A DNA stretch of 62,434 nt, the filler included, from an uncultured bacterium (GTDB lineage Bacteria > DAOPZR01), in the NCBI GenBank assembly GCA_964637655.1. It is 11 parts of 11 records of this genome, joined end to end, with 100 filler letters (N's around TTAATTAATTAA, not from the genome) between each part and the next. Parts side by side here need not be neighbours in the genome. Positions count along the whole stretch, not along the records: positions 5,850 to 11,579 come from CAZWUZ010000248.1; 10 more parts are not named here. One strand, given 5' to 3'. The number at the start of each line of letters is the position of its first letter. Position 1 is the stretch's first letter. Both the position numbers and the translations under genes were made by a program. Below the pieces are notes generated by a model. The model was not told where the DNA came from, did not search any database, and was given only the letters and a program-made list of their open reading frames with translations. Positions 1 through 62,434 of the stretch are shown piece after piece.

Positions 1-748
1 ACACGACGCCGTCACGCTCATAGCGCATCAGCACCGGCATGGCGCGTACCGGCCCGTCATCATCCGCCTGCATGGCGATGTTGCCGACCCGTCTGGCCGA
101 GCGCGCCAGTCGCGCCAGCGGCAGCACCGGCCCCCGCGCGCGTGCCAGGCGCGTCGTCCGCGCCGTATCGAGCGGCAGCGACACCGCCGCCAGCGCCGCC
201 GTGTCGATGGCGCCGCGGTCGTCCCCCGCGATGTGCAGCGCGTGCACCACGCGCTGCGTGCGTTCGCCCGCCGCGGCCAGTACCCCGTCCTCGTCCGTCA
301 GCAGGCGCGCCAGCGCGTGGCGCAGCGCCAGTCGCGCATCCGCGCCGCCGGTATCGAGTGCCGCCGCCAGGTCCTGCAGCGCCGCCACCTGCGCCGGCTT
401 GACCGACGAGAACGACTGCTCGGCGAAGATGACATCGAAAGCGATGACCTGTGCGCCGCAGGCGGCCAGATACTCTGCCAGCATGCCATGCACGCCGCGC
501 GGCCAGGGCCAGCGCCCGAACAGCGGTTCCAGCGCGTCGAGGTCTGCCTCACCAATATCGGCGATAACAATGTTCGTGTCCGCGCCGCTGCCGTCGCGGC
601 AGAGCCGGAAACGCGCGTCGAGCAGTTTGCGCTCCGCCGTGTCGCCCCAGCCCGCCGCCAGCGCCGCCGCGGCCAGCAATGCCACCAGCAGGCCGAGCGT
701 CATCCCGCCGGGCCGGTACCGCTGCAGCCATGCCGTCAGCCGGCTCAT
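1..748 (-). CDS. CHASE2-domain membrane sensor protein (3' truncated; often fused to adenylate cyclase or kinase)
   Basis: Not in the ORF track; translated by hand from ATG 748, which overlaps the upstream stop (ATGA). N-terminal hydrophobic helix, then CHASE2 motifs LLDARFR, IVIADI, GRWPWPR, FDVIF and DDDGPVR. Confidence 0.85.
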   Translation of the reverse strand, partial: MSRLTAWLQRYRPGGMTLGLLVALLAAAALAAGWGDTAERKLLDARFRLCRDGSGADTNIVIADIGEADLDALEPLFGRWPWPRGVHGMLAEYLAACGAQVIAFDVIFAEQSFSSVKPAQVAALQDLAAALDTGGADARLALRHALARLLTDEDGVLAAAGERTQRVVHALHIAGDDRGAIDTAALAAVSLPLDTARTTRLARARGPVLPLARLARSARRVGNIAMQADDDGPVRAMPVLMRYERDGVV

Positions 749-1368
749 GCGTTCCCCCGGTGTTTGCGCTGGTAGAGCGTCACCAGCGATTTGAGCGCGT
801 TGAGATTGCGGCATTCTATCCCGTCCGGGCGCACCGCGATTACCTTGCGTTTCGCCCAATCCTCGAGGTGCTGCGCGCAGGCCGCCGCCGCCAGCCCGGT
901 CAGCGCCGCCAGCTGCTCGACGCGGGCGGGAAGCACCAGCGGCCGGCCCGCATCCGCCAGCTGCTGCAGGCGGGCGACCAGCATCGCCGCCAGCCGCACC
1001 TCGCTGTCATGGATGGAGAGCAGGCGCAGCTGGTGGAACGCCGCCAGCGAGCGCTGGGCGATGAAGGTGAGCATCTTGCGCGCGATGGCGGCATTGCCGG
1101 CGAGCACCGCGCCGAGATTATCCTGCTGCACGCGGTAGAGCAGCACGTCGTCGAGCGCGGTTGCCGTCGCCGAGCGCGGCGTATGCGCAATGACCGCCAT
1201 CTCGCCGAAGATTTCCCCCGCCCCGAGCACCGCCAGCAGGCGTTCCTTGCCGTCATGCACCTGCGAGATCTGCACCCGCCCTTCCTTGACGATATAGGCG
1301 CAGTCGCCCGGCTCATATTCGCAGAAGATGATCTCGCCCGGGCGGAACTTCGCGGCGCTTTCAGCCAT
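745..1368 (-). CDS. Crp/Fnr-family cyclic-nucleotide-binding regulator
   Basis: IIFCEYEPGD..YIVKEGRV; phosphate-binding cassette GEIFGEMA..PRSATA; C-terminal HTH-like region. ATG 1368 overlaps the end of the upstream gene. Confidence 0.85.
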   Translation of the reverse strand: MAESAAKFRPGEIIFCEYEPGDCAYIVKEGRVQISQVHDGKERLLAVLGAGEIFGEMAVIAHTPRSATATALDDVLLYRVQQDNLGAVLAGNAAIARKMLTFIAQRSLAAFHQLRLLSIHDSEVRLAAMLVARLQQLADAGRPLVLPARVEQLAALTGLAAAACAQHLEDWAKRKVIAVRPDGIECRNLNALKSLVTLYQRKHRGNA

Positions 1369-2281
1369 GCCCGTGCCCCAGTTCCAGCAGCCGCGCCTGC
1401 GCCAGCTGCTGCCAGATGCCGCTGTCACATTGCGTGTAGAGCAGGCACGCCTTCTTCGGGTCCTGCATCAGTTCGTAGCAGCGTCCCTCGAGAAAAAGCG
1501 CCTGGGCGCGATCGTCCGCGGCAAGGTCATCGGGCGGCAGCGTCTTGAGCGCCTTGATCCCGAGCAGCGGCTTGCCCGCCATCTGCAGCGCATTCGCCTG
1601 CCGCAGGACGATGCCGGGCACCGCCCCCGCCTCCGGCTTTTTCACCAGCGCTTTCTTGTAGAGTTCGGCGGCGGCGGCGAAATCGCCCCGCTGTTCGAGC
1701 GCGGTCGCTTTCGTCAGCATCTCGTCCGGGGTCAGCCCGAGGCCGCTGCTCTCCACCTCGTCCTGCAGCGCCGCCAGCTGCTCATGCACGGTCTTCGCGT
1801 GCAGACCGTCAGGGTAAAGTTCCGCGTAGCGGCGGAACACGTACAGCGCCTGCAGCGGCCGTTTCATGCCGAGGAAGAACGCCGCCATGGCGAACAGGTT
1901 TTCCCCGGCGTCGTGTTCTTCGACCGACCCCATGTACTGCTTGGCTATGCTGTTCAGCTGCCGCAGCGCGCCGATGCTGCGGCGCAGCGTGCGGTCGAGC
2001 AGCGCCGCATCCGCCAGCACCGCGGCGAAGAACTCCTCCTGCGTCTGGATCTGCACCGTGGCGGGACCCGCCGTCGTCAGGCGCCCCAGCCGCGTGCCGG
2101 CGCCCGCGAGCAGCTCCATCACGCCGCCGAATTCGCCGGCAGCCACACGCACGGGGAAGATGATTGACCCCTCCTCGTACTGCTCAACGGCGCTGCCGGA
2201 CGCCACATAGTAGACGCGGTCGGTACGGTCACCCTGCAGGTAAAGCGGGGTGTCCGCGTCGCACTGCAGCGTCTGCGCCAT
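1361..2281 (-). CDS. cNMP-binding domain + TPR protein
   Basis: N-terminal LYLQGD..DRVYYVASG...GEFGG(V)ME; C-terminal TPR-like helices (AAELYKKAL, ALFLEGRCYE). Confidence 0.75.
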   Translation of the reverse strand: MAQTLQCDADTPLYLQGDRTDRVYYVASGSAVEQYEEGSIIFPVRVAAGEFGGVMELLAGAGTRLGRLTTAGPATVQIQTQEEFFAAVLADAALLDRTLRRSIGALRQLNSIAKQYMGSVEEHDAGENLFAMAAFFLGMKRPLQALYVFRRYAELYPDGLHAKTVHEQLAALQDEVESSGLGLTPDEMLTKATALEQRGDFAAAAELYKKALVKKPEAGAVPGIVLRQANALQMAGKPLLGIKALKTLPPDDLAADDRAQALFLEGRCYELMQDPKKACLLYTQCDSGIWQQLAQARLLELGHGHG

Positions 2282-2284
2282 CCG

Positions 2285-2806
2285 CTACTCGCTCGCGTAG
2301 TCGATGAGCGTATGCACCGGGCGCGGGGCCAGCTTCTGCCGCCCCGGCAGGAAGGAAAGCTCGATGAGGAAGGTGACTCCGACCACGATGCCGCCCGCCT
2401 CCTCGACCAGCTGCGCCATGGCCAGCGCGGTGCCCCCGGTGGCGAGCAGGTCATCGACCAGCAGCACCTTCTGCCCGCGCGTAATGGCGTCGGTATGCAT
2501 CTCGACCGTGTCGGTGCCGTATTCGAGCGCGTACGACTTGCTGATGACCGCGGCGGGGAGTTTCTTCGGCTTGCGCACGGGGACGAACCCGACCCCGAGC
2601 TGCGCCGCGATCGGCGCCCCGAAGATGAAGCCGCGCGATTCCGCCCCGGCCACCACGTCGATGCCCGCGGCGCGGAACGGTTCGAGCATCGCCGCGCACG
2701 CCTCTTTGAACACCGGGCCGTTCTGCAGCAGCGTGGTAATGTCCTTGAACACGATTCCCGGCTTGGGGAAGTCGGGTACGTCGCGGATATGTGCTTTCCA
2801 GTCCAT
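2285..2806 (-). CDS. apt: Adenine phosphoribosyltransferase
   Basis: IRDVPDFPKPGIVFKDIT, AESRGF, YALEYG, VDDLLATGGT; GGAGAG RBS (alternative start 2812). Confidence 0.97.
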   Translation of the reverse strand: MDWKAHIRDVPDFPKPGIVFKDITTLLQNGPVFKEACAAMLEPFRAAGIDVVAGAESRGFIFGAPIAAQLGVGFVPVRKPKKLPAAVISKSYALEYGTDTVEMHTDAITRGQKVLLVDDLLATGGTALAMAQLVEEAGGIVVGVTFLIELSFLPGRQKLAPRPVHTLIDYASE

Positions 2807-2847
2807 GTTCATCTCTCCGGTGTGCGGCGGCGGAGCCGCCGGTAATG

Positions 2848-4308
2848 TCACTTGCGCAGAAAATCGAGCAGGTCCTTGCTGCTGCGGTGCGCGCGGATCT
2901 TGCGCAGCGCCCGCGCCTCGATCTGCCGCACGCGTTCGCGGGTCAGGCGCAACAGCGTACCGGTCTCCTCGAGCGTCAGCGGCTGCCCCCCCTCGAGTCC
3001 GAAGCGGTGGGCGATCACCCGCCGCTCCTTCTCCTGCAGCGAGGCGAGGATCTTGTCCAGTTCCTCGCGCAGCACGCTGCGGTCGAGGTTGCGGAACGAG
3101 TCAAACGAATCACTGTTCTCAACGATGTCCTGCAACTGCCCCGAGTTATCCTGCCCGAGCGGCATGTCAAGCGAACTCGGTTCCGTCGCGAATTTTTCCA
3201 GTTCCGCCAGGCGCTCGGGCGTGATCTTCAGCGCTTTGGCCAGTTCCTCGGCATCCGCCTCGCGTCCCAGTTTCTGTCGCAGCGTGTCGCGCATGCGGTG
3301 CAGGCGGCTGATGATGTCCGAGAGATGCACCGGGACGCGGATGGTGCGGCTCTTGTCCGCCAGCGCCCGCGTGATCGACTGCCGGATCCACCAGGTCGCG
3401 TAGGTCGAGAAGCGCAGTTCGCGCGACGGGTCGAACTTGTCCACCGAGCGCATCAGCCCGAGCGTCCCCTCGTTGATCAGGTCGAGCAGCGGGATGCTGG
3501 TGCGGGCGAAGCGCTTGGAGATGCTCACCACGAGACGCAGGTTGGCGGTGATCAGCCGGTCGCGCGCCACCCGGTAGGCGGCGTACTTGCTGAGCAGGTC
3601 GTGCAGTTTCTGATCGCCCTTGTCCAGCAGGCAAATCGTCCCGCCGGTCCGCGGTGCGACCGTGCCGCCCGGTACAGCCCGGCGGCGCCCGTGCCGCCCG
3701 GCATCCGGGCCGCGCCCGCGCGTCTGCCGCGCCGGTGCCGCGTCGTCGCGCCGCGCCCGCTGCCGGCGCAGTTCCGCGACCCGTTCCGCCGTCGGTTCCA
3801 CCCCGAAGAGCATGAGCAGCGCGCGCTCGCGCAGTCCCAGGTCGCGCAGGTCGGTGTAGAGGCGGCAGAAATCGCCGTGCGCGCGGAAATCGTTGAACCG
3901 TTCCTCGACCCGTTCCGCCGCCGGGCCGCGCAGTTTCCACTGTTTCAGCGCCCGTGCCAGCGTGCCGTTGAAGGTTGCGACGATGCCCGTCTGCTCCCGT
4001 TCTTCCGCCGCCGTCAGCAGCTGCACGCGCGAGATTTCCGTCAGGTAGAGACGCAGCAGGTCGACTGTCGGCCCCCCGCTCTCCTCCGCCGGCGCCTCGG
4101 CTGCCGGTGGCGCCGCTTCGAGCGGGTCTTCCTTGAGCAGTTCGTCGACCGGCAGGTCGGTGGTTTCCCCGGGCAACAGGGGCGTCGCGCGCGGACGGCG
4201 GACGTGCGGGTGCGCCGGCGCGGACGCACGCCTGCCCGCCTGCAGCGGTAATGCTTTGACCGGTTGTGCTTTTGCCGCGACCGGCGCGGCCTTCTTGCGC
4301 GTAACCAT
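2848..4308 (-). CDS. RpoD/RpoS-type sigma-70 factor
   Basis: Region 1.2 LRLYLTEI..LLTAAEE; region 2 ANLRLVVSISK, DLINEG, RFSTYATWWIRQ; region 4 TLEETG..LTRERVRQIE. Confidence 0.92.
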   Translation of the reverse strand: MVTRKKAAPVAAKAQPVKALPLQAGRRASAPAHPHVRRPRATPLLPGETTDLPVDELLKEDPLEAAPPAAEAPAEESGGPTVDLLRLYLTEISRVQLLTAAEEREQTGIVATFNGTLARALKQWKLRGPAAERVEERFNDFRAHGDFCRLYTDLRDLGLRERALLMLFGVEPTAERVAELRRQRARRDDAAPARQTRGRGPDAGRHGRRRAVPGGTVAPRTGGTICLLDKGDQKLHDLLSKYAAYRVARDRLITANLRLVVSISKRFARTSIPLLDLINEGTLGLMRSVDKFDPSRELRFSTYATWWIRQSITRALADKSRTIRVPVHLSDIISRLHRMRDTLRQKLGREADAEELAKALKITPERLAELEKFATEPSSLDMPLGQDNSGQLQDIVENSDSFDSFRNLDRSVLREELDKILASLQEKERRVIAHRFGLEGGQPLTLEETGTLLRLTRERVRQIEARALRKIRAHRSSKDLLDFLRK

Positions 4309-4324
4309 ATGCACGTGAAACGGT

Positions 4325-4352
4325 ATTATACACTACCTGCCGCCAAAAGCAA
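4325..4352 (-). promoter_or_regulatory. Putative sigma70 promoter of the sigma factor operon
   Basis: TTGCTT-16 nt-TATAAT on the minus strand. Confidence 0.5.
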
Positions 4353-4382
4353 GGAAACCGCACCCCGCTGCGCCTGCGGCTG

Positions 4383-4411
4383 TTGACGCTGCCACCCGCG
4401 ACAGTCATAAT
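4383..4411 (+). promoter_or_regulatory. Putative sigma70 promoter, near-leaderless transcript
   Basis: TTGACG-17-CATAAT, 9 nt before ATG 4421, no SD. Confidence 0.6.
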
Positions 4412-4420
4412 GGCACCGCT

Positions 4421-5749
4421 ATGCGCCTGACCCTGCTCAACCCGCCGCCGCGGCGCCGGGTCGAACTCTATGACCGGCCCAACTACCCGCCGCTGTCGCT
4501 GGCCTACCTCGCGGGGAGTGCGCGCGCGGCCGGGCACGACGTCGCCATCGTCGATGCCAAGTACGAGCCGCTGTCGCTGACCGAAACCGTGCGGCGCGTG
4601 CTCGCGCAGTCGCCGCAGGTCGTCGGCATCACCGCGATGACCCATGAAATCGCCCGCGCCGCCGAGGTAGCCGCCGCGCTCAAGCAGGCTCAGCCGGCAC
4701 TGGTCACCGTGGTTGGCGGGGTGCATGCCACCTATCTTGCGCGCGAGACCCTGCAGGAATTTCCCGCGTTTGATCTTGCGGTCATCGGTGAAGGCGAGGA
4801 AACCCTCGTACGCCTGCTCGGCGCGCTGGCCCGGGGCGAAGACCGTGCGCTGGTGCCGAACCTCGCCCTGCGCCGCGACGACAATATCCTGCTCACCCCG
4901 TCTGCCCCGCCACCACCTGACCTCGACGCGCTCGCCCCGCCCGCCTTCGATCTCTGGCCGCGTCTCCCCGTCTACCATCTCAATACCGCGCGCGGCTGCC
5001 CCTACCGTTGCATTTTCTGTGCGCAGGCCCACGGGCGTTCCCTGCGCATGCACTCCGCGGAACGTGTGGCGGAGATGTTCGGGTCGCTGGTCGATGCCTT
5101 CCGGCCGCAACGCATCTACCTCGTCGATGAGACCTTCGGACTCGACCGCGAGCGCGCCTACCGCATCCTGCAGTTGTTCCGCCAGCGGCATCTCGGGGAA
5201 CGCTGCCCGTGGTGGGCCGCCACCCGGGTCGACCGCGCCGAGTACGAGTTCCTCAAGGCGCTGAAGGATGCCGGCTGTTTTCTCATCCAGTTCGGCATTG
5301 AATCAGGCAGCGAGCGCGTGCTGCGAACCCTCGGCAAGCAGATCAGCAAAGACGCGGTGCGGGCCGCCGTGGCCGATGCGCGCCGCGCCGGGCTCAAGGT
5401 CGAAGGGCTCTTCATCGTCGGGCATCCGCACGAGACCCCCGCTGAAATCGACGAGACGCTGGCATTCATCAACGAACTCAATCCCGACCTGCTCGCCCTC
5501 GGGATCATGGTCCCCTACCCCGGCACGGAACTGGCCGCGATGATCGCCCGCGGCGAAGGGGGCTACCGCCTGCTCGACCGCAGCTGGGAGGCGTTCAACA
5601 AGCAGCTGGGGAAAGCGCTGGAACTGGAAACCGTGTCACGCCGTGAACTCGAACTCGCGCAGTTGCGCGGTTATCTCGGGCTCTACCTGCGCCACGGGCG
5701 GCTGGTGGACCTGTGCCGGTTCACCCTGGGCAACTGGCGCGGGGCCCTC
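4421..5749 (+). CDS. B12-binding radical SAM protein (3' truncated)
   Basis: PPLSLAYLA, GGVHAT, GEGEET, RGCPYRCIFC, GIESG, PYPGT. Confidence 0.92.
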
Positions 5750-5849
5750 NNNNNNNNNNNNNNNNNNNNNNNNNNNNNNNNNNNNNNNNNNNNTTAATTA
5801 ATTAANNNNNNNNNNNNNNNNNNNNNNNNNNNNNNNNNNNNNNNNNNNN
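5750..5849. other. Artificial contig spacer (also 11580-11679, 17398-17497, 23174-23273, 28826-28925, 34471-34570, 40091-40190, 45694-45793, 51286-51385, 56864-56963)
   Basis: N44-TTAATTAATTAA-N44, with stops in all frames. Confidence 0.99.
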
Positions 5850-6193
5850 ACGAGTACTAACAGAAACCAGCGGATTTGCAGCAGCCAGCAGGCGCCCAGC
5901 CGGCGATAGACCGGCGCGATGCCACCCGCCAGCAGCGGGTGGCTTACCGGCCCGGCCACGGCATAGGCGAAATCAGCGTGATGGTAGAGACGGCGGCCGC
6001 CGGTAGGGCGGCGCACGCAGGCCGCAGGAACATTTTTTTCGTAGGCGCCGGCGGTCACCGCGGCAGGCATGAAGGAATAGCAGCGGCCGCACAGCGTCGC
6101 GTCACCCGTCTCCGCCGCGGCAAAGAGTGCCGCGTCGCGCTGCATGTGTGCGGCAGCGTCACCCGCCCCGTCGTCGGTAAACTGCACGTTCAC
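5850..6193 (-). CDS. Lipoate-protein ligase/octanoyltransferase (LplA/LipM)-like protein, truncated
   Basis: GTG overlaps the upstream stop; GDAAAHMQRDAAL and RRPTGGRRLYH..DFAYAV match the BPL/LplA N-terminal motifs. Confidence 0.8.
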
Positions 6194-7569
6194 CGCGCGA
6201 GATGCGCCCGGTAATCCGCCAGCCACAGCTGCGTGAACTTCGCCTCGCTGAGCTGGAACTCGCGGCTGACCAGTTCGGCGGCAGGCACGCCTTCGCGGCA
6301 CTTGTGCAGCAGGCGGTTGATGCTGAAAAAACCGTTGCGGCGGATGATGCTGGCGACCATGGCGTACGACTGTTCGTAGGCGAGCACCGCGGTGGCATCG
6401 TCCATGGCGAGGAACGACCCCTGCAGCTGCGCGAGGGTGAGCAAACGGTTCTCCGCAATGGCCGCCGGCAACTGGCGGAAGACGGGAAGCCCGGCACCGC
6501 GGAATTCCTGCCATTGCGCGAGCCCCTCGTTGAGCCAGGTCGGACAGTTGCCGCCGGTGGCGTCATGCACCAGCGCATGGGTGAACTCGTGGCGCAGTAT
6601 CGCCTTGAGGCGCTCGCGGTCGCCGAACAGGTTCTCCGCCGGCACGCGGATTTTGCCGTCGTAAATGGCCCCGGTCCAGTGCGGGGTCCCGGTCAGCCGC
6701 CGGTAATCCTCCGCCTCGTAGATGAGCACGGCCAGGCGGTGGTCGGGGTAGCGGGCGAGTTCGTCCCCGATGACGAAATAGGCCTCCTCGAGCGCCTGCA
6801 GCACGTCGTAGGCGTCGTAGCGGCGCTGCTCGCCGGCGAAGCGGATCTCGAAATGCGGCGACGAGAGGTCGGCCAGCGCCCCCTCCACCTGCTGCTCGCG
6901 CTCCGCCTGCGCGATCAGATCGCGCACCTGCGCCAGCGCGGGCTGCAGCGCCAGCGCCCGCCGCCAGTGGGCGAGCGCGGTCGTCATGTCCTGCTCGCTG
7001 TAATGGATGTAGCCGAGCGTGACCAGCGCGTTGACATTCCCCGTGTCGAGCGTCAGCGCGCGGGCCAGCAGTTCGCGCGCGTCGCGGAAACGGCGCTCGT
7101 CGAACGCGGCGCGGCCCTGCTGCGCGAGCACGGCGGACGCGTTGCGCCGCACGCTGCTGTTCCCCGGGTCGGTCTGCGACGCCTTCTCGAACCAGGCAAG
7201 CGCCTCCGTTGCCTGGCCCGCCTCCGCCAGCGTGACGCCGCGGCGGTTGTAGAGCGCGGCAAGGTTGCGCACCAGCTGCGCATTGTCGGGGCGCAGCGCG
7301 TAGGCCTGTTGCAGCAGCAGCAAGGCCTGGTCGGGCTCACTCTCCGCGAGCGCCAGTCCGTAATTGTTGCACGCGGCAGCAAGCGCCTCCTCGATGGCCG
7401 GGTCGCCGGGCGCATAGTTCTGCGCGGTCTGCAGGGCGACCAGCGCCCCCTCGTAATCGCCGGCCGTCAGCGCCGCCTGCCCGCGCTGCAGGAAGTAGGC
7501 CGCTTCCCCTTCCGCCGCGGCCGGCACCACCGCCAGCGCGAGCAGCAGCAGCAGCGCGATGGGCTTCAC
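6190..7569 (-). CDS. Secreted TPR + MA-clan metallopeptidase
   Basis: Signal peptide, about 6 TPRs, HEFTH...PTWLNEGLAQW zinc motif. Confidence 0.85.
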   Translation of the reverse strand: MKPIALLLLLALAVVPAAAEGEAAYFLQRGQAALTAGDYEGALVALQTAQNYAPGDPAIEEALAAACNNYGLALAESEPDQALLLLQQAYALRPDNAQLVRNLAALYNRRGVTLAEAGQATEALAWFEKASQTDPGNSSVRRNASAVLAQQGRAAFDERRFRDARELLARALTLDTGNVNALVTLGYIHYSEQDMTTALAHWRRALALQPALAQVRDLIAQAEREQQVEGALADLSSPHFEIRFAGEQRRYDAYDVLQALEEAYFVIGDELARYPDHRLAVLIYEAEDYRRLTGTPHWTGAIYDGKIRVPAENLFGDRERLKAILRHEFTHALVHDATGGNCPTWLNEGLAQWQEFRGAGLPVFRQLPAAIAENRLLTLAQLQGSFLAMDDATAVLAYEQSYAMVASIIRRNGFFSINRLLHKCREGVPAAELVSREFQLSEAKFTQLWLADYRAHLAR

Positions 7570-8288
7570 AGCAGTGCCTCCGCCTGCTGCAGGCGTTCAC
7601 CATCGCTGCGCGTCACATCCCAGCCGGCGCGCGACCAGCCAAGGTCATCGGTCATCCCCGCCAGATAGGTGGCGTAATGCTCCGTCGGGCGGAACCCGCC
7701 CCAGTCGGCGCACGCGGGGAAGCGTTCCCGCACTTCGCCGGCAAGGCGCCGCACCGCTTCGGGCGAGGCGGGCCCGTAGTTGTCCCCGAAATGCAGCGCC
7801 AGGCGCAGCCCCTGCATGCCGGCCAGCGTGCAGAGTTCGTCGAGCAGGCGGAAATCGGGGGCGAGATCGCCGTCACGGCGTCCCGCCCAGAGTTTCGGGA
7901 TGACCCGCGTGTGCGGACCGAGCAGCGCGAACGTGCGCGCGAAACGTTCGAAGGAGGCGTCGGGCACTTCGCCCGTGGCCGCGACATCGACAAGCAGGCA
8001 GTCAACCACCTTCGCCAGCGCGATCAGTTCCGCCTCAGGGGCAGCAGGCACGTAGGCGGCCGCGCGCGTCGCCACCGGCAGCGTCGCGAGCCACGCCGTC
8101 AGTTCCGCCAGCGTCGCGGCATCCGCCGCCGCGAGCACGCCTGCCGGGGCGCCGCGCAGGCGCGCCAGTCGCCGCGCATCGGCGAATTCGGTGCAGGTGA
8201 AAAGGCGCGGCAGCGGGGTCAGCGGCTCACCCGCGCGCACCGCCAGCCAGAGCGGCGGCTTCTTCGCTTTAGGCGCAGGCGCTTTCAT
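7566..8288 (-). CDS. Hypothetical protein (possibly a degenerate alpha/beta barrel)
   Basis: Overlaps both neighbours and has a GC3-rich frame; no motif recognised. Confidence 0.55.
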   Translation of the reverse strand: MKAPAPKAKKPPLWLAVRAGEPLTPLPRLFTCTEFADARRLARLRGAPAGVLAAADAATLAELTAWLATLPVATRAAAYVPAAPEAELIALAKVVDCLLVDVAATGEVPDASFERFARTFALLGPHTRVIPKLWAGRRDGDLAPDFRLLDELCTLAGMQGLRLALHFGDNYGPASPEAVRRLAGEVRERFPACADWGGFRPTEHYATYLAGMTDDLGWSRAGWDVTRSDGERLQQAEALL

Positions 8289-8595
8289 AGGCCTTCGCGC
8301 TCCAGAGGTCGTTCCAGTCGCCGGCAGCGTCGGGCTGCACCGTTACCCACCAGTCGCCCGCCGCGTCGCCGCTGGCCAGCACCGTGCCGCTGACCGGCGC
8401 GGGCAGGTCGGTCTGCGCCCGCGCGCCAGTGATGATGGCGAAGCGCGCCCCGCGCTGCACGCGCGCGCCCGGGCCGGGAAGTTCCGCCTGCCACGGTTCG
8501 CCAAGCAGCACGCGCAGGCGCGGGGCCGGCATCAGGCGCAGCGTTCCGTCAGTCGCGCGGCGGCAGCGCAGATGCGCGCGGGAATAGCGTTCCAT
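8269..8595 (-). CDS. Glycine cleavage H-like protein with Arg at the lipoyl-Lys position
   Basis: GcvH-like RYSRAH, LGE...ELP.PG..V..G..F, DLPAPVSGTV and L.SA.AY; the ESVKA motif reads TGARA. TGATG coupling to the upstream gene. Confidence 0.65.
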   Translation of the reverse strand: MERYSRAHLRCRRATDGTLRLMPAPRLRVLLGEPWQAELPGPGARVQRGARFAIITGARAQTDLPAPVSGTVLASGDAAGDWWVTVQPDAAGDWNDLWSAKAYESACA

Positions 8596-9077
8596 CAGAG
8601 GCGGTAGCGGCGGCGCAGTTCCGGCAGGCGCGCCGCGAGTTGTTCGATGAGGGCGATCAGTTCGTCGAGTGTTCCCTGGTAGACCGCCGCGCCGCGCCCG
8701 AACGGATCGTCGACATCGCCCGGCTGCTCCGCCGCCGCTTCGCGCAGCGTCAGCGCCGGCCGCGCCCCGCCAAACCGCTGCACAATGCTCTCGCGGTGGC
8801 GGTCCTCCATGGTCAGCAGGAGGTCGGCGCTGTCGTAGAGGGCAGCGGTGAACCGGCGGCTGCGATGCGCACGGATCCGGTCGGCAGCAGCGGCAAAGCG
8901 CGGGTCGCGCGCCGCCAATTCGGTAAGTGCAGCGATAGCATCCGGCATGGCCGCGTCGCCGTCATCGGCACCGATGCCCGCAGAACTGACTGTCAGGTCA
9001 GGGAGCAGCGCGAGGGCCAGCGCTTCGGCCATGGGGCTGCGGCAGGTGTTGCCGGTACAGATAAACATGATGTGCAT
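8595..9077 (-). CDS. Low-molecular-weight phosphatase, YwlE (protein-arginine phosphatase) type
   Basis: P-loop CTGNTCRSPMAE, DLLLTM, DVDDPFG; strong RBS. Confidence 0.85.
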   Translation of the reverse strand: MHIMFICTGNTCRSPMAEALALALLPDLTVSSAGIGADDGDAAMPDAIAALTELAARDPRFAAAADRIRAHRSRRFTAALYDSADLLLTMEDRHRESIVQRFGGARPALTLREAAAEQPGDVDDPFGRGAAVYQGTLDELIALIEQLAARLPELRRRYRL

Positions 9078-9106
9078 ACCGGTTTCCCCCTCCCGCGAGC
9101 ACAATC

Positions 9107-9135
9107 AGTATAGACGGCAGATCTGCCGCTGTCAA
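9107..9135 (-). promoter_or_regulatory. Sigma70 promoter of the phosphatase operon with a palindromic spacer
   Basis: TTGACA-17-TATACT; the spacer holds the palindrome CGGCAGATCTGCCG. Confidence 0.7.
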
Positions 9136-9299
9136 CAGTGGGCGCAGCCCGGTCAGGAGGTTGGGCAGGAGCACAGCTACGGTATGCGACGCCGGCCGGC
9201 CGTGCACAGCGTGTGTACGCATGCGCGGCCGGATGATCGTAGTGCACGACTCCGGTGGCGGGCGGGGGGAGCGGATGACGTCGGGTTTGCCGGGCGTAC

Positions 9300-9336
9300 A
9301 AAAAAAGAAGCGCTGTCGCGTGAGCGACAGCGCTTC
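9300..9336 (-). terminator. Rho-independent terminator of the cold-shock gene
   Basis: 13-bp stem GAAGCGCTGTCGC/GCGACAGCGCTTC, 4-nt loop, U7 tail. Confidence 0.9.
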
Positions 9337-9352
9337 GTGAGAGCGGGTTGCC

Positions 9353-9553
9353 TTACGCAGGCATCACATTCTCGGCGGCCAGCCCCTTCGGACCGTCCTT
9401 GATCTCAAAGCTAACCTTCTGACCCTCTTTCAGGGTCTTGAAGCCGTCAACCTTGATCGCCGTAAAATGCACGAACACATCCGGGCCATTGTCCTGGGTG
9501 ATAAACCCAAAGCCCTTCTGCTCGTTGAACCACTTAACTGTGCCTTCTGCCAT
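9353..9553 (-). CDS. cspA: Cold-shock protein
   Basis: [32 protein letters not shown]. Confidence 0.97.
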
Positions 9554-9670
9554 TGTTCTCGCCTCCTTTCCCGCTACTTCCGGTTGGAGGTAAGAACGTG
9601 GTACTGACGAATGCTCATCAAACACCCTACTTACCTGCCATTGCTGCAGGGCTAAAAGCCCATTGCGATA

Positions 9671-9699
9671 ATCTTACCATAGAATTTCAAGTTTGTCAA
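9671..9699 (-). promoter_or_regulatory. Sigma70 promoter of cspA (about 110-nt 5' UTR)
   Basis: TTGACA-17-TAAGAT. Confidence 0.75.
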
Positions 9700-9766
9700 G
9701 GGTTTTTGTTTCCTGTATTGTCACAGCGTCCGGGTGATACCATTCAATATTCTGCAGGAAAACAAG

Positions 9767-10972
9767 TTATAGCTGTTCTGAGACAGGGATTCTTTTGGCT
9801 AAATCGGCCTTTGCCTCGGCTCCGCGCCGCCCGATGGCGGCATACCAGTCGAAGAAATGCAGCGCTTCAGCCATGGTGCGCCGCCGGGCGAGTTTGCCGA
9901 AACTGCCGGCGCGCCGCACCCCGACGAGGCGCGTCTGCAGCAGCAGGATGTCACGCGCCGCACCGCGCGCCGCCTTGGTCACCGGCAGGAACTCGACCCG
10001 CGCGGGCAAGGAATTCTGGATTTCATCAGCCACGCGCTGCGGCTGCACGTCCCAGTAGAACTCGTCGATGGTCACCTGCAGGCGGCGCAGCAGGCAGGGA
10101 AGGAGCCAGAGCGCCCAGGCGAGTCCCTCGCTGACCGGTTCGGTCACCGCGTCGGTATAGGCGAACGCGGCGCGCTGCAGCGGCGCGTAGCGCGTATCCG
10201 CCAGCGTTTCTGACCACGGCGGGAAAAGCTGCGTGAGCAGTCCCAGTTCCTGCGCCAGCAGCAGCGAGCGTTCCGCCGCGCGGTAGTTGAGCAGCACCCC
10301 CGCCTCTTCGAGCAGGCGCGCCTTCGAGACGGGGGCAAGCATTCCCGCCTGCGCCACGATGGCGGCGCGCAGGTGCGGGTCGAGGGTGAACTGGTGGCGC
10401 CCGGCCAGGCGCACCGCGCGCAGCATGCGCACCGGGTCCTCGGTGAGCGAGGCGACCGGGTCGACCACCGTCCGCACCCGCTTCTTCTGCAGGTCGGCAT
10501 AGCCGCCGACGTAGTCGAGCACCTGCCGCTTGTTCAGGTCGTAGAACATCGCGTTGACGGAAAAATCACGGCGGAAGGCGTCGTCGCGCGGCGTCCCGTA
10601 GACGCGTTTCGCCTTCCCGCGCGCCTCACCCTCCTCCGGTTCGAGGATGCTGTCCGCCTCCTTGCGGAAGGTCGCCACCTCGACATTGTCATCCTGCCCG
10701 TAGCGCAGGTGGACGAGGCGGAAACGACGCCCGATGACGAAGGCGTTGCGGAACATCCGCTTGATCTGGTTGGGCGTGGCGTCCGACACGAGGTCGAAGT
10801 CCTTCGGCTGCTTGTTCAGCAGCAGGTCGCGCACGGCGCCCCCGACCAGGTACGCGGCATAGTGCTGGCGCTGCATGGTGCGCGCGATCTGCCAGATGCG
10901 CTGCTCAATGCCCGCGGGATCGATCTTGTGGTCCTGCTGGTGCAGTACGACCAGCCCTTCATTCCTGTCCAT
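9767..10972 (-). CDS. pcnB: Poly(A) polymerase
   Basis: LVGGAVRDLL, KDFD, PAP signature VIGRRFRLVHL, RRDFSVN, EDPVRMLR. Start 10972 is preferred because ATG 10984 overlaps a -10 box (TTGACG-16-TACAAT, 10983-11010). Confidence 0.88.
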   Translation of the reverse strand: MDRNEGLVVLHQQDHKIDPAGIEQRIWQIARTMQRQHYAAYLVGGAVRDLLLNKQPKDFDLVSDATPNQIKRMFRNAFVIGRRFRLVHLRYGQDDNVEVATFRKEADSILEPEEGEARGKAKRVYGTPRDDAFRRDFSVNAMFYDLNKRQVLDYVGGYADLQKKRVRTVVDPVASLTEDPVRMLRAVRLAGRHQFTLDPHLRAAIVAQAGMLAPVSKARLLEEAGVLLNYRAAERSLLLAQELGLLTQLFPPWSETLADTRYAPLQRAAFAYTDAVTEPVSEGLAWALWLLPCLLRRLQVTIDEFYWDVQPQRVADEIQNSLPARVEFLPVTKAARGAARDILLLQTRLVGVRRAGSFGKLARRRTMAEALHFFDWYAAIGRRGAEAKADLAKRIPVSEQL

Positions 10973-11153
10973 AACCGCCTGCATTGTAGTTATTTTTCAC
11001 GCCACGTCAAGCGCGCCCCTCGCTCCCGTCGCTGCGCTCACCACCCCGCACTGCCCCCCTCATATACGCGTACACCTGCGGCGGTATTTCATTTTTGACG
11101 TTCCATACAATTATATGATATGATAGAGCGCGGTGTTCGGACGGGGGGCACGT

Positions 11154-11579
11154 GTGCGCATCGTCCATACAGAGGAATCGTGCGGGTGGGGCGGTCAGGA
11201 GATGCGTGTGCTCCGCGAATGCCTCGGGCTGCGCGAACGCGGGCACGAGGTGGCGCTCGTCTGCCAGCCGCAGGCGGCGCTCGCCCGCCGCGCCGCGGCC
11301 GCCGGCCTCCCCGTCTGGCTGGTGCCGCTCACCGGGCAGGTGAGCATCGCCTCCGCGCTGCGCGTGCACCGCGCCCTTTGCGACCTGCGCCCCGCCATCC
11401 TCCATGCGCACTCCTCCATCGACGGCTGGATGGGCGCGTACCTCAAGCGCGTGCACGGCTACCGGCTCGTGCGCACCCGCCCTATCGAAATGCCCGTGCG
11501 CAACCAGCTCGCCAATCGCGCCTGCGAGCATCGCGGCGAGCGCGCGCGCGAACGCGGACGCATCGATCCAGAACGTGGC
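11154..11579 (+). CDS. Glycosyltransferase family 4, N-terminal part
   Basis: RIVHTE..GWGGQE, GHEV, ILHAHSS. Confidence 0.85.
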
Positions 11580-11679
11580 NNNNNNNNNNNNNNNNNNNNN
11601 NNNNNNNNNNNNNNNNNNNNNNNTTAATTAATTAANNNNNNNNNNNNNNNNNNNNNNNNNNNNNNNNNNNNNNNNNNNN

Positions 11680-12768
11680 ACGGCCCGATCCGGCAGCAGC
11701 GCGCCCAGCGGTGCGTCGGGCGCGATGAAGTCGCTCGCCGCGCGCGCGGCACCCAGCGTGTCGCGCAGCACTGTGGCGAAGGTGCGCGCGCAGGCCTGCT
11801 GCGGCAAGGTGCTGCAGCGCACTTTCCGCCCGGTCGGGCGGGATGGCGAAAAGCAGCCCGCCCGAGGTCTGCGGGTCGAACATGATGTCGCCTGCCTCGC
11901 GCGGAATGGTCTCCAAACCGCGCACCATGCCGCTGCGGAATTCGCGGTTGCGGTAGGTGCCCGCGGGGATGAGTCCCATGCGCGCGTATTCGACCGCGCG
12001 CGGCAGCAGCGGCATGCGCGCGAAGGAGAACTGCAGTCCTGCTGCGGTGTTGCTGACCATCTCCGCGGCGTGGCCGAGCAACCCGAACCCCGTAACATCA
12101 GTGCAGGCGGAGGCGTCATACTCCCGCGCAACCTGCGCTGCCGTACGGTTGAGCGTGGTCATCGCGGTGATCGCGGCAGCGAGCGTGGTTTCGTCCGCCA
12201 ATTCTGCGCGCAGTGCGGCATTGATCAGTCCGGTCCCCAGCGGCTTGGTCAGGATGAGCGTGTCGCCCGGACGCGGGGTATTGTTGCGCAGCGCCTGCTG
12301 CGGATGGATGCGCCCGGTTACTGCCAACCCGAATGTTACCCCTTCGTCCTCAATGCTGTGCCCGCCCACCAGCGCGGTCTGTGCCTCAGCCAGCACGTCA
12401 AGTGCGCCGCGCATCATCGCGCGCAGCACGCTGATTTCCATGGTCGATGCCGGGAAGCAGACGATGGCGAGCGCGGTCAGCGGCGTGCCCCCCATGGCAT
12501 AGACGTCAGAGAGGGCGTTGCAGGCGGCGATTTTGCCGAACAGCAACGGGTCATCGACGATGGGCGGGAAAAAGTCGACCGTCTGCACCAGCGCTGTATC
12601 ATCGTTGAGGCGGAAGATACCGGCATCATCAGAGGTATTGTAGCCGACGATCAGGTCGGGAAAGTGCGGTTGCGTCAGGCCGCACAGCGCCTTGTCCAGC
12701 AAGCCGGGCCCTAATTTCGCGCCACAACCGGAAAACTTCGTGTGCCGGGTCAGCTTGCTGTCAGTCAT
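11680..12768 (-). CDS. selD: Selenide, water dikinase (Cys type; C-terminus runs into the contig end)
   Basis: SGCGAK, DDAG, QTVDFFPP, NALSDVYAMGG, GGHS, TDVTGFGLLGH, DPQTSGGLL. Confidence 0.95.
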
Positions 12769-13885
12769 GGAGCAGTTGCCTGATAACGGAAATGCCGTTA
12801 GTGACATCGTCCGTTGTGGTAGACCAGCCGAAACTCAAGCGTACCGTGCCGTCAGGAAAGGTGCCGAGCGCGCGATGTGCGCCCGGCGCGCAGTGCAGTC
12901 CGCAGCGCACCGCAACTTCTGCCCGGTCGAGCGCGCGGGTGATATCCGCAACGGAATGCCGTGCGTGGGTGAACGAAACGATGCCGTGCGTCTCCGCCGG
13001 ACCGTGGCTGGTGATGCCGGGAATGCCGGCGAGCAGTTCGCGCGCCTGCGCGGTCAGCGTGGCGATATGCGCACTGATGCGCCCGACCCCGGTGGCCATG
13101 ACAAATTGCAGTGCTGCCTGTAATCCCCCAATCCCCACGAGGTTCGGGGTGCCGCTCTCCAACCGGTCCGGGAATTCTTCCGGCTGCTCTTCGGAGGAAG
13201 AATGCGAGCCGGTGCCGCCGCAGATGACCGCTGCGAGGTCTGCTTCCGGCGCGACGTACAGGAGGCCTGTGCCGGTCGGACCAAGCAGCCCCTTATGTCC
13301 CGAGGCACAGAGAAAATCAACGGGGGTTTCCGCTACGGAGAGCGGCAGCGTGCCGAGTGCCTGGGCGGCATCGAGGCAGAAGCGCGCGCCTGCGGCATGC
13401 GCGTCGCGAGCCAGTTCCTGCCACGGGAGCACGGTGCCGGTCACGTTGCTGACCGCGGTGCAGATGACGAGCGTGGGACGCGCGGCGAGCCGGCGTTGCC
13501 AATCATCGCGGTCGATGGTGCCGTCACGGCGCATGACAAAGCGGTCAATCGTGATGCCGTCGCGTTGCGCCCGGCAGTGCAGCGGACGCATCACCGCGTT
13601 ATGTTCCAGCGGTGAAACCAGCACCCGGTCGCCGGGGCGCAAACAACCGAAGATGACCATGTTGAGCGACAGCGTCGTGCCGGAAGTGAAGACCACGCGC
13701 GTGCTGTCCTGCGCGCCAAGCAGTGCTGCCACCAGCTGCCGGGTGGTGTAGAGCAGTTCGCTCGCCGCTATTGACGCGTCATGCGAGGCGCGGTTGGCAT
13801 TGGCCAGACCGAGCGCGCGTACCATCGCGTCCGCTACGCCCGGTGCCTTCGGGAAACTGGTGGCGGCGTGATCGAGATAGATCAT
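12761..13885 (-). CDS. Class V aminotransferase (cysteine desulfurase/selenocysteine lyase family)
   Basis: YLDHAATSFPK, EHNAV, DAAQ, SGHKGL, ESGT, RCGLHCAP. Confidence 0.92.
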   Translation of the reverse strand: MIYLDHAATSFPKAPGVADAMVRALGLANANRASHDASIAASELLYTTRQLVAALLGAQDSTRVVFTSGTTLSLNMVIFGCLRPGDRVLVSPLEHNAVMRPLHCRAQRDGITIDRFVMRRDGTIDRDDWQRRLAARPTLVICTAVSNVTGTVLPWQELARDAHAAGARFCLDAAQALGTLPLSVAETPVDFLCASGHKGLLGPTGTGLLYVAPEADLAAVICGGTGSHSSSEEQPEEFPDRLESGTPNLVGIGGLQAALQFVMATGVGRISAHIATLTAQARELLAGIPGITSHGPAETHGIVSFTHARHSVADITRALDRAEVAVRCGLHCAPGAHRALGTFPDGTVRLSFGWSTTTDDVTNGISVIRQLLHD

Positions 13886-14673
13886 GCGGCACGCTCCCGC
13901 AGCATGAAGCCGCCGGCGAACAGGTCACCGGTGGCGACGCCCGCCACCCGGGGCGAGGCGAGGAGCAGCGTGGCGAGTTCGTTCGCCTGGCGGGACAGCA
14001 GCGGGGTGACAATCTTCGTGATGATGACGAAGAACGGCAGACACTCCGGTATGCGTGCTGCATATCCGTCCGGCGGCAGCAGTGCCGCTGTCACATGCGC
14101 CGTCGTCAGCAGTGTGCCGGGCGCGAGCTGAAACCGCTCCGCGAAGAGAATGCTGCGGTGCACGACATAATCGCCCAGCGGCATCAGCAATGCGTCGGCG
14201 CCGACCACCGCGAAAATCGCGTCGGCCGCCGTGTTGATGACCGGCTCGTGCTCCGCGTGTGCCTTCAGCGGCCGGCCCGCGCTTCCGTCCGCCTCGACGA
14301 TGATGCGGTCGGCCATGCCGGCTAACTGTTCAATCAGCGCCGCGCTGCCGCGCAGTTTCCCGCTGGTCGGTTCCGTGGCTTCTGCGACAGTGACCTGCCG
14401 GTGCTCTGCCAGCGCGGCACGCAGGGTGCCGGCATCCGGTGCCAGCAGCGTGCAGGGGGACTCGCCGGGTGATGGCGGAAAAATGTGCGTAGTGGTGGTG
14501 GTGATGACCGTCTCGCCCCGCGTCACGGCTGCATGTGCCAGCGCATACATGAGCGAGGTCTTGCCGCCGCCCCCGATAAGGTGCGGGCAACGGTACGCGG
14601 TGAGCGCAGCCGGCAGGGTCAAGAGCCCGTCTCCGGCAGGCCGTTCCTTTCCCCGCGCAACGGGGAAAGACAT
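13882..14673 (-). CDS. yqeC: Selenium cofactor biosynthesis protein YqeC
   Basis: GGGGKTS, TTTTHI, VEADGS..PLKA...HEPVI; start uncertain. Confidence 0.9.
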   Translation of the reverse strand: MSFPVARGKERPAGDGLLTLPAALTAYRCPHLIGGGGKTSLMYALAHAAVTRGETVITTTTTHIFPPSPGESPCTLLAPDAGTLRAALAEHRQVTVAEATEPTSGKLRGSAALIEQLAGMADRIIVEADGSAGRPLKAHAEHEPVINTAADAIFAVVGADALLMPLGDYVVHRSILFAERFQLAPGTLLTTAHVTAALLPPDGYAARIPECLPFFVIITKIVTPLLSRQANELATLLLASPRVAGVATGDLFAGGFMLRERAA

Positions 14674-15509
14674 ATACCCTCTCCCGCCCCGGGCGGGAGA
14701 GGACAGGGTGAGGGCGGGACCGCAGCGCTGTGCGCGAGTATTGCTTCGAGTACACCGCCGCTGATGGTGCGCGTCTTGTCAGAGAGCGTGGCACAGTATT
14801 CCTGCCTGCCGCGCGGATCGATATCGCCGAGTTTGGTGCCGGTCGCCACCGCGATACCGCTCTGCAGCAGGCCGCGCAGCATGCCGTCGATGGCGGCAGA
14901 TACTGGCGTCGCATCGACGGTGCCGACCGTATCACCCGCGGCAACCGTCTCCCCGATGGTCCGCTCGCTGCGGAAGATGCCCGCATGCGGGGCGCGGAAA
15001 CAGCGCTGCGCGGTAACCCCGCCAATGGCGCCGGGAATGCCGGTATCCGCCTCCGGCGCGCGGTCGTAGAGTACGCGTCCGAGGTCGTGTCCGCGATTGG
15101 TTTCGATGGCGACATGACAATTATCGCCCGGGACGAAACCGGGGCCGAGGCCGATAACCAGCGGAGCATCGGTGCTGTGTGTGTCGATGTCGCGCTTGAG
15201 CAGCCGCGCGTCGACCAGCACCTCAGGGCGCAGCGTGGTGCGGCAGGCGGCCTCGGGATCGACTAGCACGGGGAGATGCGACCAGTCGAATCCCGCGGGG
15301 AGCGCGGCATAGTGGTGTGCGGTCACCCCTTCCACGGTGATGCTTCCCGCATAGACCGCGGTGGCGAAGGCGACGGTGCGGCGCACCGGCAGCGGCTCCG
15401 GGATTTCGGTCAGCACAACGCGGAAACCGCTGCGGAACAGGCGATGCGCGGTACCCGTGGCGTGTTCCCCGGCCCCGCGGATGAGAATGAGCGGCTTTCT
15501 GTCAGGCAT
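14619..15509 (-). CDS. yqeB: Selenium-dependent molybdenum hydroxylase system protein YqeB (short form)
   Basis: IRGAGEHATG, VRRTVAF, IGLGPGF, ETNRGHDLG, ADTGIPG, KLGDIDPR, SDK..I.GGVLEAI. Confidence 0.92.
   Translation of the reverse strand: MPDRKPLILIRGAGEHATGTAHRLFRSGFRVVLTEIPEPLPVRRTVAFATAVYAGSITVEGVTAHHYAALPAGFDWSHLPVLVDPEAACRTTLRPEVLVDARLLKRDIDTHSTDAPLVIGLGPGFVPGDNCHVAIETNRGHDLGRVLYDRAPEADTGIPGAIGGVTAQRCFRAPHAGIFRSERTIGETVAAGDTVGTVDATPVSAAIDGMLRGLLQSGIAVATGTKLGDIDPRGRQEYCATLSDKTRTISGGVLEAILAHSAAVPPSPCPLPPGAGEGICLSPLRGERNGLPETGS
14647..14715. repeat. CCCTCTCCC/GGGAGAGG palindromic element at the yqeB-yqeC junction
   Basis: Hairpins CTTTCCCCG/CGGGGAAAG and CCTCTCCCGCCC/GGGCGGGAGAGG plus GGGTGAGGG; related copy at 28488-28596. 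Confidence 0.7.
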
Positions 15510-15867
15510 GTGCATTTCTCCTGCCGGTGAACAGCCGGCGCATGGCGGTGCGGTGGCGGCGTGTTGCATAGGCGGCAACATCGTCGCGCATGACGGTGTA
15601 GGCGGCCAGCACGCGCGTGCCGAGCGGGGTGAGTGCCGCGCCGCCGTGCAGGTTTCCCCCCTTGCAGCGCACGAGCACGGGGACGCCCAACGCCCCTTCG
15701 AGCAGGCGGATGATGCGCCACGCTTTTGAATAGGACATGTTCAGTTCCGCTGCTGCCGCGCGAATCGAGCCCGTGCGCACGATACCATCGAGTAAAAAGG
15801 CGGCCCCGTTGCCCAGCACCGCCTCGCCCTGCCCGCTGCGGATTTTGACCGATACGCTGATCTGCAT
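15502..15867 (-). CDS. Stand-alone ModE N-terminal winged-helix regulator
   Basis: LG.G..LL..I..TGSIRAAA..L.MSYSKAW, GG..GGAALT; no TOBE domain. Confidence 0.9.
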   Translation of the reverse strand: MQISVSVKIRSGQGEAVLGNGAAFLLDGIVRTGSIRAAAAELNMSYSKAWRIIRLLEGALGVPVLVRCKGGNLHGGAALTPLGTRVLAAYTVMRDDVAAYATRRHRTAMRRLFTGRRNAHA

Positions 15868-15902
15868 GCCGATATTCTACATCAAGAATATCGGCGGGTC
15901 AA
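15868..15902 (-). promoter_or_regulatory. Leaderless promoter overlapped by an 11-bp inverted-repeat operator
   Basis: TTGACC-17-TAGAAT-6 nt-ATG; inverted repeat GCCGATATTCT-N6-AGAATATCGGC. Confidence 0.7.
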
Positions 15903-15927
15903 CCAGTCTCCGGTTTGCCCGAAGCAG

Positions 15928-16001
15928 GTAGCCGCAGGCTTCAGCCTGCGTTGAGTTGTTGTGGTGACGAACGACATACGCACCCTGAAGGGTGCGGCTA
16001 C
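15928..16001. repeat. Inverted pair of GTAG-type REP elements (REPIN-like)
   Basis: GTAGCCGCAGGCTTCAGCCTGCG and the reverse copy GTAGCCGCACCCTTCAGGGTGCG. Confidence 0.8.
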
Positions 16002-16041
16002 CACCGCCGTACGTTCCCCTCATACACAGGGTGGGATGGTG

Positions 16042-16593
16042 TCAGTCAGTAAAACGAAAAGAATCGAGCAGAAAACGGTACTGCTCCGCGTGGCGGGAAA
16101 ATGCGGGGTCGTTGGGGGCGGCATGGTCATACTGGACGCTGATAATGCGGCGTGCATGCGGGCAGAAGAGTTCCGCCACCGTGCGGTCGAAGGCAAACCA
16201 GAGCACGCGCGTTGCCGCCTGTCCGCCCAGTGCCCCGGCGCCCACCTCCTCAAGATTTTCGCTCCCCGCCAGGTGGCGGGCAACCCATGTTTCGGGCGGG
16301 ACACCGGCGGGCGGGATGATGATGCGGACCATCACGCTCCCGGGCCATGTGCCGCTGCGTTCGCGGAACGTCACCTTCTGCACTTCCCCGAAAGCGGCAT
16401 CGAGCAGCCGGTGTTGTTCGGTTGCGGTGGTGTCGGTACCCGCGGTGATGACTTCCCAGCCGGGCGGATAGCGCAGCGTGTAGCCCGGTGCAGCATAGGT
16501 TTCCCATCCCCGGTAGCGGGTGGCCAGCGTGGCGCGCTCAGGGGCAGTACAACCACAACAGCAGAGCAGCAGCAGGATGAGCAGGTGGCGCAT
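16042..16593 (-). CDS. Lipoprotein, possibly PsbP-like fold
   Basis: Lipobox-like LLLLCCCGC; YTLRYPPGWEV. Confidence 0.6.
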   Translation of the reverse strand: MRHLLILLLLCCCGCTAPERATLATRYRGWETYAAPGYTLRYPPGWEVITAGTDTTATEQHRLLDAAFGEVQKVTFRERSGTWPGSVMVRIIIPPAGVPPETWVARHLAGSENLEEVGAGALGGQAATRVLWFAFDRTVAELFCPHARRIISVQYDHAAPNDPAFSRHAEQYRFLLDSFRFTD

Positions 16594-16699
16594 AAATGTA
16601 CCTTGCCATATACCTGCCGGCCGGTCACTCGGAAAAAGCGGGCAGGCCGGTCAAAAATACGCTATACTTGCTGTGCGCAACCGGCGCCCGGAGGAGACC

Positions 16700-17380
16700 A
16701 TGCCGCAGGCAGCGTATTACGTGAGCGTGAACCACCAGCAGTACGGGCCGGTCGACCGGCCGACCCTGATGCAATGGCTGCAGGAGCGTCGCCTTAGCGC
16801 CATGGACTGGGTCTGGGTGGAGAGTGCGCAGGACTGGTACCCGGTCTTCATTGTGCCCGACTTGTCGGCGCTCGTACTGCACCTTGACGAAAAGCCGAAG
16901 CAGCCGCCGGTGCCGCCCGCACCCGAGACGCCCGCGGCGCAGGCCGTCCCTGATATCGGCACTCGCGTATTTTTCCATGACAAGCAGGTGACTGACGCCG
17001 AACTGGTCAAAAAGCGCCGGATGGTGCGCCTCGCCCTCGATCTCCCCATCCTCTACTCGACGCGGGCGCAGGAATTCGGCGAGACCTCGCTCTTCGAACC
17101 CTCGATGCTGATCGACATCTCTGCGCTCGGCATCGCGTTCGAGTCGAAGCACTACGTCGAACCGGGTGGCATTGTCAAGGTGGTCATCGAGTTCCCGACC
17201 GCGGCGAGCAAGTTCCAGGCACGCGGCAAGGTGGTGCGCTGCAGCCGCTCTCCGCACGACTCCGAACTCTACCAGGTCGGCTGCAAGTACTCGCTGCTGC
17301 CGCAGGCGGAAATGCGCAAACTCGAAAAATTTTTCGAGTACACCCTGCACAAGCACCAGCGCGAGCACCCGTCCGCCTGA
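16700..17380 (+). CDS. GYF_2 (DUF4339) + PilZ domain protein
   Basis: QQYGPV...WVW...DW at the N-terminus; PilZ RRMVR and DISALG motifs; GGAGGAG RBS. Confidence 0.85.
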   Translation: MPQAAYYVSVNHQQYGPVDRPTLMQWLQERRLSAMDWVWVESAQDWYPVFIVPDLSALVLHLDEKPKQPPVPPAPETPAAQAVPDIGTRVFFHDKQVTDAELVKKRRMVRLALDLPILYSTRAQEFGETSLFEPSMLIDISALGIAFESKHYVEPGGIVKVVIEFPTAASKFQARGKVVRCSRSPHDSELYQVGCKYSLLPQAEMRKLEKFFEYTLHKHQREHPSA

Positions 17381-17497
17381 CCCGCGCTGCACCAGATNNN
17401 NNNNNNNNNNNNNNNNNNNNNNNNNNNNNNNNNNNNNNNNNTTAATTAATTAANNNNNNNNNNNNNNNNNNNNNNNNNNNNNNNNNNNNNNNNNNNN

Positions 17498-18096
17498 ACG
17501 CGGCAGATGCCGCCGCCATCCGCCACCGCGTCGAGGACAAACCGGTAGCGCCGCCCCGCCCGGCGGAAATACCCGTGTGCCACGCCCGTGCGCCGCGCGG
17601 TTTCGAGCCGCCACGCCAGGTCGGCGAGCTGCCAGCCGCGGGGTACCGCCGCCAGCTGCTGCCAGGCCCGCGGCAGCGGCGAATGCTGCCGCACGCGTCC
17701 CTCCCCGTCGTAGCGCAGCGCGCAGGGCCACAGGCCCGTCACCGGGACCGCCGCGGGCGCCGCCGGCCGTTCCCACGGGGCCGGGCCGTGATGCCAGAAA
17801 CCCGCGACCGCGCCGTCGGCAGCAAGCAGCGGCACCGCGCGCCCCTCGCGCTGCTGCCGCCCCCGCACCTCCGCCTCCTCGTCCGGCGTGAAGTACGTGC
17901 CGCGACAGGCGGCGAGAAAGTCCGCCACCGGCTCCGCCGCGCCGCGCGCGGCATAGGCCTCGACTGCGCGCCGGCGCACCACGCCGGCGCACTCACCGTC
18001 GGGTTCAACCAGCGGCAGCGCCGGGAACGGATACTCGGAAAAGAGACGCAGCAGGTCGGAACCCGCGTGCGCCGGCACGCGTTCAGGAAGTGACAA
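17498..18096 (-). CDS. Hypothetical protein with a CBS-like N-terminus (truncated)
   Basis: F....FPALPLVEPDGECAGVV and VPLLAADGAVAG resemble CBS motifs. Confidence 0.45.
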
Positions 18097-18119
18097 ACGG
18101 TTGTGTTGCGTTCAGGCCG

Positions 18120-18956
18120 TCAGTTGCCCAGCCGCCCCGAGGTTACCCCGAGCAGTTCCAGCACCCGGCCCGGCATCAGGTTCGCCTGCGAGATCATCGC
18201 CGCGCTGCTCTGCACCAGCAGCTGACTGCGCGTGTAGGAAATCATCTCCGCGGCAAGATCGGCATCACGGATGGCGGAGAGCGCCGACGTCGCCGTCAGT
18301 TCGCTCGTGCCGAGGAAATTCAGCGCGTGCTGCAGCCGGTTCTCCTCCGCGCCGATATCCGCCAGCTGTGTCAGCACCTCCTGCAGTGCCGCCGCCGCGG
18401 TCCCGATGGCGGTCTCCGCCTGCCCCTGCGTCGCCACCGACAGCCCGGTCAGTCCGAGCGTGGTCGTCGACATGCTGGCGATGCTGATGGGAATGGTCAT
18501 CCCCGCATCGGGACCCGCCTGAATCTGCCCGGGATTGACCTCCCCGCGCAGCAGCGCCAGCGTGTTGAAAGACGCGGTGGAACTGAGGCGGTTGACCTCC
18601 GTCAGCAGGCGGTTGACCGCGACCTGCAGATTGGCACGATCAGTCGCCGTGAGAGTGCCATTCGCCGCCTGAATGGCGCTGGCGGAAACTTCCTCGAGTA
18701 TGGTGCTGATCTCCTGCAGCGCCCCTTCGGCCGTCTGCAGCAGCGAGATGCCCGTTTCGACGTTGGTCTGGGCCTGAACGATCCCTCCTAATTGGTAGCG
18801 AAACTTGACGGCAACCGCGAATCCCGCGGGGTCATCCGCCGCATCATTGATCCGATATCCCGACGACAGACGTTCAAGAACCTTTGACAGGTTATCCTGC
18901 GCGGCGGAATAATACCGATGTGCCGTAAGCGCAGGGAGGTTGAGGGTGATACGCAT
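18120..18956 (-). CDS. fliC: Flagellin (short, 278 aa)
   Basis: LERLSSGYRINDAADDPAG, GISLLQTAEGAL, FN...LL.G, NRL, IRDADLAAE, AMISQAN. Confidence 0.95.
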   Translation of the reverse strand: MRITLNLPALTAHRYYSAAQDNLSKVLERLSSGYRINDAADDPAGFAVAVKFRYQLGGIVQAQTNVETGISLLQTAEGALQEISTILEEVSASAIQAANGTLTATDRANLQVAVNRLLTEVNRLSSTASFNTLALLRGEVNPGQIQAGPDAGMTIPISIASMSTTTLGLTGLSVATQGQAETAIGTAAAALQEVLTQLADIGAEENRLQHALNFLGTSELTATSALSAIRDADLAAEMISYTRSQLLVQSSAAMISQANLMPGRVLELLGVTSGRLGN

Positions 18957-19052
18957 GGTTCATCGCCTCCATCCGTGAGTGACCGCGAACCCGCTGACGT
19001 CCGTGTATGCCAGCACCGTGCTGCTGTTCAGTTTTCCCCTATCCCGGAACAC

Positions 19053-19081
19053 ATTATACCATTATTGTATCCCTTTGTCAA
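19053..19081 (-). promoter_or_regulatory. Perfect-consensus sigma70 promoter upstream of flagellin
   Basis: TTGACA-17-TATAAT with a TGn extended -10. Confidence 0.8.
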
Positions 19082-19139
19082 GGGTTATGCCGCGGGCGGC
19101 AGCAGCAACCTCTGTTCTGCCATCCGGTTGCACGCGTTG

Positions 19140-20021
19140 TCAGACAGGCGGAGCCAGCGTCAGGATACGGTTGCGACCGAGGCGCTTGGCCTGATAGAGC
19201 AGGCCATCCGCCAGCGCCACCAGTTCCTGCCCGTCGCGCTCATCCTCAGGGAATGCCGCCACCCCGCCGCTGATGCTGATCTGCCCGTTGGGATGCTTTT
19301 CCCGGTTCGGGAAGGGCCAGGAGGCAATCGCCTGCCGCACCTGCTCCGCCCAGTGCAGTCCCTGCGCCCGGTCGCATCCCGGCAGCACCGCGAGAAACTC
19401 CTCGCCACCGTAGCGCCCCAGCGGGGTATGCGGCGGCAGCGCGCGCCGCGTCACCCCGACCAGTTCGATAAGCAGAATGTCGCCCGCCAGGTGCCCGTTG
19501 AGGTCGTTGAACTTCTTGAAATAGTCGATATCGAAGAACACCACCGCCAGTGGTTTCCCCTGTTTTTCCGCCAGCTCCAGTTCATTGGCCAGCAGGTCGA
19601 GGATGAAGGTCTTGTTGTAGGTGTGGGTGAAGGTGTCCGACACCGCCGCCAGCGCCGTCTCCTCCAGCTGCTCGCTGCCGATGATGCGCGTGTATTTCAG
19701 TTCGCCCGTCACGTTCTGCAGGTAATCGAGCGAGGCCACGCGCACCCCCACGTTGCGCGCGAGCACCGTGCTCAGATGGTACTTGTGCTTGAGGATCTCG
19801 TCCCAGCGCTGTCGCGCGAGCGGCTCGTCAAAGCGGAGCCCGGTCAGGGCGAAGATGATGTTGCTGTAGAGCAGTTCCCCGCTCTGCGCCACCACCTCGT
19901 CGACGTGAACGATCTCGTCACGCGTCGGGTGGCGGTCCATGGCGAAGATATCGATAATGCGGTCGTCGATGGCGGCGAGTTTCTTGAGGTCTTCGCTGTC
20001 CAGCGGACGTGAATCAGTCAT
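19140..20021 (-). CDS. Diguanylate cyclase (GGDEF)
   Basis: DIDYFKKFND..GHLAGD, RYGGEEF, LYQAKRLGRN. Confidence 0.92.
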   Translation of the reverse strand: MTDSRPLDSEDLKKLAAIDDRIIDIFAMDRHPTRDEIVHVDEVVAQSGELLYSNIIFALTGLRFDEPLARQRWDEILKHKYHLSTVLARNVGVRVASLDYLQNVTGELKYTRIIGSEQLEETALAAVSDTFTHTYNKTFILDLLANELELAEKQGKPLAVVFFDIDYFKKFNDLNGHLAGDILLIELVGVTRRALPPHTPLGRYGGEEFLAVLPGCDRAQGLHWAEQVRQAIASWPFPNREKHPNGQISISGGVAAFPEDERDGQELVALADGLLYQAKRLGRNRILTLAPPV

Positions 20022-20222
20022 GACATGCCTTTCCGGGTTTCACAGCAGCGCCATGCCGTTCCGTTGTCAGCAGGGATGCGTGCGGGCGGGCCGCCGGAAA
20101 CCAAACCGGCATGGTGTAGCATAGGTGCACCGTCGCTGTCAAAATCGCAGGAAGCGATGCATGCCGCAGCCGCCATGGAGGGCAAAAGCTGCGGCAAATT
20201 GCCTTTTAGCACGCCCTAACGT

Positions 20223-20849
20223 ATGATGACCTGCATGGAACTGGAAACCATTGCCGGGTGGCTGGTCTATTTCAGCGCGCCGGCAGCCATCTACGCGTCG
20301 CTGTTCGGCATGCTGCTGCTCTGCGGGTTCGGTCTGCCGCTCCCCGAGGATGTCACCCTCATCGCCGGCGGCTATCTTGCCTTTCTCGGAAAGGTCGATG
20401 TCCATGTCGTGCTGCTCGTCTCGTTTCTCGGGGTGATGATCGGCGACTCGACCATCTTCCTGCTCGGGCACCGCTACGGGTCGCGCCTGCTGCGCGTGCG
20501 CCCCCTGTCGCGCTTTCTCACCGAGCCGCGCCTGGCCAAAGCGCAGGGCTACTTCCACCGCTACGGCGACAAGGTCTTCTTTATCGCGCGCTTCCTGCCG
20601 GGACTGCGCACCCCGATTTTCTTCACCGGCGGTTCGCTGCACAGCCGCTTCCGCACCTTCTTCACCTACGACTTCATCGCCGCCCTCGTCAGTGTCCCCG
20701 TCTGGGTGTACGGCGCCTACTTTGGCGGCCCCTACATCCACCGGTTCATGACCTACGGGAAGTGGGCGCAGGGCGGCCTGATTGCCCTGCTGGTCATCGC
20801 CGTCGCCGGGAAGATCTGGTGGTCACGCCGCAAGGAACGCCGCGCCTGA
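20223..20849 (+). CDS. DedA family membrane protein
   Basis: GLPLPEDVTLIAGG, GD...F.LG, ARFLPGLR. Confidence 0.92.
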   Translation: MMTCMELETIAGWLVYFSAPAAIYASLFGMLLLCGFGLPLPEDVTLIAGGYLAFLGKVDVHVVLLVSFLGVMIGDSTIFLLGHRYGSRLLRVRPLSRFLTEPRLAKAQGYFHRYGDKVFFIARFLPGLRTPIFFTGGSLHSRFRTFFTYDFIAALVSVPVWVYGAYFGGPYIHRFMTYGKWAQGGLIALLVIAVAGKIWWSRRKERRA

Positions 20850-20951
20850 ACCGGTCCGCACCGCCGTGGCCACACACACTGACAACTGAACAGCGAATTT
20901 GACGTAAGCAGCAGCGTCAGGATCTGCGGAGCGCAGGAGAAATTCAGGCAG

Positions 20952-21113
20952 GGAGCAAAACGTGGTGCGCGACTGCGGTTGACCGTCCGCATTCAGCAGA
21001 GCGTAAGCAGGAGCGCGCTAAAAGGCTGGACCGGAGCAAAACGCTGTGCGCGACTGCGGTTGACCGTCCGCATTCAGCAGAGCGTAAGCAGGAGCGCGCT
21101 AAAAGGTTGGACC
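20952..21113. repeat. Tandem duplication, 2 x 81 bp
   Basis: Units 20952-21032 and 21033-21113 differ at 3 positions. Confidence 0.9.
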
Positions 21114-21137
21114 GGACGCCTGGTGGGGTCCGGTCCA
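21108..21137. terminator. Hairpin between convergent dedA and flgM
   Basis: 10-bp stem TGGACCGGAC/GTCCGGTCCA; weak U tails. Confidence 0.4.
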
Positions 21138-21193
21138 CTGAAAGGGAAATATACTGCTGACCGGCGAATGAGGGATGTGCCGGTTAGTATCGT

Positions 21194-21493
21194 CTACTGG
21201 CGACCGATCAGAGCATCCGCGATCCGTTCCGCAATCGCCTCGGCAACTTTTTCCGTCAGATAGTTGCCACTGGCAATGCGTTCCGCGGCTGCCTTGACCC
21301 GGTCGATGCGCACGTCAGGAGCAGCTTTCGCCGCCTCTGTCGCCCTGGCCACCTCAGCTGCCTGCTGAGCGGCCGGCGATATCTCGATGCGATCCCCTGA
21401 ACGCTCTGCTTTCGGCGTTTCCGCCTTCTTCGTGCGCTCTGCCCGTTGGGTCTCCTGCACCTTGTTGATGCCATTGATATTAGAGATATCCAT
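21194..21493 (-). CDS. flgM: Anti-sigma-28 factor FlgM
   Basis: DRIEIS..A, PDVR.DRV...RIASGNY; GGAGGTG RBS. Confidence 0.88.
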   Translation of the reverse strand: MDISNINGINKVQETQRAERTKKAETPKAERSGDRIEISPAAQQAAEVARATEAAKAAPDVRIDRVKAAAERIASGNYLTEKVAEAIAERIADALIGRQ

Positions 21494-21533
21494 CGACCTC
21501 ACCTCCTTTTTACCCCGTCTATCCCCTTCTTCG

Positions 21534-22529
21534 TCATTTCTGTATCCTGACTTGAGTGTTTTCTGATGAATTTTTATTATCTTCTGTTATTGCTGATTTT
21601 GTGCCTGTTATTCCGGCCCTGATCTGCCACGCTGCCACCCCGATAATAATCGACGACAGCGAACTGATAATAAAGTGGGTCATGGCAAAAGCAACCGCCT
21701 GCGCATCACTCAGCCCCATCTGCCGGAAGATGAGAATATAAAGCAGGTCGCGGGTCCCCACCCCGGCAATCGATATCGGCAGGATGGTCACGATGGTGAC
21801 AATCGACACAAAGAAACAGGTATGCCACCAGGTGAGCGGAATTCCCATACGGTTGGCAAGGTCGTACATCTGGAAGAAAATGACGATATAGGCGAGCACG
21901 GTATACAGGGCCGCCAGCAGGAAATGACGCAGCGTCAGCAGGCGGAAGTAGCCGGTAAACGCGGCGCCGCCACCCGCCACCAGGGCAGCATAGCGCTGCG
22001 GTACATGGCGACCGAGACGGGCGAAGAGCCAGGCGATGAAATTAGTCCGCGCGCAAAGCCAGGCGACCACCACCAGAAAGAGTGCGACAAAGACAAAGAG
22101 CACGGTGAGCCGCGGGCCGAGCGCGATGGTGGTGATCCCCCAGGTGCCGATGACCGCCAGCAGGCCAAGGTCGAAGATGCGGTCGAGCACGACGCTGCCA
22201 AGCGCCGCCGACGCCGGCACGCCGGTGTCCTCCCGGACGAACTGCGCGCGCAGCAGGTCTCCCACCCGGCCCGGCGTCACCATGGCGAGGTAGCCGGCGG
22301 CGCCGAAATCGAGCGCCGCCCGGCGCAGCGGCTGGCGGCAGAGCGGGCGGAGCAGGCACTGCCAGCGCAGCGACTTGAACAGCACAACCAATGCCAGCAG
22401 GGCGAGATTGTAGAGCCACGGAAGCCAGCCGGCGGCCTGCAGGGCGGCATTGACCGCCTGCAGGTCGGTACGCCAGAGGATGACGGCGAAGATGATCAGG
22501 CCGATGGCGCGCAGCAGCCAGCGTTTCAT
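21534..22529 (-). CDS. LPG_synthase_TM/UPF0104 flippase-like membrane protein
   Basis: KSLRW, TPGRVGD..R, DRIFD, LPISIAGVGTRD; ATGA overlap. Confidence 0.88.
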   Translation of the reverse strand: MKRWLLRAIGLIIFAVILWRTDLQAVNAALQAAGWLPWLYNLALLALVVLFKSLRWQCLLRPLCRQPLRRAALDFGAAGYLAMVTPGRVGDLLRAQFVREDTGVPASAALGSVVLDRIFDLGLLAVIGTWGITTIALGPRLTVLFVFVALFLVVVAWLCARTNFIAWLFARLGRHVPQRYAALVAGGGAAFTGYFRLLTLRHFLLAALYTVLAYIVIFFQMYDLANRMGIPLTWWHTCFFVSIVTIVTILPISIAGVGTRDLLYILIFRQMGLSDAQAVAFAMTHFIISSLSSIIIGVAAWQIRAGITGTKSAITEDNKNSSENTQVRIQK

Positions 22530-23173
22530 GCGGGCACCGCCAGCCGGTCGAGTCCGCGCGCCACGGTGGCGAGCATCTCCTCCGCCGTCTGCCGCTGCTG
22601 CGCCGGCGTCGCCTGCCATCTCGCCACCTTGATGTCCCAGCGGCAGAGTTCACCGAGGCGGGTGAGCGCCGCCAGGTCACTGACCGGTGTCCCCGTCGCC
22701 AGCAGGGCACGCGCCTGTCGCACCTCAGCCCGCAGTTGTGTCCAGCAGGCGTCAGCCGCCACCGCGTCAGGCACCGCCGCGTGCAGGTCTACCTGCACGC
22801 GCCAGTCGCCCGGCGCTTTCGGCAGTTCACGCCGCAATACGTCAGCCAGCGCCACCCGCGGCAGCGTGCCGGGCCCGGCCCCCGGCGGACAGGCATTGAG
22901 CGTGCGGCCGCGCCAGGCCGCCGCCTCGCGTTCCAGCCAGTGCCGCCAGTAGCCCATCTGGCGGGTGCTGTCCGGCGCCGCCAGGTCGAGCCCGTGGTAC
23001 AGCGAGCGTCCGGCCATCTCGACCGTCGCATACCGGTTGGCCTGCGCCCGCCAGCCGTCATACAGCCGCGCCCCGCGCGTGTACATCCGTTCCCCGTCAA
23101 GCACCAGGTCGACTCCGACGAGCACCACCGGGTCGCATCCCATGCGCCGCGCCAGGTCGTAGGCAGCGGTGAC
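22526..23173 (-). CDS. Maf/DUF115 (MptE-like) protein, C-terminal part
   Basis: VTAAYDLARRMGCDPVVLVGVDL. Confidence 0.75.
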   Translation of the reverse strand, partial: VTAAYDLARRMGCDPVVLVGVDLVLDGERMYTRGARLYDGWRAQANRYATVEMAGRSLYHGLDLAAPDSTRQMGYWRHWLEREAAAWRGRTLNACPPGAGPGTLPRVALADVLRRELPKAPGDWRVQVDLHAAVPDAVAADACWTQLRAEVRQARALLATGTPVSDLAALTRLGELCRWDIKVARWQATPAQQRQTAEEMLATVARGLDRLAVPA

Positions 23174-23273
23174 NNNNNNNNNNNNNNNNNNNNNNNNNNN
23201 NNNNNNNNNNNNNNNNNTTAATTAATTAANNNNNNNNNNNNNNNNNNNNNNNNNNNNNNNNNNNNNNNNNNNN

Positions 23274-23495
23274 CTCGACTACCTGCGGCGCCTGGCGAAC
23301 ATGATTGTGCAGACCTCGCGCTGCGGGCTGGGGCAGGCGGCGCCCAACCCGGTGCTCGGCGCGCTCAACAACTTCAAGGATCTCTACGCGAACCTGGTGT
23401 CGGAGCGCCCGCACGGGCTGCAGCCGACCTTCAACCTGGCGGAAGCGGTGGTCGACGCGGAGCATAACGTCGGCCGCCGGTCGCTGTACGTGTAG
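23274..23495 (+). CDS. hoxF: Bidirectional hydrogenase diaphorase subunit, C-terminus
   Basis: SRCGLGQAAPNPV; position before hoxU. Confidence 0.88.
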   Translation, partial: LDYLRRLANMIVQTSRCGLGQAAPNPVLGALNNFKDLYANLVSERPHGLQPTFNLAEAVVDAEHNVGRRSLYV

Positions 23496-23509
23496 GCGGG
23501 GAGGATACG

Positions 23510-24214
23510 ATGAGCGAACACGTTACCATCACCATTGACGGCAAGGCCATCACCGTGCCGGCGGGGACGACCGTCCTCAAGGCGGCCGAGGCGGCGGGCA
23601 TCTACATCCCGCGTCTCTGCGCCTTCAAGGACCTCGTGCCGCACGGCTCCTGCCGCGTCTGCTCGGTGCGCTGCAACGGGCGCATCCAGGCCTCCTGCGT
23701 GCAGACCGTGGCGGAGGGGATGGTCGTCGAGTACGACACCGCGGAACTCAACGAGTTCCGTAAAAACATCGTCGACATGCTCTTTGTCGAAGGCAACCAC
23801 TTCTGCATGTTCTGCGAGAAGAGCGGCAACTGCGAGCTGCAGGCGCTCGCCTACCGTCTCGGCATTGCCGCGCCGCAGTACCCGTACCAGTTCCCCGACC
23901 GCACGCTCGACATGTCGCATCCCGATGTCTATCTCGACCGCAACCGCTGCATCCTCTGCGGCCGCTGCGTGCGCGTGTCGCAGGAGACGGACAAAAAGAA
24001 CGTCTTCCAGTTCGTCGGGCGCGGCAAGGACAAACGCCTGCAGGTGAATGCCGACTCGCTCGGGGAGACCGACCTCAAGGTGGTCGATGCCGCGGTGCAG
24101 GCCTGCCCGGTGGGGGCGCTGATGCGCAAGCGCGTCGGCTACGCCGTGCCGGTCGGCAAACGGGAATTCGACGCCGCGCCCATCGGCAGCGACATCGAGA
24201 AGGGGGGCAGGTAA
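23510..24214 (+). CDS. hoxU: Bidirectional hydrogenase Fe-S subunit
   Basis: IPRLC, GSCRVC, HFCMFCEKSGNCELQ, CILCGRCVRV, CPVGA. Confidence 0.93.
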   Translation: MSEHVTITIDGKAITVPAGTTVLKAAEAAGIYIPRLCAFKDLVPHGSCRVCSVRCNGRIQASCVQTVAEGMVVEYDTAELNEFRKNIVDMLFVEGNHFCMFCEKSGNCELQALAYRLGIAAPQYPYQFPDRTLDMSHPDVYLDRNRCILCGRCVRVSQETDKKNVFQFVGRGKDKRLQVNADSLGETDLKVVDAAVQACPVGALMRKRVGYAVPVGKREFDAAPIGSDIEKGGR

Positions 24215-24215
24215 C

Positions 24216-24761
24216 ATGAGCAAAGCGCGTATTGCCACGGTGTCGCTCGCCGGCTGTTTCGGCTGTCACATGTCCGTGCTCGACATCGACGACCGTATTC
24301 TCAAGCTGGCGGAACTGGTCGAGTTCGACCGCTCCCCCATCAACGACTACAAGGAGTTCCAGGGACGCTGCGCCGTCGGCCTCATCGAGGGTGGCTGCTG
24401 CAACGAGGAGAATGTCCACGTCCTCGAGGATTTCCGCAAGCATTGCGACCTGCTCATCTCGCTGGGCGACTGCGCTATCAGCGGCGGCATCCCGGCCATG
24501 CGCAACACCGTGCCGCTGCGCGAGTGTTTGCAGACCGCCTACCGCGAGGCGCCGGGCATCTACAACCCGGGGAATATCATCCCCAACGACCCGGAAATCC
24601 CGCTGCTGCTCAACAAGGTCTATCCCTGCCACGAAGTGGTCAAGATCGACCTCTTTTTGCCGGGTTGTCCGCCGCCGGCGGATGCCATCTGGGACACGCT
24701 GGTGGCGCTGCTCACCGGCAAGCCCGTCACGCTGGCCTATGACCGGCTGAAGTACGACTGA
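24216..24761 (+). CDS. hoxY: [NiFe]-hydrogenase small subunit
   Basis: GCFGCHMS, GDCA..GG, PGCPP. Confidence 0.93.
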   Translation: MSKARIATVSLAGCFGCHMSVLDIDDRILKLAELVEFDRSPINDYKEFQGRCAVGLIEGGCCNEENVHVLEDFRKHCDLLISLGDCAISGGIPAMRNTVPLRECLQTAYREAPGIYNPGNIIPNDPEIPLLLNKVYPCHEVVKIDLFLPGCPPPADAIWDTLVALLTGKPVTLAYDRLKYD

Positions 24762-24772
24762 GGAGAACGCAC

Positions 24773-26230
24773 ATGGCGAAGAACTATACCATCCTGCCCG
24801 TCACCCGCGTCGAGGGGCATGGCAAGGTCACCATTCATCTCGACGACCGCAACGAGGTCGAGCAGGTGCGCCTGCACATCGTCGAGTTCCGCGGTTTCGA
24901 GCGCTTCATCCTCGGGCGTCCCTACTGGGAGATTCCCGTCGTGGTGCAGCGCCTCTGCGGCATCTGCCCGGTCAGCCACCACCTCGCGGCGGCCAAGGCG
25001 ATGGACCGCATCGTCGGCGGCGAGAACCTGACCCCGACGGCGGAGAAGATGCGCCGCCTGATGCACTACGGGCAGATGTTCCAGAGTCACGCGCTCCATT
25101 TCTTCCATCTCTCCGCGCCCGATTTTCTCTTCGGTACGGATGCGACGGCGCAGAGCGCGTTCACCGCGCCCGCGGCGCAGCGCAATGTCATCGCGCTGGC
25201 GGGGAAGTTCCCCGACCTGGCGGTGCAGGGCGTGATGATGCGCAAGTACGGGCAGGAAGTCATCAAAGCGACGGCGGGGAAGAAGATCCACGGCACGGGC
25301 GCCATTCCGGGCGGCATCAACAAGAACCTGAGCATCGCCGAGCGTGACGACCTGCGTAAGGAACTCGACCAGATGCTGACCTGGTCGCAGTCCGCGGTGA
25401 AGATCGCCCGCACCTTCACCGAGGAACATCTGCAGGAACTGCTGCCGTTCGGCTCGTTCGACTCCAACCACCTCTCGCTGGTGCGTGAAGGTGACGGGGC
25501 GATGGACCTCTACCACGGTGTGCTGCGCGCTGTCGACAAGGACGGGAAACGTATCGTCAACGATGTCGACTACCAGCGCTACCTGTCGGTGGTCAGCGAA
25601 GAGGTGCGTGCCTGGTCGTACATGAAGTTCCCGTTCATTACCGCCCTCGGGCCGGAGCAGGGGTGGTACCGGGTCGGGCCGCTGGCGCGGCTCAATACCG
25701 CCACCTTCATCGATACCCCGCTGGCCGAGGCGGCGCGCCAGGACTTCATGGCGCTGACCGGGGGGATGCCGAACAACGTCACCATGTGCTACCACTGGGC
25801 GCGCATGATCGAACTGCTGCACAGCATCGAGAAAATCAAAGAACTGCTCTTCGATGCCGACCTGCAGGGGACGGACCTCATGGCCTCCGGGCCGCGGCGC
25901 GAGGAGGGCGTCGGCCTTATCGAGGCGCCGCGCGGCACGCTCTTCCACCATTACCGCGTCAACAAGAACGACGAGGTGACCATGGCCAACCTCATCGTCT
26001 CGACGACCAACAACAACGAGCCGATGAATCGCGCCATCACGAAAGTGGCGAAAGACCACTATACGGGGAAGAACGACCTGTCGGAAGGGCTGCTCAACTG
26101 CATCGAGGTGGCCATCCGCGCCTATGACCCGTGTCTCTCCTGCGCCACGCACGCGCTCGGGCAGATGCCGCTGCTCGTCGAGGTGCACGACGCGGCAGGA
26201 GACGTGGTCACCAGCCGCACCCGCGGATGA
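24773..26230 (+). CDS. hoxH: [NiFe]-hydrogenase large subunit (group 3d-like)
   Basis: TRVEGH, RLCGICPVSH, EAPRG, DPCLSCATH plus a cleavable tail. Confidence 0.95.
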   Translation: MAKNYTILPVTRVEGHGKVTIHLDDRNEVEQVRLHIVEFRGFERFILGRPYWEIPVVVQRLCGICPVSHHLAAAKAMDRIVGGENLTPTAEKMRRLMHYGQMFQSHALHFFHLSAPDFLFGTDATAQSAFTAPAAQRNVIALAGKFPDLAVQGVMMRKYGQEVIKATAGKKIHGTGAIPGGINKNLSIAERDDLRKELDQMLTWSQSAVKIARTFTEEHLQELLPFGSFDSNHLSLVREGDGAMDLYHGVLRAVDKDGKRIVNDVDYQRYLSVVSEEVRAWSYMKFPFITALGPEQGWYRVGPLARLNTATFIDTPLAEAARQDFMALTGGMPNNVTMCYHWARMIELLHSIEKIKELLFDADLQGTDLMASGPRREEGVGLIEAPRGTLFHHYRVNKNDEVTMANLIVSTTNNNEPMNRAITKVAKDHYTGKNDLSEGLLNCIEVAIRAYDPCLSCATHALGQMPLLVEVHDAAGDVVTSRTRG

Positions 26231-26682
26231 ACGCGCCCGCGTTCCCGCGCGGGCGCGTGCTGCTCCTGTGTTATGGTAATACCGCGCGGCAGGACGACGG
26301 GCTTGGCCCGCTCCTTGCCGAGGCGGCAGCTGCGCTCAACCTTCCCGACCTGACGGTCGAGACCGATTACCAGCTCAATATCGAGTATGCCGCCACCGTC
26401 GCGCAGTACGACGCGGTGGTCTTTGCCGATGCTGCCGTCGATGGCCCGGCGCCGTTTTCCTTCGCGGTGGTGGAACCGAAAGCCGAGGGGAGCATCAGCA
26501 CGCACAGCGTTTCCCCCGCCGGCATCATGCATATCGCGCGGCTCCATTTTTCCGCGCCGGCCGCGGGCTATGTGCTGGCCATGCGCGGCTACGAATTCGC
26601 GATGTTTACCGAGACGCTGACGGAACAGGCGGCAGCCAACCTCGCTGCCGCGGTGGCCTTTATCCGCGCTGCCCGTCGCTGA
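26227..26682 (+). CDS. hoxW: Hydrogenase maturation protease
   Basis: YGN..RQDDGLG, QL..E, FADA, STH. Confidence 0.88.
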   Translation: MNAPAFPRGRVLLLCYGNTARQDDGLGPLLAEAAAALNLPDLTVETDYQLNIEYAATVAQYDAVVFADAAVDGPAPFSFAVVEPKAEGSISTHSVSPAGIMHIARLHFSAPAAGYVLAMRGYEFAMFTETLTEQAAANLAAAVAFIRAARR

Positions 26683-26686
26683 CCGC

Positions 26687-28174
26687 ATGCTTCGCCTTGC
26701 CGCGCTGGCCCCGTATCTCGTCGCGCTGCTTCCGCTCGTCCGCCTCGCGGTGCGCAACAGCGCCGCCTGTTCCCCGGTGGCCATTGCCGCGCTTGCCGCG
26801 CTCATCGTCGTTGCCGTGGCGCTGCTCAATCTGCTGCTGCGCCGCCTGCTCCCCGCGCCCGGGGCGCGCCGCCTCTGGCTGGCGCTGGTGCTCCTCGTTC
26901 CGTCGCTCTACCCGTTCTGGCGCACGTTCGCGGTGAATCTTGAACCGCCGCTCACGCCGCCGGTGATCGCGGCACTCTTCCTGCTGCTGACCGGCATGGT
27001 TGCTGCCATCGCGGCCTGGCGCTGGCGCCGCTCACCGCCGGGGAGCGAACCGGCGGCCATATTCGGGTTTGTCGCGCTGCTGCTCGTGGTCTTCCAGGGG
27101 TGGACACTCGGGCAGGACACGCTGCGCCGCCAGGCCGATTTCTCGGCGCACTGCGCGCAGTTGACGGCGCTCAGCGCTGCGGAAGTGCAGGCCGCCGCCG
27201 TGGCGGTGCGGGCGCCCGACATTCTGCATATCGTCGTCGACGGGTATGCGCGGGCCGACACCCTGCGCCGCGTCTGCGGCTATGACAACCGCCCGTTCCT
27301 CGACGCGCTGCGGCAGCGCGGGTTCACGATCAATGATCACGCGATTGCCAACTACCCGCAGACGCTGCTCGCGCTCGGGTCAGCGCTCAACCTGACGTAT
27401 ATTCCCGCGCTCCCCCCGCGCTACGACAACTGGCCGCACTACTACCTGCTGCAACACAGCCGGGTCATCCGCCTGCTCGAGGCGCGCGGCTATGTCGTGC
27501 GCGACGCGTCGGGCGGGTATGCCGGCATCGCCCCGGGGCCGCGCCATCGTCTTCCGGACGCGGTCTTCCCGCAGCATGCCGACCTGCTGGTGGTGCTGCT
27601 CGGGGTGACCCCGCTGCCGGATATGCTCGACGGACTGCTCCGGCCGCGCTCACTGGCGGGGCTGCTGCTGCGCCGCGCGCAGGAAATCGCCTGGCAGCGC
27701 GCCGCAGAGCCGCCGGAGGAGGCGCGCCCCACCTACACCTTTTTCCATTGTGTCAGCGCACACGGGCCGCTGCTGCATGATGTGCACAGCGACTGGCCGG
27801 AGGACATATCACAGGAAGCGCGTATCCCGCTCTATGTCGGGGCGGTTGCCTACACCGGCAACCGTTTGCTGCAACTGATCGACCGGGTGCAGGCACGGCG
27901 CGAACGCCCGACGCGGATCCTTATCCACTCCGATCATGGCTCCGACCTCTGCTATGACTGGGAGCGCCCCGAACGTTCCGACCTGCCCGAACGCTTCGGC
28001 ATCCTGCTGGCTGACAATGGCGATACCGACCCGCCGCGCTCGCCCGTCAACCTGTTCCGCCGCCTGCTGACGCGGGAATTCAACCTCGACTACCCGCTGC
28101 TGCCCGATCGTGCGTTCCTGTCCGGCGCTTCCCCGCATCTGCCCATCGACATCACCGATTCCCTGCCCCTGTAA
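26687..28174 (+). CDS. Membrane protein with an alkaline phosphatase/sulfatase-superfamily domain
   Basis: About 5 TM helices, then PDILHIVVDGY, ANYPQT, AHGP, IHSDHG. Confidence 0.78.
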   Translation: MLRLAALAPYLVALLPLVRLAVRNSAACSPVAIAALAALIVVAVALLNLLLRRLLPAPGARRLWLALVLLVPSLYPFWRTFAVNLEPPLTPPVIAALFLLLTGMVAAIAAWRWRRSPPGSEPAAIFGFVALLLVVFQGWTLGQDTLRRQADFSAHCAQLTALSAAEVQAAAVAVRAPDILHIVVDGYARADTLRRVCGYDNRPFLDALRQRGFTINDHAIANYPQTLLALGSALNLTYIPALPPRYDNWPHYYLLQHSRVIRLLEARGYVVRDASGGYAGIAPGPRHRLPDAVFPQHADLLVVLLGVTPLPDMLDGLLRPRSLAGLLLRRAQEIAWQRAAEPPEEARPTYTFFHCVSAHGPLLHDVHSDWPEDISQEARIPLYVGAVAYTGNRLLQLIDRVQARRERPTRILIHSDHGSDLCYDWERPERSDLPERFGILLADNGDTDPPRSPVNLFRRLLTREFNLDYPLLPDRAFLSGASPHLPIDITDSLPL

Positions 28175-28177
28175 AAA

Positions 28178-28221
28178 GGGGACACAATACTGATTTCGTG
28201 CAAAATCAGTATTGTGTCCCC
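28178..28221. repeat. Perfect 19-bp inverted repeat
   Basis: GGGGACACAATACTGATTT-cgtgca-AAATCAGTATTGTGTCCCC. Confidence 0.9.
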
Positions 28222-28260
28222 GAATAGTTACTGACCACGGACAAACACATCATTGCATTC

Positions 28261-28451
28261 ACCACAGAGCACGCTGAGCACGCAGAGAAAGGCGGGACGG
28301 TAACGAATTGACCACGGGGCACACGGAGCACGCGGAGCGGTTGCGGTTTGCCGCTGGTATTGCCGCTGGAACTCCCGACGATGCATGCCCGCAGGGCCTG
28401 GCATCCATCCCTTCCGGTGCTTTTCTCCGTGCACTCCGTGTACTCCGTGGT
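28261..28451. repeat. Three copies of an ACCACGGAG-(9-mer)x3 repeat
   Basis: 28261-28288 (+), 28311-28337 (+) and 28425-28451 (-); a fourth copy lies at 38021-38046 (-). Confidence 0.8.
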
Positions 28452-28460
28452 AAAGCAGTT

Positions 28461-28617
28461 GCAACCATTCAGCCGGCTACTGTATTTCCCCTCTCCCGCC
28501 GGGAGAGGAAGCCGCGAAGCGGCAGGTGAGGGCAGACACGGCCGGACGTATCCCCTCACCCGACGCTGCGCGTCGCCCTCTCCCAAAGGAGAGGGGACTG
28601 ATTGACTGAATAGTTGC
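28461..28617. mobile_element. 157-bp MITE with 12-bp TIRs and an 8-bp target-site duplication
   Basis: GCAACCATTCAG...CTGAATAGTTGC (11/12 match); AAGCAGTT on both sides (28453-28460 and 28618-28625). Confidence 0.75.
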
Positions 28618-28640
28618 AAGCAGTTGATGTCAGATAAGGG

Positions 28641-28683
28641 AAAGCACACTGCCGGCTGATGTGAAAGCCGGCAGTGTGACTTT
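28641..28683. terminator. Hairpin, probable terminator
   Basis: 13-bp stem CACACTGCCGGCT/AGCCGGCAGTGTG flanked by short A and T runs. Confidence 0.6.
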
Positions 28684-28690
28684 ATGTTGG

Positions 28691-28825
28691 TTAGCGGCCG
28701 TTGCGACCGTTGTTGCTGTTGCCGTTGCTGTTGCCGTTGCTGTTGCCGTTGCTGCTGCTGTTGCCGTTGCTGCTGCTGTTGCCGTTGCTGCTGTTGCCGT
28801 TGCTGCTGTTGCCGTTGCTGCTGTT
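28691..28825 (-). CDS. C-terminal fragment of a protein ending in Asn/Ser/Gly repeats
   Basis: The minus frame reads (NSSNG)n...NNGRNGR-TAA, followed by the hairpin. Confidence 0.45.
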   Translation of the reverse strand, partial: NSSNGNSSNGNSSNGNSSSNGNSSSNGNSNGNSNGNSNNGRNGR

Positions 28826-28925
28826 NNNNNNNNNNNNNNNNNNNNNNNNNNNNNNNNNNNNNNNNNNNNTTAATTAATTAANNNNNNNNNNNNNNNNNNN
28901 NNNNNNNNNNNNNNNNNNNNNNNNN

Positions 28926-29112
28926 GACAACGGTCAACGAGCGCGTGCTGGCGGAGGCGCGCGCCGCGCGCGACGAACTGCACGCGGCGCAGCGTGACGT
29001 GTATGCCGGGTTCGTGCGCGAACAGGCGCGCGCGCTCGGCACGGTGACGGCGGAACACGAGACGACGGCCGCGGACGGCACCTACCGCCTCGCGCTGACC
29101 GTGCAGGTCTGA
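28926..29112 (+). CDS. C-terminal fragment of a probable FtsH-ternary-system protein
   Basis: ...RDELHAAQRDVYAGFVREQARALGTV...YRLALTVQV*; the GAGGAGG RBS of the next gene follows its stop. Confidence 0.6.
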
Positions 29113-29122
29113 GGAGGCGCAT

Positions 29123-31222
29123 ATGAGCCGGGTACTGCCCATCGGCGATCTGCCGCAGGAACTGACCCCGCAGCAGGCGGTGGCGGCGGGCTACAGCGCG
29201 GAACTGGCGCTGATCAGCGAGAAACTGCAGCATCGCCTGCCGGTGCTGATCGAATGCGAAAAGCAGCTCTTCGAATACGTCTACGCGCTGCTGCGCGAGC
29301 GGCTCAGTCCGCCCAACGGCGCGTGGAACCTGGCCCTGGTGGACGGGCGCGGCCTGCCGCAGCCGACGCTGCTCGGGCGCCTGACCGCGCACCTCGCGCA
29401 GGCGGTGCGCGCGGCGACCGGCGAACGGGAACTCATCGTCGTGCCGCATCTCGACCTGATGACGACCACCACGGAGAGCATGCTGACCGCGGAGGCGCGC
29501 GAGGTCATCTGCCTGCTCTACGAAAACCCCGAGGCGGTCTTTCTTGCCTTCAAGGACCCGTCGCTGTCGCTGCCGGCGGGGGTGCGCGACCTCTTTCCGG
29601 TGCGGGTCAACCTCTGCGGCATCCGGCGCGAGCGGCTGGCGCAACTCGTCCTGCAGCGCGAAGCGCGCAAATTCCACAACCGCGAGTTCAATCCGTTCGC
29701 GCTCTACAAGTACGTTTCGGGGCTCAATCCGGTGCGTCTGCGGCAGTTGCTCGGGCAGTTCGCCGACCGTGCCGACTGGACCCCGGAACACCCGGAGACC
29801 GGGGAACGCCTGGTGCGCGACATCCGCACGTACACCGCCGGGGCGCAATTCGAGATGCCGAACATCGATATCGAACGTGACATCGGCGGCTATACCGCGG
29901 TGAAACGTCACCTGCGCGACGAACTGCTGGCCGTCATCCGGCGGCGCGACGCGCTGACGGACGAGCGCGCCATCAGTGCGGTGGAACAACTGGTGCCCAA
30001 CGGCATCATCTTCTGGGGGCCGCCCGGCACCGGCAAAACCATGTTTGCCAAGGCGCTGGCGACGGCGCTCGACGCGGTGGTGCTCGTGGTCAGCGGCCCG
30101 GAACTGAAAAGCAAGTGGTACGGCGAGACGGAGGAGAATATCCGGCGGCTCTTCCGCCAGGCGCGGGCCAATGCGCCGGCGGTGATCATTTTCGACGAAC
30201 TCGATGCCATCGCCGCGCGGCGCGGCGAGGACGCGGGGGGGCGGCTGAACAACTCGGTGGTCAACCAGCTGCTGACGGAACTCGACGGGTTCCGCGGCGA
30301 GGAGTCGGTGCTGGTGGTCGGCACGACCAACTACCTCGAGGGGCTCGACCCGGCGCTGCTGCGCCCCGGGCGGTTCGAATTCCATATCCACGTCCCCTAC
30401 CCGGACGCCGACGACCGGCGCGCCATCATCGACGTCTACCGGCGTTCGCTGCACCTGCACTGCGACGAGGCGGCGCTCGACCACCTCGTGCGGCGGACCG
30501 CCGGCCCGGTACCCGGCGCGGCCGCCTCGCGCTACACCGGCGACCATCTCTGCGCGCTGATGCGCGCGCTCAAGCGCGAGGAATTGCGGCGAGGCGAGCC
30601 GCTGACGGTGACCCCGGCGGAAATCGACGCCGCGCTGCGGCGCCAGCGGCCGGCGGCGCCGGCGGCGACCCCGCAGGAGCGCGAGGTCATCGCGCTGCAC
30701 GAGGCGGGGCACGCGGTGCTCTGCGTGCTCATCCCGCACGCGCCCGCCATCGACCGCGTGGTGGTCGGCGAGGCGGGTGAAGACGCGGTCGGCGCGGTCA
30801 TCAACCGCGCGCGCGACAACCAGTACGTGCTGACGCGCGCGGAACTGCAGGCCTATCTCGCCGTCTGCCTCGGCGGCCTGCTGGCCGAGGAACTGCTCGG
30901 CGCCGCTATTCCGGCGGGGGCGCGGCAGGACCTGGCGGCCGCCCACCGGCTGGCGCGGCTGATGGCGGGCGAACTCGGCATGGCGGAAGGGACCTTCCCG
31001 CTCCCCAACGGCGAGCAGGGGGTGCGCGACCTGGGGAGCGCGGCGCATGACGCGTTCGACGCGGCGGTGCACGTGCTGGTCGACGCGCAGCGGCAGCGGG
31101 CGCGCGCGCTGCTCACGGAGCGGCGGGCGACGGTGCAGGCGCTGGCCCGCGAACTCTCGGCGCGGGGCGAACTGCAGGCGGACGAAGTGACACGCATCGT
31201 CCGGGAAACGGAGTCGGGCTGA
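29123..31222 (+). CDS. Soluble AAA+ ATPase with an FtsH-type M41 peptidase domain
   Basis: GPPGTGKT, SKWYG pore loop, IIFDE, LDPALLRPGRF; HEAGH, LGGLLAEE, GARQD; no TM helix. Confidence 0.9.
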   Translation: MSRVLPIGDLPQELTPQQAVAAGYSAELALISEKLQHRLPVLIECEKQLFEYVYALLRERLSPPNGAWNLALVDGRGLPQPTLLGRLTAHLAQAVRAATGERELIVVPHLDLMTTTTESMLTAEAREVICLLYENPEAVFLAFKDPSLSLPAGVRDLFPVRVNLCGIRRERLAQLVLQREARKFHNREFNPFALYKYVSGLNPVRLRQLLGQFADRADWTPEHPETGERLVRDIRTYTAGAQFEMPNIDIERDIGGYTAVKRHLRDELLAVIRRRDALTDERAISAVEQLVPNGIIFWGPPGTGKTMFAKALATALDAVVLVVSGPELKSKWYGETEENIRRLFRQARANAPAVIIFDELDAIAARRGEDAGGRLNNSVVNQLLTELDGFRGEESVLVVGTTNYLEGLDPALLRPGRFEFHIHVPYPDADDRRAIIDVYRRSLHLHCDEAALDHLVRRTAGPVPGAAASRYTGDHLCALMRALKREELRRGEPLTVTPAEIDAALRRQRPAAPAATPQEREVIALHEAGHAVLCVLIPHAPAIDRVVVGEAGEDAVGAVINRARDNQYVLTRAELQAYLAVCLGGLLAEELLGAAIPAGARQDLAAAHRLARLMAGELGMAEGTFPLPNGEQGVRDLGSAAHDAFDAAVHVLVDAQRQRARALLTERRATVQALARELSARGELQADEVTRIVRETESG

Positions 31223-31488
31223 TGGCCGGCGAAGTGCAGATCGAACTGGTGCATAACCCGCATACCGGGCGCATCGACATCATCGTCGATTACCGCTCCC
31301 CGGCCTCGGCAACACAGCGCGAGCACGAGGCGGTGCATCGCCGCATCGTCGCCACCCTGCTCGGCAGCGGCGTGCTGCAGCCCGGGCAGGAGGGCGTGGT
31401 CATCGAGCGCGGCAGCACCCCGGCGGGCGCGGCGGCAGCGCCCGCGGAACAGCCGCAGCAGCCGACCGGACAGCAGCAGGGCCAGTGA
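31222..31488 (+). CDS. Small protein (FtsH-ternary-system-like)
   Basis: TGATG coupling; NPHTGRIDIIVDY...EHEAVHRRIV motif. Confidence 0.7.
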   Translation: MAGEVQIELVHNPHTGRIDIIVDYRSPASATQREHEAVHRRIVATLLGSGVLQPGQEGVVIERGSTPAGAAAAPAEQPQQPTGQQQGQ

Positions 31489-34469
31489 CGTACCAGCTGG
31501 CGTTTCCCCACGCGCACGCCTGGCGGCGGTTCGTGGTGCTGGCCGCGCGCCTGCTCCCGGCCGCGACCTGGCAGGTGGCGCGCGCGGCTGACGGCGGCTA
31601 TGCCGTGCGCGTGACGACCGCAGTTGCGCCGGGCGCGGAGGCGCAGGCGCTGCTCGACGGGCATGCCCTGCCCCGCGCGCAGCGGGCGGCGGCGGAGCGC
31701 GCGCTGGCGGAAGTGGCGCCGGCGGACAATCTCGCCGCGCTGTTCGCCCCGGAACCGGTCGACGGCATCGCGGATGCCTACCTGTTCGGTACCGCTGACC
31801 CGGCGGTGTATGCCGCGCTGACGGAACTGCTGCTCGATTTCGGCTGTCGCGACCTGCACCTCGCCGCGCTGGCAGCGCCGCTGGCGGGGCAGACGCTTTT
31901 TATCCGCGCGCAGCAGCCGAAACAGTACGTGCTCGCCCGCTGCCGGCGCGACTGGCCGGCAACGCTCATCCTGCAGCAGGACCGCCTGACGCCCGGGGTC
32001 TGGACCCCGCCGGGCACGGCGCATCCGCTGGCGGAATGCATCCCGGCCGCGGCGCACGACTGTCTTATTCTCGCCGACGGGACCTGGCATACGCTGCCGC
32101 CGCGCGCGTGGCATGATGCGGCGGCGAAGGTGGAATCGCGGCTTCCCTGCGCGCTACCGGAGGTGGCGGCACTGCCGGAACCGCCGTCGGTGCCGGTGAC
32201 CCTGCGGCTGCGGCCGCAGGCGGAAGGGCAGGCGGCACCCGAACTCTGGTTGCTGCGCGATCTGACGGCACTGCGCACGCTGGCCGGGTGGCTGGGCGAT
32301 ACCGCGCTGGCGCGGTTCGACCTGGCGGCGGTGCGCGCGGCGGATGGTGCGGTCCGTTATGTCCTGCGCGAACATATCCTGCACGAAGGCGGGTCGCTGC
32401 TTGCCGCGGCGACCGCGCTCGTCGCGTACGTGCCGCACCCCGCGCTGGCGCAGGTCTACCTGCCGGCCGGGGTGCGGCTCTTCCCGCCGCTGCGGCAGGA
32501 CACGCTGGCGCGCGTGCTCGGACTGCGCGGCAGCGACCTGTGCGTGCTGGAACCGGACGGCGAAACCATCACCGCGTGGCGCATCCCGCAACGTCTCTTC
32601 GGGCCGCTCGTGCGGCTGGCCGATTACGAACTGGCGCTGCAGGAAGCGCGGGCGGAGGAACTGGCGAGCGGCTTCGCGCTGCGGTTGCGGCGCTACGCGT
32701 CGCTGCTGCCGGCAGAGCGGCGTCTGCGCCCGGTGACGGAAGCGGCGGCGGGCGCGCGCGCGGTCGTGGAGAGCGCCCCTGCGGCGCTCCCCGATATCCC
32801 GGTCTACTACGCGCCGGAAGAGGCGGAGACAGAAGCGCCCGCGAGCGCAGTGGTAGCGGCGCGCTACGAACCGCTGCCGGAACAACTCGGCGCCATCCTC
32901 GAACGACTGGTGTGCGAGGGGCAGCATGCCCCCGGCTGGCTGGCGCTGGCCGACTGGTTCCGCGCGCAGCGCCGGCATGGCGAATGGCAGTACTGCTTCC
33001 TGCAGTATCTCTGGCAGGTGCCGGTAGCGCGACTCATCGAGGTGGTGCGCGCGGCAGTGCCGCTTCCCGCGGCGGAAAGCGACTGGGCCAACCTGACGGC
33101 TGCCGGACGGGCCACTGACGTGTTGCCGCTGCTGTCGCTGCTGCGCCGCGCGCTCGAAGGTCCCCTGCCCGACGCCGCCTGGTGGCAGGCGGGCTACGCC
33201 TGCCTGCGGGCGCGCGAGGCGGACCTGCCGCTGAAAGCAGCCGTGCTGCTCTGGTCGCTCTTTCTGCGCGCGACGCACGACGATGTCGAGCGCGAGCATC
33301 ACGCGCAGCGTGCTCATGAGCGGCTGGCGCGCGAGGGGCAGCAGGCGCTGGCGGCGCCGCCGTTCCTGCTGCGCGAACTGCTGGCCCGGGCGCAGGCGCA
33401 TCAGGCGGGGACGCTCGAGGAACTGCTGGCCACGGTCGGCACGCGCGTGGCGAAACTGACCGTCCCGGAACTGCGTGCCGGCGGGCAGGCGGTACTCGCC
33501 TACATGCATGCTTTCCGCGGCGAGAATGACGTCGCGCTGCAACTGCTCACCACCGCACTGGCGGGCGCGAAAGGGGGCACGCTGGCGCTCTACGTGCGCC
33601 GCTACGCGCTGGCGCTGGAGAAACTGGCGGGACTGCAGGTGCTCGGCCCCGGCGAGGTGCAGCAGCAACTGGCGCAACTCGGCCGCCTGGCTGCGGGCGG
33701 GAAGGTGGCCGGCGAACTGCTCGAGACGCGCTGGCATGCCGAGCAGTCGTTCGACCGGGTCTTCGATGAACTGATCGAGACGCGCATCAACCTGCAGGCC
33801 GATGACCAGGCCGCGGTGGCCTATCGGGCGGAACTCGAAAAAGGTGGCTTTGCTGACACAGAGCAGCGGGCAACGCTGCGGTCGAAACTGACGGACCGGG
33901 TGACCAATGCGGCAGGCGACGCACTGCGGCTGCAGTATATCGACGATTACCTCGCGGCGGCTGAGCGGCAACTCGGTGCGGACGGGCGGGAAACAGTCAT
34001 TGCCGAGGCGGAGGCCGCACTGCGGTTGCGCGGTTTCACCGAGCCGTTCTACGCCACGCAACGGCATCTCGTGGTGGCCGGGGTGCTCTGCCGGCAACTG
34101 GCCTTCGCCCGCGCGCACGCACTCCTTGACGAGGTGCTGCAGCGCCTGCCGGCGGCCGGGGTCGACCGTACCGACAGCATCGCCGGGATGGCCGGGGTGG
34201 TCGGCTACCTGCCGTCGGAAGAGCGCCTGACGCTGCTGACCCGGTTGCTCGACCTGCTGCATGCCGACCTGCGGCAGTACAGCACGCACGGGTTCGAGCC
34301 GACGGTGGTGCTCAACACCCTCGATGTGCTGCTCTGGGCGGCGCTGACACAGGCGCAGTATGCCGGCAACCTGCTGCGCCGCTATTACCGGGAAGAGGAA
34401 CAACTGCTGCGCCGCTGGCTGCAGCAGGAGAGCCGCGGCTGCCGTGCGCGCGGCGAAGGAGAGGACTGA
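31485..34469 (+). CDS. Large 994-aa protein (FtsH-ternary-system-like N-terminus, helical C-terminus)
   Basis: GTGA coupling; W.P.G..HPL and YLP.G.RL.PPLR motifs. Confidence 0.7.
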   Translation: MTYQLAFPHAHAWRRFVVLAARLLPAATWQVARAADGGYAVRVTTAVAPGAEAQALLDGHALPRAQRAAAERALAEVAPADNLAALFAPEPVDGIADAYLFGTADPAVYAALTELLLDFGCRDLHLAALAAPLAGQTLFIRAQQPKQYVLARCRRDWPATLILQQDRLTPGVWTPPGTAHPLAECIPAAAHDCLILADGTWHTLPPRAWHDAAAKVESRLPCALPEVAALPEPPSVPVTLRLRPQAEGQAAPELWLLRDLTALRTLAGWLGDTALARFDLAAVRAADGAVRYVLREHILHEGGSLLAAATALVAYVPHPALAQVYLPAGVRLFPPLRQDTLARVLGLRGSDLCVLEPDGETITAWRIPQRLFGPLVRLADYELALQEARAEELASGFALRLRRYASLLPAERRLRPVTEAAAGARAVVESAPAALPDIPVYYAPEEAETEAPASAVVAARYEPLPEQLGAILERLVCEGQHAPGWLALADWFRAQRRHGEWQYCFLQYLWQVPVARLIEVVRAAVPLPAAESDWANLTAAGRATDVLPLLSLLRRALEGPLPDAAWWQAGYACLRAREADLPLKAAVLLWSLFLRATHDDVEREHHAQRAHERLAREGQQALAAPPFLLRELLARAQAHQAGTLEELLATVGTRVAKLTVPELRAGGQAVLAYMHAFRGENDVALQLLTTALAGAKGGTLALYVRRYALALEKLAGLQVLGPGEVQQQLAQLGRLAAGGKVAGELLETRWHAEQSFDRVFDELIETRINLQADDQAAVAYRAELEKGGFADTEQRATLRSKLTDRVTNAAGDALRLQYIDDYLAAAERQLGADGRETVIAEAEAALRLRGFTEPFYATQRHLVVAGVLCRQLAFARAHALLDEVLQRLPAAGVDRTDSIAGMAGVVGYLPSEERLTLLTRLLDLLHADLRQYSTHGFEPTVVLNTLDVLLWAALTQAQYAGNLLRRYYREEEQLLRRWLQQESRGCRARGEGED

Positions 34470-34570
34470 TNNNNNNNNNNNNNNNNNNNNNNNNNNNNNN
34501 NNNNNNNNNNNNNNTTAATTAATTAANNNNNNNNNNNNNNNNNNNNNNNNNNNNNNNNNNNNNNNNNNNN

Positions 34571-35716
34571 CGTTATCGGCGGCGGCAGGGACGTGACGAC
34601 GGTCAGGCGCTCCCCGACGCGGTCACTGTCATCGGCGGCTACCATGCGACCCCGCTGCCGGAGCAGACGCTGCGGGAGTTCCCGTGCTTCAATTATGCGG
34701 TAGCCGGCGAGGGGGAACTGCCGCTGGCCGCACTGCTGGCCGGGACGGCCCCGGCGCAGATACCCGGGCTGGCGTACCGCGATGGCGGGCGCATCGTCGT
34801 CAATCCGCCCGGTCCGGTCATCAGCGAACTCGATACGCTCCCCTTCCCTGCGTTCGACCTGCTTCCCGTCTCGGACTACTACATCCTCACCACGGGGCGC
34901 GGCTGCCCCTTTGCCTGCCCCTTCTGTCTCAATATGCACGGACGGCAGGTGCGCACGCGCGACCCGCACGCCGTGGCGCAGTTTCTCGACGAACTGGTGA
35001 CGCGCTACTGCCCGCGCGAACTGATGTTCGGCAACGAGAATTTTTTCCTTGACGCTGCGCGGCCCGCGCTGCTGCTCACCGAACTTGCCAAGGGGGATTT
35101 TGCGGCGCGCACGCGCTGGCAGGCACAGACCCATGTCGGCACCATCACCCCGGAGTTGCTGATGCTGGCCAAACGCGCCGGCTGCTACAAACTGGCGTTC
35201 GGGGTCGAAACCGGCAGCGACGCGCTGCTTGCAGCGCTCGGCAAGGGACTCGACAAGGAGCGCATCCGCGCGGCAGTGCGCATGACGAAAGCGGCGGGGA
35301 TCGAGGTCGAACTCAATGTCGTGCTCGGCCTGCCGGGCGAAACAGCGCAGTCGCTGCGTGATACCGTCGATTTTCTCGTCGAGCTCAACCCAACGCTCCC
35401 TGCCATCGGCATCATGGTCCCCTACCCGGGCACCGCCGTGGCTGGCATGGCCGCGCGCGGCGAGGGTGGCTACCGCCTGCGCGACGCTCCGTGGTCCGCC
35501 TACAACAAGCAACTGGGCGACGCGCTGGAGTTCACGCATCTTTCGCGCCGCGACCTTGAGCGCTGGCAGCTGCGCGGGTATGTATCCACGTACGTGAAGA
35601 ACGGGCGCTGGCTCGATTTCGCCCGTTTCTGCCTCCGTTACCGCCGCGAGGCGCTCGCCTTCCTGCAGCATCACTTACCTGCTGCCCGCCCCGCACCGTC
35701 TTCCGCTCTACCGTAA
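34571..35716 (+). CDS. B12-binding radical SAM protein (5' truncated)
   Basis: The frame is open from the contig start: GGYHAT, GEGE, RGCPFACPFC, GVETG, PYPGT. Confidence 0.9.
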   Translation, partial: RYRRRQGRDDGQALPDAVTVIGGYHATPLPEQTLREFPCFNYAVAGEGELPLAALLAGTAPAQIPGLAYRDGGRIVVNPPGPVISELDTLPFPAFDLLPVSDYYILTTGRGCPFACPFCLNMHGRQVRTRDPHAVAQFLDELVTRYCPRELMFGNENFFLDAARPALLLTELAKGDFAARTRWQAQTHVGTITPELLMLAKRAGCYKLAFGVETGSDALLAALGKGLDKERIRAAVRMTKAAGIEVELNVVLGLPGETAQSLRDTVDFLVELNPTLPAIGIMVPYPGTAVAGMAARGEGGYRLRDAPWSAYNKQLGDALEFTHLSRRDLERWQLRGYVSTYVKNGRWLDFARFCLRYRREALAFLQHHLPAARPAPSSALP

Positions 35717-35811
35717 AACAGACGTGTGTATTTTACGGTGCATCGTAAAAAACTACGATTCTATAACGTAAACCTTTCCTGCATACCTAACGGACCTGCA
35801 GCAGATTGCTG

Positions 35812-35861
35812 TTGACAAAACCGTCAAATCATGCTACAATAAGAGTGCTAATAGAGTGTTA
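35812..35861 (+). promoter_or_regulatory. Sigma70 promoter followed by an 11-bp-period direct repeat
   Basis: TTGACA-17-TACAAT; AGAGTG(C/T)TA at 35842 and 35853. Confidence 0.65.
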
Positions 35862-35873
35862 TTGGAGGTTGTT

Positions 35874-36089
35874 ATGAGCGAAAAGAAGGTGACGATCAAG
35901 ATACCGCAGCAGCTATATCACGCTCTCTCACAACAGATTGAGGGAACTGGCTTCGCCTCGGTCACCGAGTTCATTGTCTATGTCATGCGCGATATCGCTG
36001 CCTCTGGCAAACTCGATGGCGATCCTGCCCTCACCAAGCGTGAAGTCGAGCTGATCAAGCAGCGCCTCAAGGCGCTCGGATACATTTAG
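35874..36089 (+). CDS. CopG/ribbon-helix-helix protein
   Basis: VTIKIP..LY...IEGTGF.SV.EFI...R; ends RLKALGYI; GGAGG RBS. Confidence 0.85.
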   Translation: MSEKKVTIKIPQQLYHALSQQIEGTGFASVTEFIVYVMRDIAASGKLDGDPALTKREVELIKQRLKALGYI

Positions 36090-36117
36090 CGGTGCCAGGC
36101 ACTCAACTAATGGAATA

Positions 36118-37086
36118 ATGGAGATCTCAGTGAATACACTACTGGTGTCCGGGATAAAATACCGGATTTTTTCTGTCGCGCTCTGCTGTCTCTCCCTGCT
36201 GTACATGCTGGCCGCCTGTGGCGGCGCGCAGCAGCAGGAAGTCATCACCATCTCCGGTGCCTGGGCACTCTACCCGCTGGCACAGAAGTGGGCCACCGCC
36301 TATCAGGCAGCGCACCCCGGCGTCCGTATCGACATTTCCGGCGGGGGCGCCGGCAAGGGGATGACCGATGCGCTCACCGGCACCGTCGATCTCGGCATGG
36401 TCTCGCGCGCCATCAAGCCGGAAGAAACCGCGCAGGGCGCCCTTGCTTTCCCCGTCGCGAAAGACGCCGTCGTCGCCACCATGCATCCTGCCAACCCGGA
36501 AGCAGCGCGCCTGCGCACCACCGGCGTCACGCGCGACCAGCTGGCCGGGCTCTATGCCGGCAGCCGCGGGCACTGGGATGCCGCCGGCACGCATGCGGTC
36601 AACCTCTTCACCCGCGCCGACGCCTGCGGCGCCGCGCAGGTCTGGGCGGATTTTCTCGGGCTGCGCGCGCAGGAGGCGCTGAAGGGTACCGGCGTCAGCG
36701 GCGACCCGGGGATGGCGGAGGCGGTCGGCCGCGACAGGTTCGCGCTTGGCTACAACAATATCGGCTTTGCCTACGACCCGCAGACACGCCTGCCCTACCC
36801 GACGCTGCTCGTCGTCCCGCTCGACCTCGACAACAGCGGCAGCATCACCCCCGACGAGGATTTCTACGGCACGCTTGACACGCTCGTGGCGGCAATCAAT
36901 GCGGGGAAATACCCGTCCCCGCCGGCGCGCGACCTCTATTTTGTCAGCAGAGGCAAGCCAGCCCGTCCCGCCGTCGCTGATTTCCTGCGCTGGGTGATGA
37001 CTGACGGGCAGGCGCTGGTCGGCAGTGCCGGTTTCGTGCAGCTGCCAGCCGCGACCGTCGCCGTCGCCCGGGCGCACCTCGACTAG
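36118..37086 (+). CDS. pstS: Phosphate ABC transporter substrate-binding lipoprotein
   Basis: LAAC lipobox, ISGAWALYP, GGAGKG, GMVSR; start uncertain. Confidence 0.9.
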   Translation: MEISVNTLLVSGIKYRIFSVALCCLSLLYMLAACGGAQQQEVITISGAWALYPLAQKWATAYQAAHPGVRIDISGGGAGKGMTDALTGTVDLGMVSRAIKPEETAQGALAFPVAKDAVVATMHPANPEAARLRTTGVTRDQLAGLYAGSRGHWDAAGTHAVNLFTRADACGAAQVWADFLGLRAQEALKGTGVSGDPGMAEAVGRDRFALGYNNIGFAYDPQTRLPYPTLLVVPLDLDNSGSITPDEDFYGTLDTLVAAINAGKYPSPPARDLYFVSRGKPARPAVADFLRWVMTDGQALVGSAGFVQLPAATVAVARAHLD

Positions 37087-37087
37087 C

Positions 37088-37984
37088 ATGCTGGCGCTGC
37101 TGCGCGGGCGGGGCGAGCGCTATTTTCTCACCGTCATCCGGGCGCTGACCGCGCTGCTCCTGCTCGCCGCGCTGCTGCTCGTCCTGCTCCTCGTCGTCCG
37201 CGCGCTGCCGCTGCTGCAGACACAGTCGCTCACCGCGCTGCTGCTGGGCACAACCTGGCTGCCCGCCGACGGACAGTTCGGCTTTTTGCCCTTCATCGCC
37301 GGCACGCTGGCAGTTACCGCCGGCGCGCTGCTGGTTGCCGTGCCGCTCGGCCTCCTCTCCGCCATTCACCTCGCGGAATTCGCCCTGCCCCGCACCCGCC
37401 GCGTCGTGCTGCCGTGCATCGACATCCTTGCCGGCATCCCGTCGGTGGTCTTCGGTCTCTTCGGCATTATCGTGCTGGTGCCGCTGGTGCGCGACGTCAT
37501 CGCTCCCGCCGTCGGCGTCGCCAGCGACGGCTACTGTCTGCTGACCGGCGCCCTCGTCCTCGCGCTGATGGTCCTGCCCGTCATCATCGCGCTCGCGGTG
37601 GAAGTGCTGCGCGGCATCCCGCGCGAACTGCGCCTCGCTTCGCGCGCGCTCGGCGTCCCCGCCTGGGCAACCGTGCAGCGCATCGTGCTGCGCGCCGCTG
37701 CGCCGCAGCTGGGCGCCGTGCTGGTGCTCGCTTTCGGCCGCGCCGCGGGCGAGACGATGGCGGTGCTCATGGTCGCGGGCAATGTCGTGCAGTTCCCGGG
37801 TTCACCCTTCGCCGCCGTCTACCCGCTCCCCGCGCTCATCGCCAACAATTACGGCGAGATGATGTCCATCCCCGCCTATGACAGCGCGCTCCTCTTCGCC
37901 GCGCTGCTGCTGCTGCTCATCGTCGGCAGTTCTGTCACCGCGGCCCGCTGGTCGCTGGCACGCCTGCGCGCCCGGGTCGCCTGA
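37088..37984 (+). CDS. pstC: Phosphate ABC transporter permease
   Basis: FGFLPFIAGT, LAGIPSVVFG, GRAAGETMAV. Confidence 0.92.
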   Translation: MLALLRGRGERYFLTVIRALTALLLLAALLLVLLLVVRALPLLQTQSLTALLLGTTWLPADGQFGFLPFIAGTLAVTAGALLVAVPLGLLSAIHLAEFALPRTRRVVLPCIDILAGIPSVVFGLFGIIVLVPLVRDVIAPAVGVASDGYCLLTGALVLALMVLPVIIALAVEVLRGIPRELRLASRALGVPAWATVQRIVLRAAAPQLGAVLVLAFGRAAGETMAVLMVAGNVVQFPGSPFAAVYPLPALIANNYGEMMSIPAYDSALLFAALLLLLIVGSSVTAARWSLARLRARVA

Positions 37985-38068
37985 CATGCCCCCCACTCTT
38001 TTCCAGTTCATTTCATATTTTCCGTGTGCTCCGTGTGCTCCGTGGTTGCCTGCTGTTGGTGTCGTCCG

Positions 38069-38908
38069 GTGAAAACCGCCGAGCGGCTGATGCCGCTGCT
38101 GGCGCGCAGCGCCACCTGCGTCGTGCTCGCCGCACTCGCCGCACTGGTCTTCGTCATCCTGCAGCGCGGGCTGCCGGCGCTGTCGTGGGAGATGCTGAGC
38201 ACGCCGCCGTCCGCGGACTTCTTCCTTGGCGGCAGCGGCGGCATCCTCAATGCGATTACCGGTTCGCTGCTGATGGCGGGCGCCGCCACGGTGCTCGCGG
38301 TGCTGCTCGGGCTCCCCGTCGCGCTGCTGCTGCAGCGCGGCCTGCTGCAGCCGCGCACCGCGTCATTCTGCCGCCTCGCGTTCGACATCCTGCAGGGGAT
38401 CCCCTCCATCGTCTATGGCGTCTTCGGTTTTACCATCCTGCTCATCTGCGGCCTGCGCGCGTCGCTGCTGGGCGGGGCGCTGACATTGACGTTGCTCGAA
38501 TTACCGCTCGTCATCCGCGCCTTTGACGAAGCGCTGCGCGGCGTGCCCTCCGCGCTCACTGCCGCCGCGCGCGCCGCGGGTGCCACCCGCCTGCAGGCGC
38601 TGCTGTCGGTCGGCTGCCGGCAGGCGCTCCCCGGTCTCGCCGCGGGTGCCATTCTCGCCTTCGGGCGCGGCATCGGTGACGCCGCGTCGGTGCTGTTTAC
38701 CGCCGGCTTTTCCGCCGCGGTGCCGCTCGCCCCGGGTGACCCGGCCGCGACCCTCCCGGTGGCGGTCTTCACGCTCGTCAACAGCCATATCCCGCGCGTG
38801 CAGGAGCGCGCCTACGCCGCGGCGCTCGTGCTGCTCGTCATCGTGCTGCTGCTGAGCATCATCACCCGCGCGGCCGCGCGTTATCTCGGCCGGTACCGCA
38901 TCCCATAG
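38069..38908 (+). CDS. pstA: Phosphate ABC transporter permease
   Basis: GGILNAITGS, GIPSIVYG, GR.IGDAA; GTG start. Confidence 0.9.
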   Translation: MKTAERLMPLLARSATCVVLAALAALVFVILQRGLPALSWEMLSTPPSADFFLGGSGGILNAITGSLLMAGAATVLAVLLGLPVALLLQRGLLQPRTASFCRLAFDILQGIPSIVYGVFGFTILLICGLRASLLGGALTLTLLELPLVIRAFDEALRGVPSALTAAARAAGATRLQALLSVGCRQALPGLAAGAILAFGRGIGDAASVLFTAGFSAAVPLAPGDPAATLPVAVFTLVNSHIPRVQERAYAAALVLLVIVLLLSIITRAAARYLGRYRIP

Positions 38909-38916
38909 GAGCCAGC

Positions 38917-39777
38917 ATGGAAAACCCGCACCTCGTCGTCGAGAATCTCACGGTCAGCCACGACGCCACCACCATCCTGCGCGCTGTGTCATTCGCCGTC
39001 CCGCGCCGGCAGATCACCTGCATCATCGGCCCCTCGGGATGCGGCAAGAGCACGCTGCTCAAGTCGTTCAACCGCCTGCACGACCTCGAACCGGGCATGC
39101 GCCTGACCGGCCGCATCCTCGATGGTGACCGTGACCTGCTCGCCGCGGACGTCGATACCGATGTCCTGCGCCGCCGCATGGGGCTGTTGCAGCAGCGCCC
39201 GGTGGTCCTCCCGATGTCGATCTATGAAAATGTCGTGTACGGACCGAAGATGCACGGGCTTGATGCCGCCGCGCTGCACGCACAGCTGCAGACCGCTCTC
39301 GCCCATTATTCGCCTGACGGTTTCGCCGCCCGCCTCGCGTCGTCAGCAACGCCCGCGTCACTGCGCGACCTGCTGGCAGAATACTACCTTACCCTCGCGG
39401 GCCTGTGGGATGAGGTGCATGACCGCCTCACCGCCCCCGCGGCGCAGCTGTCGGTCGGGCAGCAGCAGCGCCTCTGCCTCGCCCGCGGTTTGGCGGTTGA
39501 GCCGGAACTGATCCTTGCGGACGAGCCGACCTCCGCGCTCGACCCCCCCTCCGCGCAGCGCATCGAGGACCGCCTGCTGGCGCTCAAGGAGCATTACACC
39601 ACCGTCGTGGTGACGCACACCCGCGCCCAGGCCAAGCGTCTCGCGGACTACGTGGTATTCATCTATCTCGGGGAGGTCATCGAGCACGGCCCCGCGGCGC
39701 AGGTCTTCGCCTCCCCGCGCGACCCGCGCACCGCCACCTACCTCGCCGGCCGGTTCATCCGTGCAGCGGATTCTTGA
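38917..39777 (+). CDS. pstB: Phosphate ABC transporter ATPase
   Basis: GPSGCGKST..FNRL, SIYENV.YG, LSVGQQQRL, DEPTSALDP. Confidence 0.92.
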   Translation: MENPHLVVENLTVSHDATTILRAVSFAVPRRQITCIIGPSGCGKSTLLKSFNRLHDLEPGMRLTGRILDGDRDLLAADVDTDVLRRRMGLLQQRPVVLPMSIYENVVYGPKMHGLDAAALHAQLQTALAHYSPDGFAARLASSATPASLRDLLAEYYLTLAGLWDEVHDRLTAPAAQLSVGQQQRLCLARGLAVEPELILADEPTSALDPPSAQRIEDRLLALKEHYTTVVVTHTRAQAKRLADYVVFIYLGEVIEHGPAAQVFASPRDPRTATYLAGRFIRAADS

Positions 39778-39820
39778 CACCGTCCCACTGCTGATGTAGC
39801 GTCTCATCGAGGGATATGCG

Positions 39821-40090
39821 TTGAACATACTGCTGGTTTCACTCAACCCCTGCGGATACACTTTTCACCTGGGCGTCGCGGCGTTACAGGCCGTCCTCGA
39901 TCAGGATGGACATCGTGTCGAAACACTCTTCCTGTCGCACTGTGACCACCACGCCATTGACCATGCCGTGGCTGCGGCCGCCGCTGCCGTCATCGGCATC
40001 TCTGTTAGCACGGATGCATTCCCGCTCGCCCGCGCCGTTATCAACTATGTGCATCACCGTCATGCACTGCCCGTCATCCTCGGTGGCATC
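39821..40090 (+). CDS. B12-binding domain, probable radical SAM N-terminus (truncated)
   Basis: LGVAALQAVL..GH.V, VIGIS, VILGGI. Confidence 0.7.
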
Positions 40091-40190
40091 NNNNNNNNNN
40101 NNNNNNNNNNNNNNNNNNNNNNNNNNNNNNNNNNTTAATTAATTAANNNNNNNNNNNNNNNNNNNNNNNNNNNNNNNNNNNNNNNNNNNN

Positions 40191-40573
40191 AAGGCGAGGC
40201 CGGCGACCAGCTGCCCGGGCCGCGAGATGCCGGCCTGCGCGGCGCAGAGCGCGGCACCGGCGGCGGCGCGGAAGAGATGCATGACGGCGATGACATTGAA
40301 ACCGGTGGCGCCGGGCGCGAGCAGGCGCAGCAGGTGCGGTGGATAGAGTACCGCCGATTGAAAATTGGCCAGGCAGGGCGCCCCGGCCAGGATATACGGA
40401 TTCCATAGCGGCAGCTCACCGGCGCGCAGGCGCTCGCCGGCATAGACGTGCTGGGCGAAGAAATAACTGACGTCGGGGGCGTTGCTGCCGATGACTGCGC
40501 CCGGCGGGGCCTGCAGCACAGGCAGGGTGATGGCAATGGTAGCAAGCGCCAGCACCAGCAGCACGATGCGCAT
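40191..40573 (-). CDS. YfhO-like (GT-C) membrane protein, N-terminal part
   Basis: GELPLWNPY...G.P..AN.Q...LYP. Confidence 0.75.
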
Positions 40574-40706
40574 AATGGTCCTTTCCGCCTGTTCTGCCCG
40601 GAGGAGGCATGATACCTGCCGTGCCGCAGGCATGTCAACGACCACCATCAGGCCCGGCGGCAGCGCGGGCTTGATTTTCCGACAGACGCGTGTTAGATAC
40701 CGTGGT

Positions 40707-42071
40707 ATGGATCAGGCGCACCGGCAGCCGCCGGAACAATTATCCCCGTACCGGTGGACGCTCCCGGCGGCCGTGCTGCTGCTGGCGGCGGCGCTGCGGC
40801 TGGTCAACCTCGACTGCGTCGAGTTCAAGAATGACGAGGCGTACAACCTGCTGCTGGCGCTCGAGTGGGTCGACGGGGGCGCGCTGCCGCTCGTCGGTGA
40901 TGCCTCCTCCATCGGTACGCACAACCCGCCGCTCTTCGTCTGGCTGCTGGCGCTGCCGCTGCTGGTCACGCGCGACCCGGCACTGGTGACCGGGTTCATC
41001 GCGCTGCTCAATGTGGGGGCGGTCGGGCTGTTCTGGCGCTTCGGCTGCCGCTGGTTCGGTCCTGCCGCCGGGACGGTCGCCGCGCTCTGGCTGGCGGTCA
41101 ATCCCTGGGCGGTATTCTACGCGCGCAAGATCTGGATGCCCGACGTGCTCGCCTGTTTCACCCTCGCGCTCTTCTACCTGCTGTACCGCGTCGCGGTCGA
41201 TGGCCAGCGGCGGCTGGCGCCGGCGGTGTTGCTGCTGCTGGCCGCGGTCATGCTGCTCTACCCGCCGACGGTGTTCTTCACGCTGGTGGTGGCGGCCGGG
41301 TTCCTGCTTGCCGTGCCGCGCCCGCGCTGGCGCGACCTGCTGGCGGGGGCGCTGCTCGCCGGCCTGCTCGCGCTGCCGTATGTCTGGCATGACTGGCAGC
41401 ACGACTGGAGCAATCTGCGGCAGTACCGGCGGGCGGCGGCGCTCCCGGTACAGGTGCAGCCGGTGGCGCTGCGCCTGCCGCTGCTGATGACCACCACCTT
41501 CGAGTTCTGGCCCGGGCGCGCGGCGTACGGGACTGCATGGGCCGCGCTCGACGGTGCCGTGCTGCTGGTGGTGGCGGCCGGCCTGCTGCATCTCGTCCGG
41601 CGCTGGCGCGACCGCCGCGCGGCGCTGCTGCTGTTCTGGCTGCTGGTGCCGATGCTCTTCCTGCTGTTCCACCGCGCGCCGCTGCAGCGCCGCTACTTTG
41701 TCGCGTTGCTCCCCGCGGCCGGGCTGGTCTTCGGTATCGGCTGCGCGGCAGTGGCGGCGCGCTACGGCGGCGGGCGGCGCCNNNNNNNNNNGGTGCTGCC
41801 GCTGCTGGTGACGCTGCTGCTGCTGCCGCAGGCGTGGCGCAGCGCGCAGTTTGTCACGACGGGGATTACCGTGCCGCATCTGGCCTGGCTCGACTACGGG
41901 CCGCCGCTGGCGCACCGCCTGGCCGAGGTGCGCGCGCTGGCGACGGGTGACGTGGTCACCGCCGGGCGGGTGCATGGTGAAATCATCGCGCGGCACCGGG
42001 GCGAACGCAAATACGACGTCTATGCGACCCGGTACCTGCTGGAACAGGTGGTGTGGCGTGAAAACCGCTGA
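40707..42071 (+). CDS. ArnT/PMT-like GT-C glycosyltransferase (10-N gap at 41782-41791)
   Basis: ALRLVNL...F..DE, NPPLF.WL, many TM helices. Confidence 0.78.
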   Translation: MDQAHRQPPEQLSPYRWTLPAAVLLLAAALRLVNLDCVEFKNDEAYNLLLALEWVDGGALPLVGDASSIGTHNPPLFVWLLALPLLVTRDPALVTGFIALLNVGAVGLFWRFGCRWFGPAAGTVAALWLAVNPWAVFYARKIWMPDVLACFTLALFYLLYRVAVDGQRRLAPAVLLLLAAVMLLYPPTVFFTLVVAAGFLLAVPRPRWRDLLAGALLAGLLALPYVWHDWQHDWSNLRQYRRAAALPVQVQPVALRLPLLMTTTFEFWPGRAAYGTAWAALDGAVLLVVAAGLLHLVRRWRDRRAALLLFWLLVPMLFLLFHRAPLQRRYFVALLPAAGLVFGIGCAAVAARYGGGRRXXXXVLPLLVTLLLLPQAWRSAQFVTTGITVPHLAWLDYGPPLAHRLAEVRALATGDVVTAGRVHGEIIARHRGERKYDVYATRYLLEQVVWRENR

Positions 42072-42918
42072 CGCTTACCCGGCCGGCGGCCGGCTTACGG
42101 TCGTGCCGACCCCCATCGGCAATCTCGACGACATCACCCTGCGCGCGCTGCAGGTGCTGCGGGCGTGCGACCGCATCGCCGCGGAGGATACGCGGCACAC
42201 GGCGAAACTGCTGGCGCGGCACGGTATCGACAAGCCGCTGCTGGTCTGCGAGGCGCATCGCGAAACGCAGGCCGCCGACACCATCGTCCGCCGCCTGCGC
42301 GCGGGGGAGCATATCGCGCTGGTTACCGACGGGGGAATGCCCGGCATCTCCGACCCGGGCTACCGCGTCATCGCGCGGCTGATTACGGAGCAGCTGCCGT
42401 TCACCGTGCTGCCGGGCCCGTCGGCCGTCGCGCCGGCGCTGCTGCTGTCGGGCCTGCCGTCGGACCGGTTCTGCTTCCTCGGGTTTCTGCCGCGCAAGGG
42501 GCGGGAGCGCGCGGCGCTGCTCGCGCGCATCGCGGCGGCGGAGGAAACCTGCGTCATCTACGAATCCCCCGAACGTATCGCGGCGACGGTGGCGGAATTC
42601 GGCCGCCTGTTTGCCGGGCGGCAGGGCGCGGTGGTGCGCGAGATTTCCAAGCTGCACGAGGAGGCGGTGCGTTTTACCTGCGGTGACAATGTGGCGCTGC
42701 GCGCGCAGGGGGAATGCGTGCTGCTCATCGGGCCGCGGCTGCCGGTGGTGCCGATGGCCGATGCGCGGCCGCTGACGGAACAGGTGGCGGAATACGAGCG
42801 GCTGGGCTTCACGCGACGCGATGCGCTCAAGGCGGTGGCCGCGGCGCGCGGCATGAAAAAGTCGGAACTCTACCGGGAGGTGCATGGCGATGCGGATCAC
42901 GGCAGCAGCGACGACTGA
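42058..42918 (+). CDS. rsmI: 16S rRNA C1402 2'-O-methyltransferase
   Basis: PTPIGNLDDITLRA, AEDTR, DGGMPGISDPG, PGPSA, YESP.R, REISKLHEE. Confidence 0.95.
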   Translation: MKTADAYPAGGRLTVVPTPIGNLDDITLRALQVLRACDRIAAEDTRHTAKLLARHGIDKPLLVCEAHRETQAADTIVRRLRAGEHIALVTDGGMPGISDPGYRVIARLITEQLPFTVLPGPSAVAPALLLSGLPSDRFCFLGFLPRKGRERAALLARIAAAEETCVIYESPERIAATVAEFGRLFAGRQGAVVREISKLHEEAVRFTCGDNVALRAQGECVLLIGPRLPVVPMADARPLTEQVAEYERLGFTRRDALKAVAAARGMKKSELYREVHGDADHGSSDD

Positions 42919-43468
42919 TCCGCGCGAACTCGCGGCCTTCCTGCGCGGCGGGGGCATCGCGGCGGTTCCCACCGACACGGTGTACGGGTTCATCGCGGCG
43001 GCGCACCGTGCTGATGCGGCGCAGCGCATCTACGAACTCAAGGGGCGGCCGGAAGAGAAGAAACTGATCCTGCTGGCGGCCGACCGGCACGTGGTGGAGA
43101 ACCACGCGACCGTTCCTGCCGCGGGACAGGCATGGGCGGCACGGCACTGGCCCGGGCCGCTGACGCTTATTTTGCGGTCACACGCGGGTGCGGCGCTCGG
43201 CTACCGGGTGCCGGCGCACGACTGGCTGCGCGAACTGTTGCAGGCCTTCGGCACGCCCGTGGTCTCGACCAGCGCCAACCGCAGCGGTCAGCCCCCGGCG
43301 ACGGCCGCCGCGGCGGTGCGCAGCGCGTTCGCCGGCGAGGATCTCTGGCTGGTCGACGGCGGCCCGGCTCCCGGCGGCGTCCCCTCGACCATCATCGACT
43401 GTACGGTGGACCCGCCGCGCCTGCTGCGCGACGGCCCGCTGCGGGTGCTGCCGGGCGGGAAAAAGTAA
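42884..43468 (+). CDS. tsaC: L-threonylcarbamoyladenylate synthase
   Basis: PTDTVYG, IYELKGR, WPGPLT, STSANRSG, PSTII. Confidence 0.93.
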   Translation: MAMRITAAATTDPRELAAFLRGGGIAAVPTDTVYGFIAAAHRADAAQRIYELKGRPEEKKLILLAADRHVVENHATVPAAGQAWAARHWPGPLTLILRSHAGAALGYRVPAHDWLRELLQAFGTPVVSTSANRSGQPPATAAAAVRSAFAGEDLWLVDGGPAPGGVPSTIIDCTVDPPRLLRDGPLRVLPGGKK

Positions 43469-43522
43469 AAAACCGGCCGCCGCCGCCCGTGAGGGCGGAC
43501 AGCTGGCCGGCGCGGTTCGAAC

Positions 43523-43636
43523 TTACCAGGGCAGGTGCAGGAACATCCGCCCGATGATAATCAGGAACAGCAGGCCGAGCGCGCAGAGGGCGAGCGCGAC
43601 AAACAGGTCGCGACCCGGGCGGCGCGGCTGATCCAT
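43523..43636 (-). CDS. 37-aa single-TM small protein
   Basis: TGATG-coupled to the upstream gene: MDQPRRPGRDLFVALALCALGLLFLIIIGRMFLHLPW. Confidence 0.6.
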   Translation of the reverse strand: MDQPRRPGRDLFVALALCALGLLFLIIIGRMFLHLPW

Positions 43637-45087
43637 CAGAAAATGTAGACCCGCGTGCCGACGTCCGCGAGGTGATAGAGCGCCTCGAGGTCGGTGCCGC
43701 CGACGCGGATGCAGCCGTGGGTCGCCTTGCGGCCGAGCGATGCCTCGTCGTTGGTCCCGTGGATGGCGTAGCCGTGCCCGAGGTCCATCATGAACTTGCC
43801 CATGACGCCGGGAATGCCGCGCCAGCGCTCCGGACCGGTCGGCACCGCCTGCCCGCGTTCCGCCCACGCCCAGGCCGGCCGGTACCAGAGCGGGTCGCGC
43901 TTCTTGCTCAGCACGGAGAATTCGCCGCGCGGGGTGCGGAAGAAATAGCCGGCGACGCGGCGGTCCATCCCGGTGGCGACGGTGCATTCGCGCAGGACGC
44001 GACGGTCGCGCACCAGCCAGAGCTTGTTGGCGTCACAATCGATGGCGATGAGGTATTCGTTTTCCAGCTGCGGCACCTGCGCCAGGACAGCGGCGGCAGG
44101 GTCGGTGGCCGGGGCCGGTGTTTCGGCCGCCGCTGCCAGGCGGTTGCGCAGGTCGCGTTGCGCGCGGTTGACCGCCTGCTGCATGCTGCGGGTCCGTTCC
44201 AGCGTGCGGCACTCGTTGAGGAACTGCGCGTCATCCGCGCTGCCGACCAGGGCGAGCAGTTCATAGCCGCGCGTGCGCTCGGCGCGCTCGACCGAGGTGG
44301 CCATCGCGCGCGCCTGCGGCTGCGCGAATGCCGCCAGCTGCTGCAGCGCGGCCTGCGCCCCGCTGCGCACCTGACGGTCACGGTCGTGCAGCAGCGGAAC
44401 CAGCGCCTCGGCCACCGCGCGGTCGCGCCAGGCGGGAGCGTACTGCACCGCGGTGCGGCGCACGGCCGCATGCTCGTCGGCCAGCAGGCGCAGCAGGTCG
44501 GCCTGCGTGGTGCCGTCCACGGCCATGCCGGCCAGCAGTTTCATCCCGAGGGTGCGCTGCGCCGCGACGGCGGAGGCGAGCAGGTGGTCGCGCAGGTAGG
44601 TGACGCCGTCGCTGCCGAACCCGGCCAGCGCCAGTCCCGCCCGTTCCTGTACCCAGGGGTCCTTGTCGCTGCGCAGCACCTCGATCAGCGCCGGCAGTGA
44701 CGCCGCACTGCCCAGGTCGCCCAGCTGGGTTGCCGCCTCGGCCCGCACCAGCCAGTGCTCGTCAGTGAGCAGCGACTGCAGTACGGGGACGGATGCCTCG
44801 CCGAGTTTGCCGAGCGCCAGCACCGCCTCGTGGCGGATGATGACATAGGAATCGTGGCGGGCGGTATGTTCGAGAAATTCGAGGGTGGCACTGCGTGCGA
44901 ATGAGGCGGGCCCGGCGGCCGGCACATGCTGCACCGTGGCCAGCGTGAGTTCACCGCTGCCGGGGTCGGCGGCGGCGCTGCCCGCTTCCCGGTCGCCGGC
45001 CAGCAGGCGATGCACCTGCACGAGGAGCAGACCGGTCGATACCGCGGCGGTAAGCGCCACGGCGGTCCTGACACGTCGGGAATTCAT
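43636..45087 (-). CDS. HEAT-repeat + L,D-transpeptidase (YkuD) protein
   Basis: N-terminal anchor, HEAT repeats (VRAEAATQLG), TPRGEF, K..DP.W, YAIHGT...G...THGCIR. Confidence 0.85.
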   Translation of the reverse strand: MNSRRVRTAVALTAAVSTGLLLVQVHRLLAGDREAGSAAADPGSGELTLATVQHVPAAGPASFARSATLEFLEHTARHDSYVIIRHEAVLALGKLGEASVPVLQSLLTDEHWLVRAEAATQLGDLGSAASLPALIEVLRSDKDPWVQERAGLALAGFGSDGVTYLRDHLLASAVAAQRTLGMKLLAGMAVDGTTQADLLRLLADEHAAVRRTAVQYAPAWRDRAVAEALVPLLHDRDRQVRSGAQAALQQLAAFAQPQARAMATSVERAERTRGYELLALVGSADDAQFLNECRTLERTRSMQQAVNRAQRDLRNRLAAAAETPAPATDPAAAVLAQVPQLENEYLIAIDCDANKLWLVRDRRVLRECTVATGMDRRVAGYFFRTPRGEFSVLSKKRDPLWYRPAWAWAERGQAVPTGPERWRGIPGVMGKFMMDLGHGYAIHGTNDEASLGRKATHGCIRVGGTDLEALYHLADVGTRVYIF

Positions 45088-45195
45088 GCACGCACCTCAT
45101 CCGTGAGTTGTGCGGGACAGCGATACGTCTTCCCACTAGCACGACTATCGGCATATCTGCTATAAACTTGAACTGGATACAAAAACACATAGGGT

Positions 45196-45224
45196 TTGAC
45201 ATACAGACGGGAAACTGATATAAT
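45196..45224 (+). promoter_or_regulatory. Perfect sigma70 promoter of fba
   Basis: TTGACA-17-TATAAT. Confidence 0.8.
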
Positions 45225-45262
45225 TGATAGTCGCTTACTAACGGGGCAAAGGAGAGAGTGCC

Positions 45263-45693
45263 ATGGCATTCATCAACAGCAGGGAGATGTTCAAAAAGGC
45301 GTATGCCGGCGGCTACGCGGTCGGCGCGTTCAATGTCAACAACATGGAGATTATCCAGGGGATCACCGAGGCGTTGACCGAGGCCAAGGCGCCCGTCCTG
45401 CTGCAGGTCTCGGCGGGCGCGCGCAAGTACGCGCGGCATGAGTATCTCGTCCACCTCATCCAGGCGGCGATGGAAAGCACCGGGGCGGACATCGTCCTGC
45501 ATCTCGACCATGGCGACAGTTTCGAGCAGTGCAAGTCGTGCATCGACGGCGGCTTTACCTCGGTGATGATCGACGGCAGCAAGCACCCGTTCGAAAAGAA
45601 TATCGAGATCACGAAGCAGGTGGTCGAGTACGCGCACAGCAAGGGCGTGCCGGTCGAGGCGGAACTGGGCAAGCTGGCGGGGGTCGAGGACGA
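45263..45693 (+). CDS. fba: Class II fructose-bisphosphate aldolase (truncated)
   Basis: YAVGAFNVNN, LHLDHG, FTSVMIDGS, VEAELG. Confidence 0.95.
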
Positions 45694-45793
45694 NNNNNNN
45701 NNNNNNNNNNNNNNNNNNNNNNNNNNNNNNNNNNNNNTTAATTAATTAANNNNNNNNNNNNNNNNNNNNNNNNNNNNNNNNNNNNNNNNNNNN

Positions 45794-47172
45794 TCATGTC
45801 GCATTGCGCCCCCGCGGCGCTTCCTGACAACCCGCTCGCCCTGCAGGCGGCGCAGGTCATCATCCTCGGCGACCTCGCCTACGACGAGATGCCGCCCGCC
45901 ACGCGCGCGGCGCTCCTGGGCTGGGTGGCGGACGGCGGCATGCTCATCGTGCGCGGCGGCGACAACGCGGAGGAACTCAACACCTCGTGGCTGGCGCCCT
46001 ACCTGCCGCAGCGGGGCCTGACGGTCATTCTTACCGACTCTGCGCTACCCGGCGCACCGGCTTCCACCCCCTACCCGCTGCTCGGTCTTGAGGTCAGCCG
46101 CGCTCTTGGCTCGCCTGCACACATTGTCACTGCTGCTGACGGCACCCGCCTCTGCCTGTCTGTCGATGCCAGTCACGGCAAGGGACGCATCCGCCTGCTC
46201 GCTTTCGATCCCGCCCTCGAGCCCTTCCGCTCGTCGCCCGATTGCGCCGGCCTGGTGCTCGACCGCCTGCCGCTCGAGCAGCACACCCTGATGCAGCGGT
46301 GGCAGATGAACTACCAGGAAGAACAGACGCTGCTCCAGCGCATCTCCTCCGCGGCCAACATCAAACCCCCGCCGCTTTTCCTCCTCGGCATCATCCTGTT
46401 CCTCTACCTGATCATTGTCGCCCCGCTCAATTTTTTCATCCTCGGGCGCGTGCAGCGGCGTGAACTGGCCTGGCTCACCATCCCGGTCATCGTCGCCGCC
46501 TTCAGCATCCTGATGTACGGGGTCGGACGCTTCAGCATGGGCGGCAGCACCATCTACCGCGAGGTGCGCGTCACCCGCGCCGACTGCACGCACCGCACGG
46601 CGGTCACGCAGGCGGTGGCAGGCATCTTCTCCAGCAGCAGCGACGACTTCCTGCTGCGCCTCCCCGCCGGCACGCTGCATGCCGCGTTCCCGGCCGAGAA
46701 CCCGCACGGGCACGGCAGCCGGGAGGAGGTCCTGACGGTCAGCGGCGTTCCGCCCGAGGAGGGCGGTCCCTTCCCCATCAACCAGTGGTCATGGCAGCAT
46801 GTGGTTGTGCAGAGCCAGACCACGCCCGACTGGCAGGTCACCTTCAACCCGTCCGCACGCACCCTCACCGTCGAGGGCGAACTCGACCTGTCAAACGGCG
46901 TCGTGCGGCTGGGCACTGCCCTCTACGGCCTTACCGCGGCAGGTGCGGACACCTGGCGGCTGACCCGGCAACCCGATTCCCCCTATGGCCGGTTTGCCGA
47001 ATTCGGCGCCCTGCTCGGGCTGGGCGATACCGATCAGCGGCCGCGACTGTTCCTGCGTCGGGACGAGGCGGAGCCGTCCATCGGCGACAACCATGCGCGC
47101 GACCGCAGCGCGACGGAACTGCTGGTCATCATCCCCGAGGTCAGCGGAGGCGACGATGCTGCGGCTGACTGA
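45794..47172 (+). CDS. Membrane protein with a glutamine-amidotransferase-like domain (5' truncated)
   Basis: AL..WV..GG.LIV.GG, G.GRI, YL..V.P.N...L....RRELAW.TIP. Confidence 0.65.
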
Positions 47173-48076
47173 GGTGACCAAGCGCTACGGCGGCCTGGTG
47201 GCGGTGAACAACCTCACCCTGCACATCCCCGCCGGGGTCATCGTCGGTTTCGTCGGTCCCAACGGCGCGGGCAAGACAACGACCATGCGCATGGCGGCAA
47301 CGCTGCTCGAACCCGACGCGGGGACCATCACGGTCGGCGGCTACGACCTGCGCACGCAGCGGCGCGAGGCGCGGCGCTGCCTCGGCTTCATGCCCGACGT
47401 CATCGGCATCTACGACGACCTCAAGGTGTGGGAATACCTCGATTTCTTCGCCGCCGCCTACCGCATCCCGCGCGCACAGCGGCGGCGGCTCATCGACGAG
47501 GTGCTGGCGCTCACCGACCTCGAGATCAAGCGCGACGCCTTCGTCAACGCGCTGTCGCGCGGCATGCAGCAGCGCCTCTGCCTCGCCAAGACGCTCATCC
47601 ACGACCCGCAGCTGCTGCTGCTCGACGAACCCGCCTCGGGGCTCGACCCGCGCGCGCGCATCGAGCTGCGCGAGCTGCTCAAGGAACTGAAGCGGATGGG
47701 CAAGACCATCCTCGTCTCCTCGCACATCCTCACCGAACTGGCGGAACTCTGCGACCACCTCGCCATCATCGAGCGCGGTGCCCTGGTAACTTCCGGGAGC
47801 GTGCGCGACATCCTGCACGAGATGCAGCCGCGCCCGCGGTTCCGTATCGAGACAGGGGGCGACCTCGTGCTGCTGCGCGGCTTCATTGACGACAGCGCCT
47901 ACACCGTCTGCGACGAGAACGGCACCTGCCTGACGGTCGAGGGTCCCGAGGACGACGACGGCAGCGCCCTGCTGCGTTCCCTGGTCGCCGCCGGCATCTC
48001 CGTGACCCAGTTTTCCCGCTGCGAGGCGGGGGTGGAGGGGATCTTCATGCGCCTGACAAAGGGCGACGTTGCATGA
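47156..48076 (+). CDS. ABC transporter ATP-binding protein
   Basis: GPNGAGKTT, LSRGMQQRL, LDEPASGLDP, SSH. Confidence 0.95.
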   Translation: MLRLTEVTKRYGGLVAVNNLTLHIPAGVIVGFVGPNGAGKTTTMRMAATLLEPDAGTITVGGYDLRTQRREARRCLGFMPDVIGIYDDLKVWEYLDFFAAAYRIPRAQRRRLIDEVLALTDLEIKRDAFVNALSRGMQQRLCLAKTLIHDPQLLLLDEPASGLDPRARIELRELLKELKRMGKTILVSSHILTELAELCDHLAIIERGALVTSGSVRDILHEMQPRPRFRIETGGDLVLLRGFIDDSAYTVCDENGTCLTVEGPEDDDGSALLRSLVAAGISVTQFSRCEAGVEGIFMRLTKGDVA

Positions 48077-49725
48077 GTTTCCTGACCGGCTTTTTCTCCT
48101 GGCGCCGCTCGGAACTGGTGCACCTGCTCGCCGCCAAGACCGTTGCCAACCCCGTGTTCATGGTCGAAATGCGGCGCTGGATGCGCGGCAGCCGCCCGGT
48201 GCTCCTCATCACCTCCTACCTGCTGCTGCTTTTCGTCGTCGTCGCCACCGTGGTCGGCGGCATGTCCGCACAGCGCTACTTCAGCGGCGGGCAGCCGGTG
48301 CTGGCGCATATCGGTGAGCGGGTGGTCAATGCCCTCTTCATGCTGCAGCTCGGCGCGCTCTTCCTCGTCACCCCGGCCATGACCGCGACTGCCATCCCGC
48401 GCGAGCGCGAGCACCGTACCTTCGGTTTTTTGCGTACCACCCTGCTCTCGCCCGGCGATATCGTCACCGGCAAGGTGCTCGCCGCCGTCGCCTTCAATCT
48501 CATCCTCATGCTCGTCGCGCTGCCGTTCTATTCCGTCGTTTTCCTCACCGGCGGCCTGTCCCCGCTGCAACTGGCGGTCGGGGCCGGCGGGCTTTTCCTG
48601 CTCAGCGCGCTGCTTGCCGCGCTCGGGGTCACCATCGGCATCGAGATGCGGCGCAGCGTTCCCGCCTTCATCGCCGCCTACGTCATCATCGGCATCTGCG
48701 CCTTTCCCGCCATGAGCCTGGTCTACGTCCTCGAACGGATGCAGCGCATGGCGCGCATGAGCGGCGCCTACGCCGGATCGACTTCCGTGAACGAACTGCT
48801 CATCGTCTTCGCGCTCTTCACCGTCATCACCTCCGCCTTTTTCTTCCTCTTTCTCGCGCTCGGGCGCGAGCGGCTGGCGGGCTGGTACGAGCGCGGTTCG
48901 ATGTTCCGCCTCGCGCTGCTCCTCTTCGCCGTGCTCATTCCCGTCGCCATCCTCGGCACGACCATGGTGCTGCACCCGGTATCCGCGTTCAGCGCCATGC
49001 CGTCACGCATGACGTTCTACTCGCTGCCGTCAGCCATCCGCGGCCCGCTCGGCGGCTGTTTCGGTCTCGCCCTCTTCGCCCCGCTCCTCTGGCTGGTGCT
49101 TTTCGGCACCCGCCCGCCACACCCCGTGCAGGCCAACCAGCCGCTGCTGCGCGCCTGGCTCGACGGGCTGCGGCCGCGCAACCTGCGCCGCGAGGACCCG
49201 CTCAACTTCCCGCTCTACAATGTCATCCTGCTCGTCGCCGGGCTCGCGGTCATCGTCCCGTTCATCCTCTACTGGGGCGCCCTTTCCGCACTCGGCCTGC
49301 TGCTCCTCTTCTTCGTCTACGGGCTGGTGCAGGTGCTCTTCTGGGGCGGGCTGGCGCAGGCGCTGGCGCTCTGGCTCGCGCCGCGCCGCCTGCTCAACCT
49401 CGGCACCGTGCTCATCGCCGCACTCATTGCGCTCGTCACGATTTCCCCTGGCCTGCTGCTCATGCTCTTCGACCGGACCGGGAGCAGCGCCTGGCTGAAA
49501 GATACTGTCTTCGCCCCCGAGGTCTGGTCGCCGCTCGGTTTCATCTTCACCTACTGCCTCGACGATTTCAACGAGGCGCTGCGCTTCGACGGTGATTTCC
49601 TCTTCCACTACTTCGTCGGGCTCAACCTCTACCTTTTCGCCTCGGTCATTCCCTGGCTGGCCGCCGTTTTCGGCTGGCGCTTCCGCCGCCGCACCGGACT
49701 CGAACTGCCCGACGAAGATGCGTGA
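48073..49725 (+). CDS. ABC-2 type permease
   Basis: NPV...E.R..MR, ERE..T...L..T.L....IV.GK; many TM helices. Confidence 0.85.
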   Translation: MSFLTGFFSWRRSELVHLLAAKTVANPVFMVEMRRWMRGSRPVLLITSYLLLLFVVVATVVGGMSAQRYFSGGQPVLAHIGERVVNALFMLQLGALFLVTPAMTATAIPREREHRTFGFLRTTLLSPGDIVTGKVLAAVAFNLILMLVALPFYSVVFLTGGLSPLQLAVGAGGLFLLSALLAALGVTIGIEMRRSVPAFIAAYVIIGICAFPAMSLVYVLERMQRMARMSGAYAGSTSVNELLIVFALFTVITSAFFFLFLALGRERLAGWYERGSMFRLALLLFAVLIPVAILGTTMVLHPVSAFSAMPSRMTFYSLPSAIRGPLGGCFGLALFAPLLWLVLFGTRPPHPVQANQPLLRAWLDGLRPRNLRREDPLNFPLYNVILLVAGLAVIVPFILYWGALSALGLLLLFFVYGLVQVLFWGGLAQALALWLAPRRLLNLGTVLIAALIALVTISPGLLLMLFDRTGSSAWLKDTVFAPEVWSPLGFIFTYCLDDFNEALRFDGDFLFHYFVGLNLYLFASVIPWLAAVFGWRFRRRTGLELPDEDA

Positions 49726-51285
49726 ACTGCTTGCCGCCACCCGCCGCCGCCTGCTGCTGCTCTTCCTGCTCCGCCATACCGTCGTCCTGCTGACCGCCGC
49801 CGCCGCCGCCGCACTGCTCCACATCCTGCTGCACAAGTGGCTCATCCTCGCCTGGGGCTGGCCGCTGACCGCGCTGACCGCTGCCTGCAGTGCGGCCGTC
49901 ATCCTCTTCTGGCGCGAACGGCACCGCATGCCCGACCTGCGCGGTGCCGCGCATGCGCTCGACCTGCGCCTCGGCAGCAAGGACCGTTTCCTGACCGCGC
50001 TGACGCTCCCTCCCGCCGCCGCCGGCTCCCCCTGCGCCGAGTGGCTGCTGCACGAGGTGAGCAGCACCAGTGCCGCCCTCTCACCGCGCCGCCTCTTCCC
50101 CGTGCGCCCGTCGCGCCCGTGGCTGCTGCCGCCCTCGCTTGCCCTCGCGGCGCTCCTCGCCTTCGCCTATATACCCGAGCCGCCACAACCGCTGCGCCTG
50201 ACCGCGGCCGACCGCGCCCTGCTCGCACAGGCGGTGCAGCAGGCCGAGGCGCTGCAGCAGGAACTCGCGGAGGATGCGCGGCGCGATGCCCGCGTGCAGG
50301 AGGCTGCTGACGCGCTGCAGCAGGCGGCGCGCGACCTGAGCGATCAGGACGCCGGCAAGGACCGCGTGCTGGCCGCGCTCGACCGCGCCGCGCGTGCGCT
50401 CGACACGCAGCGTGCCGCACTGCAGGCGAAGGAAAACGCCGTCAACGGCGAACTGGCGCAGGGGATGACGGAGAGCGGCTACAGCGACGCCGCGCAGGCG
50501 CTGCGGCGCGGTGAATGGCAGCGCGCGCTGGAGAGCGCCGCGTCTGCCGTCGAGCAGAACGGACTGAGCAACCGCAGCGCGGCCGGGCGACTGGCTGACG
50601 CGCTGCAGCGCGCCGGCGAGCAGGCAGGAGGCGCGCTCGGCCAGTCACTGCGCGATGCCGCGCAGGCCGCACGGACAGGCAATGCCGGGCAGACCGCGCA
50701 AGCCATGCGTCAGGCCGCCGGCAATACGGCAGCCGCCAACGCGCAGAACCGCATGCAACAGGGTGCGCAATCGCTGCGCGACACGCGCCAGAATATAGCG
50801 CAAGGCAGACAGGGACAAGGCCAGCAGGGTCAGGGACAAGGCCAGCAGGGTCAAGGCCAAGGGCAGCAGGGTCACCAAGGGCAGCAGGGTCAGGGCCAAG
50901 GCCAGCAGGGTCAAGGCCAAGGGCAGCAGGGTCAGGGCCAAGGCCAGCAGGGTCAAGGCCAAGGCCAGCAGGGTCAAGGTCAAGGCCAACAGGGCCAGGG
51001 TCAGTGTCAGGGGCAAGGCCAGGGACAGGGGCAGGGACAAGGGCAAGGGCAAGGGCAGGGACAGGGCCAGAGTGGTCAGGGGAATTCGCAGCAGGGCGGG
51101 GCCGGTATCGGGCGCGGTTCCACGGATCTGCGTCAGACCGGCGGCCCGGTACAACCCGGCCGGGGCGGCACCGCCGCGCCCGCACCCGACAAGTTCCGCG
51201 CCTACCAGCAACTCTATGCGCCGGAAATCATCGGCGGCCCCGGGCGCGATGTGCAGGTCACCGGCCAGGGGGCGGGCCAGGGACC
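49718..51285 (+). CDS. Membrane-anchored coiled-coil protein with Gly/Gln repeats (truncated)
   Basis: A...D..L..KDR..TAL after TM helices, helical Ala/Gln region, (GQGQGQQ)n tract. Confidence 0.75.
50800..51080 (+). repeat. Coding tandem repeat (about 21-bp units, GQGQGQQ)
   Basis: Repeated caaggccagcagggtcag variants. Confidence 0.85.
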
Positions 51286-51385
51286 NNNNNNNNNNNNNNN
51301 NNNNNNNNNNNNNNNNNNNNNNNNNNNNNTTAATTAATTAANNNNNNNNNNNNNNNNNNNNNNNNNNNNNNNNNNNNNNNNNNNN

Positions 51386-52304
51386 GGGCAAGCGACAGCG
51401 GCAACCAGCCAAGATACGCCGGCATCGACTCGATAAAGTTCATCCCGCCGTGATAATCGCTGAAATCCGTGCCCAGAATGCCGGGAAACAGCAGCCGCAC
51501 GAGTTCAAATCCCTCGAGCCAGCACTGGCGCAGCAACATCGTATACGGCATGTCATCGCCACGCATGGTCAGGATAAACGGAAGCCAGCGCCCTGCCGAC
51601 CACACGCCGGCGAGCACCAGTGCGCCAAGCGTCACCGGCAGCGGCTGCCACCGGCTACCGCTGCGCTCATGCCGCGCCAACAGCTGCAGATACGCGGCAT
51701 ACCCGACAGCAAGCAGGATGAGGTAGAACGAGGTCTGCAACATGCCGCCGAGCAGCACCATCCCGGCAGTCAGCGCTTGGTAAATCAGGTTGCGCAGCGT
51801 TGAACGGGACCGATGTGAATGCAACAGGTACAGCCAGAGTGGCAGCCAGGTGAAATTTTGAAATGACGTGTGGCCATATACCATATTCATGACCAGCGGC
51901 GCGGAGCCCAGATATGTCAGCGCCGCGATCCCCCCCCAGAAGGCATTTCCCGCGATACGCCGGTACAGCCAGAAAGCGAACACTCCGGCCGCATAGACAT
52001 GGGCGAGCAACGCCCAGGTAAGCGCCCGTTCCTGTTGTGCCTCCGCAAGAGCGTAGAGCGGCCAGTTCAGCGGATAGAGAAACCTGTTGCCGCTGCCGGC
52101 CCAGTAGCTTGTGCCGCAGTAGTAGTACGGGTTCCATTGCGGAATTTCGAGGCGGTGGGCCGCCCTGACCCCAAACACGTGCAGCGGAAGCTCATACCCC
52201 GGGCGGTCCCACGTGCCATTCAGAACCGCCTCGCCGGTAACCGCCGGCCAAAACCCCGCCAGCACGAGCAGCGCCAGCAGCAGGTAGAAACCGCGCCGTT
52301 TCAT
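51386..52304 (-). CDS. YfhO-like (GT-C) membrane protein (truncated)
   Basis: EIPQWNPYYYCG...LYP; many TM helices. Confidence 0.75.
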
Positions 52305-53776
52305 GCCGTCGCCCGCCGGGATCGGAACAACACGCGCCGCAGCAAGCCTGCCGCCGCACGCGTCATGATCAAAAACCGGCGGACATCCTCGACCCCGGTG
52401 AGGGTATGCAGGTATCTCAGCCAGAGTCGGGGCCGCAGGTAGAACGCCAGAAAGGCACGACGCTGATACTCGAGCAGCATGCGTCCGGACAGTCCCGGCG
52501 GAGCGTAGGGGAGTTCCGTCCGCTCGGAAACATATGTGTCGATCGGCGTCACTGGCGCCGATTCGGCCGTCAGCCGGCGGTAGAATTCACTGCCGGGATG
52601 CGGCACGAAGATCGTGAAGTTGGCGGCATAAAGCGGAAGCCTCCTGCTGAAGGCGATGGTTTCCCCGATGGTTGCCGCGGTGTCGGCGGGCAGGCCGAGC
52701 ATGAAATAGCCACGCACCCGCAGGCCGGCGCGCGCCAACATCGCCACCTTTGTCTCGGCCTCCGCCACGGTCAGCGGCTTGCCGAGCGTGGCCATAACCG
52801 TTTCGTTCCCCGACTCGATACCTCCGGAGACCAGCCAGCAGCCGCCGCGCCGCAGCGCCGTTGCCACCGTACTGTCCACCGTGTTCAGGCTGATCGATGC
52901 CGACCAGCGCAGGGGAAGCCGTTCCGCGGCGAGACGGGCGCAGAATTCAAGCACCCGCTCACGATCGAGGTTGAACACATCGTCGAAAAACGAGATTTCG
53001 CGCACGCCAAAGGTGTCGACCAGATGGCGGCAGAGCCGGATCAGATACTCGGCGGAATGGGCACGGTAGCTGCGCGTCCAGATCAGGTTGGAGCCACAGA
53101 AGCGACAGCCATACGGACAGCCACGGCTGGAAACAACCGTGGCGAACGGCCGGCGGCGATAGGTCAGCGGCTGGGGATAGTAGGCCCCGAGCGTTTCCCC
53201 CAGCAGATGCATGGCGGGAAACGGAAGCGTGTCTAGATCCTCGCGCAGTGGCCGCAGCGGGTTGCACACAATCCGCCCGTCGTTGCGCCGGGCAAGGTTG
53301 GCGATGCCGCCCGGATCATCACCCCGCTCGACACAGCGCACCAGGTCAAGGAAGGCCTCCTCCCCTTCGCCACAGCAGCAATAATTGAACAGCCCATCGG
53401 CGAGAAAATCCTCCGGGCGCAGCGTCGCGTGCGGCCCCCCGGCAACCAGGACGCTTCCCGGGCAGCAGCGGCGGAGTGCCGCCGCTAGCCGGCGCGTTTG
53501 CCCCACCGTATTGCTGTAGGTAGTAATCCCGATCAGGTGCGGGGAAAAATCCGCCACCCGCCGCAGCGTCACCTTTTCCGACAGTCCAAGGCCAAGCGCG
53601 TCGATGAGCTGCACATCGCGATAACCGGCCGCCTCTAGCACGGCCGCCAGGCAAAGCAGTCCGTAGGGCTGCATGCGCGGCGCCGCCGCCTGGTAATCAC
53701 CGTAGAGCCCGCCGGTGATAGGCGGGCCGCTCAGCAGCAGGATGCGCAACCGGCGACCGCCGGGCGCGTCAGCCAC
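52301..53776 (-). CDS. B12-binding radical SAM protein
   Basis: PYGLLCLAAVL, GGPHAT, GEGE, SRGCPYGCRFC, GIESG. Confidence 0.93.
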   Translation of the reverse strand: MADAPGGRRLRILLLSGPPITGGLYGDYQAAAPRMQPYGLLCLAAVLEAAGYRDVQLIDALGLGLSEKVTLRRVADFSPHLIGITTYSNTVGQTRRLAAALRRCCPGSVLVAGGPHATLRPEDFLADGLFNYCCCGEGEEAFLDLVRCVERGDDPGGIANLARRNDGRIVCNPLRPLREDLDTLPFPAMHLLGETLGAYYPQPLTYRRRPFATVVSSRGCPYGCRFCGSNLIWTRSYRAHSAEYLIRLCRHLVDTFGVREISFFDDVFNLDRERVLEFCARLAAERLPLRWSASISLNTVDSTVATALRRGGCWLVSGGIESGNETVMATLGKPLTVAEAETKVAMLARAGLRVRGYFMLGLPADTAATIGETIAFSRRLPLYAANFTIFVPHPGSEFYRRLTAESAPVTPIDTYVSERTELPYAPPGLSGRMLLEYQRRAFLAFYLRPRLWLRYLHTLTGVEDVRRFLIMTRAAAGLLRRVLFRSRRATA

Positions 53777-54758
53777 AGCGGCGCAGCCAGCAGTCGAGAT
53801 TCACGCCACTCTCCGCCCAGTAGGTACAACCGCTGCAGGCGGGGACCGCGGCAAACTCGCCGGCAAGATGCCGGCGCCGGATCTCCCGCAGCCGATCGCC
53901 GTGCCAAATCGCCGCCAGCGTCTCATCAGCAAGGTTGCCGATTATGCCATCCGGCGTGCAGCTGGCACAGCAGCAGCTGACCGTACCATCCCAGTTGATC
54001 GCCGGGTAGAACCAGAGGAAATGGCAGGCGTAGCGCCGCGCCGGCAGCGGCACCGACGGTTCATCGGCGATCGTCCCTCCCCAGTTGGAGAATGGCGTGA
54101 TCTGCACATGATCCGCGAGATTCCGCCACTGTGCGCGAAAGGCCTGCTGTTCGGCTTCGCCGCCCGGACGGCGGACAATCTTCGCCGAGACCCGCGGCAC
54201 AGCGCTGCGCAGCATGCGCTTCAGTCGCTGCAGCGTGCGCACGTTCTCCGTGACCAGCGTGAGAACGTCTTTCCCCTTGCGCGCGGCATAATCGGACGCG
54301 GTCGCCGCGTCGATGCTGACCACCAGCGCGTCAAGCCGGGCAGCAATAAGCCGGCGGGCCGTTTCCTCGTTGAGCAAGGTTCCGTTGGTCGCCAGCTGCG
54401 TCGTATGCGCGGCACGGCGCTGGCGGGCGTGGTCGATCATGTCGGGCAGCGCGGGATTAAGCAGCGGTTCGCCCCAGTTGTGGAGAATAAGCATCGCCCG
54501 CCGGCCGTGCGCGACGCTCTCCCCGATAATGCGTTCGAACAGCGGAAACGGCATCAGGCCTCCTGCTGCTCCCGCCGCCCGCTGCCGCGCCGGCCCGCAG
54601 AATCCGCACTGCAGGTTGCAGCTCCCGGCCGGATCAATGCCGAGCACCGCGGGATACTTCCGCGCCGCGAACCAGCAGGTCGCCAGAACGCGCAACTGCC
54701 GCTGGTAGCGGATGCGGTCCTTCCATGCCGCCAGCCACACAGACGCGCGTCCGCTCAC
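53769..54758 (-). CDS. Radical SAM protein with SPASM/twitch domain
   Basis: CNLQCGFC, GEPLL, TNGTLL, C...W...I.WDG.V..CC, GNL...L..IW; GTGA-coupled start. Confidence 0.9.
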   Translation of the reverse strand: MSGRASVWLAAWKDRIRYQRQLRVLATCWFAARKYPAVLGIDPAGSCNLQCGFCGPARQRAAGAAGGLMPFPLFERIIGESVAHGRRAMLILHNWGEPLLNPALPDMIDHARQRRAAHTTQLATNGTLLNEETARRLIAARLDALVVSIDAATASDYAARKGKDVLTLVTENVRTLQRLKRMLRSAVPRVSAKIVRRPGGEAEQQAFRAQWRNLADHVQITPFSNWGGTIADEPSVPLPARRYACHFLWFYPAINWDGTVSCCCASCTPDGIIGNLADETLAAIWHGDRLREIRRRHLAGEFAAVPACSGCTYWAESGVNLDCWLRRCG

Positions 54759-55792
54759 CCGCGCAGCCTCCGCCACCAGTTGAGTGCGGCCGCCGGATGC
54801 AGGTCGCACAGCAGGTTCAGCTCCGTGTAGCACGCCACCAGGCAGGCGTTGCAGGGGGGGGATGACAGGCGTGCCGCCGCCGCGGCAAACCCGTGTGTCA
54901 GCAGGTTCACCGGCGGCACCAGACCCATCACGTCACAGCAGGGGTAGAGATCTCCGTTCGCATCGACGTAAAAGTGCATCCGGCCGGCATGGCAGCCCGG
55001 TCCGCCATCGCGCGAAGGCAGCGTATAGCCCGCGCCCGGCCAGTCACGAACCCGCTCCAGATATGCCAGAGAAGAACCCAGCTGCCGCCCCCGGGGCGAC
55101 CGCTTCAGCCGGATCAACTCCTCCGCAAGCTGCCGGCGCTGCCCGACTGTGAGCGGTGCCGCAACCGCCGCGGCAGACGCATGCAGCGAGTGCGCGGCAT
55201 CGTGACCGGTATAGAGGTACGGAACATGGACATTGATCTGTGCTCCGTAGGCCTGCGCTGTATCGAGCAGGAACTCCAATCTTTCGCGATTGGCGTCCGT
55301 AAGGACCGCCGTCAGCCAGAACGACCGCCCGGCCCGGTGCAACGCGTCTGCTGCCGCCGTGAAAGCGGCCGTCGCCCCCTCACCGCGCTGCGCATCATTC
55401 AGCGCCGGTGGGCCGTCAATGCTCAAAAAGAACAAATCAACTGCCGCAAGTCGGTCAAGCCGCTCCGGCAGCCGCACGCCGCTGGTCGCCACGGTTACAT
55501 ACAGCCCCTGCGCCCGAGCCCGAGCCGCCAGCTGCCCGAGATCGTCACGCAGGAGCGGTTCGCCGCCGGTCAGGTGGAGACGACAGGTGCCGGCGGCAGC
55601 CAGCTCGTCGATGACCCGCACGGCGGCCGCCGTATCACAGTCCGTAACCGGACGGGCCGCGGCATTGCACCACCGGCAGCGCCAGCAGCAGCGGCTGGTG
55701 ACAGCGTAGTGCACAGCCACCGGCAGGCGCATCCCTGTCAGGCGGGCCGCCGCAACACGCAAGAGACTACGCAGCATCAGCGTCGCCCTCAC
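54755..55792 (-). CDS. Radical SAM protein with a twitch-like domain
   Basis: CCWRCRWC, GGEPLLR, SIDG, CHAGR...VD.NGD.YPC, C..C...CY.E. Confidence 0.88.
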   Translation of the reverse strand: MRATLMLRSLLRVAAARLTGMRLPVAVHYAVTSRCCWRCRWCNAAARPVTDCDTAAAVRVIDELAAAGTCRLHLTGGEPLLRDDLGQLAARARAQGLYVTVATSGVRLPERLDRLAAVDLFFLSIDGPPALNDAQRGEGATAAFTAAADALHRAGRSFWLTAVLTDANRERLEFLLDTAQAYGAQINVHVPYLYTGHDAAHSLHASAAAVAAPLTVGQRRQLAEELIRLKRSPRGRQLGSSLAYLERVRDWPGAGYTLPSRDGGPGCHAGRMHFYVDANGDLYPCCDVMGLVPPVNLLTHGFAAAAARLSSPPCNACLVACYTELNLLCDLHPAAALNWWRRLRG

Positions 55793-56863
55793 GGTCGCCT
55801 CACGGTCGCCGCGGACGGGCGGGTCAGCGGTACTCCGTGCCGGGCACGAGCCACCACCAGCGGATACGGCGCGGCGGTAATATCGCCGTAGTCCAGTTCC
55901 TCGTCGTACGGGCTCGCGGGGCCCAGCAGTCCGGATCCCGCCACCGGCGGGGCTGGCAGCAGCGTCAGCTGACGCGCCGCCGTCTCCCTGAACGCCGCCG
56001 CGTTCTCCGGAGCAGGCACGCCACCCTCCCGCTGCAGGACGAGCACATCGTCCCGGCAGAGGCGCACCACATACACGCCTGCCGCCACCTGCCGCTGCAG
56101 TTCCGTCAGCAGGCCGGCCAGCACCCGTTCATAGTCCGGCCACGCGCCGGCCCGATGCTGCAGGTCAAGGATGATCCAGTCCTCGCGCACTCCAGTGTAG
56201 TGCGGCAGATGGATTGTCAGCCTCTCTGCGAGGTGGGCCAGGATGTTCTCCGTTGCCATCACGCTTCCGACGGGTGGAACCAGCTGTACCGCCGCGCGCA
56301 GAGCCGGCATCCGGGCGGCGGCGGCGGGCACATCTCCATCGCACGCGTAGGGGAGATGCCACAGATGGTCGCCGGCAGCCGCCAGTACTACTGCCATCCC
56401 CAGCAGCACCCGGCCACGCGACTGCAGGTGCAGCCAGCGACACAGCCGCGCCGCGCCGTCGATCGCGGCCGCGAAGAAAAACGGGATGAGCAGCGCCTGA
56501 TAGTAGTTGTACGGATGCATCAGCCACGGCGGTCCCGCCAGGTGGTAGGCGAGCACCGGAACGGCAATCAGGAATATCTCCGGCGCCAGCAGCGGGAGTA
56601 ATGCCAGCGGCAGCGCCATTGCCAGCAGCCACGATGGGAAGCGGGAGACCCCCGCCAGCAGCGCGGTCCCGAGTCCGGCACCGGCGTTGCCGAACAGGCT
56701 CCCCTCGCCGGCATAGAGAAAACCGAGCGGGTCACCGGGCATCCCCCAGCGCGGCAGCACGGCACCGGTCACCGTGATAAAAAATATCGCGCTGAACGCG
56801 GCCAGCAGCAACCCGGCGCGCCGCTTGCCGTCGTGCACAGCGATGAACAGGCCGAAGGCCGCC
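55789..56863 (-). CDS. DUF2079-like membrane protein (5' truncated)
   Basis: Y.A.LIPF...AAI.G, VPP..SV.A......HL..R. Confidence 0.6.
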
Positions 56864-56963
56864 NNNNNNNNNNNNNNNNNNNNNNNNNNNNNNNNNNNNN
56901 NNNNNNNTTAATTAATTAANNNNNNNNNNNNNNNNNNNNNNNNNNNNNNNNNNNNNNNNNNNN

Positions 56964-57408
56964 GGTACGTCTCACCGTGGCGCTGCGCGACCCGGTCGAC
57001 TCCACGCGGGTGCAGGAGCGCAACCTCGTCACGTTTGCGTTCGCGCGCATGCCCGAACCGGTCAGCGCCTTGCCGGTGACCCCGGCCGCGCCGGTCGCCC
57101 GCGGCAACGAGGGTATCGTCTACCTCGGTGGCGCGGCGGTCATTACGCCGGCCCCGGTGCCGACGGCGCCGGTCTTTGTGCCGCCCGCGCCGCCGGTGGC
57201 GGCGGATGCGGCGCGATCGGTTGACTATCATCTGAGCAAGGCGGAAGGGTTTATCCGCCTGGAACGGTACAGCGAGGCGCTGCGCGAAGCGGAAGCGGCG
57301 CTGGCGCTCGACCCGCGCGAGCCGCGGGCACTTGAATTGCAGCGGCGGCTGCGGCGGCTGGTGCTGCTCTTCCAGCCGCCGGCCGCCTCGCCGCGCAGCG
57401 GGCAGTAG
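56964..57408 (+). CDS. C-terminal fragment with a Pro-rich linker and TPR
   Basis: YSEALREAEAALALDP. Confidence 0.6.
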
Positions 57409-57484
57409 TACGGGCAGGACAGTACACGCCGGCTGAGCGGCCGGCGGGAACGATATGACGGGATTACAACGGGGAGATGCAGGC

Positions 57485-60400
57485 ATGAAAGCATGGCTGG
57501 GTAACACCAACGGATTCTTCGCGCTGGCGCTGCTGCTGGCGCTGCTCACGGCGGTTGTCGCGCCCGGGTGGAGCGAGAGCGACGCTGATCGCCTCTTCCA
57601 CGAGGGGGTGGGCTGCTACCTGCGTGGCGACCTGCCGGCCGCCCGGGCCGTGCTTGAACGCGCGCTGGCGCAGACACCCCGCCACGACAATGCCCGCCGC
57701 CTGCTTGGTGAAGTCAACGCCGAACTGCAGCGGACCGCTCCCGCTGCCGGCATGCCCGTTGCCGTTGCCGGCGCACCCGTCGCGGCGATGCCGCTGGCCG
57801 CTCGTGTCGCGGTCGGTGAAGGCCTGGTCACGCTCGGTCCGCTCCCCGCGTCCGCGCCGACCGCCGTCGCCGTGCCGCCGCAACTGCTTGCCCCGATGCT
57901 CACCGAGCGTCTCGTCCTGCGCGCCGAGCAGGTGCCGGCGGGGGTCAAGGCGCTGACCGCCATCGAGGCCTACAGCGAGCAGGGCGCGCTCAAGGTGCGC
58001 CTCAGCACGACGGGCGCCGTCGACCTCATGGACAACAAAACGTATCAGCCGGCGACGGTCGTCGTCGACCTGCTCGGCTGCCGCAATGCCCTGCCGGCTC
58101 GCTCGCTCGCCGTGGATGCCGGCGCGCTGGTGCGCATCCGCCATCTGCGGCAGCGCACGGAGCCGCTGGAGACGACCCGGGTGGTGCTCGACCTGACCAA
58201 ACCCGTACCGTACACTGTCGAACGCGTGCCCGGCGGTGTGGTGATCACCTTCCCGAATGCCGGGGCCGGTCCGGCCATGCCGCTGGCGCTCGGCGAGCCG
58301 CCGGCACTGCGCCCGGCGGTCTCCCACCTGCGTCCGCTGACCGCCTACCGCGTGCAGTCGCACTGGCTGCGCCTGATTGCCGGGGAAAAGCAGCACGGGC
58401 CCGCGGGCAGCGCGCTGCCGCGCCCGAGGGTGGTGCAGGTAACCGATGCGGCCGGAATACCGCAGGCGAATGTCCCGGTCTGGTTTTCGGTTACGGAGAA
58501 TAACGGCTGCTTCGTCCGCGCCGGCGGTGAAACCGCCGGCAGCCTGCGCGTCGTCACCGACGCGCAGGGGCAGGCGCTGGCCGAGGGGTACCGCTTCGCC
58601 ACGCGCGCCGGCGACAATGTCGTTACTGCGGCCCTCGCCGACGGGGCGGCCGGGGTGGTGTTCCTGCAGACCTCGCAGCCGGCCGAAGCGGCGGATATCG
58701 TCAAGGTGCACGGCGACGATCAGGAGGGCGTGGTCGGGACGGAACTCGACCAGCCGCTGGTGGTCGAGGTGCGCGACCGCTTTGCCAACCCGATGGCCGG
58801 GCAGCGGGTGGTCTTCACCGTGCTCTACAACGACGGGGTGGCGGATGCCAATCCCGACCGCTACGGCACCCAGTCGGTGGTGGTGACGGACGAGCACGGC
58901 CGGGCGCGGCTGGACAAGTTCAAACTCGGCACCCGCGTCGGGCGCAACCAGGTGCGCGCCAGCATCGTCGTCAATGGCGGCCGCGCCGCCCGCGGTGGCC
59001 TGCTGATCAGCGCCCAGCGCCGCGACGGTGAAATGCTCGAACGCAACGGCGAAATTGTCCGCCCGCAGGCGGTGCAGGAACATGTGCCGGTCTTCGTCAG
59101 CGAGATGCTGCGCGACCTGCCCGGCTCGCTTGATGTCGACGCCGTCGAACTGCTCTACCTCGACAATGTCACCACGCACGCACTCAAGCACGAACTGGCA
59201 CAGCTGGCGGCCGGCGACGATGACCTGAGGTTCTACGATGACGGCAATGCCGTCTATTTGAGCCCGACGGCGCCCGGTGACCGCGCGCAACTCGACGCGA
59301 AACTGCAGACGCTCAACGGCCACCGGCTGCTGCGCAAGACCGTGCGCAGCGTGGTCTTCACCGAGTCGGGGCGGCCGCAGCTGATATCGGTCGACTTCCG
59401 CGACGCGGCGGTGGTCGATGTCGTGCGCACCCTGGCGGAAATCGCCGGCTGGAACATCGTCTTCCCGCCGCAGGGCGACCCGCTCTACGGTCAGCAGGTC
59501 ACCATCCACCTCGTCGAGGTGGGCGCCAAGGACGTGCTCGACAACATCCTCGCGCAGGCGGGCTATGGCCGCGTCGAGAACGCCGGCATCATCCGCATCG
59601 TCAAGCGCAGTGATATGCCGGCCGATGTCACGCGCATCGGCCAGGGGATCGACCTCGACCGCTACGAGGGCGAGGAGAACGAGGTCGTCACCTACTTCAT
59701 CCCCGTCAAAAACCGCAAGCCGAGCAACCTGCTGACCGTGCTCAAGTCGCTGGCCGGGGCCGATGCCAACATGCAGGCGGATGACCCTTCCGGGTACATC
59801 GTCCTCACCGACCGGGTGGCCAATATCCGCCGGGTCAACGCCATGGCCCGCCTGCTCGATGCCAGCAACCTGGAACTGTCGGAAGACATCTTTATCCGGC
59901 TGATTACCCTGCAGCGGGCCAGTGCCACCGAGGTGGCCCGTCAACTGACGGCACTCTACCCGCTGATCGCCCGCGGCAGTGTGGACGCGGCGGCGTCATT
60001 CCTCGCGCAAGTGCATTCCGAGGAGCGCGGCACCTTCCTGCTCGTCTGCCCGAAATCGGTCTCTCCCCAGCTGCTTGACCTCATCGAGCAGTTTGATTCC
60101 GGGCGCTCCTACGAGGTCATCACCGTCGCCCAGGTGCTGCCGTCGAAACTCAAGATCCTGCTCGACGCCTACTTCGGGGCGAACGCGACGCAGGCGTTTG
60201 ACGATGCCAGCCGGCTGATCATCTCGGGCACCCCGGAGACGATCGCCCGCATCCGCGAGATGGTGTCGCGGCTCGATGTCGCCGGCGGCGTGACGCGTGA
60301 GCTGGTGGTGGTGGCGCTCAACCGCATCACCCCGACCGACATGACGGGCATTCTCACCAAACTCTACCCGGGGCTGGCCAATTACGTGGCGGCACCGGCG

Positions 60401-62434
60401 GCAAGCAACACCATTGTGGTGCTCGTGCCGCAGGAACAGGCGGCGGAGATTCGCGCGGTGATCGAGAAGCTCGACCACAATCTGTCCGCGCTCAACGAGA
60501 GCAGTTTGCAGCGCGAGGTCATCCGCCTGCAGCGCCTCGACCCGGAACTGGCGGTCACCAACCTGCAGCAACTCTACCCGAACGCCAAGTTCTTCGCGCT
60601 CGGGCAGTGGAAGACGCGCGAGGAACTGGTGCGCGTCGAGGGGAGCACCTCGCTGCGCGAACTCAACGTCGATTACTACGAGGGACTGTTCGGCATCCTC
60701 GCGCTGGCCAACAGCGAGGACATGCCCAACATCCGCAAGGTGGTCGCGGCGATGGACCTGACCCCCTTCCCCGCCGACTTCACCATGAAGGTCTACAGCC
60801 CGCGCTACCAGACCACCTCGCAACTCAAGGAGTGGGCGGACCAGATCATCGGGACGACGGGGCAGGGCAAAATCATCATCGACGGGTTCGGCAACCGCCT
60901 GCTGGTCTTCGACACGCAGGAGAATGTCAGTCGCATGCTCGAATTCTTCGCCCAGATGGACGTGTCACCGACCGAGGGGCTGATGACGCGCTCGGTGACG
61001 CTCGGCAACATCTCGGCGGCGGAGATGGCGTCGGTGCTCAACCTCATCTACCGCGGCTCGTTCATCGCCTCGACGACGACGGGCAAGAACATGCTCTTCG
61101 TGCAGGTGCCGCGCGAGGTCATGCCGCAGGTCATGCAGACCATCGGCGAACTCGACCAGCTGACCGTGGGCGAGACCATCACCGTGGTGCCGGTGACCGC
61201 TGACCTGCAGGTGTCCGAGGTGCAGAGCAAACTCAAGGAACTCTTCCCCAACCTCAACATCAACTACAGCGAGTGGCCCAATCCGTCAATCATCTTCGCC
61301 GGCGACGCCGCGCTGGTGGCCAAGGCGCGCGAGGTGCTGCGCGAACTCGACCAGCCGCTGGTCACGCGCACGTTCCGCCTCACCTATGGCGAAGCCGACA
61401 ACGTCAAGACGATGCTCACGGACTTCCTCTCGACGCAGGGCAAGTCGCAGGCGGACGGGCGCACCAACTCGCTGATCATCACCGATGTCACGTCCAACAT
61501 GCCGCGTCTCGAGCGCATCATCCGCGATCTCGACCGCAACCTGACGGGCGAAGGGGGCGAGGGGAGCGGCACCCGCGTCTTCTTCCTCAAGAACGCGCAG
61601 GCCGGGGAACTGGTCACCGTGCTCGGGCAGGTGGTGCAGGCGACGCGCGGGGACAACGACCTCAACGTGCTGCTCGGCACGCTGTCGTCCGACCAGCGCA
61701 CCAATTCGATCCTCGTCAACAGCACGCCGGCCAACCTGCCGCTGATTGCCGCGCTCATCGAGCAGCTCGACCGGCGCACGCCGCAGGTGCTTATCCGCAC
61801 GACCATTCTCGAGTATACGCTCAACGAAGACGAGAACATGGGTTTTGTCTGGAACTTCACCGACCGCTTCGGCGGCTACAACTGGACGAGTGTTTTCGGC
61901 GGCGCTGTTGCCGGGCCCTTCTCGCTTACCCTGACCAAGGGGCAGTTGTCGGTGGTCATGGACGCGCTGAGCAGTTCGCAGCGCTCGAATGTTCTCTCGG
62001 CGCCGAGTGTGATGACGCTCAATAACCAGGCGGCCAATATCACGGTTGGGGCTTCGCGCATGCTGCAGGAATCGCGCATCGACCCGAACACCGGTGCGGT
62101 TACCACCGGCATGGTGTCCTACAATGCCGACCTGATTGTCGATGTCACGCCGCAGATCGGGTCCGACCGCAGCGTCAAACTTGATTTCGGGCTCGACCTG
62201 ACCCAGTTCACGCCGACCAGCGACCCGGCAAGTCTGCCGACCACCACCCGCAAGCTGACCAACTCGGTTATTGTGGCGGACGGGCAGACCCTGGTGATTG
62301 GCGGGATCATCCGCGACCAGGAGGACCTGTCGCGCAGTGGCGTACCGGGGATCAAGGATATCCCGGTCCTCGGCCACCTGTTCAGCAGCAACCGCAACAG
62401 CAAGCAGAAGGTCGAACTGATGATCTTCCTGACG
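57485..62434 (+). CDS. Giant secretin (GspD/PilQ family), more than 1650 aa, 3' truncated
   Basis: The frame is open from ATG 57485 to the window end. Signal peptide, TPR, AMIN, two Big_1-like Ig domains, N0, about 10 N repeats and the secretin core (PQVLI, VLSAPSV.TLNNQ.A.I.VG, DGQTLVIGG, GVPGIKDIPVLGHLF, ELMIFLT). Confidence 0.9.
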   Translation, partial: MKAWLGNTNGFFALALLLALLTAVVAPGWSESDADRLFHEGVGCYLRGDLPAARAVLERALAQTPRHDNARRLLGEVNAELQRTAPAAGMPVAVAGAPVAAMPLAARVAVGEGLVTLGPLPASAPTAVAVPPQLLAPMLTERLVLRAEQVPAGVKALTAIEAYSEQGALKVRLSTTGAVDLMDNKTYQPATVVVDLLGCRNALPARSLAVDAGALVRIRHLRQRTEPLETTRVVLDLTKPVPYTVERVPGGVVITFPNAGAGPAMPLALGEPPALRPAVSHLRPLTAYRVQSHWLRLIAGEKQHGPAGSALPRPRVVQVTDAAGIPQANVPVWFSVTENNGCFVRAGGETAGSLRVVTDAQGQALAEGYRFATRAGDNVVTAALADGAAGVVFLQTSQPAEAADIVKVHGDDQEGVVGTELDQPLVVEVRDRFANPMAGQRVVFTVLYNDGVADANPDRYGTQSVVVTDEHGRARLDKFKLGTRVGRNQVRASIVVNGGRAARGGLLISAQRRDGEMLERNGEIVRPQAVQEHVPVFVSEMLRDLPGSLDVDAVELLYLDNVTTHALKHELAQLAAGDDDLRFYDDGNAVYLSPTAPGDRAQLDAKLQTLNGHRLLRKTVRSVVFTESGRPQLISVDFRDAAVVDVVRTLAEIAGWNIVFPPQGDPLYGQQVTIHLVEVGAKDVLDNILAQAGYGRVENAGIIRIVKRSDMPADVTRIGQGIDLDRYEGEENEVVTYFIPVKNRKPSNLLTVLKSLAGADANMQADDPSGYIVLTDRVANIRRVNAMARLLDASNLELSEDIFIRLITLQRASATEVARQLTALYPLIARGSVDAAASFLAQVHSEERGTFLLVCPKSVSPQLLDLIEQFDSGRSYEVITVAQVLPSKLKILLDAYFGANATQAFDDASRLIISGTPETIARIREMVSRLDVAGGVTRELVVVALNRITPTDMTGILTKLYPGLANYVAAPAASNTIVVLVPQEQAAEIRAVIEKLDHNLSALNESSLQREVIRLQRLDPELAVTNLQQLYPNAKFFALGQWKTREELVRVEGSTSLRELNVDYYEGLFGILALANSEDMPNIRKVVAAMDLTPFPADFTMKVYSPRYQTTSQLKEWADQIIGTTGQGKIIIDGFGNRLLVFDTQENVSRMLEFFAQMDVSPTEGLMTRSVTLGNISAAEMASVLNLIYRGSFIASTTTGKNMLFVQVPREVMPQVMQTIGELDQLTVGETITVVPVTADLQVSEVQSKLKELFPNLNINYSEWPNPSIIFAGDAALVAKAREVLRELDQPLVTRTFRLTYGEADNVKTMLTDFLSTQGKSQADGRTNSLIITDVTSNMPRLERIIRDLDRNLTGEGGEGSGTRVFFLKNAQAGELVTVLGQVVQATRGDNDLNVLLGTLSSDQRTNSILVNSTPANLPLIAALIEQLDRRTPQVLIRTTILEYTLNEDENMGFVWNFTDRFGGYNWTSVFGGAVAGPFSLTLTKGQLSVVMDALSSSQRSNVLSAPSVMTLNNQAANITVGASRMLQESRIDPNTGAVTTGMVSYNADLIVDVTPQIGSDRSVKLDFGLDLTQFTPTSDPASLPTTTRKLTNSVIVADGQTLVIGGIIRDQEDLSRSGVPGIKDIPVLGHLFSSNRNSKQKVELMIFLT

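Follow-up and report, generated by a model that had tools for sequence, protein, structure and literature searches.

What is a protein with the predicted fold of a glycine-cleavage H-protein, but with arginine at the position of the lipoyl-lysine, doing in an operon with a phosphatase of the arginine-specific type and a relative of the lipoate ligases? The locus lies in a window of 62,434 nt, the whole stretch of DNA that was analysed, in which 11 short contigs are joined by N44-TTAATTAATTAA-N44 spacers. The operon sits at one end of a 5.7-kb contig (5850-11579), coordinate 5850 being the contig end. The host is an uncultured high-GC bacterium, and the five minus-strand genes form a real operon with a single promoter and one transcript. 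From 5' to 3' on the coding strand, the features are:

9307-9336, minus strand: intrinsic terminator of the upstream csp gene, taken as the 5' boundary of the operon (13-pair stem with 9 G-C pairs, then a T run)
9107-9135, minus strand: sigma-70-type promoter, TTGACA-17-TATACT (11 of 12 consensus matches)
8595-9077, minus strand: YwlE-type low-molecular-weight phosphatase, 160 aa (Pfam LMWPc, 6.5e-19; closest solved structure YwlE)
8269-8595, minus strand: H-protein paralogue, lysine-less at the lipoyl site, 108 aa, net charge +2 (Pfam GCV_H, AlphaFold, Foldseek)
8419-8421, minus strand: CGG codon of Arg59 at the lipoyl-lysine position (HMMER alignment to 3a7a_B; codon read)
7566-8288, minus strand: orphan 240-aa protein, orf240 (no family; predicted alternating beta/alpha elements, about 8 units)
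6190-7569, minus strand: exported zinc metallopeptidase of 459 aa with TPR repeats (Pfam hits include TPR_2, TPR_19 and Peptidase_MA_2)
5852-6193, minus strand: LipM/LplA-family gene (BPL_LplA_LipB), 114 N-terminal codons (atlas search, tblastn, pairwise alignment)

The promoter hexamers (TTGACA at 9135-9130 and TATACT at 9112-9107, minus strand) are separated by a 17-nt spacer containing the 12-nt palindrome GGCAGATCTGCC, and the site ranks best among the contig's five promoter-like sites (shuffles give 0.6 expected). All four gene junctions overlap: TGATG with a 1-nt overlap between the phosphatase and H-like genes, 20 nt between the H-like gene and orf240, and GTGA at both the orf240/peptidase and the peptidase/ligase-like junctions. 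A coding-type base pattern is found in all five genes (GC3 of 0.76-0.90 > GC1 > GC2), and a purine-rich ribosome-binding stretch lies 8 nt upstream of the phosphatase ATG. The five coupled genes behind one promoter described in the first-pass annotation are thereby recovered, as are the genes it named, but its title had passed over the 240-aa orphan at 7566-8288. Next to the operon, the contig carries housekeeping genes unrelated to it: csp, a gene of the poly(A)/CCA polymerase family and one for a glycosyltransferase. By its genes, among them one for a secretin that carries an AMIN domain, and by its high GC, the host is not a Firmicute.

According to the structure prediction, the second gene encodes a genuine glycine-cleavage H-protein fold. 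Its product passes Pfam GCV_H with 23.1 bits (cut-off 22.2), covering only profile positions 28-73 of 122, and stays far under the cut-off of the NCBIfam H-protein equivalog (23.8 vs 115.85 bits). The AlphaFold model reaches a pLDDT of 95, with a fold that is partly borrowed because its input alignment consists mostly of canonical H-proteins. In Foldseek, 21 PDB matches were obtained at E <= 0.001 with H-proteins on top, and the TMq to the E. coli, bovine and human proteins is 0.86-0.90, in agreement with the by-eye assignment of the 108-aa protein as an H-protein relative. Residues 3 to 94 align to the E. coli H-protein (3a7a_B) in HMMER with E = 3.5e-9. Compared with GcvH (PF01597), the protein still has P-x-G and A-P-V-S-G framing its hairpin and is likewise encoded near a LipM/LplA-family gene, but it has Arg for the lipoyl-lysine and Thr for the Glu at -3, and its loop after the hairpin is shorter by about 16 residues. 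GcvH also serves as the lipoyl relay carrier in the LipM/LipL pathway. Neither gcvT, gcvP, lipA nor E2 genes were detected on the contig or in 82 of 156 other window frames scanned; the earlier remark that the contig has no gcvT or gcvP is true by Pfam scan, though it means little for 5.7 kb.

The hairpin-tip motif T56-G57-A58-R59-A60 (8416-8430) aligns to E-S-V-K-A with R59 on the lysine, just as had been read by eye, and the CGG codon is two nucleotide changes from AAG. DSSP on the model assigns a turn at residues 57-60 between strands 51-56 and 61-66, which puts Arg59 at the tip of the predicted hairpin. Lysine occupies the lipoyl site in 67 of 69 aligned relatives of up to 181 aa, the exceptions being the window protein and a protein designated P0007. 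An exhaustive HMMER scan of 1.84 billion representatives gave only 32 matches at E <= 0.001, and two scans of 185,579 species genomes found no relative, which leaves no sign of a broadly conserved gene cluster. P0007 is the one close relative (43-47% identity); it is intact and full-length, matches GCV_H in full (69.5 bits) and keeps the tip as T-G-x-R-A, with four of the five residues in common. The two proteins form a clade with support of 97/88 in a 61-row tree, a grouping of two sequences that are both flagged for atypical composition, which can inflate it. Their terminal branches measure approximately 1.2 changes per site each, so that they stand about 2.4 apart. Variation at this residue among homologues, which the first-pass annotation had named as the mark of simple decay, was not seen, since the only close relative also has arginine. 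Judged from the alignment, the arginine is not a product of random decay; its presence in both proteins may be mere inheritance. P0007 and P0003, a 53%-identical relative of orf240, each occur on exactly one contig, in both cases of source 'lgn' and 4655 bases long. By this metadata only, the two probably share one contig, which suggests that the H-like/orf240 pair has been kept together at about 50% identity.

The two arginine-bearing proteins also differ from canonical H-proteins in charge. The H-like protein has a net charge of +2 and a pI of 8.8, and P0007 has 0 and 6.6, vs a mean charge of -15 (maximum -2, pI at most 5.4) in 59 canonical relatives; by these computed values, the acidic surface is lost in both. 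An excerpt of bioRxiv 10.64898/2026.10.01.755906 reports contacts between acidic residues of H-proteins and basic residues of the ligase, with surface charge setting which carrier is accepted by which ligase. The composition of the operon is skewed as well: Arg outnumbers Lys 12 to 1 in the H-like protein, 19 to 0 in the phosphatase and 100 to 14 over all the operon proteins. A lysine freed from lipoylation would therefore be expected to drift to arginine.

By its motifs and closest match, the first gene product is of the arginine-phosphatase (YwlE) type. It scores 69 bits against Pfam LMWPc (cut-off 23.2), and its P-loop C-T-G-N-T-C-R-S and general-acid D-P-F both align to B. subtilis YwlE. 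The best solved relatives are YwlE itself (1.2e-23) and the Geobacillus 'arginine phosphatase YwlE' (4.7e-21); Wzb is weaker among solved structures (1e-12), and the NCBIfam Wzb assignment fails with 56.5 bits vs a cut-off of 243. The threonine in CTGNTCRS, previously taken as the YwlE hallmark, is indeed at position 5, and passages of PMC8001253 describe Thr instead of Ile at this LMW-PTP P-loop position as the switch to pArg over pTyr specificity. The enzyme shares with YwlE and S. aureus PtpB the LMW-PTP fold family, the C-X5-R P-loop with Thr5, the second P-loop Cys and Asp-Pro-Phe, but it carries an insertion of about 11 residues relative to YwlE, its activity is a prediction, and it comes from a host whose genes are not those of a Firmicute, with no McsB, McsA or ClpC seen. 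When mcsB was looked for, as had been proposed with the annotation, neither a McsB-type kinase (ATP:guanido phosphotransferase) nor McsA turned up on the contig or in 82 of 156 other window frames; as the window spans only about 62 kb of the genome, this absence is weak evidence.

The gene behind the H-like gene, orf240, has no match in Pfam, NCBIfam or PADLOC and only three relatives (90, 53 and 51% identity) in a search of 5.8 billion proteins; its model has a pLDDT of 58, and Foldseek yields only generic barrels with a TM of about 0.35. The TPR peptidase listed earlier holds up, with TPR repeats and Peptidase_MA_2 in Pfam (the latter at 1.2e-11, 45.2 bits vs a cut-off of 32.4) and, by eye, HEFTH (HExxH) and an N-terminal hydrophobic signal-like segment. 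The contig stops at 5850 inside the ligase-like gene and does not reach its catalytic half. The family named for it earlier is backed by a feature-based search of a protein atlas (0.92; LplA-B_cat clusters, 207 of 256 features), by a tblastn match (E = 5e-4) to a Brevibacillus gene annotated as 'biotin/lipoate A/B protein ligase family protein' and by a pairwise alignment with 26 of 93 identities, VRRPTGGR included; as an enzyme it is represented by the 114-codon fragment only, which stays under the Pfam BPL_LplA_LipB cut-off (E = 0.17).

Taken tentatively, with a probability of roughly 0.4, the H-like protein is a neofunctionalised, non-lipoylatable GcvH paralogue that acts without an adduct as a binding partner in the five-gene operon. 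Because the lipoyl-lysine, the Glu at -3 and the acidic surface are lost, it cannot be lipoylated and should not dock the usual H-protein partners. It would most likely serve, without a covalent adduct, as a pseudo-substrate, adaptor or regulator of the co-encoded LipM/LplA-family protein, H-proteins being the natural substrate class of that family, and the orf240 protein, whose gene overlaps the H-like gene, may be a second partner. Arg59 would retain the positive charge of lysine, arginine being the filler of this Arg-rich, GC-driven proteome wherever lysine chemistry is not needed. The phosphatase would be the cell's general phospho-arginine (or phospho-tyrosine) phosphatase, probably with no dedicated role as an Arg59 eraser, and the exported peptidase, in a different compartment, is probably just a transcriptional passenger. 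This explanation leaves as a coincidence that an Arg-specific-type phosphatase is coupled to a carrier fold with arginine at its modification site.

It is unlikely that the genes are co-transcribed for economy and do unrelated jobs, the H-like protein having its partners elsewhere, the phosphatase working in envelope or stress signalling and the peptidase in the periplasm. The export signal on the peptidase, beside products that look cytoplasmic by eye, the unrelated housekeeping neighbours and the lack of relatives in the species genomes are consistent with such a mixture, but an H-protein fold and LipM/LplA are a known substrate-enzyme pair whose co-occurrence within five genes is unlikely by chance, and P0007 and P0003 probably co-occur as well. 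Quite unlikely is a loss of lipoate metabolism that left the H-like and ligase-like genes as functionless, decaying remnants still transcribed in the operon. The missing lysine, Glu and loop, the GCV_H score barely above its cut-off, the very divergent ligase-like fragment and the lipoate-related genes not found in the scanned frames would suit a relic. Against it stand an intact H-like reading frame with a GC3 of 0.86, start codons still coupled to the neighbouring genes, a very confident predicted fold, an intact sister protein with the same tip motif after so much change, and a charge inversion common to both members that looks directional rather than noisy.

We consider it improbable that Arg59 is a phospho-arginine carrier or switch, to which an arginine kinase from another locus adds the phosphate and from which the co-transcribed phosphatase removes it. 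The Thr5 and Asp of a YwlE-like enzyme, the translational coupling of the two genes, the retention of the T-G-x-R-A frame in P0007 and, in the model, the position of the arginine at the tip of a side-chain-presenting fold, where exposure and access for enzymes are greatest, all point that way. However, the operon encodes no writer, the scanned frames yielded no kinase, a lysine in such a proteome is by default replaced with arginine, and arginine phosphorylation and GcvH had no joint mention in the literature searched. In many genomes, the YwlE-type enzyme is a single-copy phosphatase of general function, and its adjacency here may therefore be chance. Least credible, and very improbable, is a new chemistry in which the LipM/LplA-like protein places a non-lipoyl group (acyl or nucleotidyl) on the Arg59 guanidino group, to be processed by the phosphatase or the orphan. 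Carrier fold and ligase-family gene do share the operon, the ligase-like protein lies very far from the characterised members of its family, and orf240, with its predicted alternation of beta and alpha elements, could be an enzyme. Nevertheless, we know of no precedent for arginine as a target in this family, guanidinium is a poor nucleophile in acyl-adenylate chemistry, and the contig does not include the gene's catalytic half.

Other known H-fold proteins can be compared with the window protein. The GcvH-L/LplA2/SirTM/macrodomain operon of Firmicutes also places an H-like carrier beside a dedicated ligase-family gene and enzymes potentially acting on proteins, and S. pyogenes GcvH-L (5a35) is a Foldseek match to the window model (TMq 0.75). 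The analogy drawn to it earlier nonetheless does not fit: the lipoyl-lysine is present and lipoylated in GcvH-L, whereas the window protein has lost it, and no sirtuin or macrodomain gene is present on the contig or in the 82 of 156 other frames scanned. LbpA with sLpl(AB) of the sHdr sulfur oxidisers is likewise a non-acidic H-protein paralogue with its own ligase-family gene, as gathered from excerpts of bioRxiv 10.64898/2026.10.01.755906 (charge rule) and PMC10332631 (sHdr system). LbpA is lipoylated, however, on a lysine that the former excerpt calls strictly conserved, where the window protein has Arg, and a Pfam scan of the operon's contig gave no hdr, lipS1 or lipS2. Finally, lysine-less GCV_H proteins of 215-283 aa differ from the window protein in their N-terminal extensions and tip motif and are not close to it (E = 3e-5 or weaker). 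Five longer proteins that were scanned (P0014, P0019, P0027, P0082 and P0086) match GCV_H, and G, R or S stands at the lysine column in six of six aligned proteins of 223-253 aa; as in the window protein, the H-fold without lysine recurs in nature.

The operon lies on the minus strand of the contig at 5850-11579, and its start coordinate is the contig end itself. The 62,434 bases of the window are 11 contigs of ~5.5-5.7 kb rather than one genome piece; the contigs are separated by spacers of the form N44-TTAATTAATTAA-N44 at 5750-5849, 11580-11679 and eight more positions, and adjacency across a spacer is meaningless. A separate N10 run is found at 41782-41791. G+C is ~0.60-0.73 across the whole window, in which an Rfam search detected no RNA families. 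The operon consists of five gapless reading frames.

The five genes of the operon (coordinates, strand, description)
8595-9077 (-), phosphatase, the first of the five frames
8269-8595 (-), H-like protein, TGATG junction with the phosphatase gene
7566-8288 (-), orf240, an orphan of 240 aa, 20-nt overlap with the H-like gene
6190-7569 (-), TPR peptidase, GTGA junction with orf240
5852-6193 (-), ligase-like fragment, GTGA junction with the peptidase gene

In all five frames G+C varies with codon position as it does in real genes, GC3 being 0.76-0.90. The promoter, TTGACA-17-TATACT at 9135-9107 (-), matches 11 of 12 consensus positions and is the best of five promoter-like sites in the contig, against 0.6 expected from shuffles. 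The promoter score, the junctions and the coding-type GC3 thus bear out the single promoter and five coupled genes described in the first-pass annotation. The gene list of that annotation stands as a five-gene operon with two corrections: the ligase-like gene is reduced by the contig end to a stump of 114 codons, and the title had omitted orf240. The promoter is located downstream of a terminator with a 13-bp stem (9336-9307), which closes a cold-shock gene. In the 17-nt spacer of the promoter (9113-9129, -), a perfect 12-nt palindrome, GGCAGATCTGCC, sits between the -35 and -10 hexamers and could serve as a repressor operator. In the cold-shock gene just upstream (9353-9553, -), G+C at the first two codon positions is far lower (0.55 and 0.33), and the product has 0 Arg and 8 Lys, in contrast to the Arg-rich operon. 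At the other end, G+C falls over the last bases of the contig (5850-5885), where the tail of the ligase-like fragment reads as an odd hydrophobic run; this drop in composition may be an assembly-end artefact.

The 108-aa H-like protein has a genuine H-protein fold and is not lipoylatable. The Pfam family GCV_H matched it with 23.1 bits against a cut-off of 22.2, over profile positions 28-73 of 122 only, and the NCBIfam equivalogs scored far under their cut-offs (TIGR00527, 23.8 vs 115.85; NF002270, 27.5 vs 117). Among PDB sequences, the E. coli H-protein matched residues 3-94 at E = 3.5e-9. In this alignment the tip of the H-like protein reads T-G-A-R-A, placing Arg59 opposite the lysine of E-S-V-K-A; the Arg59 codon, CGG, is two changes away from AAG. 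The predicted model (pLDDT 95) has a turn at residues 57-60 between strands 51-56 and 61-66, and Foldseek returned 21 PDB matches at E <= 0.001 with a best TMq of 0.86-0.90; among the matches listed, nearly all are glycine-cleavage H-proteins and one is S. pyogenes GcvH-L. The lipoyl fold with Arg at the hairpin tip, as first envisaged, is therefore what the model gives. Because the input alignment comprised the H-like protein and 19 of its 31 non-self hits, mostly canonical H-proteins, to the exclusion of twelve others (six long and multi-stretch, six longer or fused), the model partly takes over the canonical fold, of which the sequence matches are independent.

Close relatives of the H-like protein are scarce. 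With the H-like protein as the sole query, a word-index search returned no match but the query itself, and an exhaustive HMMER scan of 1.84 billion representatives yielded only 32 proteins at E <= 0.001. Among these, P0007 (146 aa) is 43% identical in pairwise alignment (44-47% by the search tools), is matched full-length by GCV_H with 69.5 bits, and has the tip T-G-T-R-A. In an alignment of 75 sequences the lysine column contains K in 67, G in 4, R in 3 and S in 1. Lys is present in 67 of the 69 proteins of up to 181 aa, the only exceptions being the H-like protein and P0007, and the other six proteins without Lys are 223-253 aa long with a different architecture. Variation at the arginine among homologues would have pointed to simple decay; the only close relative also has Arg, and T-G-x-R-A is kept. 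The two proteins are sisters (support 97/88) in a 61-row maximum-likelihood tree, each on a terminal branch of ~1.2 changes per site; the tree program marks both as unusual in composition, a property that can pull sequences together. The H-like protein has a net charge of +2 (pI 8.8) and P0007 a net charge of 0 (pI 6.6), whereas 59 canonical relatives average -15 with none above -2. Both proteins have lost the strongly acidic surface with which canonical H-proteins dock on partner enzymes. According to a 2026 preprint, acidic residues of E. coli GcvH touch basic residues of its ligase, and surface charge decides ligase-carrier acceptance (10.64898/2026.10.01.755906). The lysine-less family has two members among the 1.84 billion representatives, a rarity that implies a small ecological weight. 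A search of plasmids with P0007 returned 37 records; among the matches listed (10), the hits are canonical gcvH at 30-37% identity.

The phosphatase contains an LMW-PTP domain (Pfam LMWPc, 69 bits against a cut-off of 23.2). Its closest solved structures are B. subtilis YwlE (E = 1.2e-23) and a Geobacillus 'arginine phosphatase YwlE' (4.7e-21), with the Wzb-type tyrosine phosphatases well behind at ~1e-12. The P-loop C-T-G-N-T-C-R-S, a C-X5-R(S/T) motif, aligns in register with YwlE and has Thr, not Ile, at position 5, and the general-acid Asp is present, D-D-P-F standing opposite L-D-P-F of YwlE. Judged from this alignment, the phosphatase carries the YwlE signature. According to PMC8001253, specificity is set at P-loop position 5, where Thr directs the enzyme to pArg and Ile to pTyr, and a Thr-to-Ile change moves YwlE and PtpB towards pTyr-type substrates; the first-pass annotation had correctly named the threonine as the mark of YwlE.

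The ligase-like fragment scored 12.2 bits against Pfam PF03099, under the cut-off of 21 (E = 0.17), had no NCBIfam match, and gave only noise among PDB sequences. A protein-atlas feature search returned a score of 0.92 with 207 of 256 features, and 23 of the 30 hits fell in LplA-B_cat clusters. By tblastn the fragment matched, at E = 5e-4, a gene of Brevibacillus whose annotation is 'biotin/lipoate A/B protein ligase family protein'. The two proteins align over an N-terminal stretch of the catalytic domain, with identity at 26 of 93 positions, and have VRRPTGGR, with its R-R-x-T-G-G motif, in common. The Brevibacillus protein itself matches NCBIfam lipoate-ligase and octanoyltransferase models, the LplA_large match (4.9e-53) lying below that model's cut-off. 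The feature search, the tblastn match and the pairwise alignment support the assignment of the ligase-like gene to the LipM/LplA family. The idea that the fragment is inactive because it reads G-G-R instead of G-G-G was dropped, since G-G-R also occurs in the Brevibacillus protein annotated to this family.

The peptidase has a Peptidase_MA_2 domain (45.2 bits against 32.4) alongside TPR repeats (TPR_2, 63.7 bits); its sequence contains HEFTH, an HExxH motif, and an N-terminal export signal was judged by eye. No Pfam, NCBIfam or PADLOC match was obtained for orf240, PADLOC being blank for all five operon proteins, and a Pfam search at E <= 10 with all four members of the orf240 family gave nothing consistent. 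Only three relatives (90, 53 and 51% identity) were found in a search of 5.8 billion proteins, and tblastn against plasmids gave no match. The orf240 model is poor (pLDDT 58) and shows about eight alternating strand-helix units; in Foldseek it had no match at E <= 0.001 and resembled generic barrels only, at a TM of ~0.35. As a lead only, orf240 is perhaps an alternating beta/alpha, barrel-like protein in the model. Protein-atlas matches of orf240 at 0.91-0.92 were set aside, as they share only 138-140 features and are chance-like by the rating of the tool. Complex prediction for orf240 and the H-like protein scored 0.00 in two runs made without controls.

We also searched the surroundings for partners. 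Domains of arginine kinase, including the ATP:guanido phosphotransferase (McsB) domain, sirtuin, macrodomain, gcvT, gcvP, the L protein of glycine cleavage, lipA and E2 were found neither on the contig, in keeping with the earlier remark on gcvT and gcvP, nor in the 82 of 156 other window frames scanned (roughly 110 codons or more, GC3 at least 0.74), within ~62 kb of visible genome. Across the contigs of 185,579 species genomes, no relatives of orf240 or of the H-like pair were found, and distant ones could escape because each scan used only two peptide patterns. The orf240 alignment gave 600 pattern stretches, none confirmed, and the H-like pair gave 38 stretches with one confirmed locus. 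That Aeromonas locus was ruled out as a relative; the match arose by chance and spans 21 residues within a reading frame of 421 aa, which we read tentatively as a glpB-like FAD oxidoreductase. In metadata only, P0007 and P0003, a relative of orf240, each occur on exactly one contig, both labelled 'lgn' and both 4655 bases long, a hint that is the only sign of conserved linkage. Two other relatives, P0002 and P0004, are encoded on contigs of 7495 and 3318 bases.

H-proteins are lipoyl carriers, and their lysine is regarded as invariant. The H-like protein with its ligase neighbour most resembles an H-protein/ligase pair but fails the defining lysine test, and the H-like protein is not a GcvH in function. 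The operon is not the GcvH-L/LplA2/SirTM module either, because the sirtuin and macrodomain partners are absent from the contig and the frames scanned and the lysine is gone. Nor is it the LbpA/sLpl(AB) sulfur-oxidation module, since LbpA keeps its lysine and the contig has no hdr-like or lipS genes. Loss of the lysine is not unique to the H-like protein, as it is also seen in longer GCV_H proteins of 215-283 aa, and what is new here is a small, basic, stand-alone form with T-G-x-R-A. These longer proteins (P0014, P0019, P0027, P0082, P0083 and P0085-P0088) consist of an N-terminal extension and a GCV_H domain, and the N-terminus looks hydrophobic in P0014, P0019 and P0027. The six that were aligned have G, R or S at the lysine column, and by this alignment the longer proteins are a separate lysine-less H-fold family. 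Among the papers listed from literature outside the subscription journals, none describes an H-protein with a natural Lys-to-Arg exchange or connects GcvH to arginine phosphorylation or LMW-PTPs.

Beyond the coupled operon, the YwlE-signature phosphatase, the LipM/LplA-family neighbour and the two-member clade with its tip motif and charge change, all of which we regard as established, our preferred reading has a probability of roughly 0.4. The H-like protein would work without a covalent adduct and would bind the ligase-family protein, perhaps also orf240, the phosphatase probably being a general cellular enzyme that is merely co-transcribed. The composition of the proteins bears on Arg59. 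Together the five operon proteins contain 100 Arg and 14 Lys, with Arg/Lys of 12/1 in the H-like protein, 19/0 in the phosphatase and 13/1 in P0007. Where a proteome is this rich in Arg, a lysine whose amine has become dispensable can be expected to turn into arginine, and Arg59 therefore shows that lipoylation was given up without showing a gain of arginine chemistry. Lipoylation given up might leave only a relic, which we consider unlikely: the tip motif and the charge change, shared by n = 2 sequences, favour a function that changed under selection over random decay. A mixed operon is a minority possibility, and new chemistry of the ligase is hardly to be expected.

The first-pass annotation had instead suggested a modification module. 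Taken further, the H-protein fold would have been re-used to carry a modification on arginine: Arg59 would be reversibly phosphorylated or otherwise guanidino-derivatised, with the YwlE-type phosphatase as a dedicated eraser and the ligase-like and orphan proteins as reader or writer. Although such a phospho-arginine carrier is attractive, given that an Arg-type phosphatase is translationally coupled to a carrier fold with Arg at its modification site, no writer was found on the contig or in the frames scanned, the linkage to the phosphatase lacks conservation support, and there is no precedent, 'arginine phosphorylation' and 'GcvH' not being found together in the literature searched. We consider this carrier quite improbable; the observation behind it was confirmed and its interpretation supported only in part.

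In a small clade the fold is kept, the lysine has become arginine, the surface charge is inverted and coupling to a gene of the ligase family persists, all of which suggests that the H-protein fold has a second use besides lipoyl carriage. Should the H-like protein prove to be a pseudo-substrate or an adaptor, studies of carrier recognition by lipoate ligases and transferases would gain a natural tool. If Arg59 is modified, it would represent a new kind of carrier chemistry and a defined phospho-arginine signalling substrate outside Gram-positive proteostasis. With a true phospho-arginine carrier, a swinging-arm-type carrier would for the first time be built on arginine, and phospho-arginine would for the first time have a dedicated switch beyond McsB/ClpC quality control.

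Several other genes of the window deserve mention. Two genes at 29099-34466, the first AAA+/Peptidase_M41 (FtsH-like) and the second for a protein of >1000 aa with an 'FtsH ternary system domain X7' (fvmX7), resemble a predicted conflict/defence system. A SelD-like AIR-synthase-family gene, a class-V aminotransferase gene of the cysteine desulfurase/selenocysteine lyase type and a YqeC-family gene stand in a row at 11680-14778 (-), a set that suggests selenium-cofactor handling. Another row, at 23468-26227, has genes for a NuoG-like Fe-S subunit, a NuoB-like subunit of 20 kDa and the large subunit of a NiFe hydrogenase, and probably encodes a hydrogenase of the soluble or energy-converting kind. 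Radical-SAM genes occur on different contigs (4319-5749, 34571-35713, 52304-53800 and 53772-54932); three are B12-binding and one is of the SPASM type. The frame at 57437-62434 (+), which is still open where the contig stops, encodes a very long secretin of >1666 aa with AMIN, Big_1, repeated Secretin_N and Secretin domains, a protein that indicates a diderm envelope.

Follow-up and report, generated by a model that had tools for sequence, protein, structure and literature searches.

A giant secretin with eleven N domains and invasin-type Ig domains in an uncultured high-GC bacterium, probably serving a type IVa pilus-like machine

How many periplasmic rings a secretin has is believed to follow from the distance it has to bridge. 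PilQ of Thermus thermophilus (N0-N5, 757 aa), among the largest secretin systems characterised, belongs to a PilMNO-associated type IV pilus machine and stacks six beta-alpha-beta-beta-alpha rings into a ~35-nm channel that crosses most of a ~70-nm periplasm (PMC5745081, PMC4463427). Proteobacterial type IVa pilus (T4aP) secretins, such as PilQ of P. aeruginosa, M. xanthus and V. cholerae, combine AMIN, N0, Secretin_N and barrel domains and lie in pilMNOP-type neighbourhoods; the 197 surveyed carry 0-3 AMIN domains (one to three in 170 of them) and a single Secretin_N, N3 (PMC7545093). GspD of type II secretion systems (T2SSs) has N0-N3 only, in about 650 aa, without AMIN or Ig, and is encoded in a gsp operon. 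Deinococcus radiodurans DR_0774 (8co1; N0-N3 plus a flange, 740 aa) is a tall, 35-nm secretin of a thick envelope, belted by a separate Ig-fold subunit, DR_1364, which provides a precedent for pairing Ig domains with a secretin (PMC10828601). An N-terminal TPR region in a secretin has already been described for Akkermansia muciniphila PilQ Amuc_1098 (907 aa), for which neither Ig domains nor ten N units are reported as far as the description consulted goes (PMC4960237). Our literature search found no report of adhesin-type Ig domains built into a secretin chain, and the papers it found on secretins, type IV pili and PilQ in Planctomycetes do not deal with long secretins.

The window analysed here, a stretch of 62,434 nucleotides, consists of 11 unlinked contigs joined by N spacers, and the real context of the secretin gene is limited to 56964..62434. 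Because the contigs are unlinked, the rest of the joined sequence is unusable for finding partner genes of the secretin; a scan of the 55 ORFs that the other contigs carry recognised none (E <= 1e-5). The source assembly is a fragmented draft with contigs of ~5.5 kb. An ORF search allowing open ends recovers 57455..62434 on the forward strand as a single frame of 1660 aa, stop-free to the end of the sequence, within which the ATG at 57485 is the likelier start. The resulting 1650-residue product, over double the ordinary length of such a channel protein and encoded without in-frame stops or N across 57485..62434, bears out the first-pass annotation, which had described an exceptionally long secretin in one ORF. 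The frame is open-ended at the contig end, which would explain its absence from the ORF track, where closed ORFs are listed by default. Domains were mapped with 40 sliding sub-windows of 120 aa against Pfam, and N units were further tested by comparing a leave-one-out HMM score with the maximum of 200 shuffles (given below in that order as 'leave-one-out'). The order recovered is signal peptide, weak TPR, AMIN, two Big_1-type Ig domains, a region X of ~135 aa, N0, ten Secretin_N-type units and a near-complete barrel:

56965..57408, forward: 3' end of a gene like that of P0167 (see below), encoding an AMIN-TPR tail; cut by the contig start
57471-57476, forward: Shine-Dalgarno-like GGGGAG, read from the sequence, 8 nt 5' of the ATG at 57485
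57485..62434, forward: giant secretin ORF, 1650 aa, about 175-178 kDa; runs off the contig on its 3' side
57485..57568, forward: probable signal peptide, aa 1-28, recognised by eye from a basic start followed by hydrophobic FFALALLLALLTAVVA
57587..57748, forward: weak TPR-like helical pair, aa 35-88; Pfam TPR models at 14-24 bits
57962..58240, forward: AMIN domain, aa 160-252, above the Pfam cut-off
58367..58678, forward: putative Ig domain 1, Big_1 type, aa 295-398; phmmer homology, own Big_1 score sub-threshold
58679..58975, forward: putative Ig domain 2, Big_1 type, aa 399-497; same basis as Ig domain 1
58976..59380, forward: region X, aa 498-632, probably alpha/beta according to a low-confidence model alone
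59390..59605, forward: N0, aa 636-707; neither GspD-like N0 (18.1 bits) nor STN (17.7 bits) reaches its cut-off
59681..59860, forward: N1, aa 733-792; Pfam Secretin_N; leave-one-out 15.0 vs 10.4
59882..60097, forward: N2, aa 800-871, with a loop insert; Pfam on the first half; leave-one-out 15.3 vs 2.6
60107..60277, forward: N3, aa 875-931; Pfam on the second half; leave-one-out 19.5 vs 5.8
60293..60475, forward: N4, aa 937-997; Pfam Secretin_N; leave-one-out 35.3 vs 6.2
60506..60757, forward: N5, aa 1008-1091, with a ~25-aa insert; no Pfam match; leave-one-out 10.1 vs 5.1
60776..60958, forward: N6, aa 1098-1158; Pfam 45.8 bits; leave-one-out 8.8 vs 5.1
60977..61156, forward: N7, aa 1165-1224; Pfam Secretin_N; leave-one-out 12.6 vs 6.6
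61169..61348, forward: N8, aa 1229-1288; Pfam on the C-terminal half; leave-one-out failed, 2.5 vs 6.4
61358..61534, forward: N9, aa 1292-1350; Pfam Secretin_N; leave-one-out 26.2 vs 7.8; beta-alpha-beta-beta-alpha in the AlphaFold2 model
61565..61771, forward: N10, aa 1361-1429; Pfam profile 1-69 of 69; leave-one-out 29.9 vs 12.7
61964..62434, forward: secretin beta-barrel, aa 1494-1650; the contig end removes the final profile positions and whatever tail may follow

The barrel and the N-type domains that precede it place the protein in the secretin superfamily. Pfam Secretin (PF00263) matches the barrel over profile positions 1-164 of 169 at 125.3 bits (cut-off 27.5), and AlphaFold2 models it with a pLDDT of about 80-95. 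The proposed repeats do score as Secretin_N (PF03958), at 218.8 bits in eight stretches of the whole protein against a cut-off of 28.2, and nine of the ten units exceed all 200 shuffles. The exception, N8, is modelled as beta-alpha-beta-beta-alpha with a pLDDT of about 80-90, the fold also modelled for N10; N5 matches the other nine units by hhalign (E 1.7e-4); N7 is poorly modelled by AlphaFold2, and the N0 of GspD had been aligned onto it. All ten N units are backed by Pfam, by leave-one-out HMMs or by the AlphaFold model. For N0, which the first-pass annotation had put at about 59380, STN reaches only E 0.16 in the whole-protein Pfam scan; better support comes from positions 2-155 of the NCBIfam GspD model on aa 637-792 (E 1.7e-13) and, among PDB sequences, from the N0-N2 structure of ETEC GspD (3ezj, E 1e-9). 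N0, the ten units and the barrel were all found as that annotation had them.

The N-terminal part is less uniform. The signal peptide region, without a lipobox cysteine, has its counterpart in an ortholog, P0002, as had the helical pair called TPR at first sight, which is kept in P0002 while every Pfam TPR model stays below its cut-off (best TPR_16 in a sub-window, 23.6 vs 32.7 bits). Two Pertussis_S1 scores in the Ala/Pro-rich linker at aa 47-112 (16.3 and 15.0 bits, cut-off 21.3) are taken as chance. The AMIN domain, predicted at about 57950-58250, scores 28.7 bits over the full-length protein, rising to 37.1 bits within a sub-window (cut-off 20.5).

Between AMIN and N0, homology indicates two Ig domains of the Big_1, or invasin/intimin, type, 31% identical to each other. 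The pair has 6973 homologous proteins (phmmer, E <= 0.001), the best of which reach E values of about 1e-169 to 1e-45 via many repeats; Big_1 is present in all six relatives examined (175-282 bits) and Invasin_D3 in five. Their own Pfam Big_1 score (PF02369, 32.5 bits in two stretches of the whole protein) lies slightly under the cut-off of 34.9, so that the two Big_1-like repeats proposed at the outset hold by relationship and fall just short by direct score. Both units are all-beta in a low-confidence AlphaFold2 model of aa 140-740 built on a 2-row alignment, with a mean pLDDT of 40.2. PDB sequences gave no phmmer match to Ig-Ig-X at E <= 1, and a profile of four Ig units reached E 0.38 there at best. 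Region X has no Pfam match in the sliding windows and no PDB sequence match, and its sole match among 1.84 billion representatives is P0002. Its identity as a degenerate N or N0 domain was considered and rejected (hhalign E 0.065 against the N units, 0.28 against N0).

P0002, at locus L001, is the one colinear ortholog found (51-54% identity). It is colinear with the secretin from signal peptide to N4 (51% identity over 1069 columns); the L001 copy prolongs the match to N7, and the repeat HMM finds seven units there. By these alignments the architecture from signal peptide to N7 is conserved in a second organism and rare in the databases searched, in keeping with the suspicion that it would not prove common. 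Twelve long database secretins have 1-7 Secretin_N stretches against eight here by the same Pfam measure. After the ortholog, the closest long relatives are planctomycete-type secretins (P0005-P0008, P0011-P0016; 1238-1340 aa, 23-34% identity), which likewise place many Secretin_N domains ahead of the barrel but have 4-7 stretches and no Pfam AMIN, Big_1 or TPR. Separately, P0002 in the ESM Atlas leads, at a score of 0.78, to TPR+AMIN+STN PilQ-like clusters of Thermodesulfobacteriota, which we regard as a lead and not as evidence.

Locus L001 also supplies a gene neighbourhood, in which the secretin ends a pilM-N-O-P-type string. Its members are a 902-aa PilM protein with a weak PilN part (TIGR01175, 175 bits, cut-off 133), PilO (Pfam, 61.8 bits), a protein of 195 aa that matches PilP weakly (E 0.0012) and, directly upstream of the secretin, the 1067-aa P0167, in which eight tandem Ig repeats of ~104 aa are followed by AMIN and TPR. 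The upstream 10 kb further encodes, on the same strand as the secretin, a PilT/PilU-family ATPase (434 bits, cut-off 319). A P0167-type gene adjoins the secretin in both loci, since the product of 56965..57408 is 63% identical to P0167 residues 923-1066 over 147 aa (E 4e-42). We rejected the idea that this upstream gene had recently given rise to the secretin's N-terminal module by duplication, as the two align in AMIN alone, and weakly there (26% identity, E 0.005). The best NCBIfam match of the PilM fusion is the Akkermansia PilM-like Amuc_1101 family (232 bits), and the giant secretin matches the Amuc_1098 family weakly (70 bits), both scores lying far below the family cut-offs of 650 and 750 (NF042912, NF045709). 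No pilin, PilB or PilC gene was seen in the 10 kb upstream in L001, where the locus is cut, or among the 55 ORFs of the window's other contigs (E <= 1e-5), a small part of a draft whose contigs are unlinked.

In our reading, to which we give a probability of roughly 0.62, the gene provides a type IVa pilus-like (type IV filament) machine of an uncultured high-GC bacterium with its outer-membrane secretin, because the PilT/PilU, PilM-PilN fusion, PilO and weak PilP-like neighbours, together with AMIN, point to such a machine. Where the first-pass annotation had left the choice among T2SS, type IV pilus and uptake machine, the ortholog's context narrows it, yet barrel and N0 resemble GspD more closely, by sequence as well as by fold. 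The giant secretin differs from T4aP PilQ in that its single AMIN is accompanied by an inserted Ig-Ig-X segment and by ten Secretin_N-type units, and it misses the cut-off of the NCBIfam PilQ model (TIGR02515, 226.3 bits in the whole protein, cut-off 284.35). The GspD model (TIGR02517) scores higher on the whole protein, narrowly under its cut-off of 351.35 at 340.8 bits, a value that is inflated because seven stretches of repeated N domains match; it also leads on the barrel alone (144.7 vs 117.5 bits for PilQ) and on N0-N1 alone (50 vs 38 bits). T2SS structures (ETEC 5zdh, V. vulnificus 6i1y, K. pneumoniae PulD 6hcg) give the best match for N0, tandem N units and barrel. Among 23 matches in a PDB sequence search, 5zdh reaches 123 bits against 84 for M. 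xanthus PilQ. Foldseek with the C-terminal model, a comparison biased toward GspD because most of the alignment behind the model is GspD-like, finds 53 PDB chains at E <= 0.001 with secretins leading, 5zdh at the top (E 7.7e-29) and V. cholerae PilQ at E 3.9e-19. The best PDB matches by sequence and fold are all T2SS GspD, with PilQ structures weaker by about 10 orders of E-value.

These scores raise the alternative that the protein is itself a type II secretion secretin, a tube for a pseudopilus piston and folded exoproteins, with the PilM-PilN fusion and the PilO-like protein as GspL and GspM equivalents. A fused PilM-PilN is the layout of T2SS GspL, which we count against the type IVa pilus reading. 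Among the closest relatives of ordinary and of greater length, those with a name go by GspD or 'secretin N-terminal domain-containing' and come from Planctomycetota, Armatimonadota and Proteobacteria, and the D. radiodurans secretin, once considered PilQ, became GspD after its structure was solved (PMC10828601). Against this, the L001 neighbours reach the curated PilM cut-off and the Pfam PilO cut-off, whereas no Gsp family, including GspL, GspM and GspC, was found in the six L001 upstream proteins scanned (E <= 0.01). The same gene string contains a PilT/PilU retraction ATPase, and we know of no T2SS with an ATPase of that type. AMIN within a secretin is, moreover, a T4aP feature in the survey consulted (PMC7545093). 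We consider a T2SS assignment unlikely on this balance.

For the type IVa pilus-like machine, analogy with solved secretins suggests that 12-15 protomers (2.1-2.6 MDa) would make a gated channel, whose eleven N rings would form a periplasmic tube roughly at least 1.5 times as long as the ~35-nm channel of Thermus PilQ. Such a tube would start at a predicted inner-membrane platform of PilM-N/PilO/PilP-like proteins and lead a retractile pilus to the surface, and perhaps DNA or another cargo as well. More speculatively, AMIN, a peptidoglycan-binding-type domain, may be the peptidoglycan anchor of the assembly; between this anchor and the N0 ring, the Ig pair together with X may serve as a stiff spacer or an outer collar (a conjecture), and the upstream 8-Ig/AMIN/TPR protein may be an accessory ring or strut. 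By likeness to Thermus PilQ the channel might bridge a wide periplasm or one more layer of the envelope, as the first-pass annotation proposed. Thermus PilQ, absent from the 23 PDB sequences matched, is compared here by description: both are long stacks of beta-alpha-beta-beta-alpha rings, and the giant secretin (N0 and ten units, >1650 aa) adds AMIN, two Big_1 Ig domains, X and a weak TPR, for which the accounts consulted contain no report in Thermus PilQ (PMC5745081, PMC4463427). In D. radiodurans, by contrast, the Ig is a separate subunit (PMC10828601); here two Ig domains lie inside the secretin chain, a separate 8-Ig protein is encoded upstream, and 8co1 aligns to aa 1124-1650 in the PDB sequence search.

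The channel might also be chiefly something other than a pilus port, namely a structural spacer keeping a thick envelope together, a DNA-uptake pore or a polymer 'nozzle'. Each role has a described parallel: DR_0774 is reported to stabilise the envelope as an abundant spacer 35 nm tall (PMC10828601), Thermus PilQ has a double function in pili and DNA uptake (PMC5745081), and PilQ/GspD secretins are reported to serve as slime nozzles in cyanobacteria and myxobacteria (PMC12475490). The Ig and AMIN domains would fit wall attachment. No sequence feature, however, points specifically to spacer, uptake or nozzle, the PilT/PilU, PilM and PilO context predicts a dynamic pilus, and all three functions are compatible with a pilus port, which makes a mainly non-pilus role improbable.

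Part of the architecture depends on one assembly. In the L001 copy (coverage 4.87) the reading frame and all DNA similarity end abruptly at the N7/N8 junction (nt ~61178), with a stop 13 codons on, so that N8-N10 and the barrel are attached to the remainder in the window's contig only and the junction has no confirmation by a second sequence in the searches made. Beyond the break, L001 holds an unrelated minus-strand ORF, and its contig ends 700 nt later. Yet the L001 product as read would be a 1344-aa secretin-type protein without a barrel and non-functional, which places the break more plausibly on the side of L001. That an AMIN-Ig-N0-N7 gene was joined, through similar N repeats in a fragmented draft, to the N8-N10-barrel of a second secretin, the true proteins being shorter, we hold to be very improbable despite N8 being the unit most unlike the others, since the contig is free of N, frame and domain phase are kept for 1250 nt past the junction, GC3 is alike on its two sides (0.93-0.95 5' of it, 0.91-0.93 3' of it), no ordinary-length secretin is >35% identical to the C-terminal part, and the undisputed AMIN, two Ig domains, X, N0 and N1-N7 alone top known secretins in ring number.

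An eleven-ring protomer would roughly double the six rings of Thermus PilQ, and the Ig pair would be the first case found of adhesin-type Ig domains within a secretin chain. The giant secretin predicts an unusual envelope in an uncultured lineage and offers a concrete target for cryo-ET and cryo-EM, as well as a natural test of how ring number, AMIN peptidoglycan anchoring and inner-membrane coupling scale with envelope width. We can envisage, tentatively and with the odds against it, that the secretin and the 8-Ig/AMIN/TPR protein would together make a conduit through the envelope, some 50-80 nm long and architecturally a class of its own, in which Ig collars sheathe or brace the stack of eleven rings and two AMIN domains pin it to peptidoglycan; it would span a diderm envelope of a kind not yet described, very wide or multilayered, of a deep-branching lineage with a Terrabacteria-like sigma factor, X being a new ring-building or adaptor fold linking the collars to N0. 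Should the organism be a diderm related to Terrabacteria, the locus would also bear on the variety of outer-membrane machines in such lineages. Another contig of the window, perhaps from another organism, encodes a sigma-70 factor whose best match is 57% identical and whose named relatives, ~41-54% identical, belong to Actinomycetota, Thermomicrobium and Clostridia.

P0001, the giant secretin of the window, is genuine: its architecture is a rare extreme within a well-known family, and it carries one unassigned domain. Its gene lies in a single + strand frame, window 57455..62434 (1660 aa when open ends are allowed), that reaches the contig end without a stop. The motif GGGGAG at 57471-57476 stands 8 nt upstream of ATG 57485, and translation from this start yields 1650 aa (178.3 kDa) with an N-terminus, basic and then hydrophobic, that reads by eye as a typical signal peptide. 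The contig (56964..62434) contains zero N, and the ORF track plausibly missed the gene because the tool lists end-running ORFs only on request.

A Pfam scan of whole P0001 returned Secretin_N at 218.8 bits in 8 stretches; Secretin at 125.3 bits over aa 1494-1650 (positions 1-164 of the 169 in the profile, which leaves out just the final residues and a tail, if there is one); AMIN at 28.7 bits (cut-off 20.5); Big_1 at 32.5 bits in two stretches, below its cut-off of 34.9; and several TPR models at 14-19 bits, every one under cut-off. Domains were placed by scanning 40 overlapping 120-aa pieces of P0001:

aa 35-88, TPR-like
aa 160-252, AMIN
aa ~295-398 and 399-497, Big_1-like units
aa ~498-632, region X, without a family
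aa 636-707, N0/STN, weak
aa 739 to 1434, Secretin_N matches

N0 is better supported than by the weak piece-scan match, because positions 2-155 of the NCBIfam GspD model align with aa 637-792 (E 1.7e-13) and the sequence of the ETEC GspD N0-N2 crystal structure (3ezj) matches P0001 at E 1e-9. Pertussis_S1 matches of 16.3 and 15.0 bits (cut-off 21.3) at aa 47-112, window 57620-57820, are regarded as chance, being sub-threshold and located in an Ala/Pro-rich linker after the TPR.

Ten N units were delimited, from N1 (733-792) to N10 (1361-1429), and each was scored, along with 200 shuffled copies of it, by an HMM of the remaining nine. Nine of the ten outscore all 200 shuffles; N8 does not (2.5 bits vs a shuffle maximum of 6.4), and its C-terminal half matches Pfam Secretin_N. 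An AlphaFold2 model of aa 1160-1650 (61-row alignment, mean pLDDT 77.9) gives N8, N9 and N10 each as beta-alpha-beta-beta-alpha, with pLDDT of about 80-93. N5, which holds an insert of ~25 aa and is missed by Pfam, scores 10.1 vs a shuffle maximum of 5.1 in the leave-one-out test and aligns with the other nine units at E 1.7e-4 (hhalign). N7 is poorly modelled because the homologs' N0 was aligned onto it; it is backed by Pfam and by the leave-one-out test. The total is N0 plus ten units, and the count of about ten made in the first-pass annotation is therefore correct.

The same annotation had read two Big_1-like repeats by eye, a claim confirmed here through homology. Exhaustive phmmer with aa 271-640 against 1.84 billion representatives found 6973 proteins at E <= 0.001, and 149 of the best 150 listed are long proteins with many repeats (868-4788 aa, matched in 5-35 stretches) in which the best stretch never passes query position 249, so that only the two Ig units are matched. 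Pfam scans of six such relatives gave Big_1 at 175-282 bits in all six and Invasin_D3 in five. By this homology both units truly belong to the Big_1 (invasin/intimin-type) Ig family, even with a Pfam score that falls 2.4 bits short of the cut-off. A profile of four Ig units detected no PDB sequence (best E 0.38), and the only model of the Ig region has a pLDDT of 40.2. Region X matches no Pfam family and no PDB sequence; X as an N unit or as N0 was rejected (hhalign E 0.065 against the N-unit profile, 0.28 against N0). It looks alpha/beta in a low-confidence model, and the sole protein covering it in the exhaustive search of 1.84 billion representatives is P0002, an incomplete ortholog sequence of the secretin. 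The alignment with P0002 shows X to be conserved in both organisms.

Searched at full length against 5.8 billion protein clusters through a word index, P0001 gave 16 matches: one colinear relative, three Ig-repeat proteins and twelve secretins. The colinear relative, P0002 (1088 aa, partial), aligns with it from signal peptide through N4 in 1069 columns at 51% identity; the twelve secretins are 23-34% identical over 11-40% of the query. The latter carry 1, 1, 4, 5, 5, 5, 5, 5, 5, 6, 6 and 7 Secretin_N stretches, vs 8 in P0001; AMIN occurs in only two of them (PilQ-like, 940-967 aa) and Big_1 in none. In one genome per species across 185,579 species a single locus was found, L001 (CAZFBR010000031.1), which holds the P0002 gene itself, carries the match on as far as aa 1234 and contains seven N units by the repeat HMM. 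By these searches of protein clusters and one genome per species, the exact architecture is seen in two organisms only. An exact-word search of the open-access literature returned no relevant report of Ig/Big_1 domains in secretins or of very long secretins.

The window itself says little about the gene's neighbours. It consists of 11 pieces, sorted by length from 5749 down to 5471 bp and separated by ten N44-TTAATTAATTAA-N44 spacers, which is the mark of a fragmented draft or metagenome-assembled genome:

5750-5849, 11580-11679, 17398-17497, 23174-23273, 28826-28925, spacers 1-5
34471-34570, 40091-40190, 45694-45793, 51286-51385, 56864-56963, spacers 6-10

Because the pieces are separate contigs, adjacency of genes across spacers is meaningless and the other ten pieces are uninformative on neighbours; the secretin gene lies on the last piece (56964..62434), with only 490 bases of genuine upstream context. 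The 10 N at 41782-41791, inside contig 8 and in or beside the reading frame 40482-42071, mark a gap left by scaffolding and differ from the 44-N spacers.

L001 offers 10 kb upstream of the secretin ortholog, where all listed genes are on the same strand as the ortholog:

PilT/PilU-family ATPase (TIGR01420 434 bits, cut-off 319)
962-2542, +, radical-SAM protein, between pilT/pilU and pilM
2747-5455, +, PilM-type protein, 902 aa (TIGR01175 175 bits, cut-off 133)
PilO (Pfam 61.8 bits)
protein of 195 aa, weakly matching PilP (E 0.0012)
6647-9850, +, P0167, directly upstream of the secretin ortholog: signal peptide, eight tandem ~104-aa Ig-like repeats, AMIN, C-terminal TPR

The radical-SAM gene is an odd member of this pilus gene string. 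In the 902-aa protein an insert of ~330 aa, with PilM on either side, parts the PilM/FtsA matches (residues 7-268) from an MreB-like one (586-652), and PilN matches weakly at 783-861. This makes it a PilM-PilN fusion, reminiscent of GspL and Akkermansia Amuc_1101, and its best family is Akkermansia Amuc_1101-like (232 bits, far under that family's cut-off). P0167 scores 34.5 bits for Big_1, just short of the cut-off, and its last 144 residues are 63% identical to the truncated ORF upstream of the secretin at window 56965-57408 (+), so that at least the P0167-secretin adjacency is conserved.

Together with the AMIN domain, this gene context points to a type IVa pilus-like machine. The main rival is that the secretin belongs to a T2SS. 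Its scores lie nearer GspD than PilQ for the whole protein (340.8 vs 226.3 bits, both under cut-off), the barrel alone (144.7 vs 117.5) and N0-N1 (50 vs 38), and its best PDB matches by sequence are T2SS secretins. Fold matches rank likewise (5zdh E 7.7e-29, D. radiodurans 8co1 2e-25, V. cholerae PilQ 3.9e-19), in a comparison biased by a model alignment that is mostly GspD-like. Because the context is Pil-type and the scores are nearer GspD, we describe the protein as a putative GspD-like core recruited to a PilM/N/O/P-PilT context and keep the T2SS as the rival.

A further alternative, that the 1650-aa ORF is an assembly chimera joined at N7/N8, stems from L001. DNA similarity between L001 and the window is ~80% until window nt ~61178, at the N7/N8 junction, and then abruptly gone; the L001 frame closes 13 codons past the junction, and this stretch (L001 13860-14589) goes on with a minus-strand ORF of 150 aa, unrelated to the secretin, until the contig ends 700 nt later. 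The L001 contig has a coverage of 4.87. Its break reflects either chimeric joining within a low-coverage co-assembly or a gene that is genuinely truncated. N8-N10 and the barrel are linked to the rest of the gene in one sequence only, with no second sequence to confirm it. Against a chimera in the window, frame and domain phase run on for 1250 nt beyond the junction, GC3 is 0.93-0.95 before it vs 0.91-0.93 after, and ordinary-length secretins are all <=35% identical to aa 1160-1650 (593 matches); we hold such a join to be very improbable. Even if the ORF is chimeric, the undisputed part keeps N0, seven N units and the Ig insert.

For the continuous secretin, known systems suggest an assembly. 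The 757-aa Thermus PilQ is described as six stacked rings forming a ~35-nm channel across most of a ~70-nm periplasm (PMC5745081, PMC4463427), an unusual ring number in one of the largest systems characterised (PMC5745081), whereas P0001 has N0 and ten units. DR_0774 of D. radiodurans is given as 35 nm tall (PMC10828601). A survey of 197 proteobacterial T4aP secretins describes 0-3 AMIN domains, one N0, a single Secretin_N, as against ten N units here, and the barrel, and calls AMIN domains peptidoglycan-binding (PMC7545093); N-terminal TPRs are reported on Akkermansia PilQ (PMC4960237), a precedent for secretins that bear a TPR. If solved secretins are taken as the model, 12-15 copies (2.1-2.6 MDa) would assemble into a gated barrel above eleven rings, and Thermus-like stacking would extrapolate to a tube of roughly 50-60 nm. 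The Ig pair and X, between AMIN and N0, might be a spacer through which the anchor gets to the wall when the N0 ring is far off, or might instead form a collar on the outside. A candidate for an accessory ring is P0167, which has an AMIN domain of its own besides eight Ig repeats; a precedent is DR_1364, described as an Ig-fold belt protein around the Deinococcus secretin (PMC10828601). The architecture would, by inference from these analogies, yield a testable prediction on envelope dimensions.

GC content is 60-73% across contigs. A sigma-70 factor on another contig has a best match of 57% identity; its named matches, at about 41-54%, are from Actinomycetota, Thermomicrobium and Clostridia. 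A NiFe-hydrogenase module lies on other contigs. Further genes in the window include:

4421-5749, 34571-35713 and 52304-53776, three B12-binding radical-SAM genes
16520-17377, +, GYF_2+PilZ protein
18123-18956, -, flagellin
19143-20021, -, GGDEF diguanylate cyclase
53772-54833, SPASM radical-SAM gene

On this gene content, the organism probably has flagella and signals through c-di-GMP. At 29123-34466 (+), an FtsH-like AAA+/M41 protease (699 aa) is followed by an fvmX3-analog (88 aa) and a 994-aa fvmX7-domain protein, a set known in Pfam as the 'FtsH ternary system' and predicted to act in conflict or defence.
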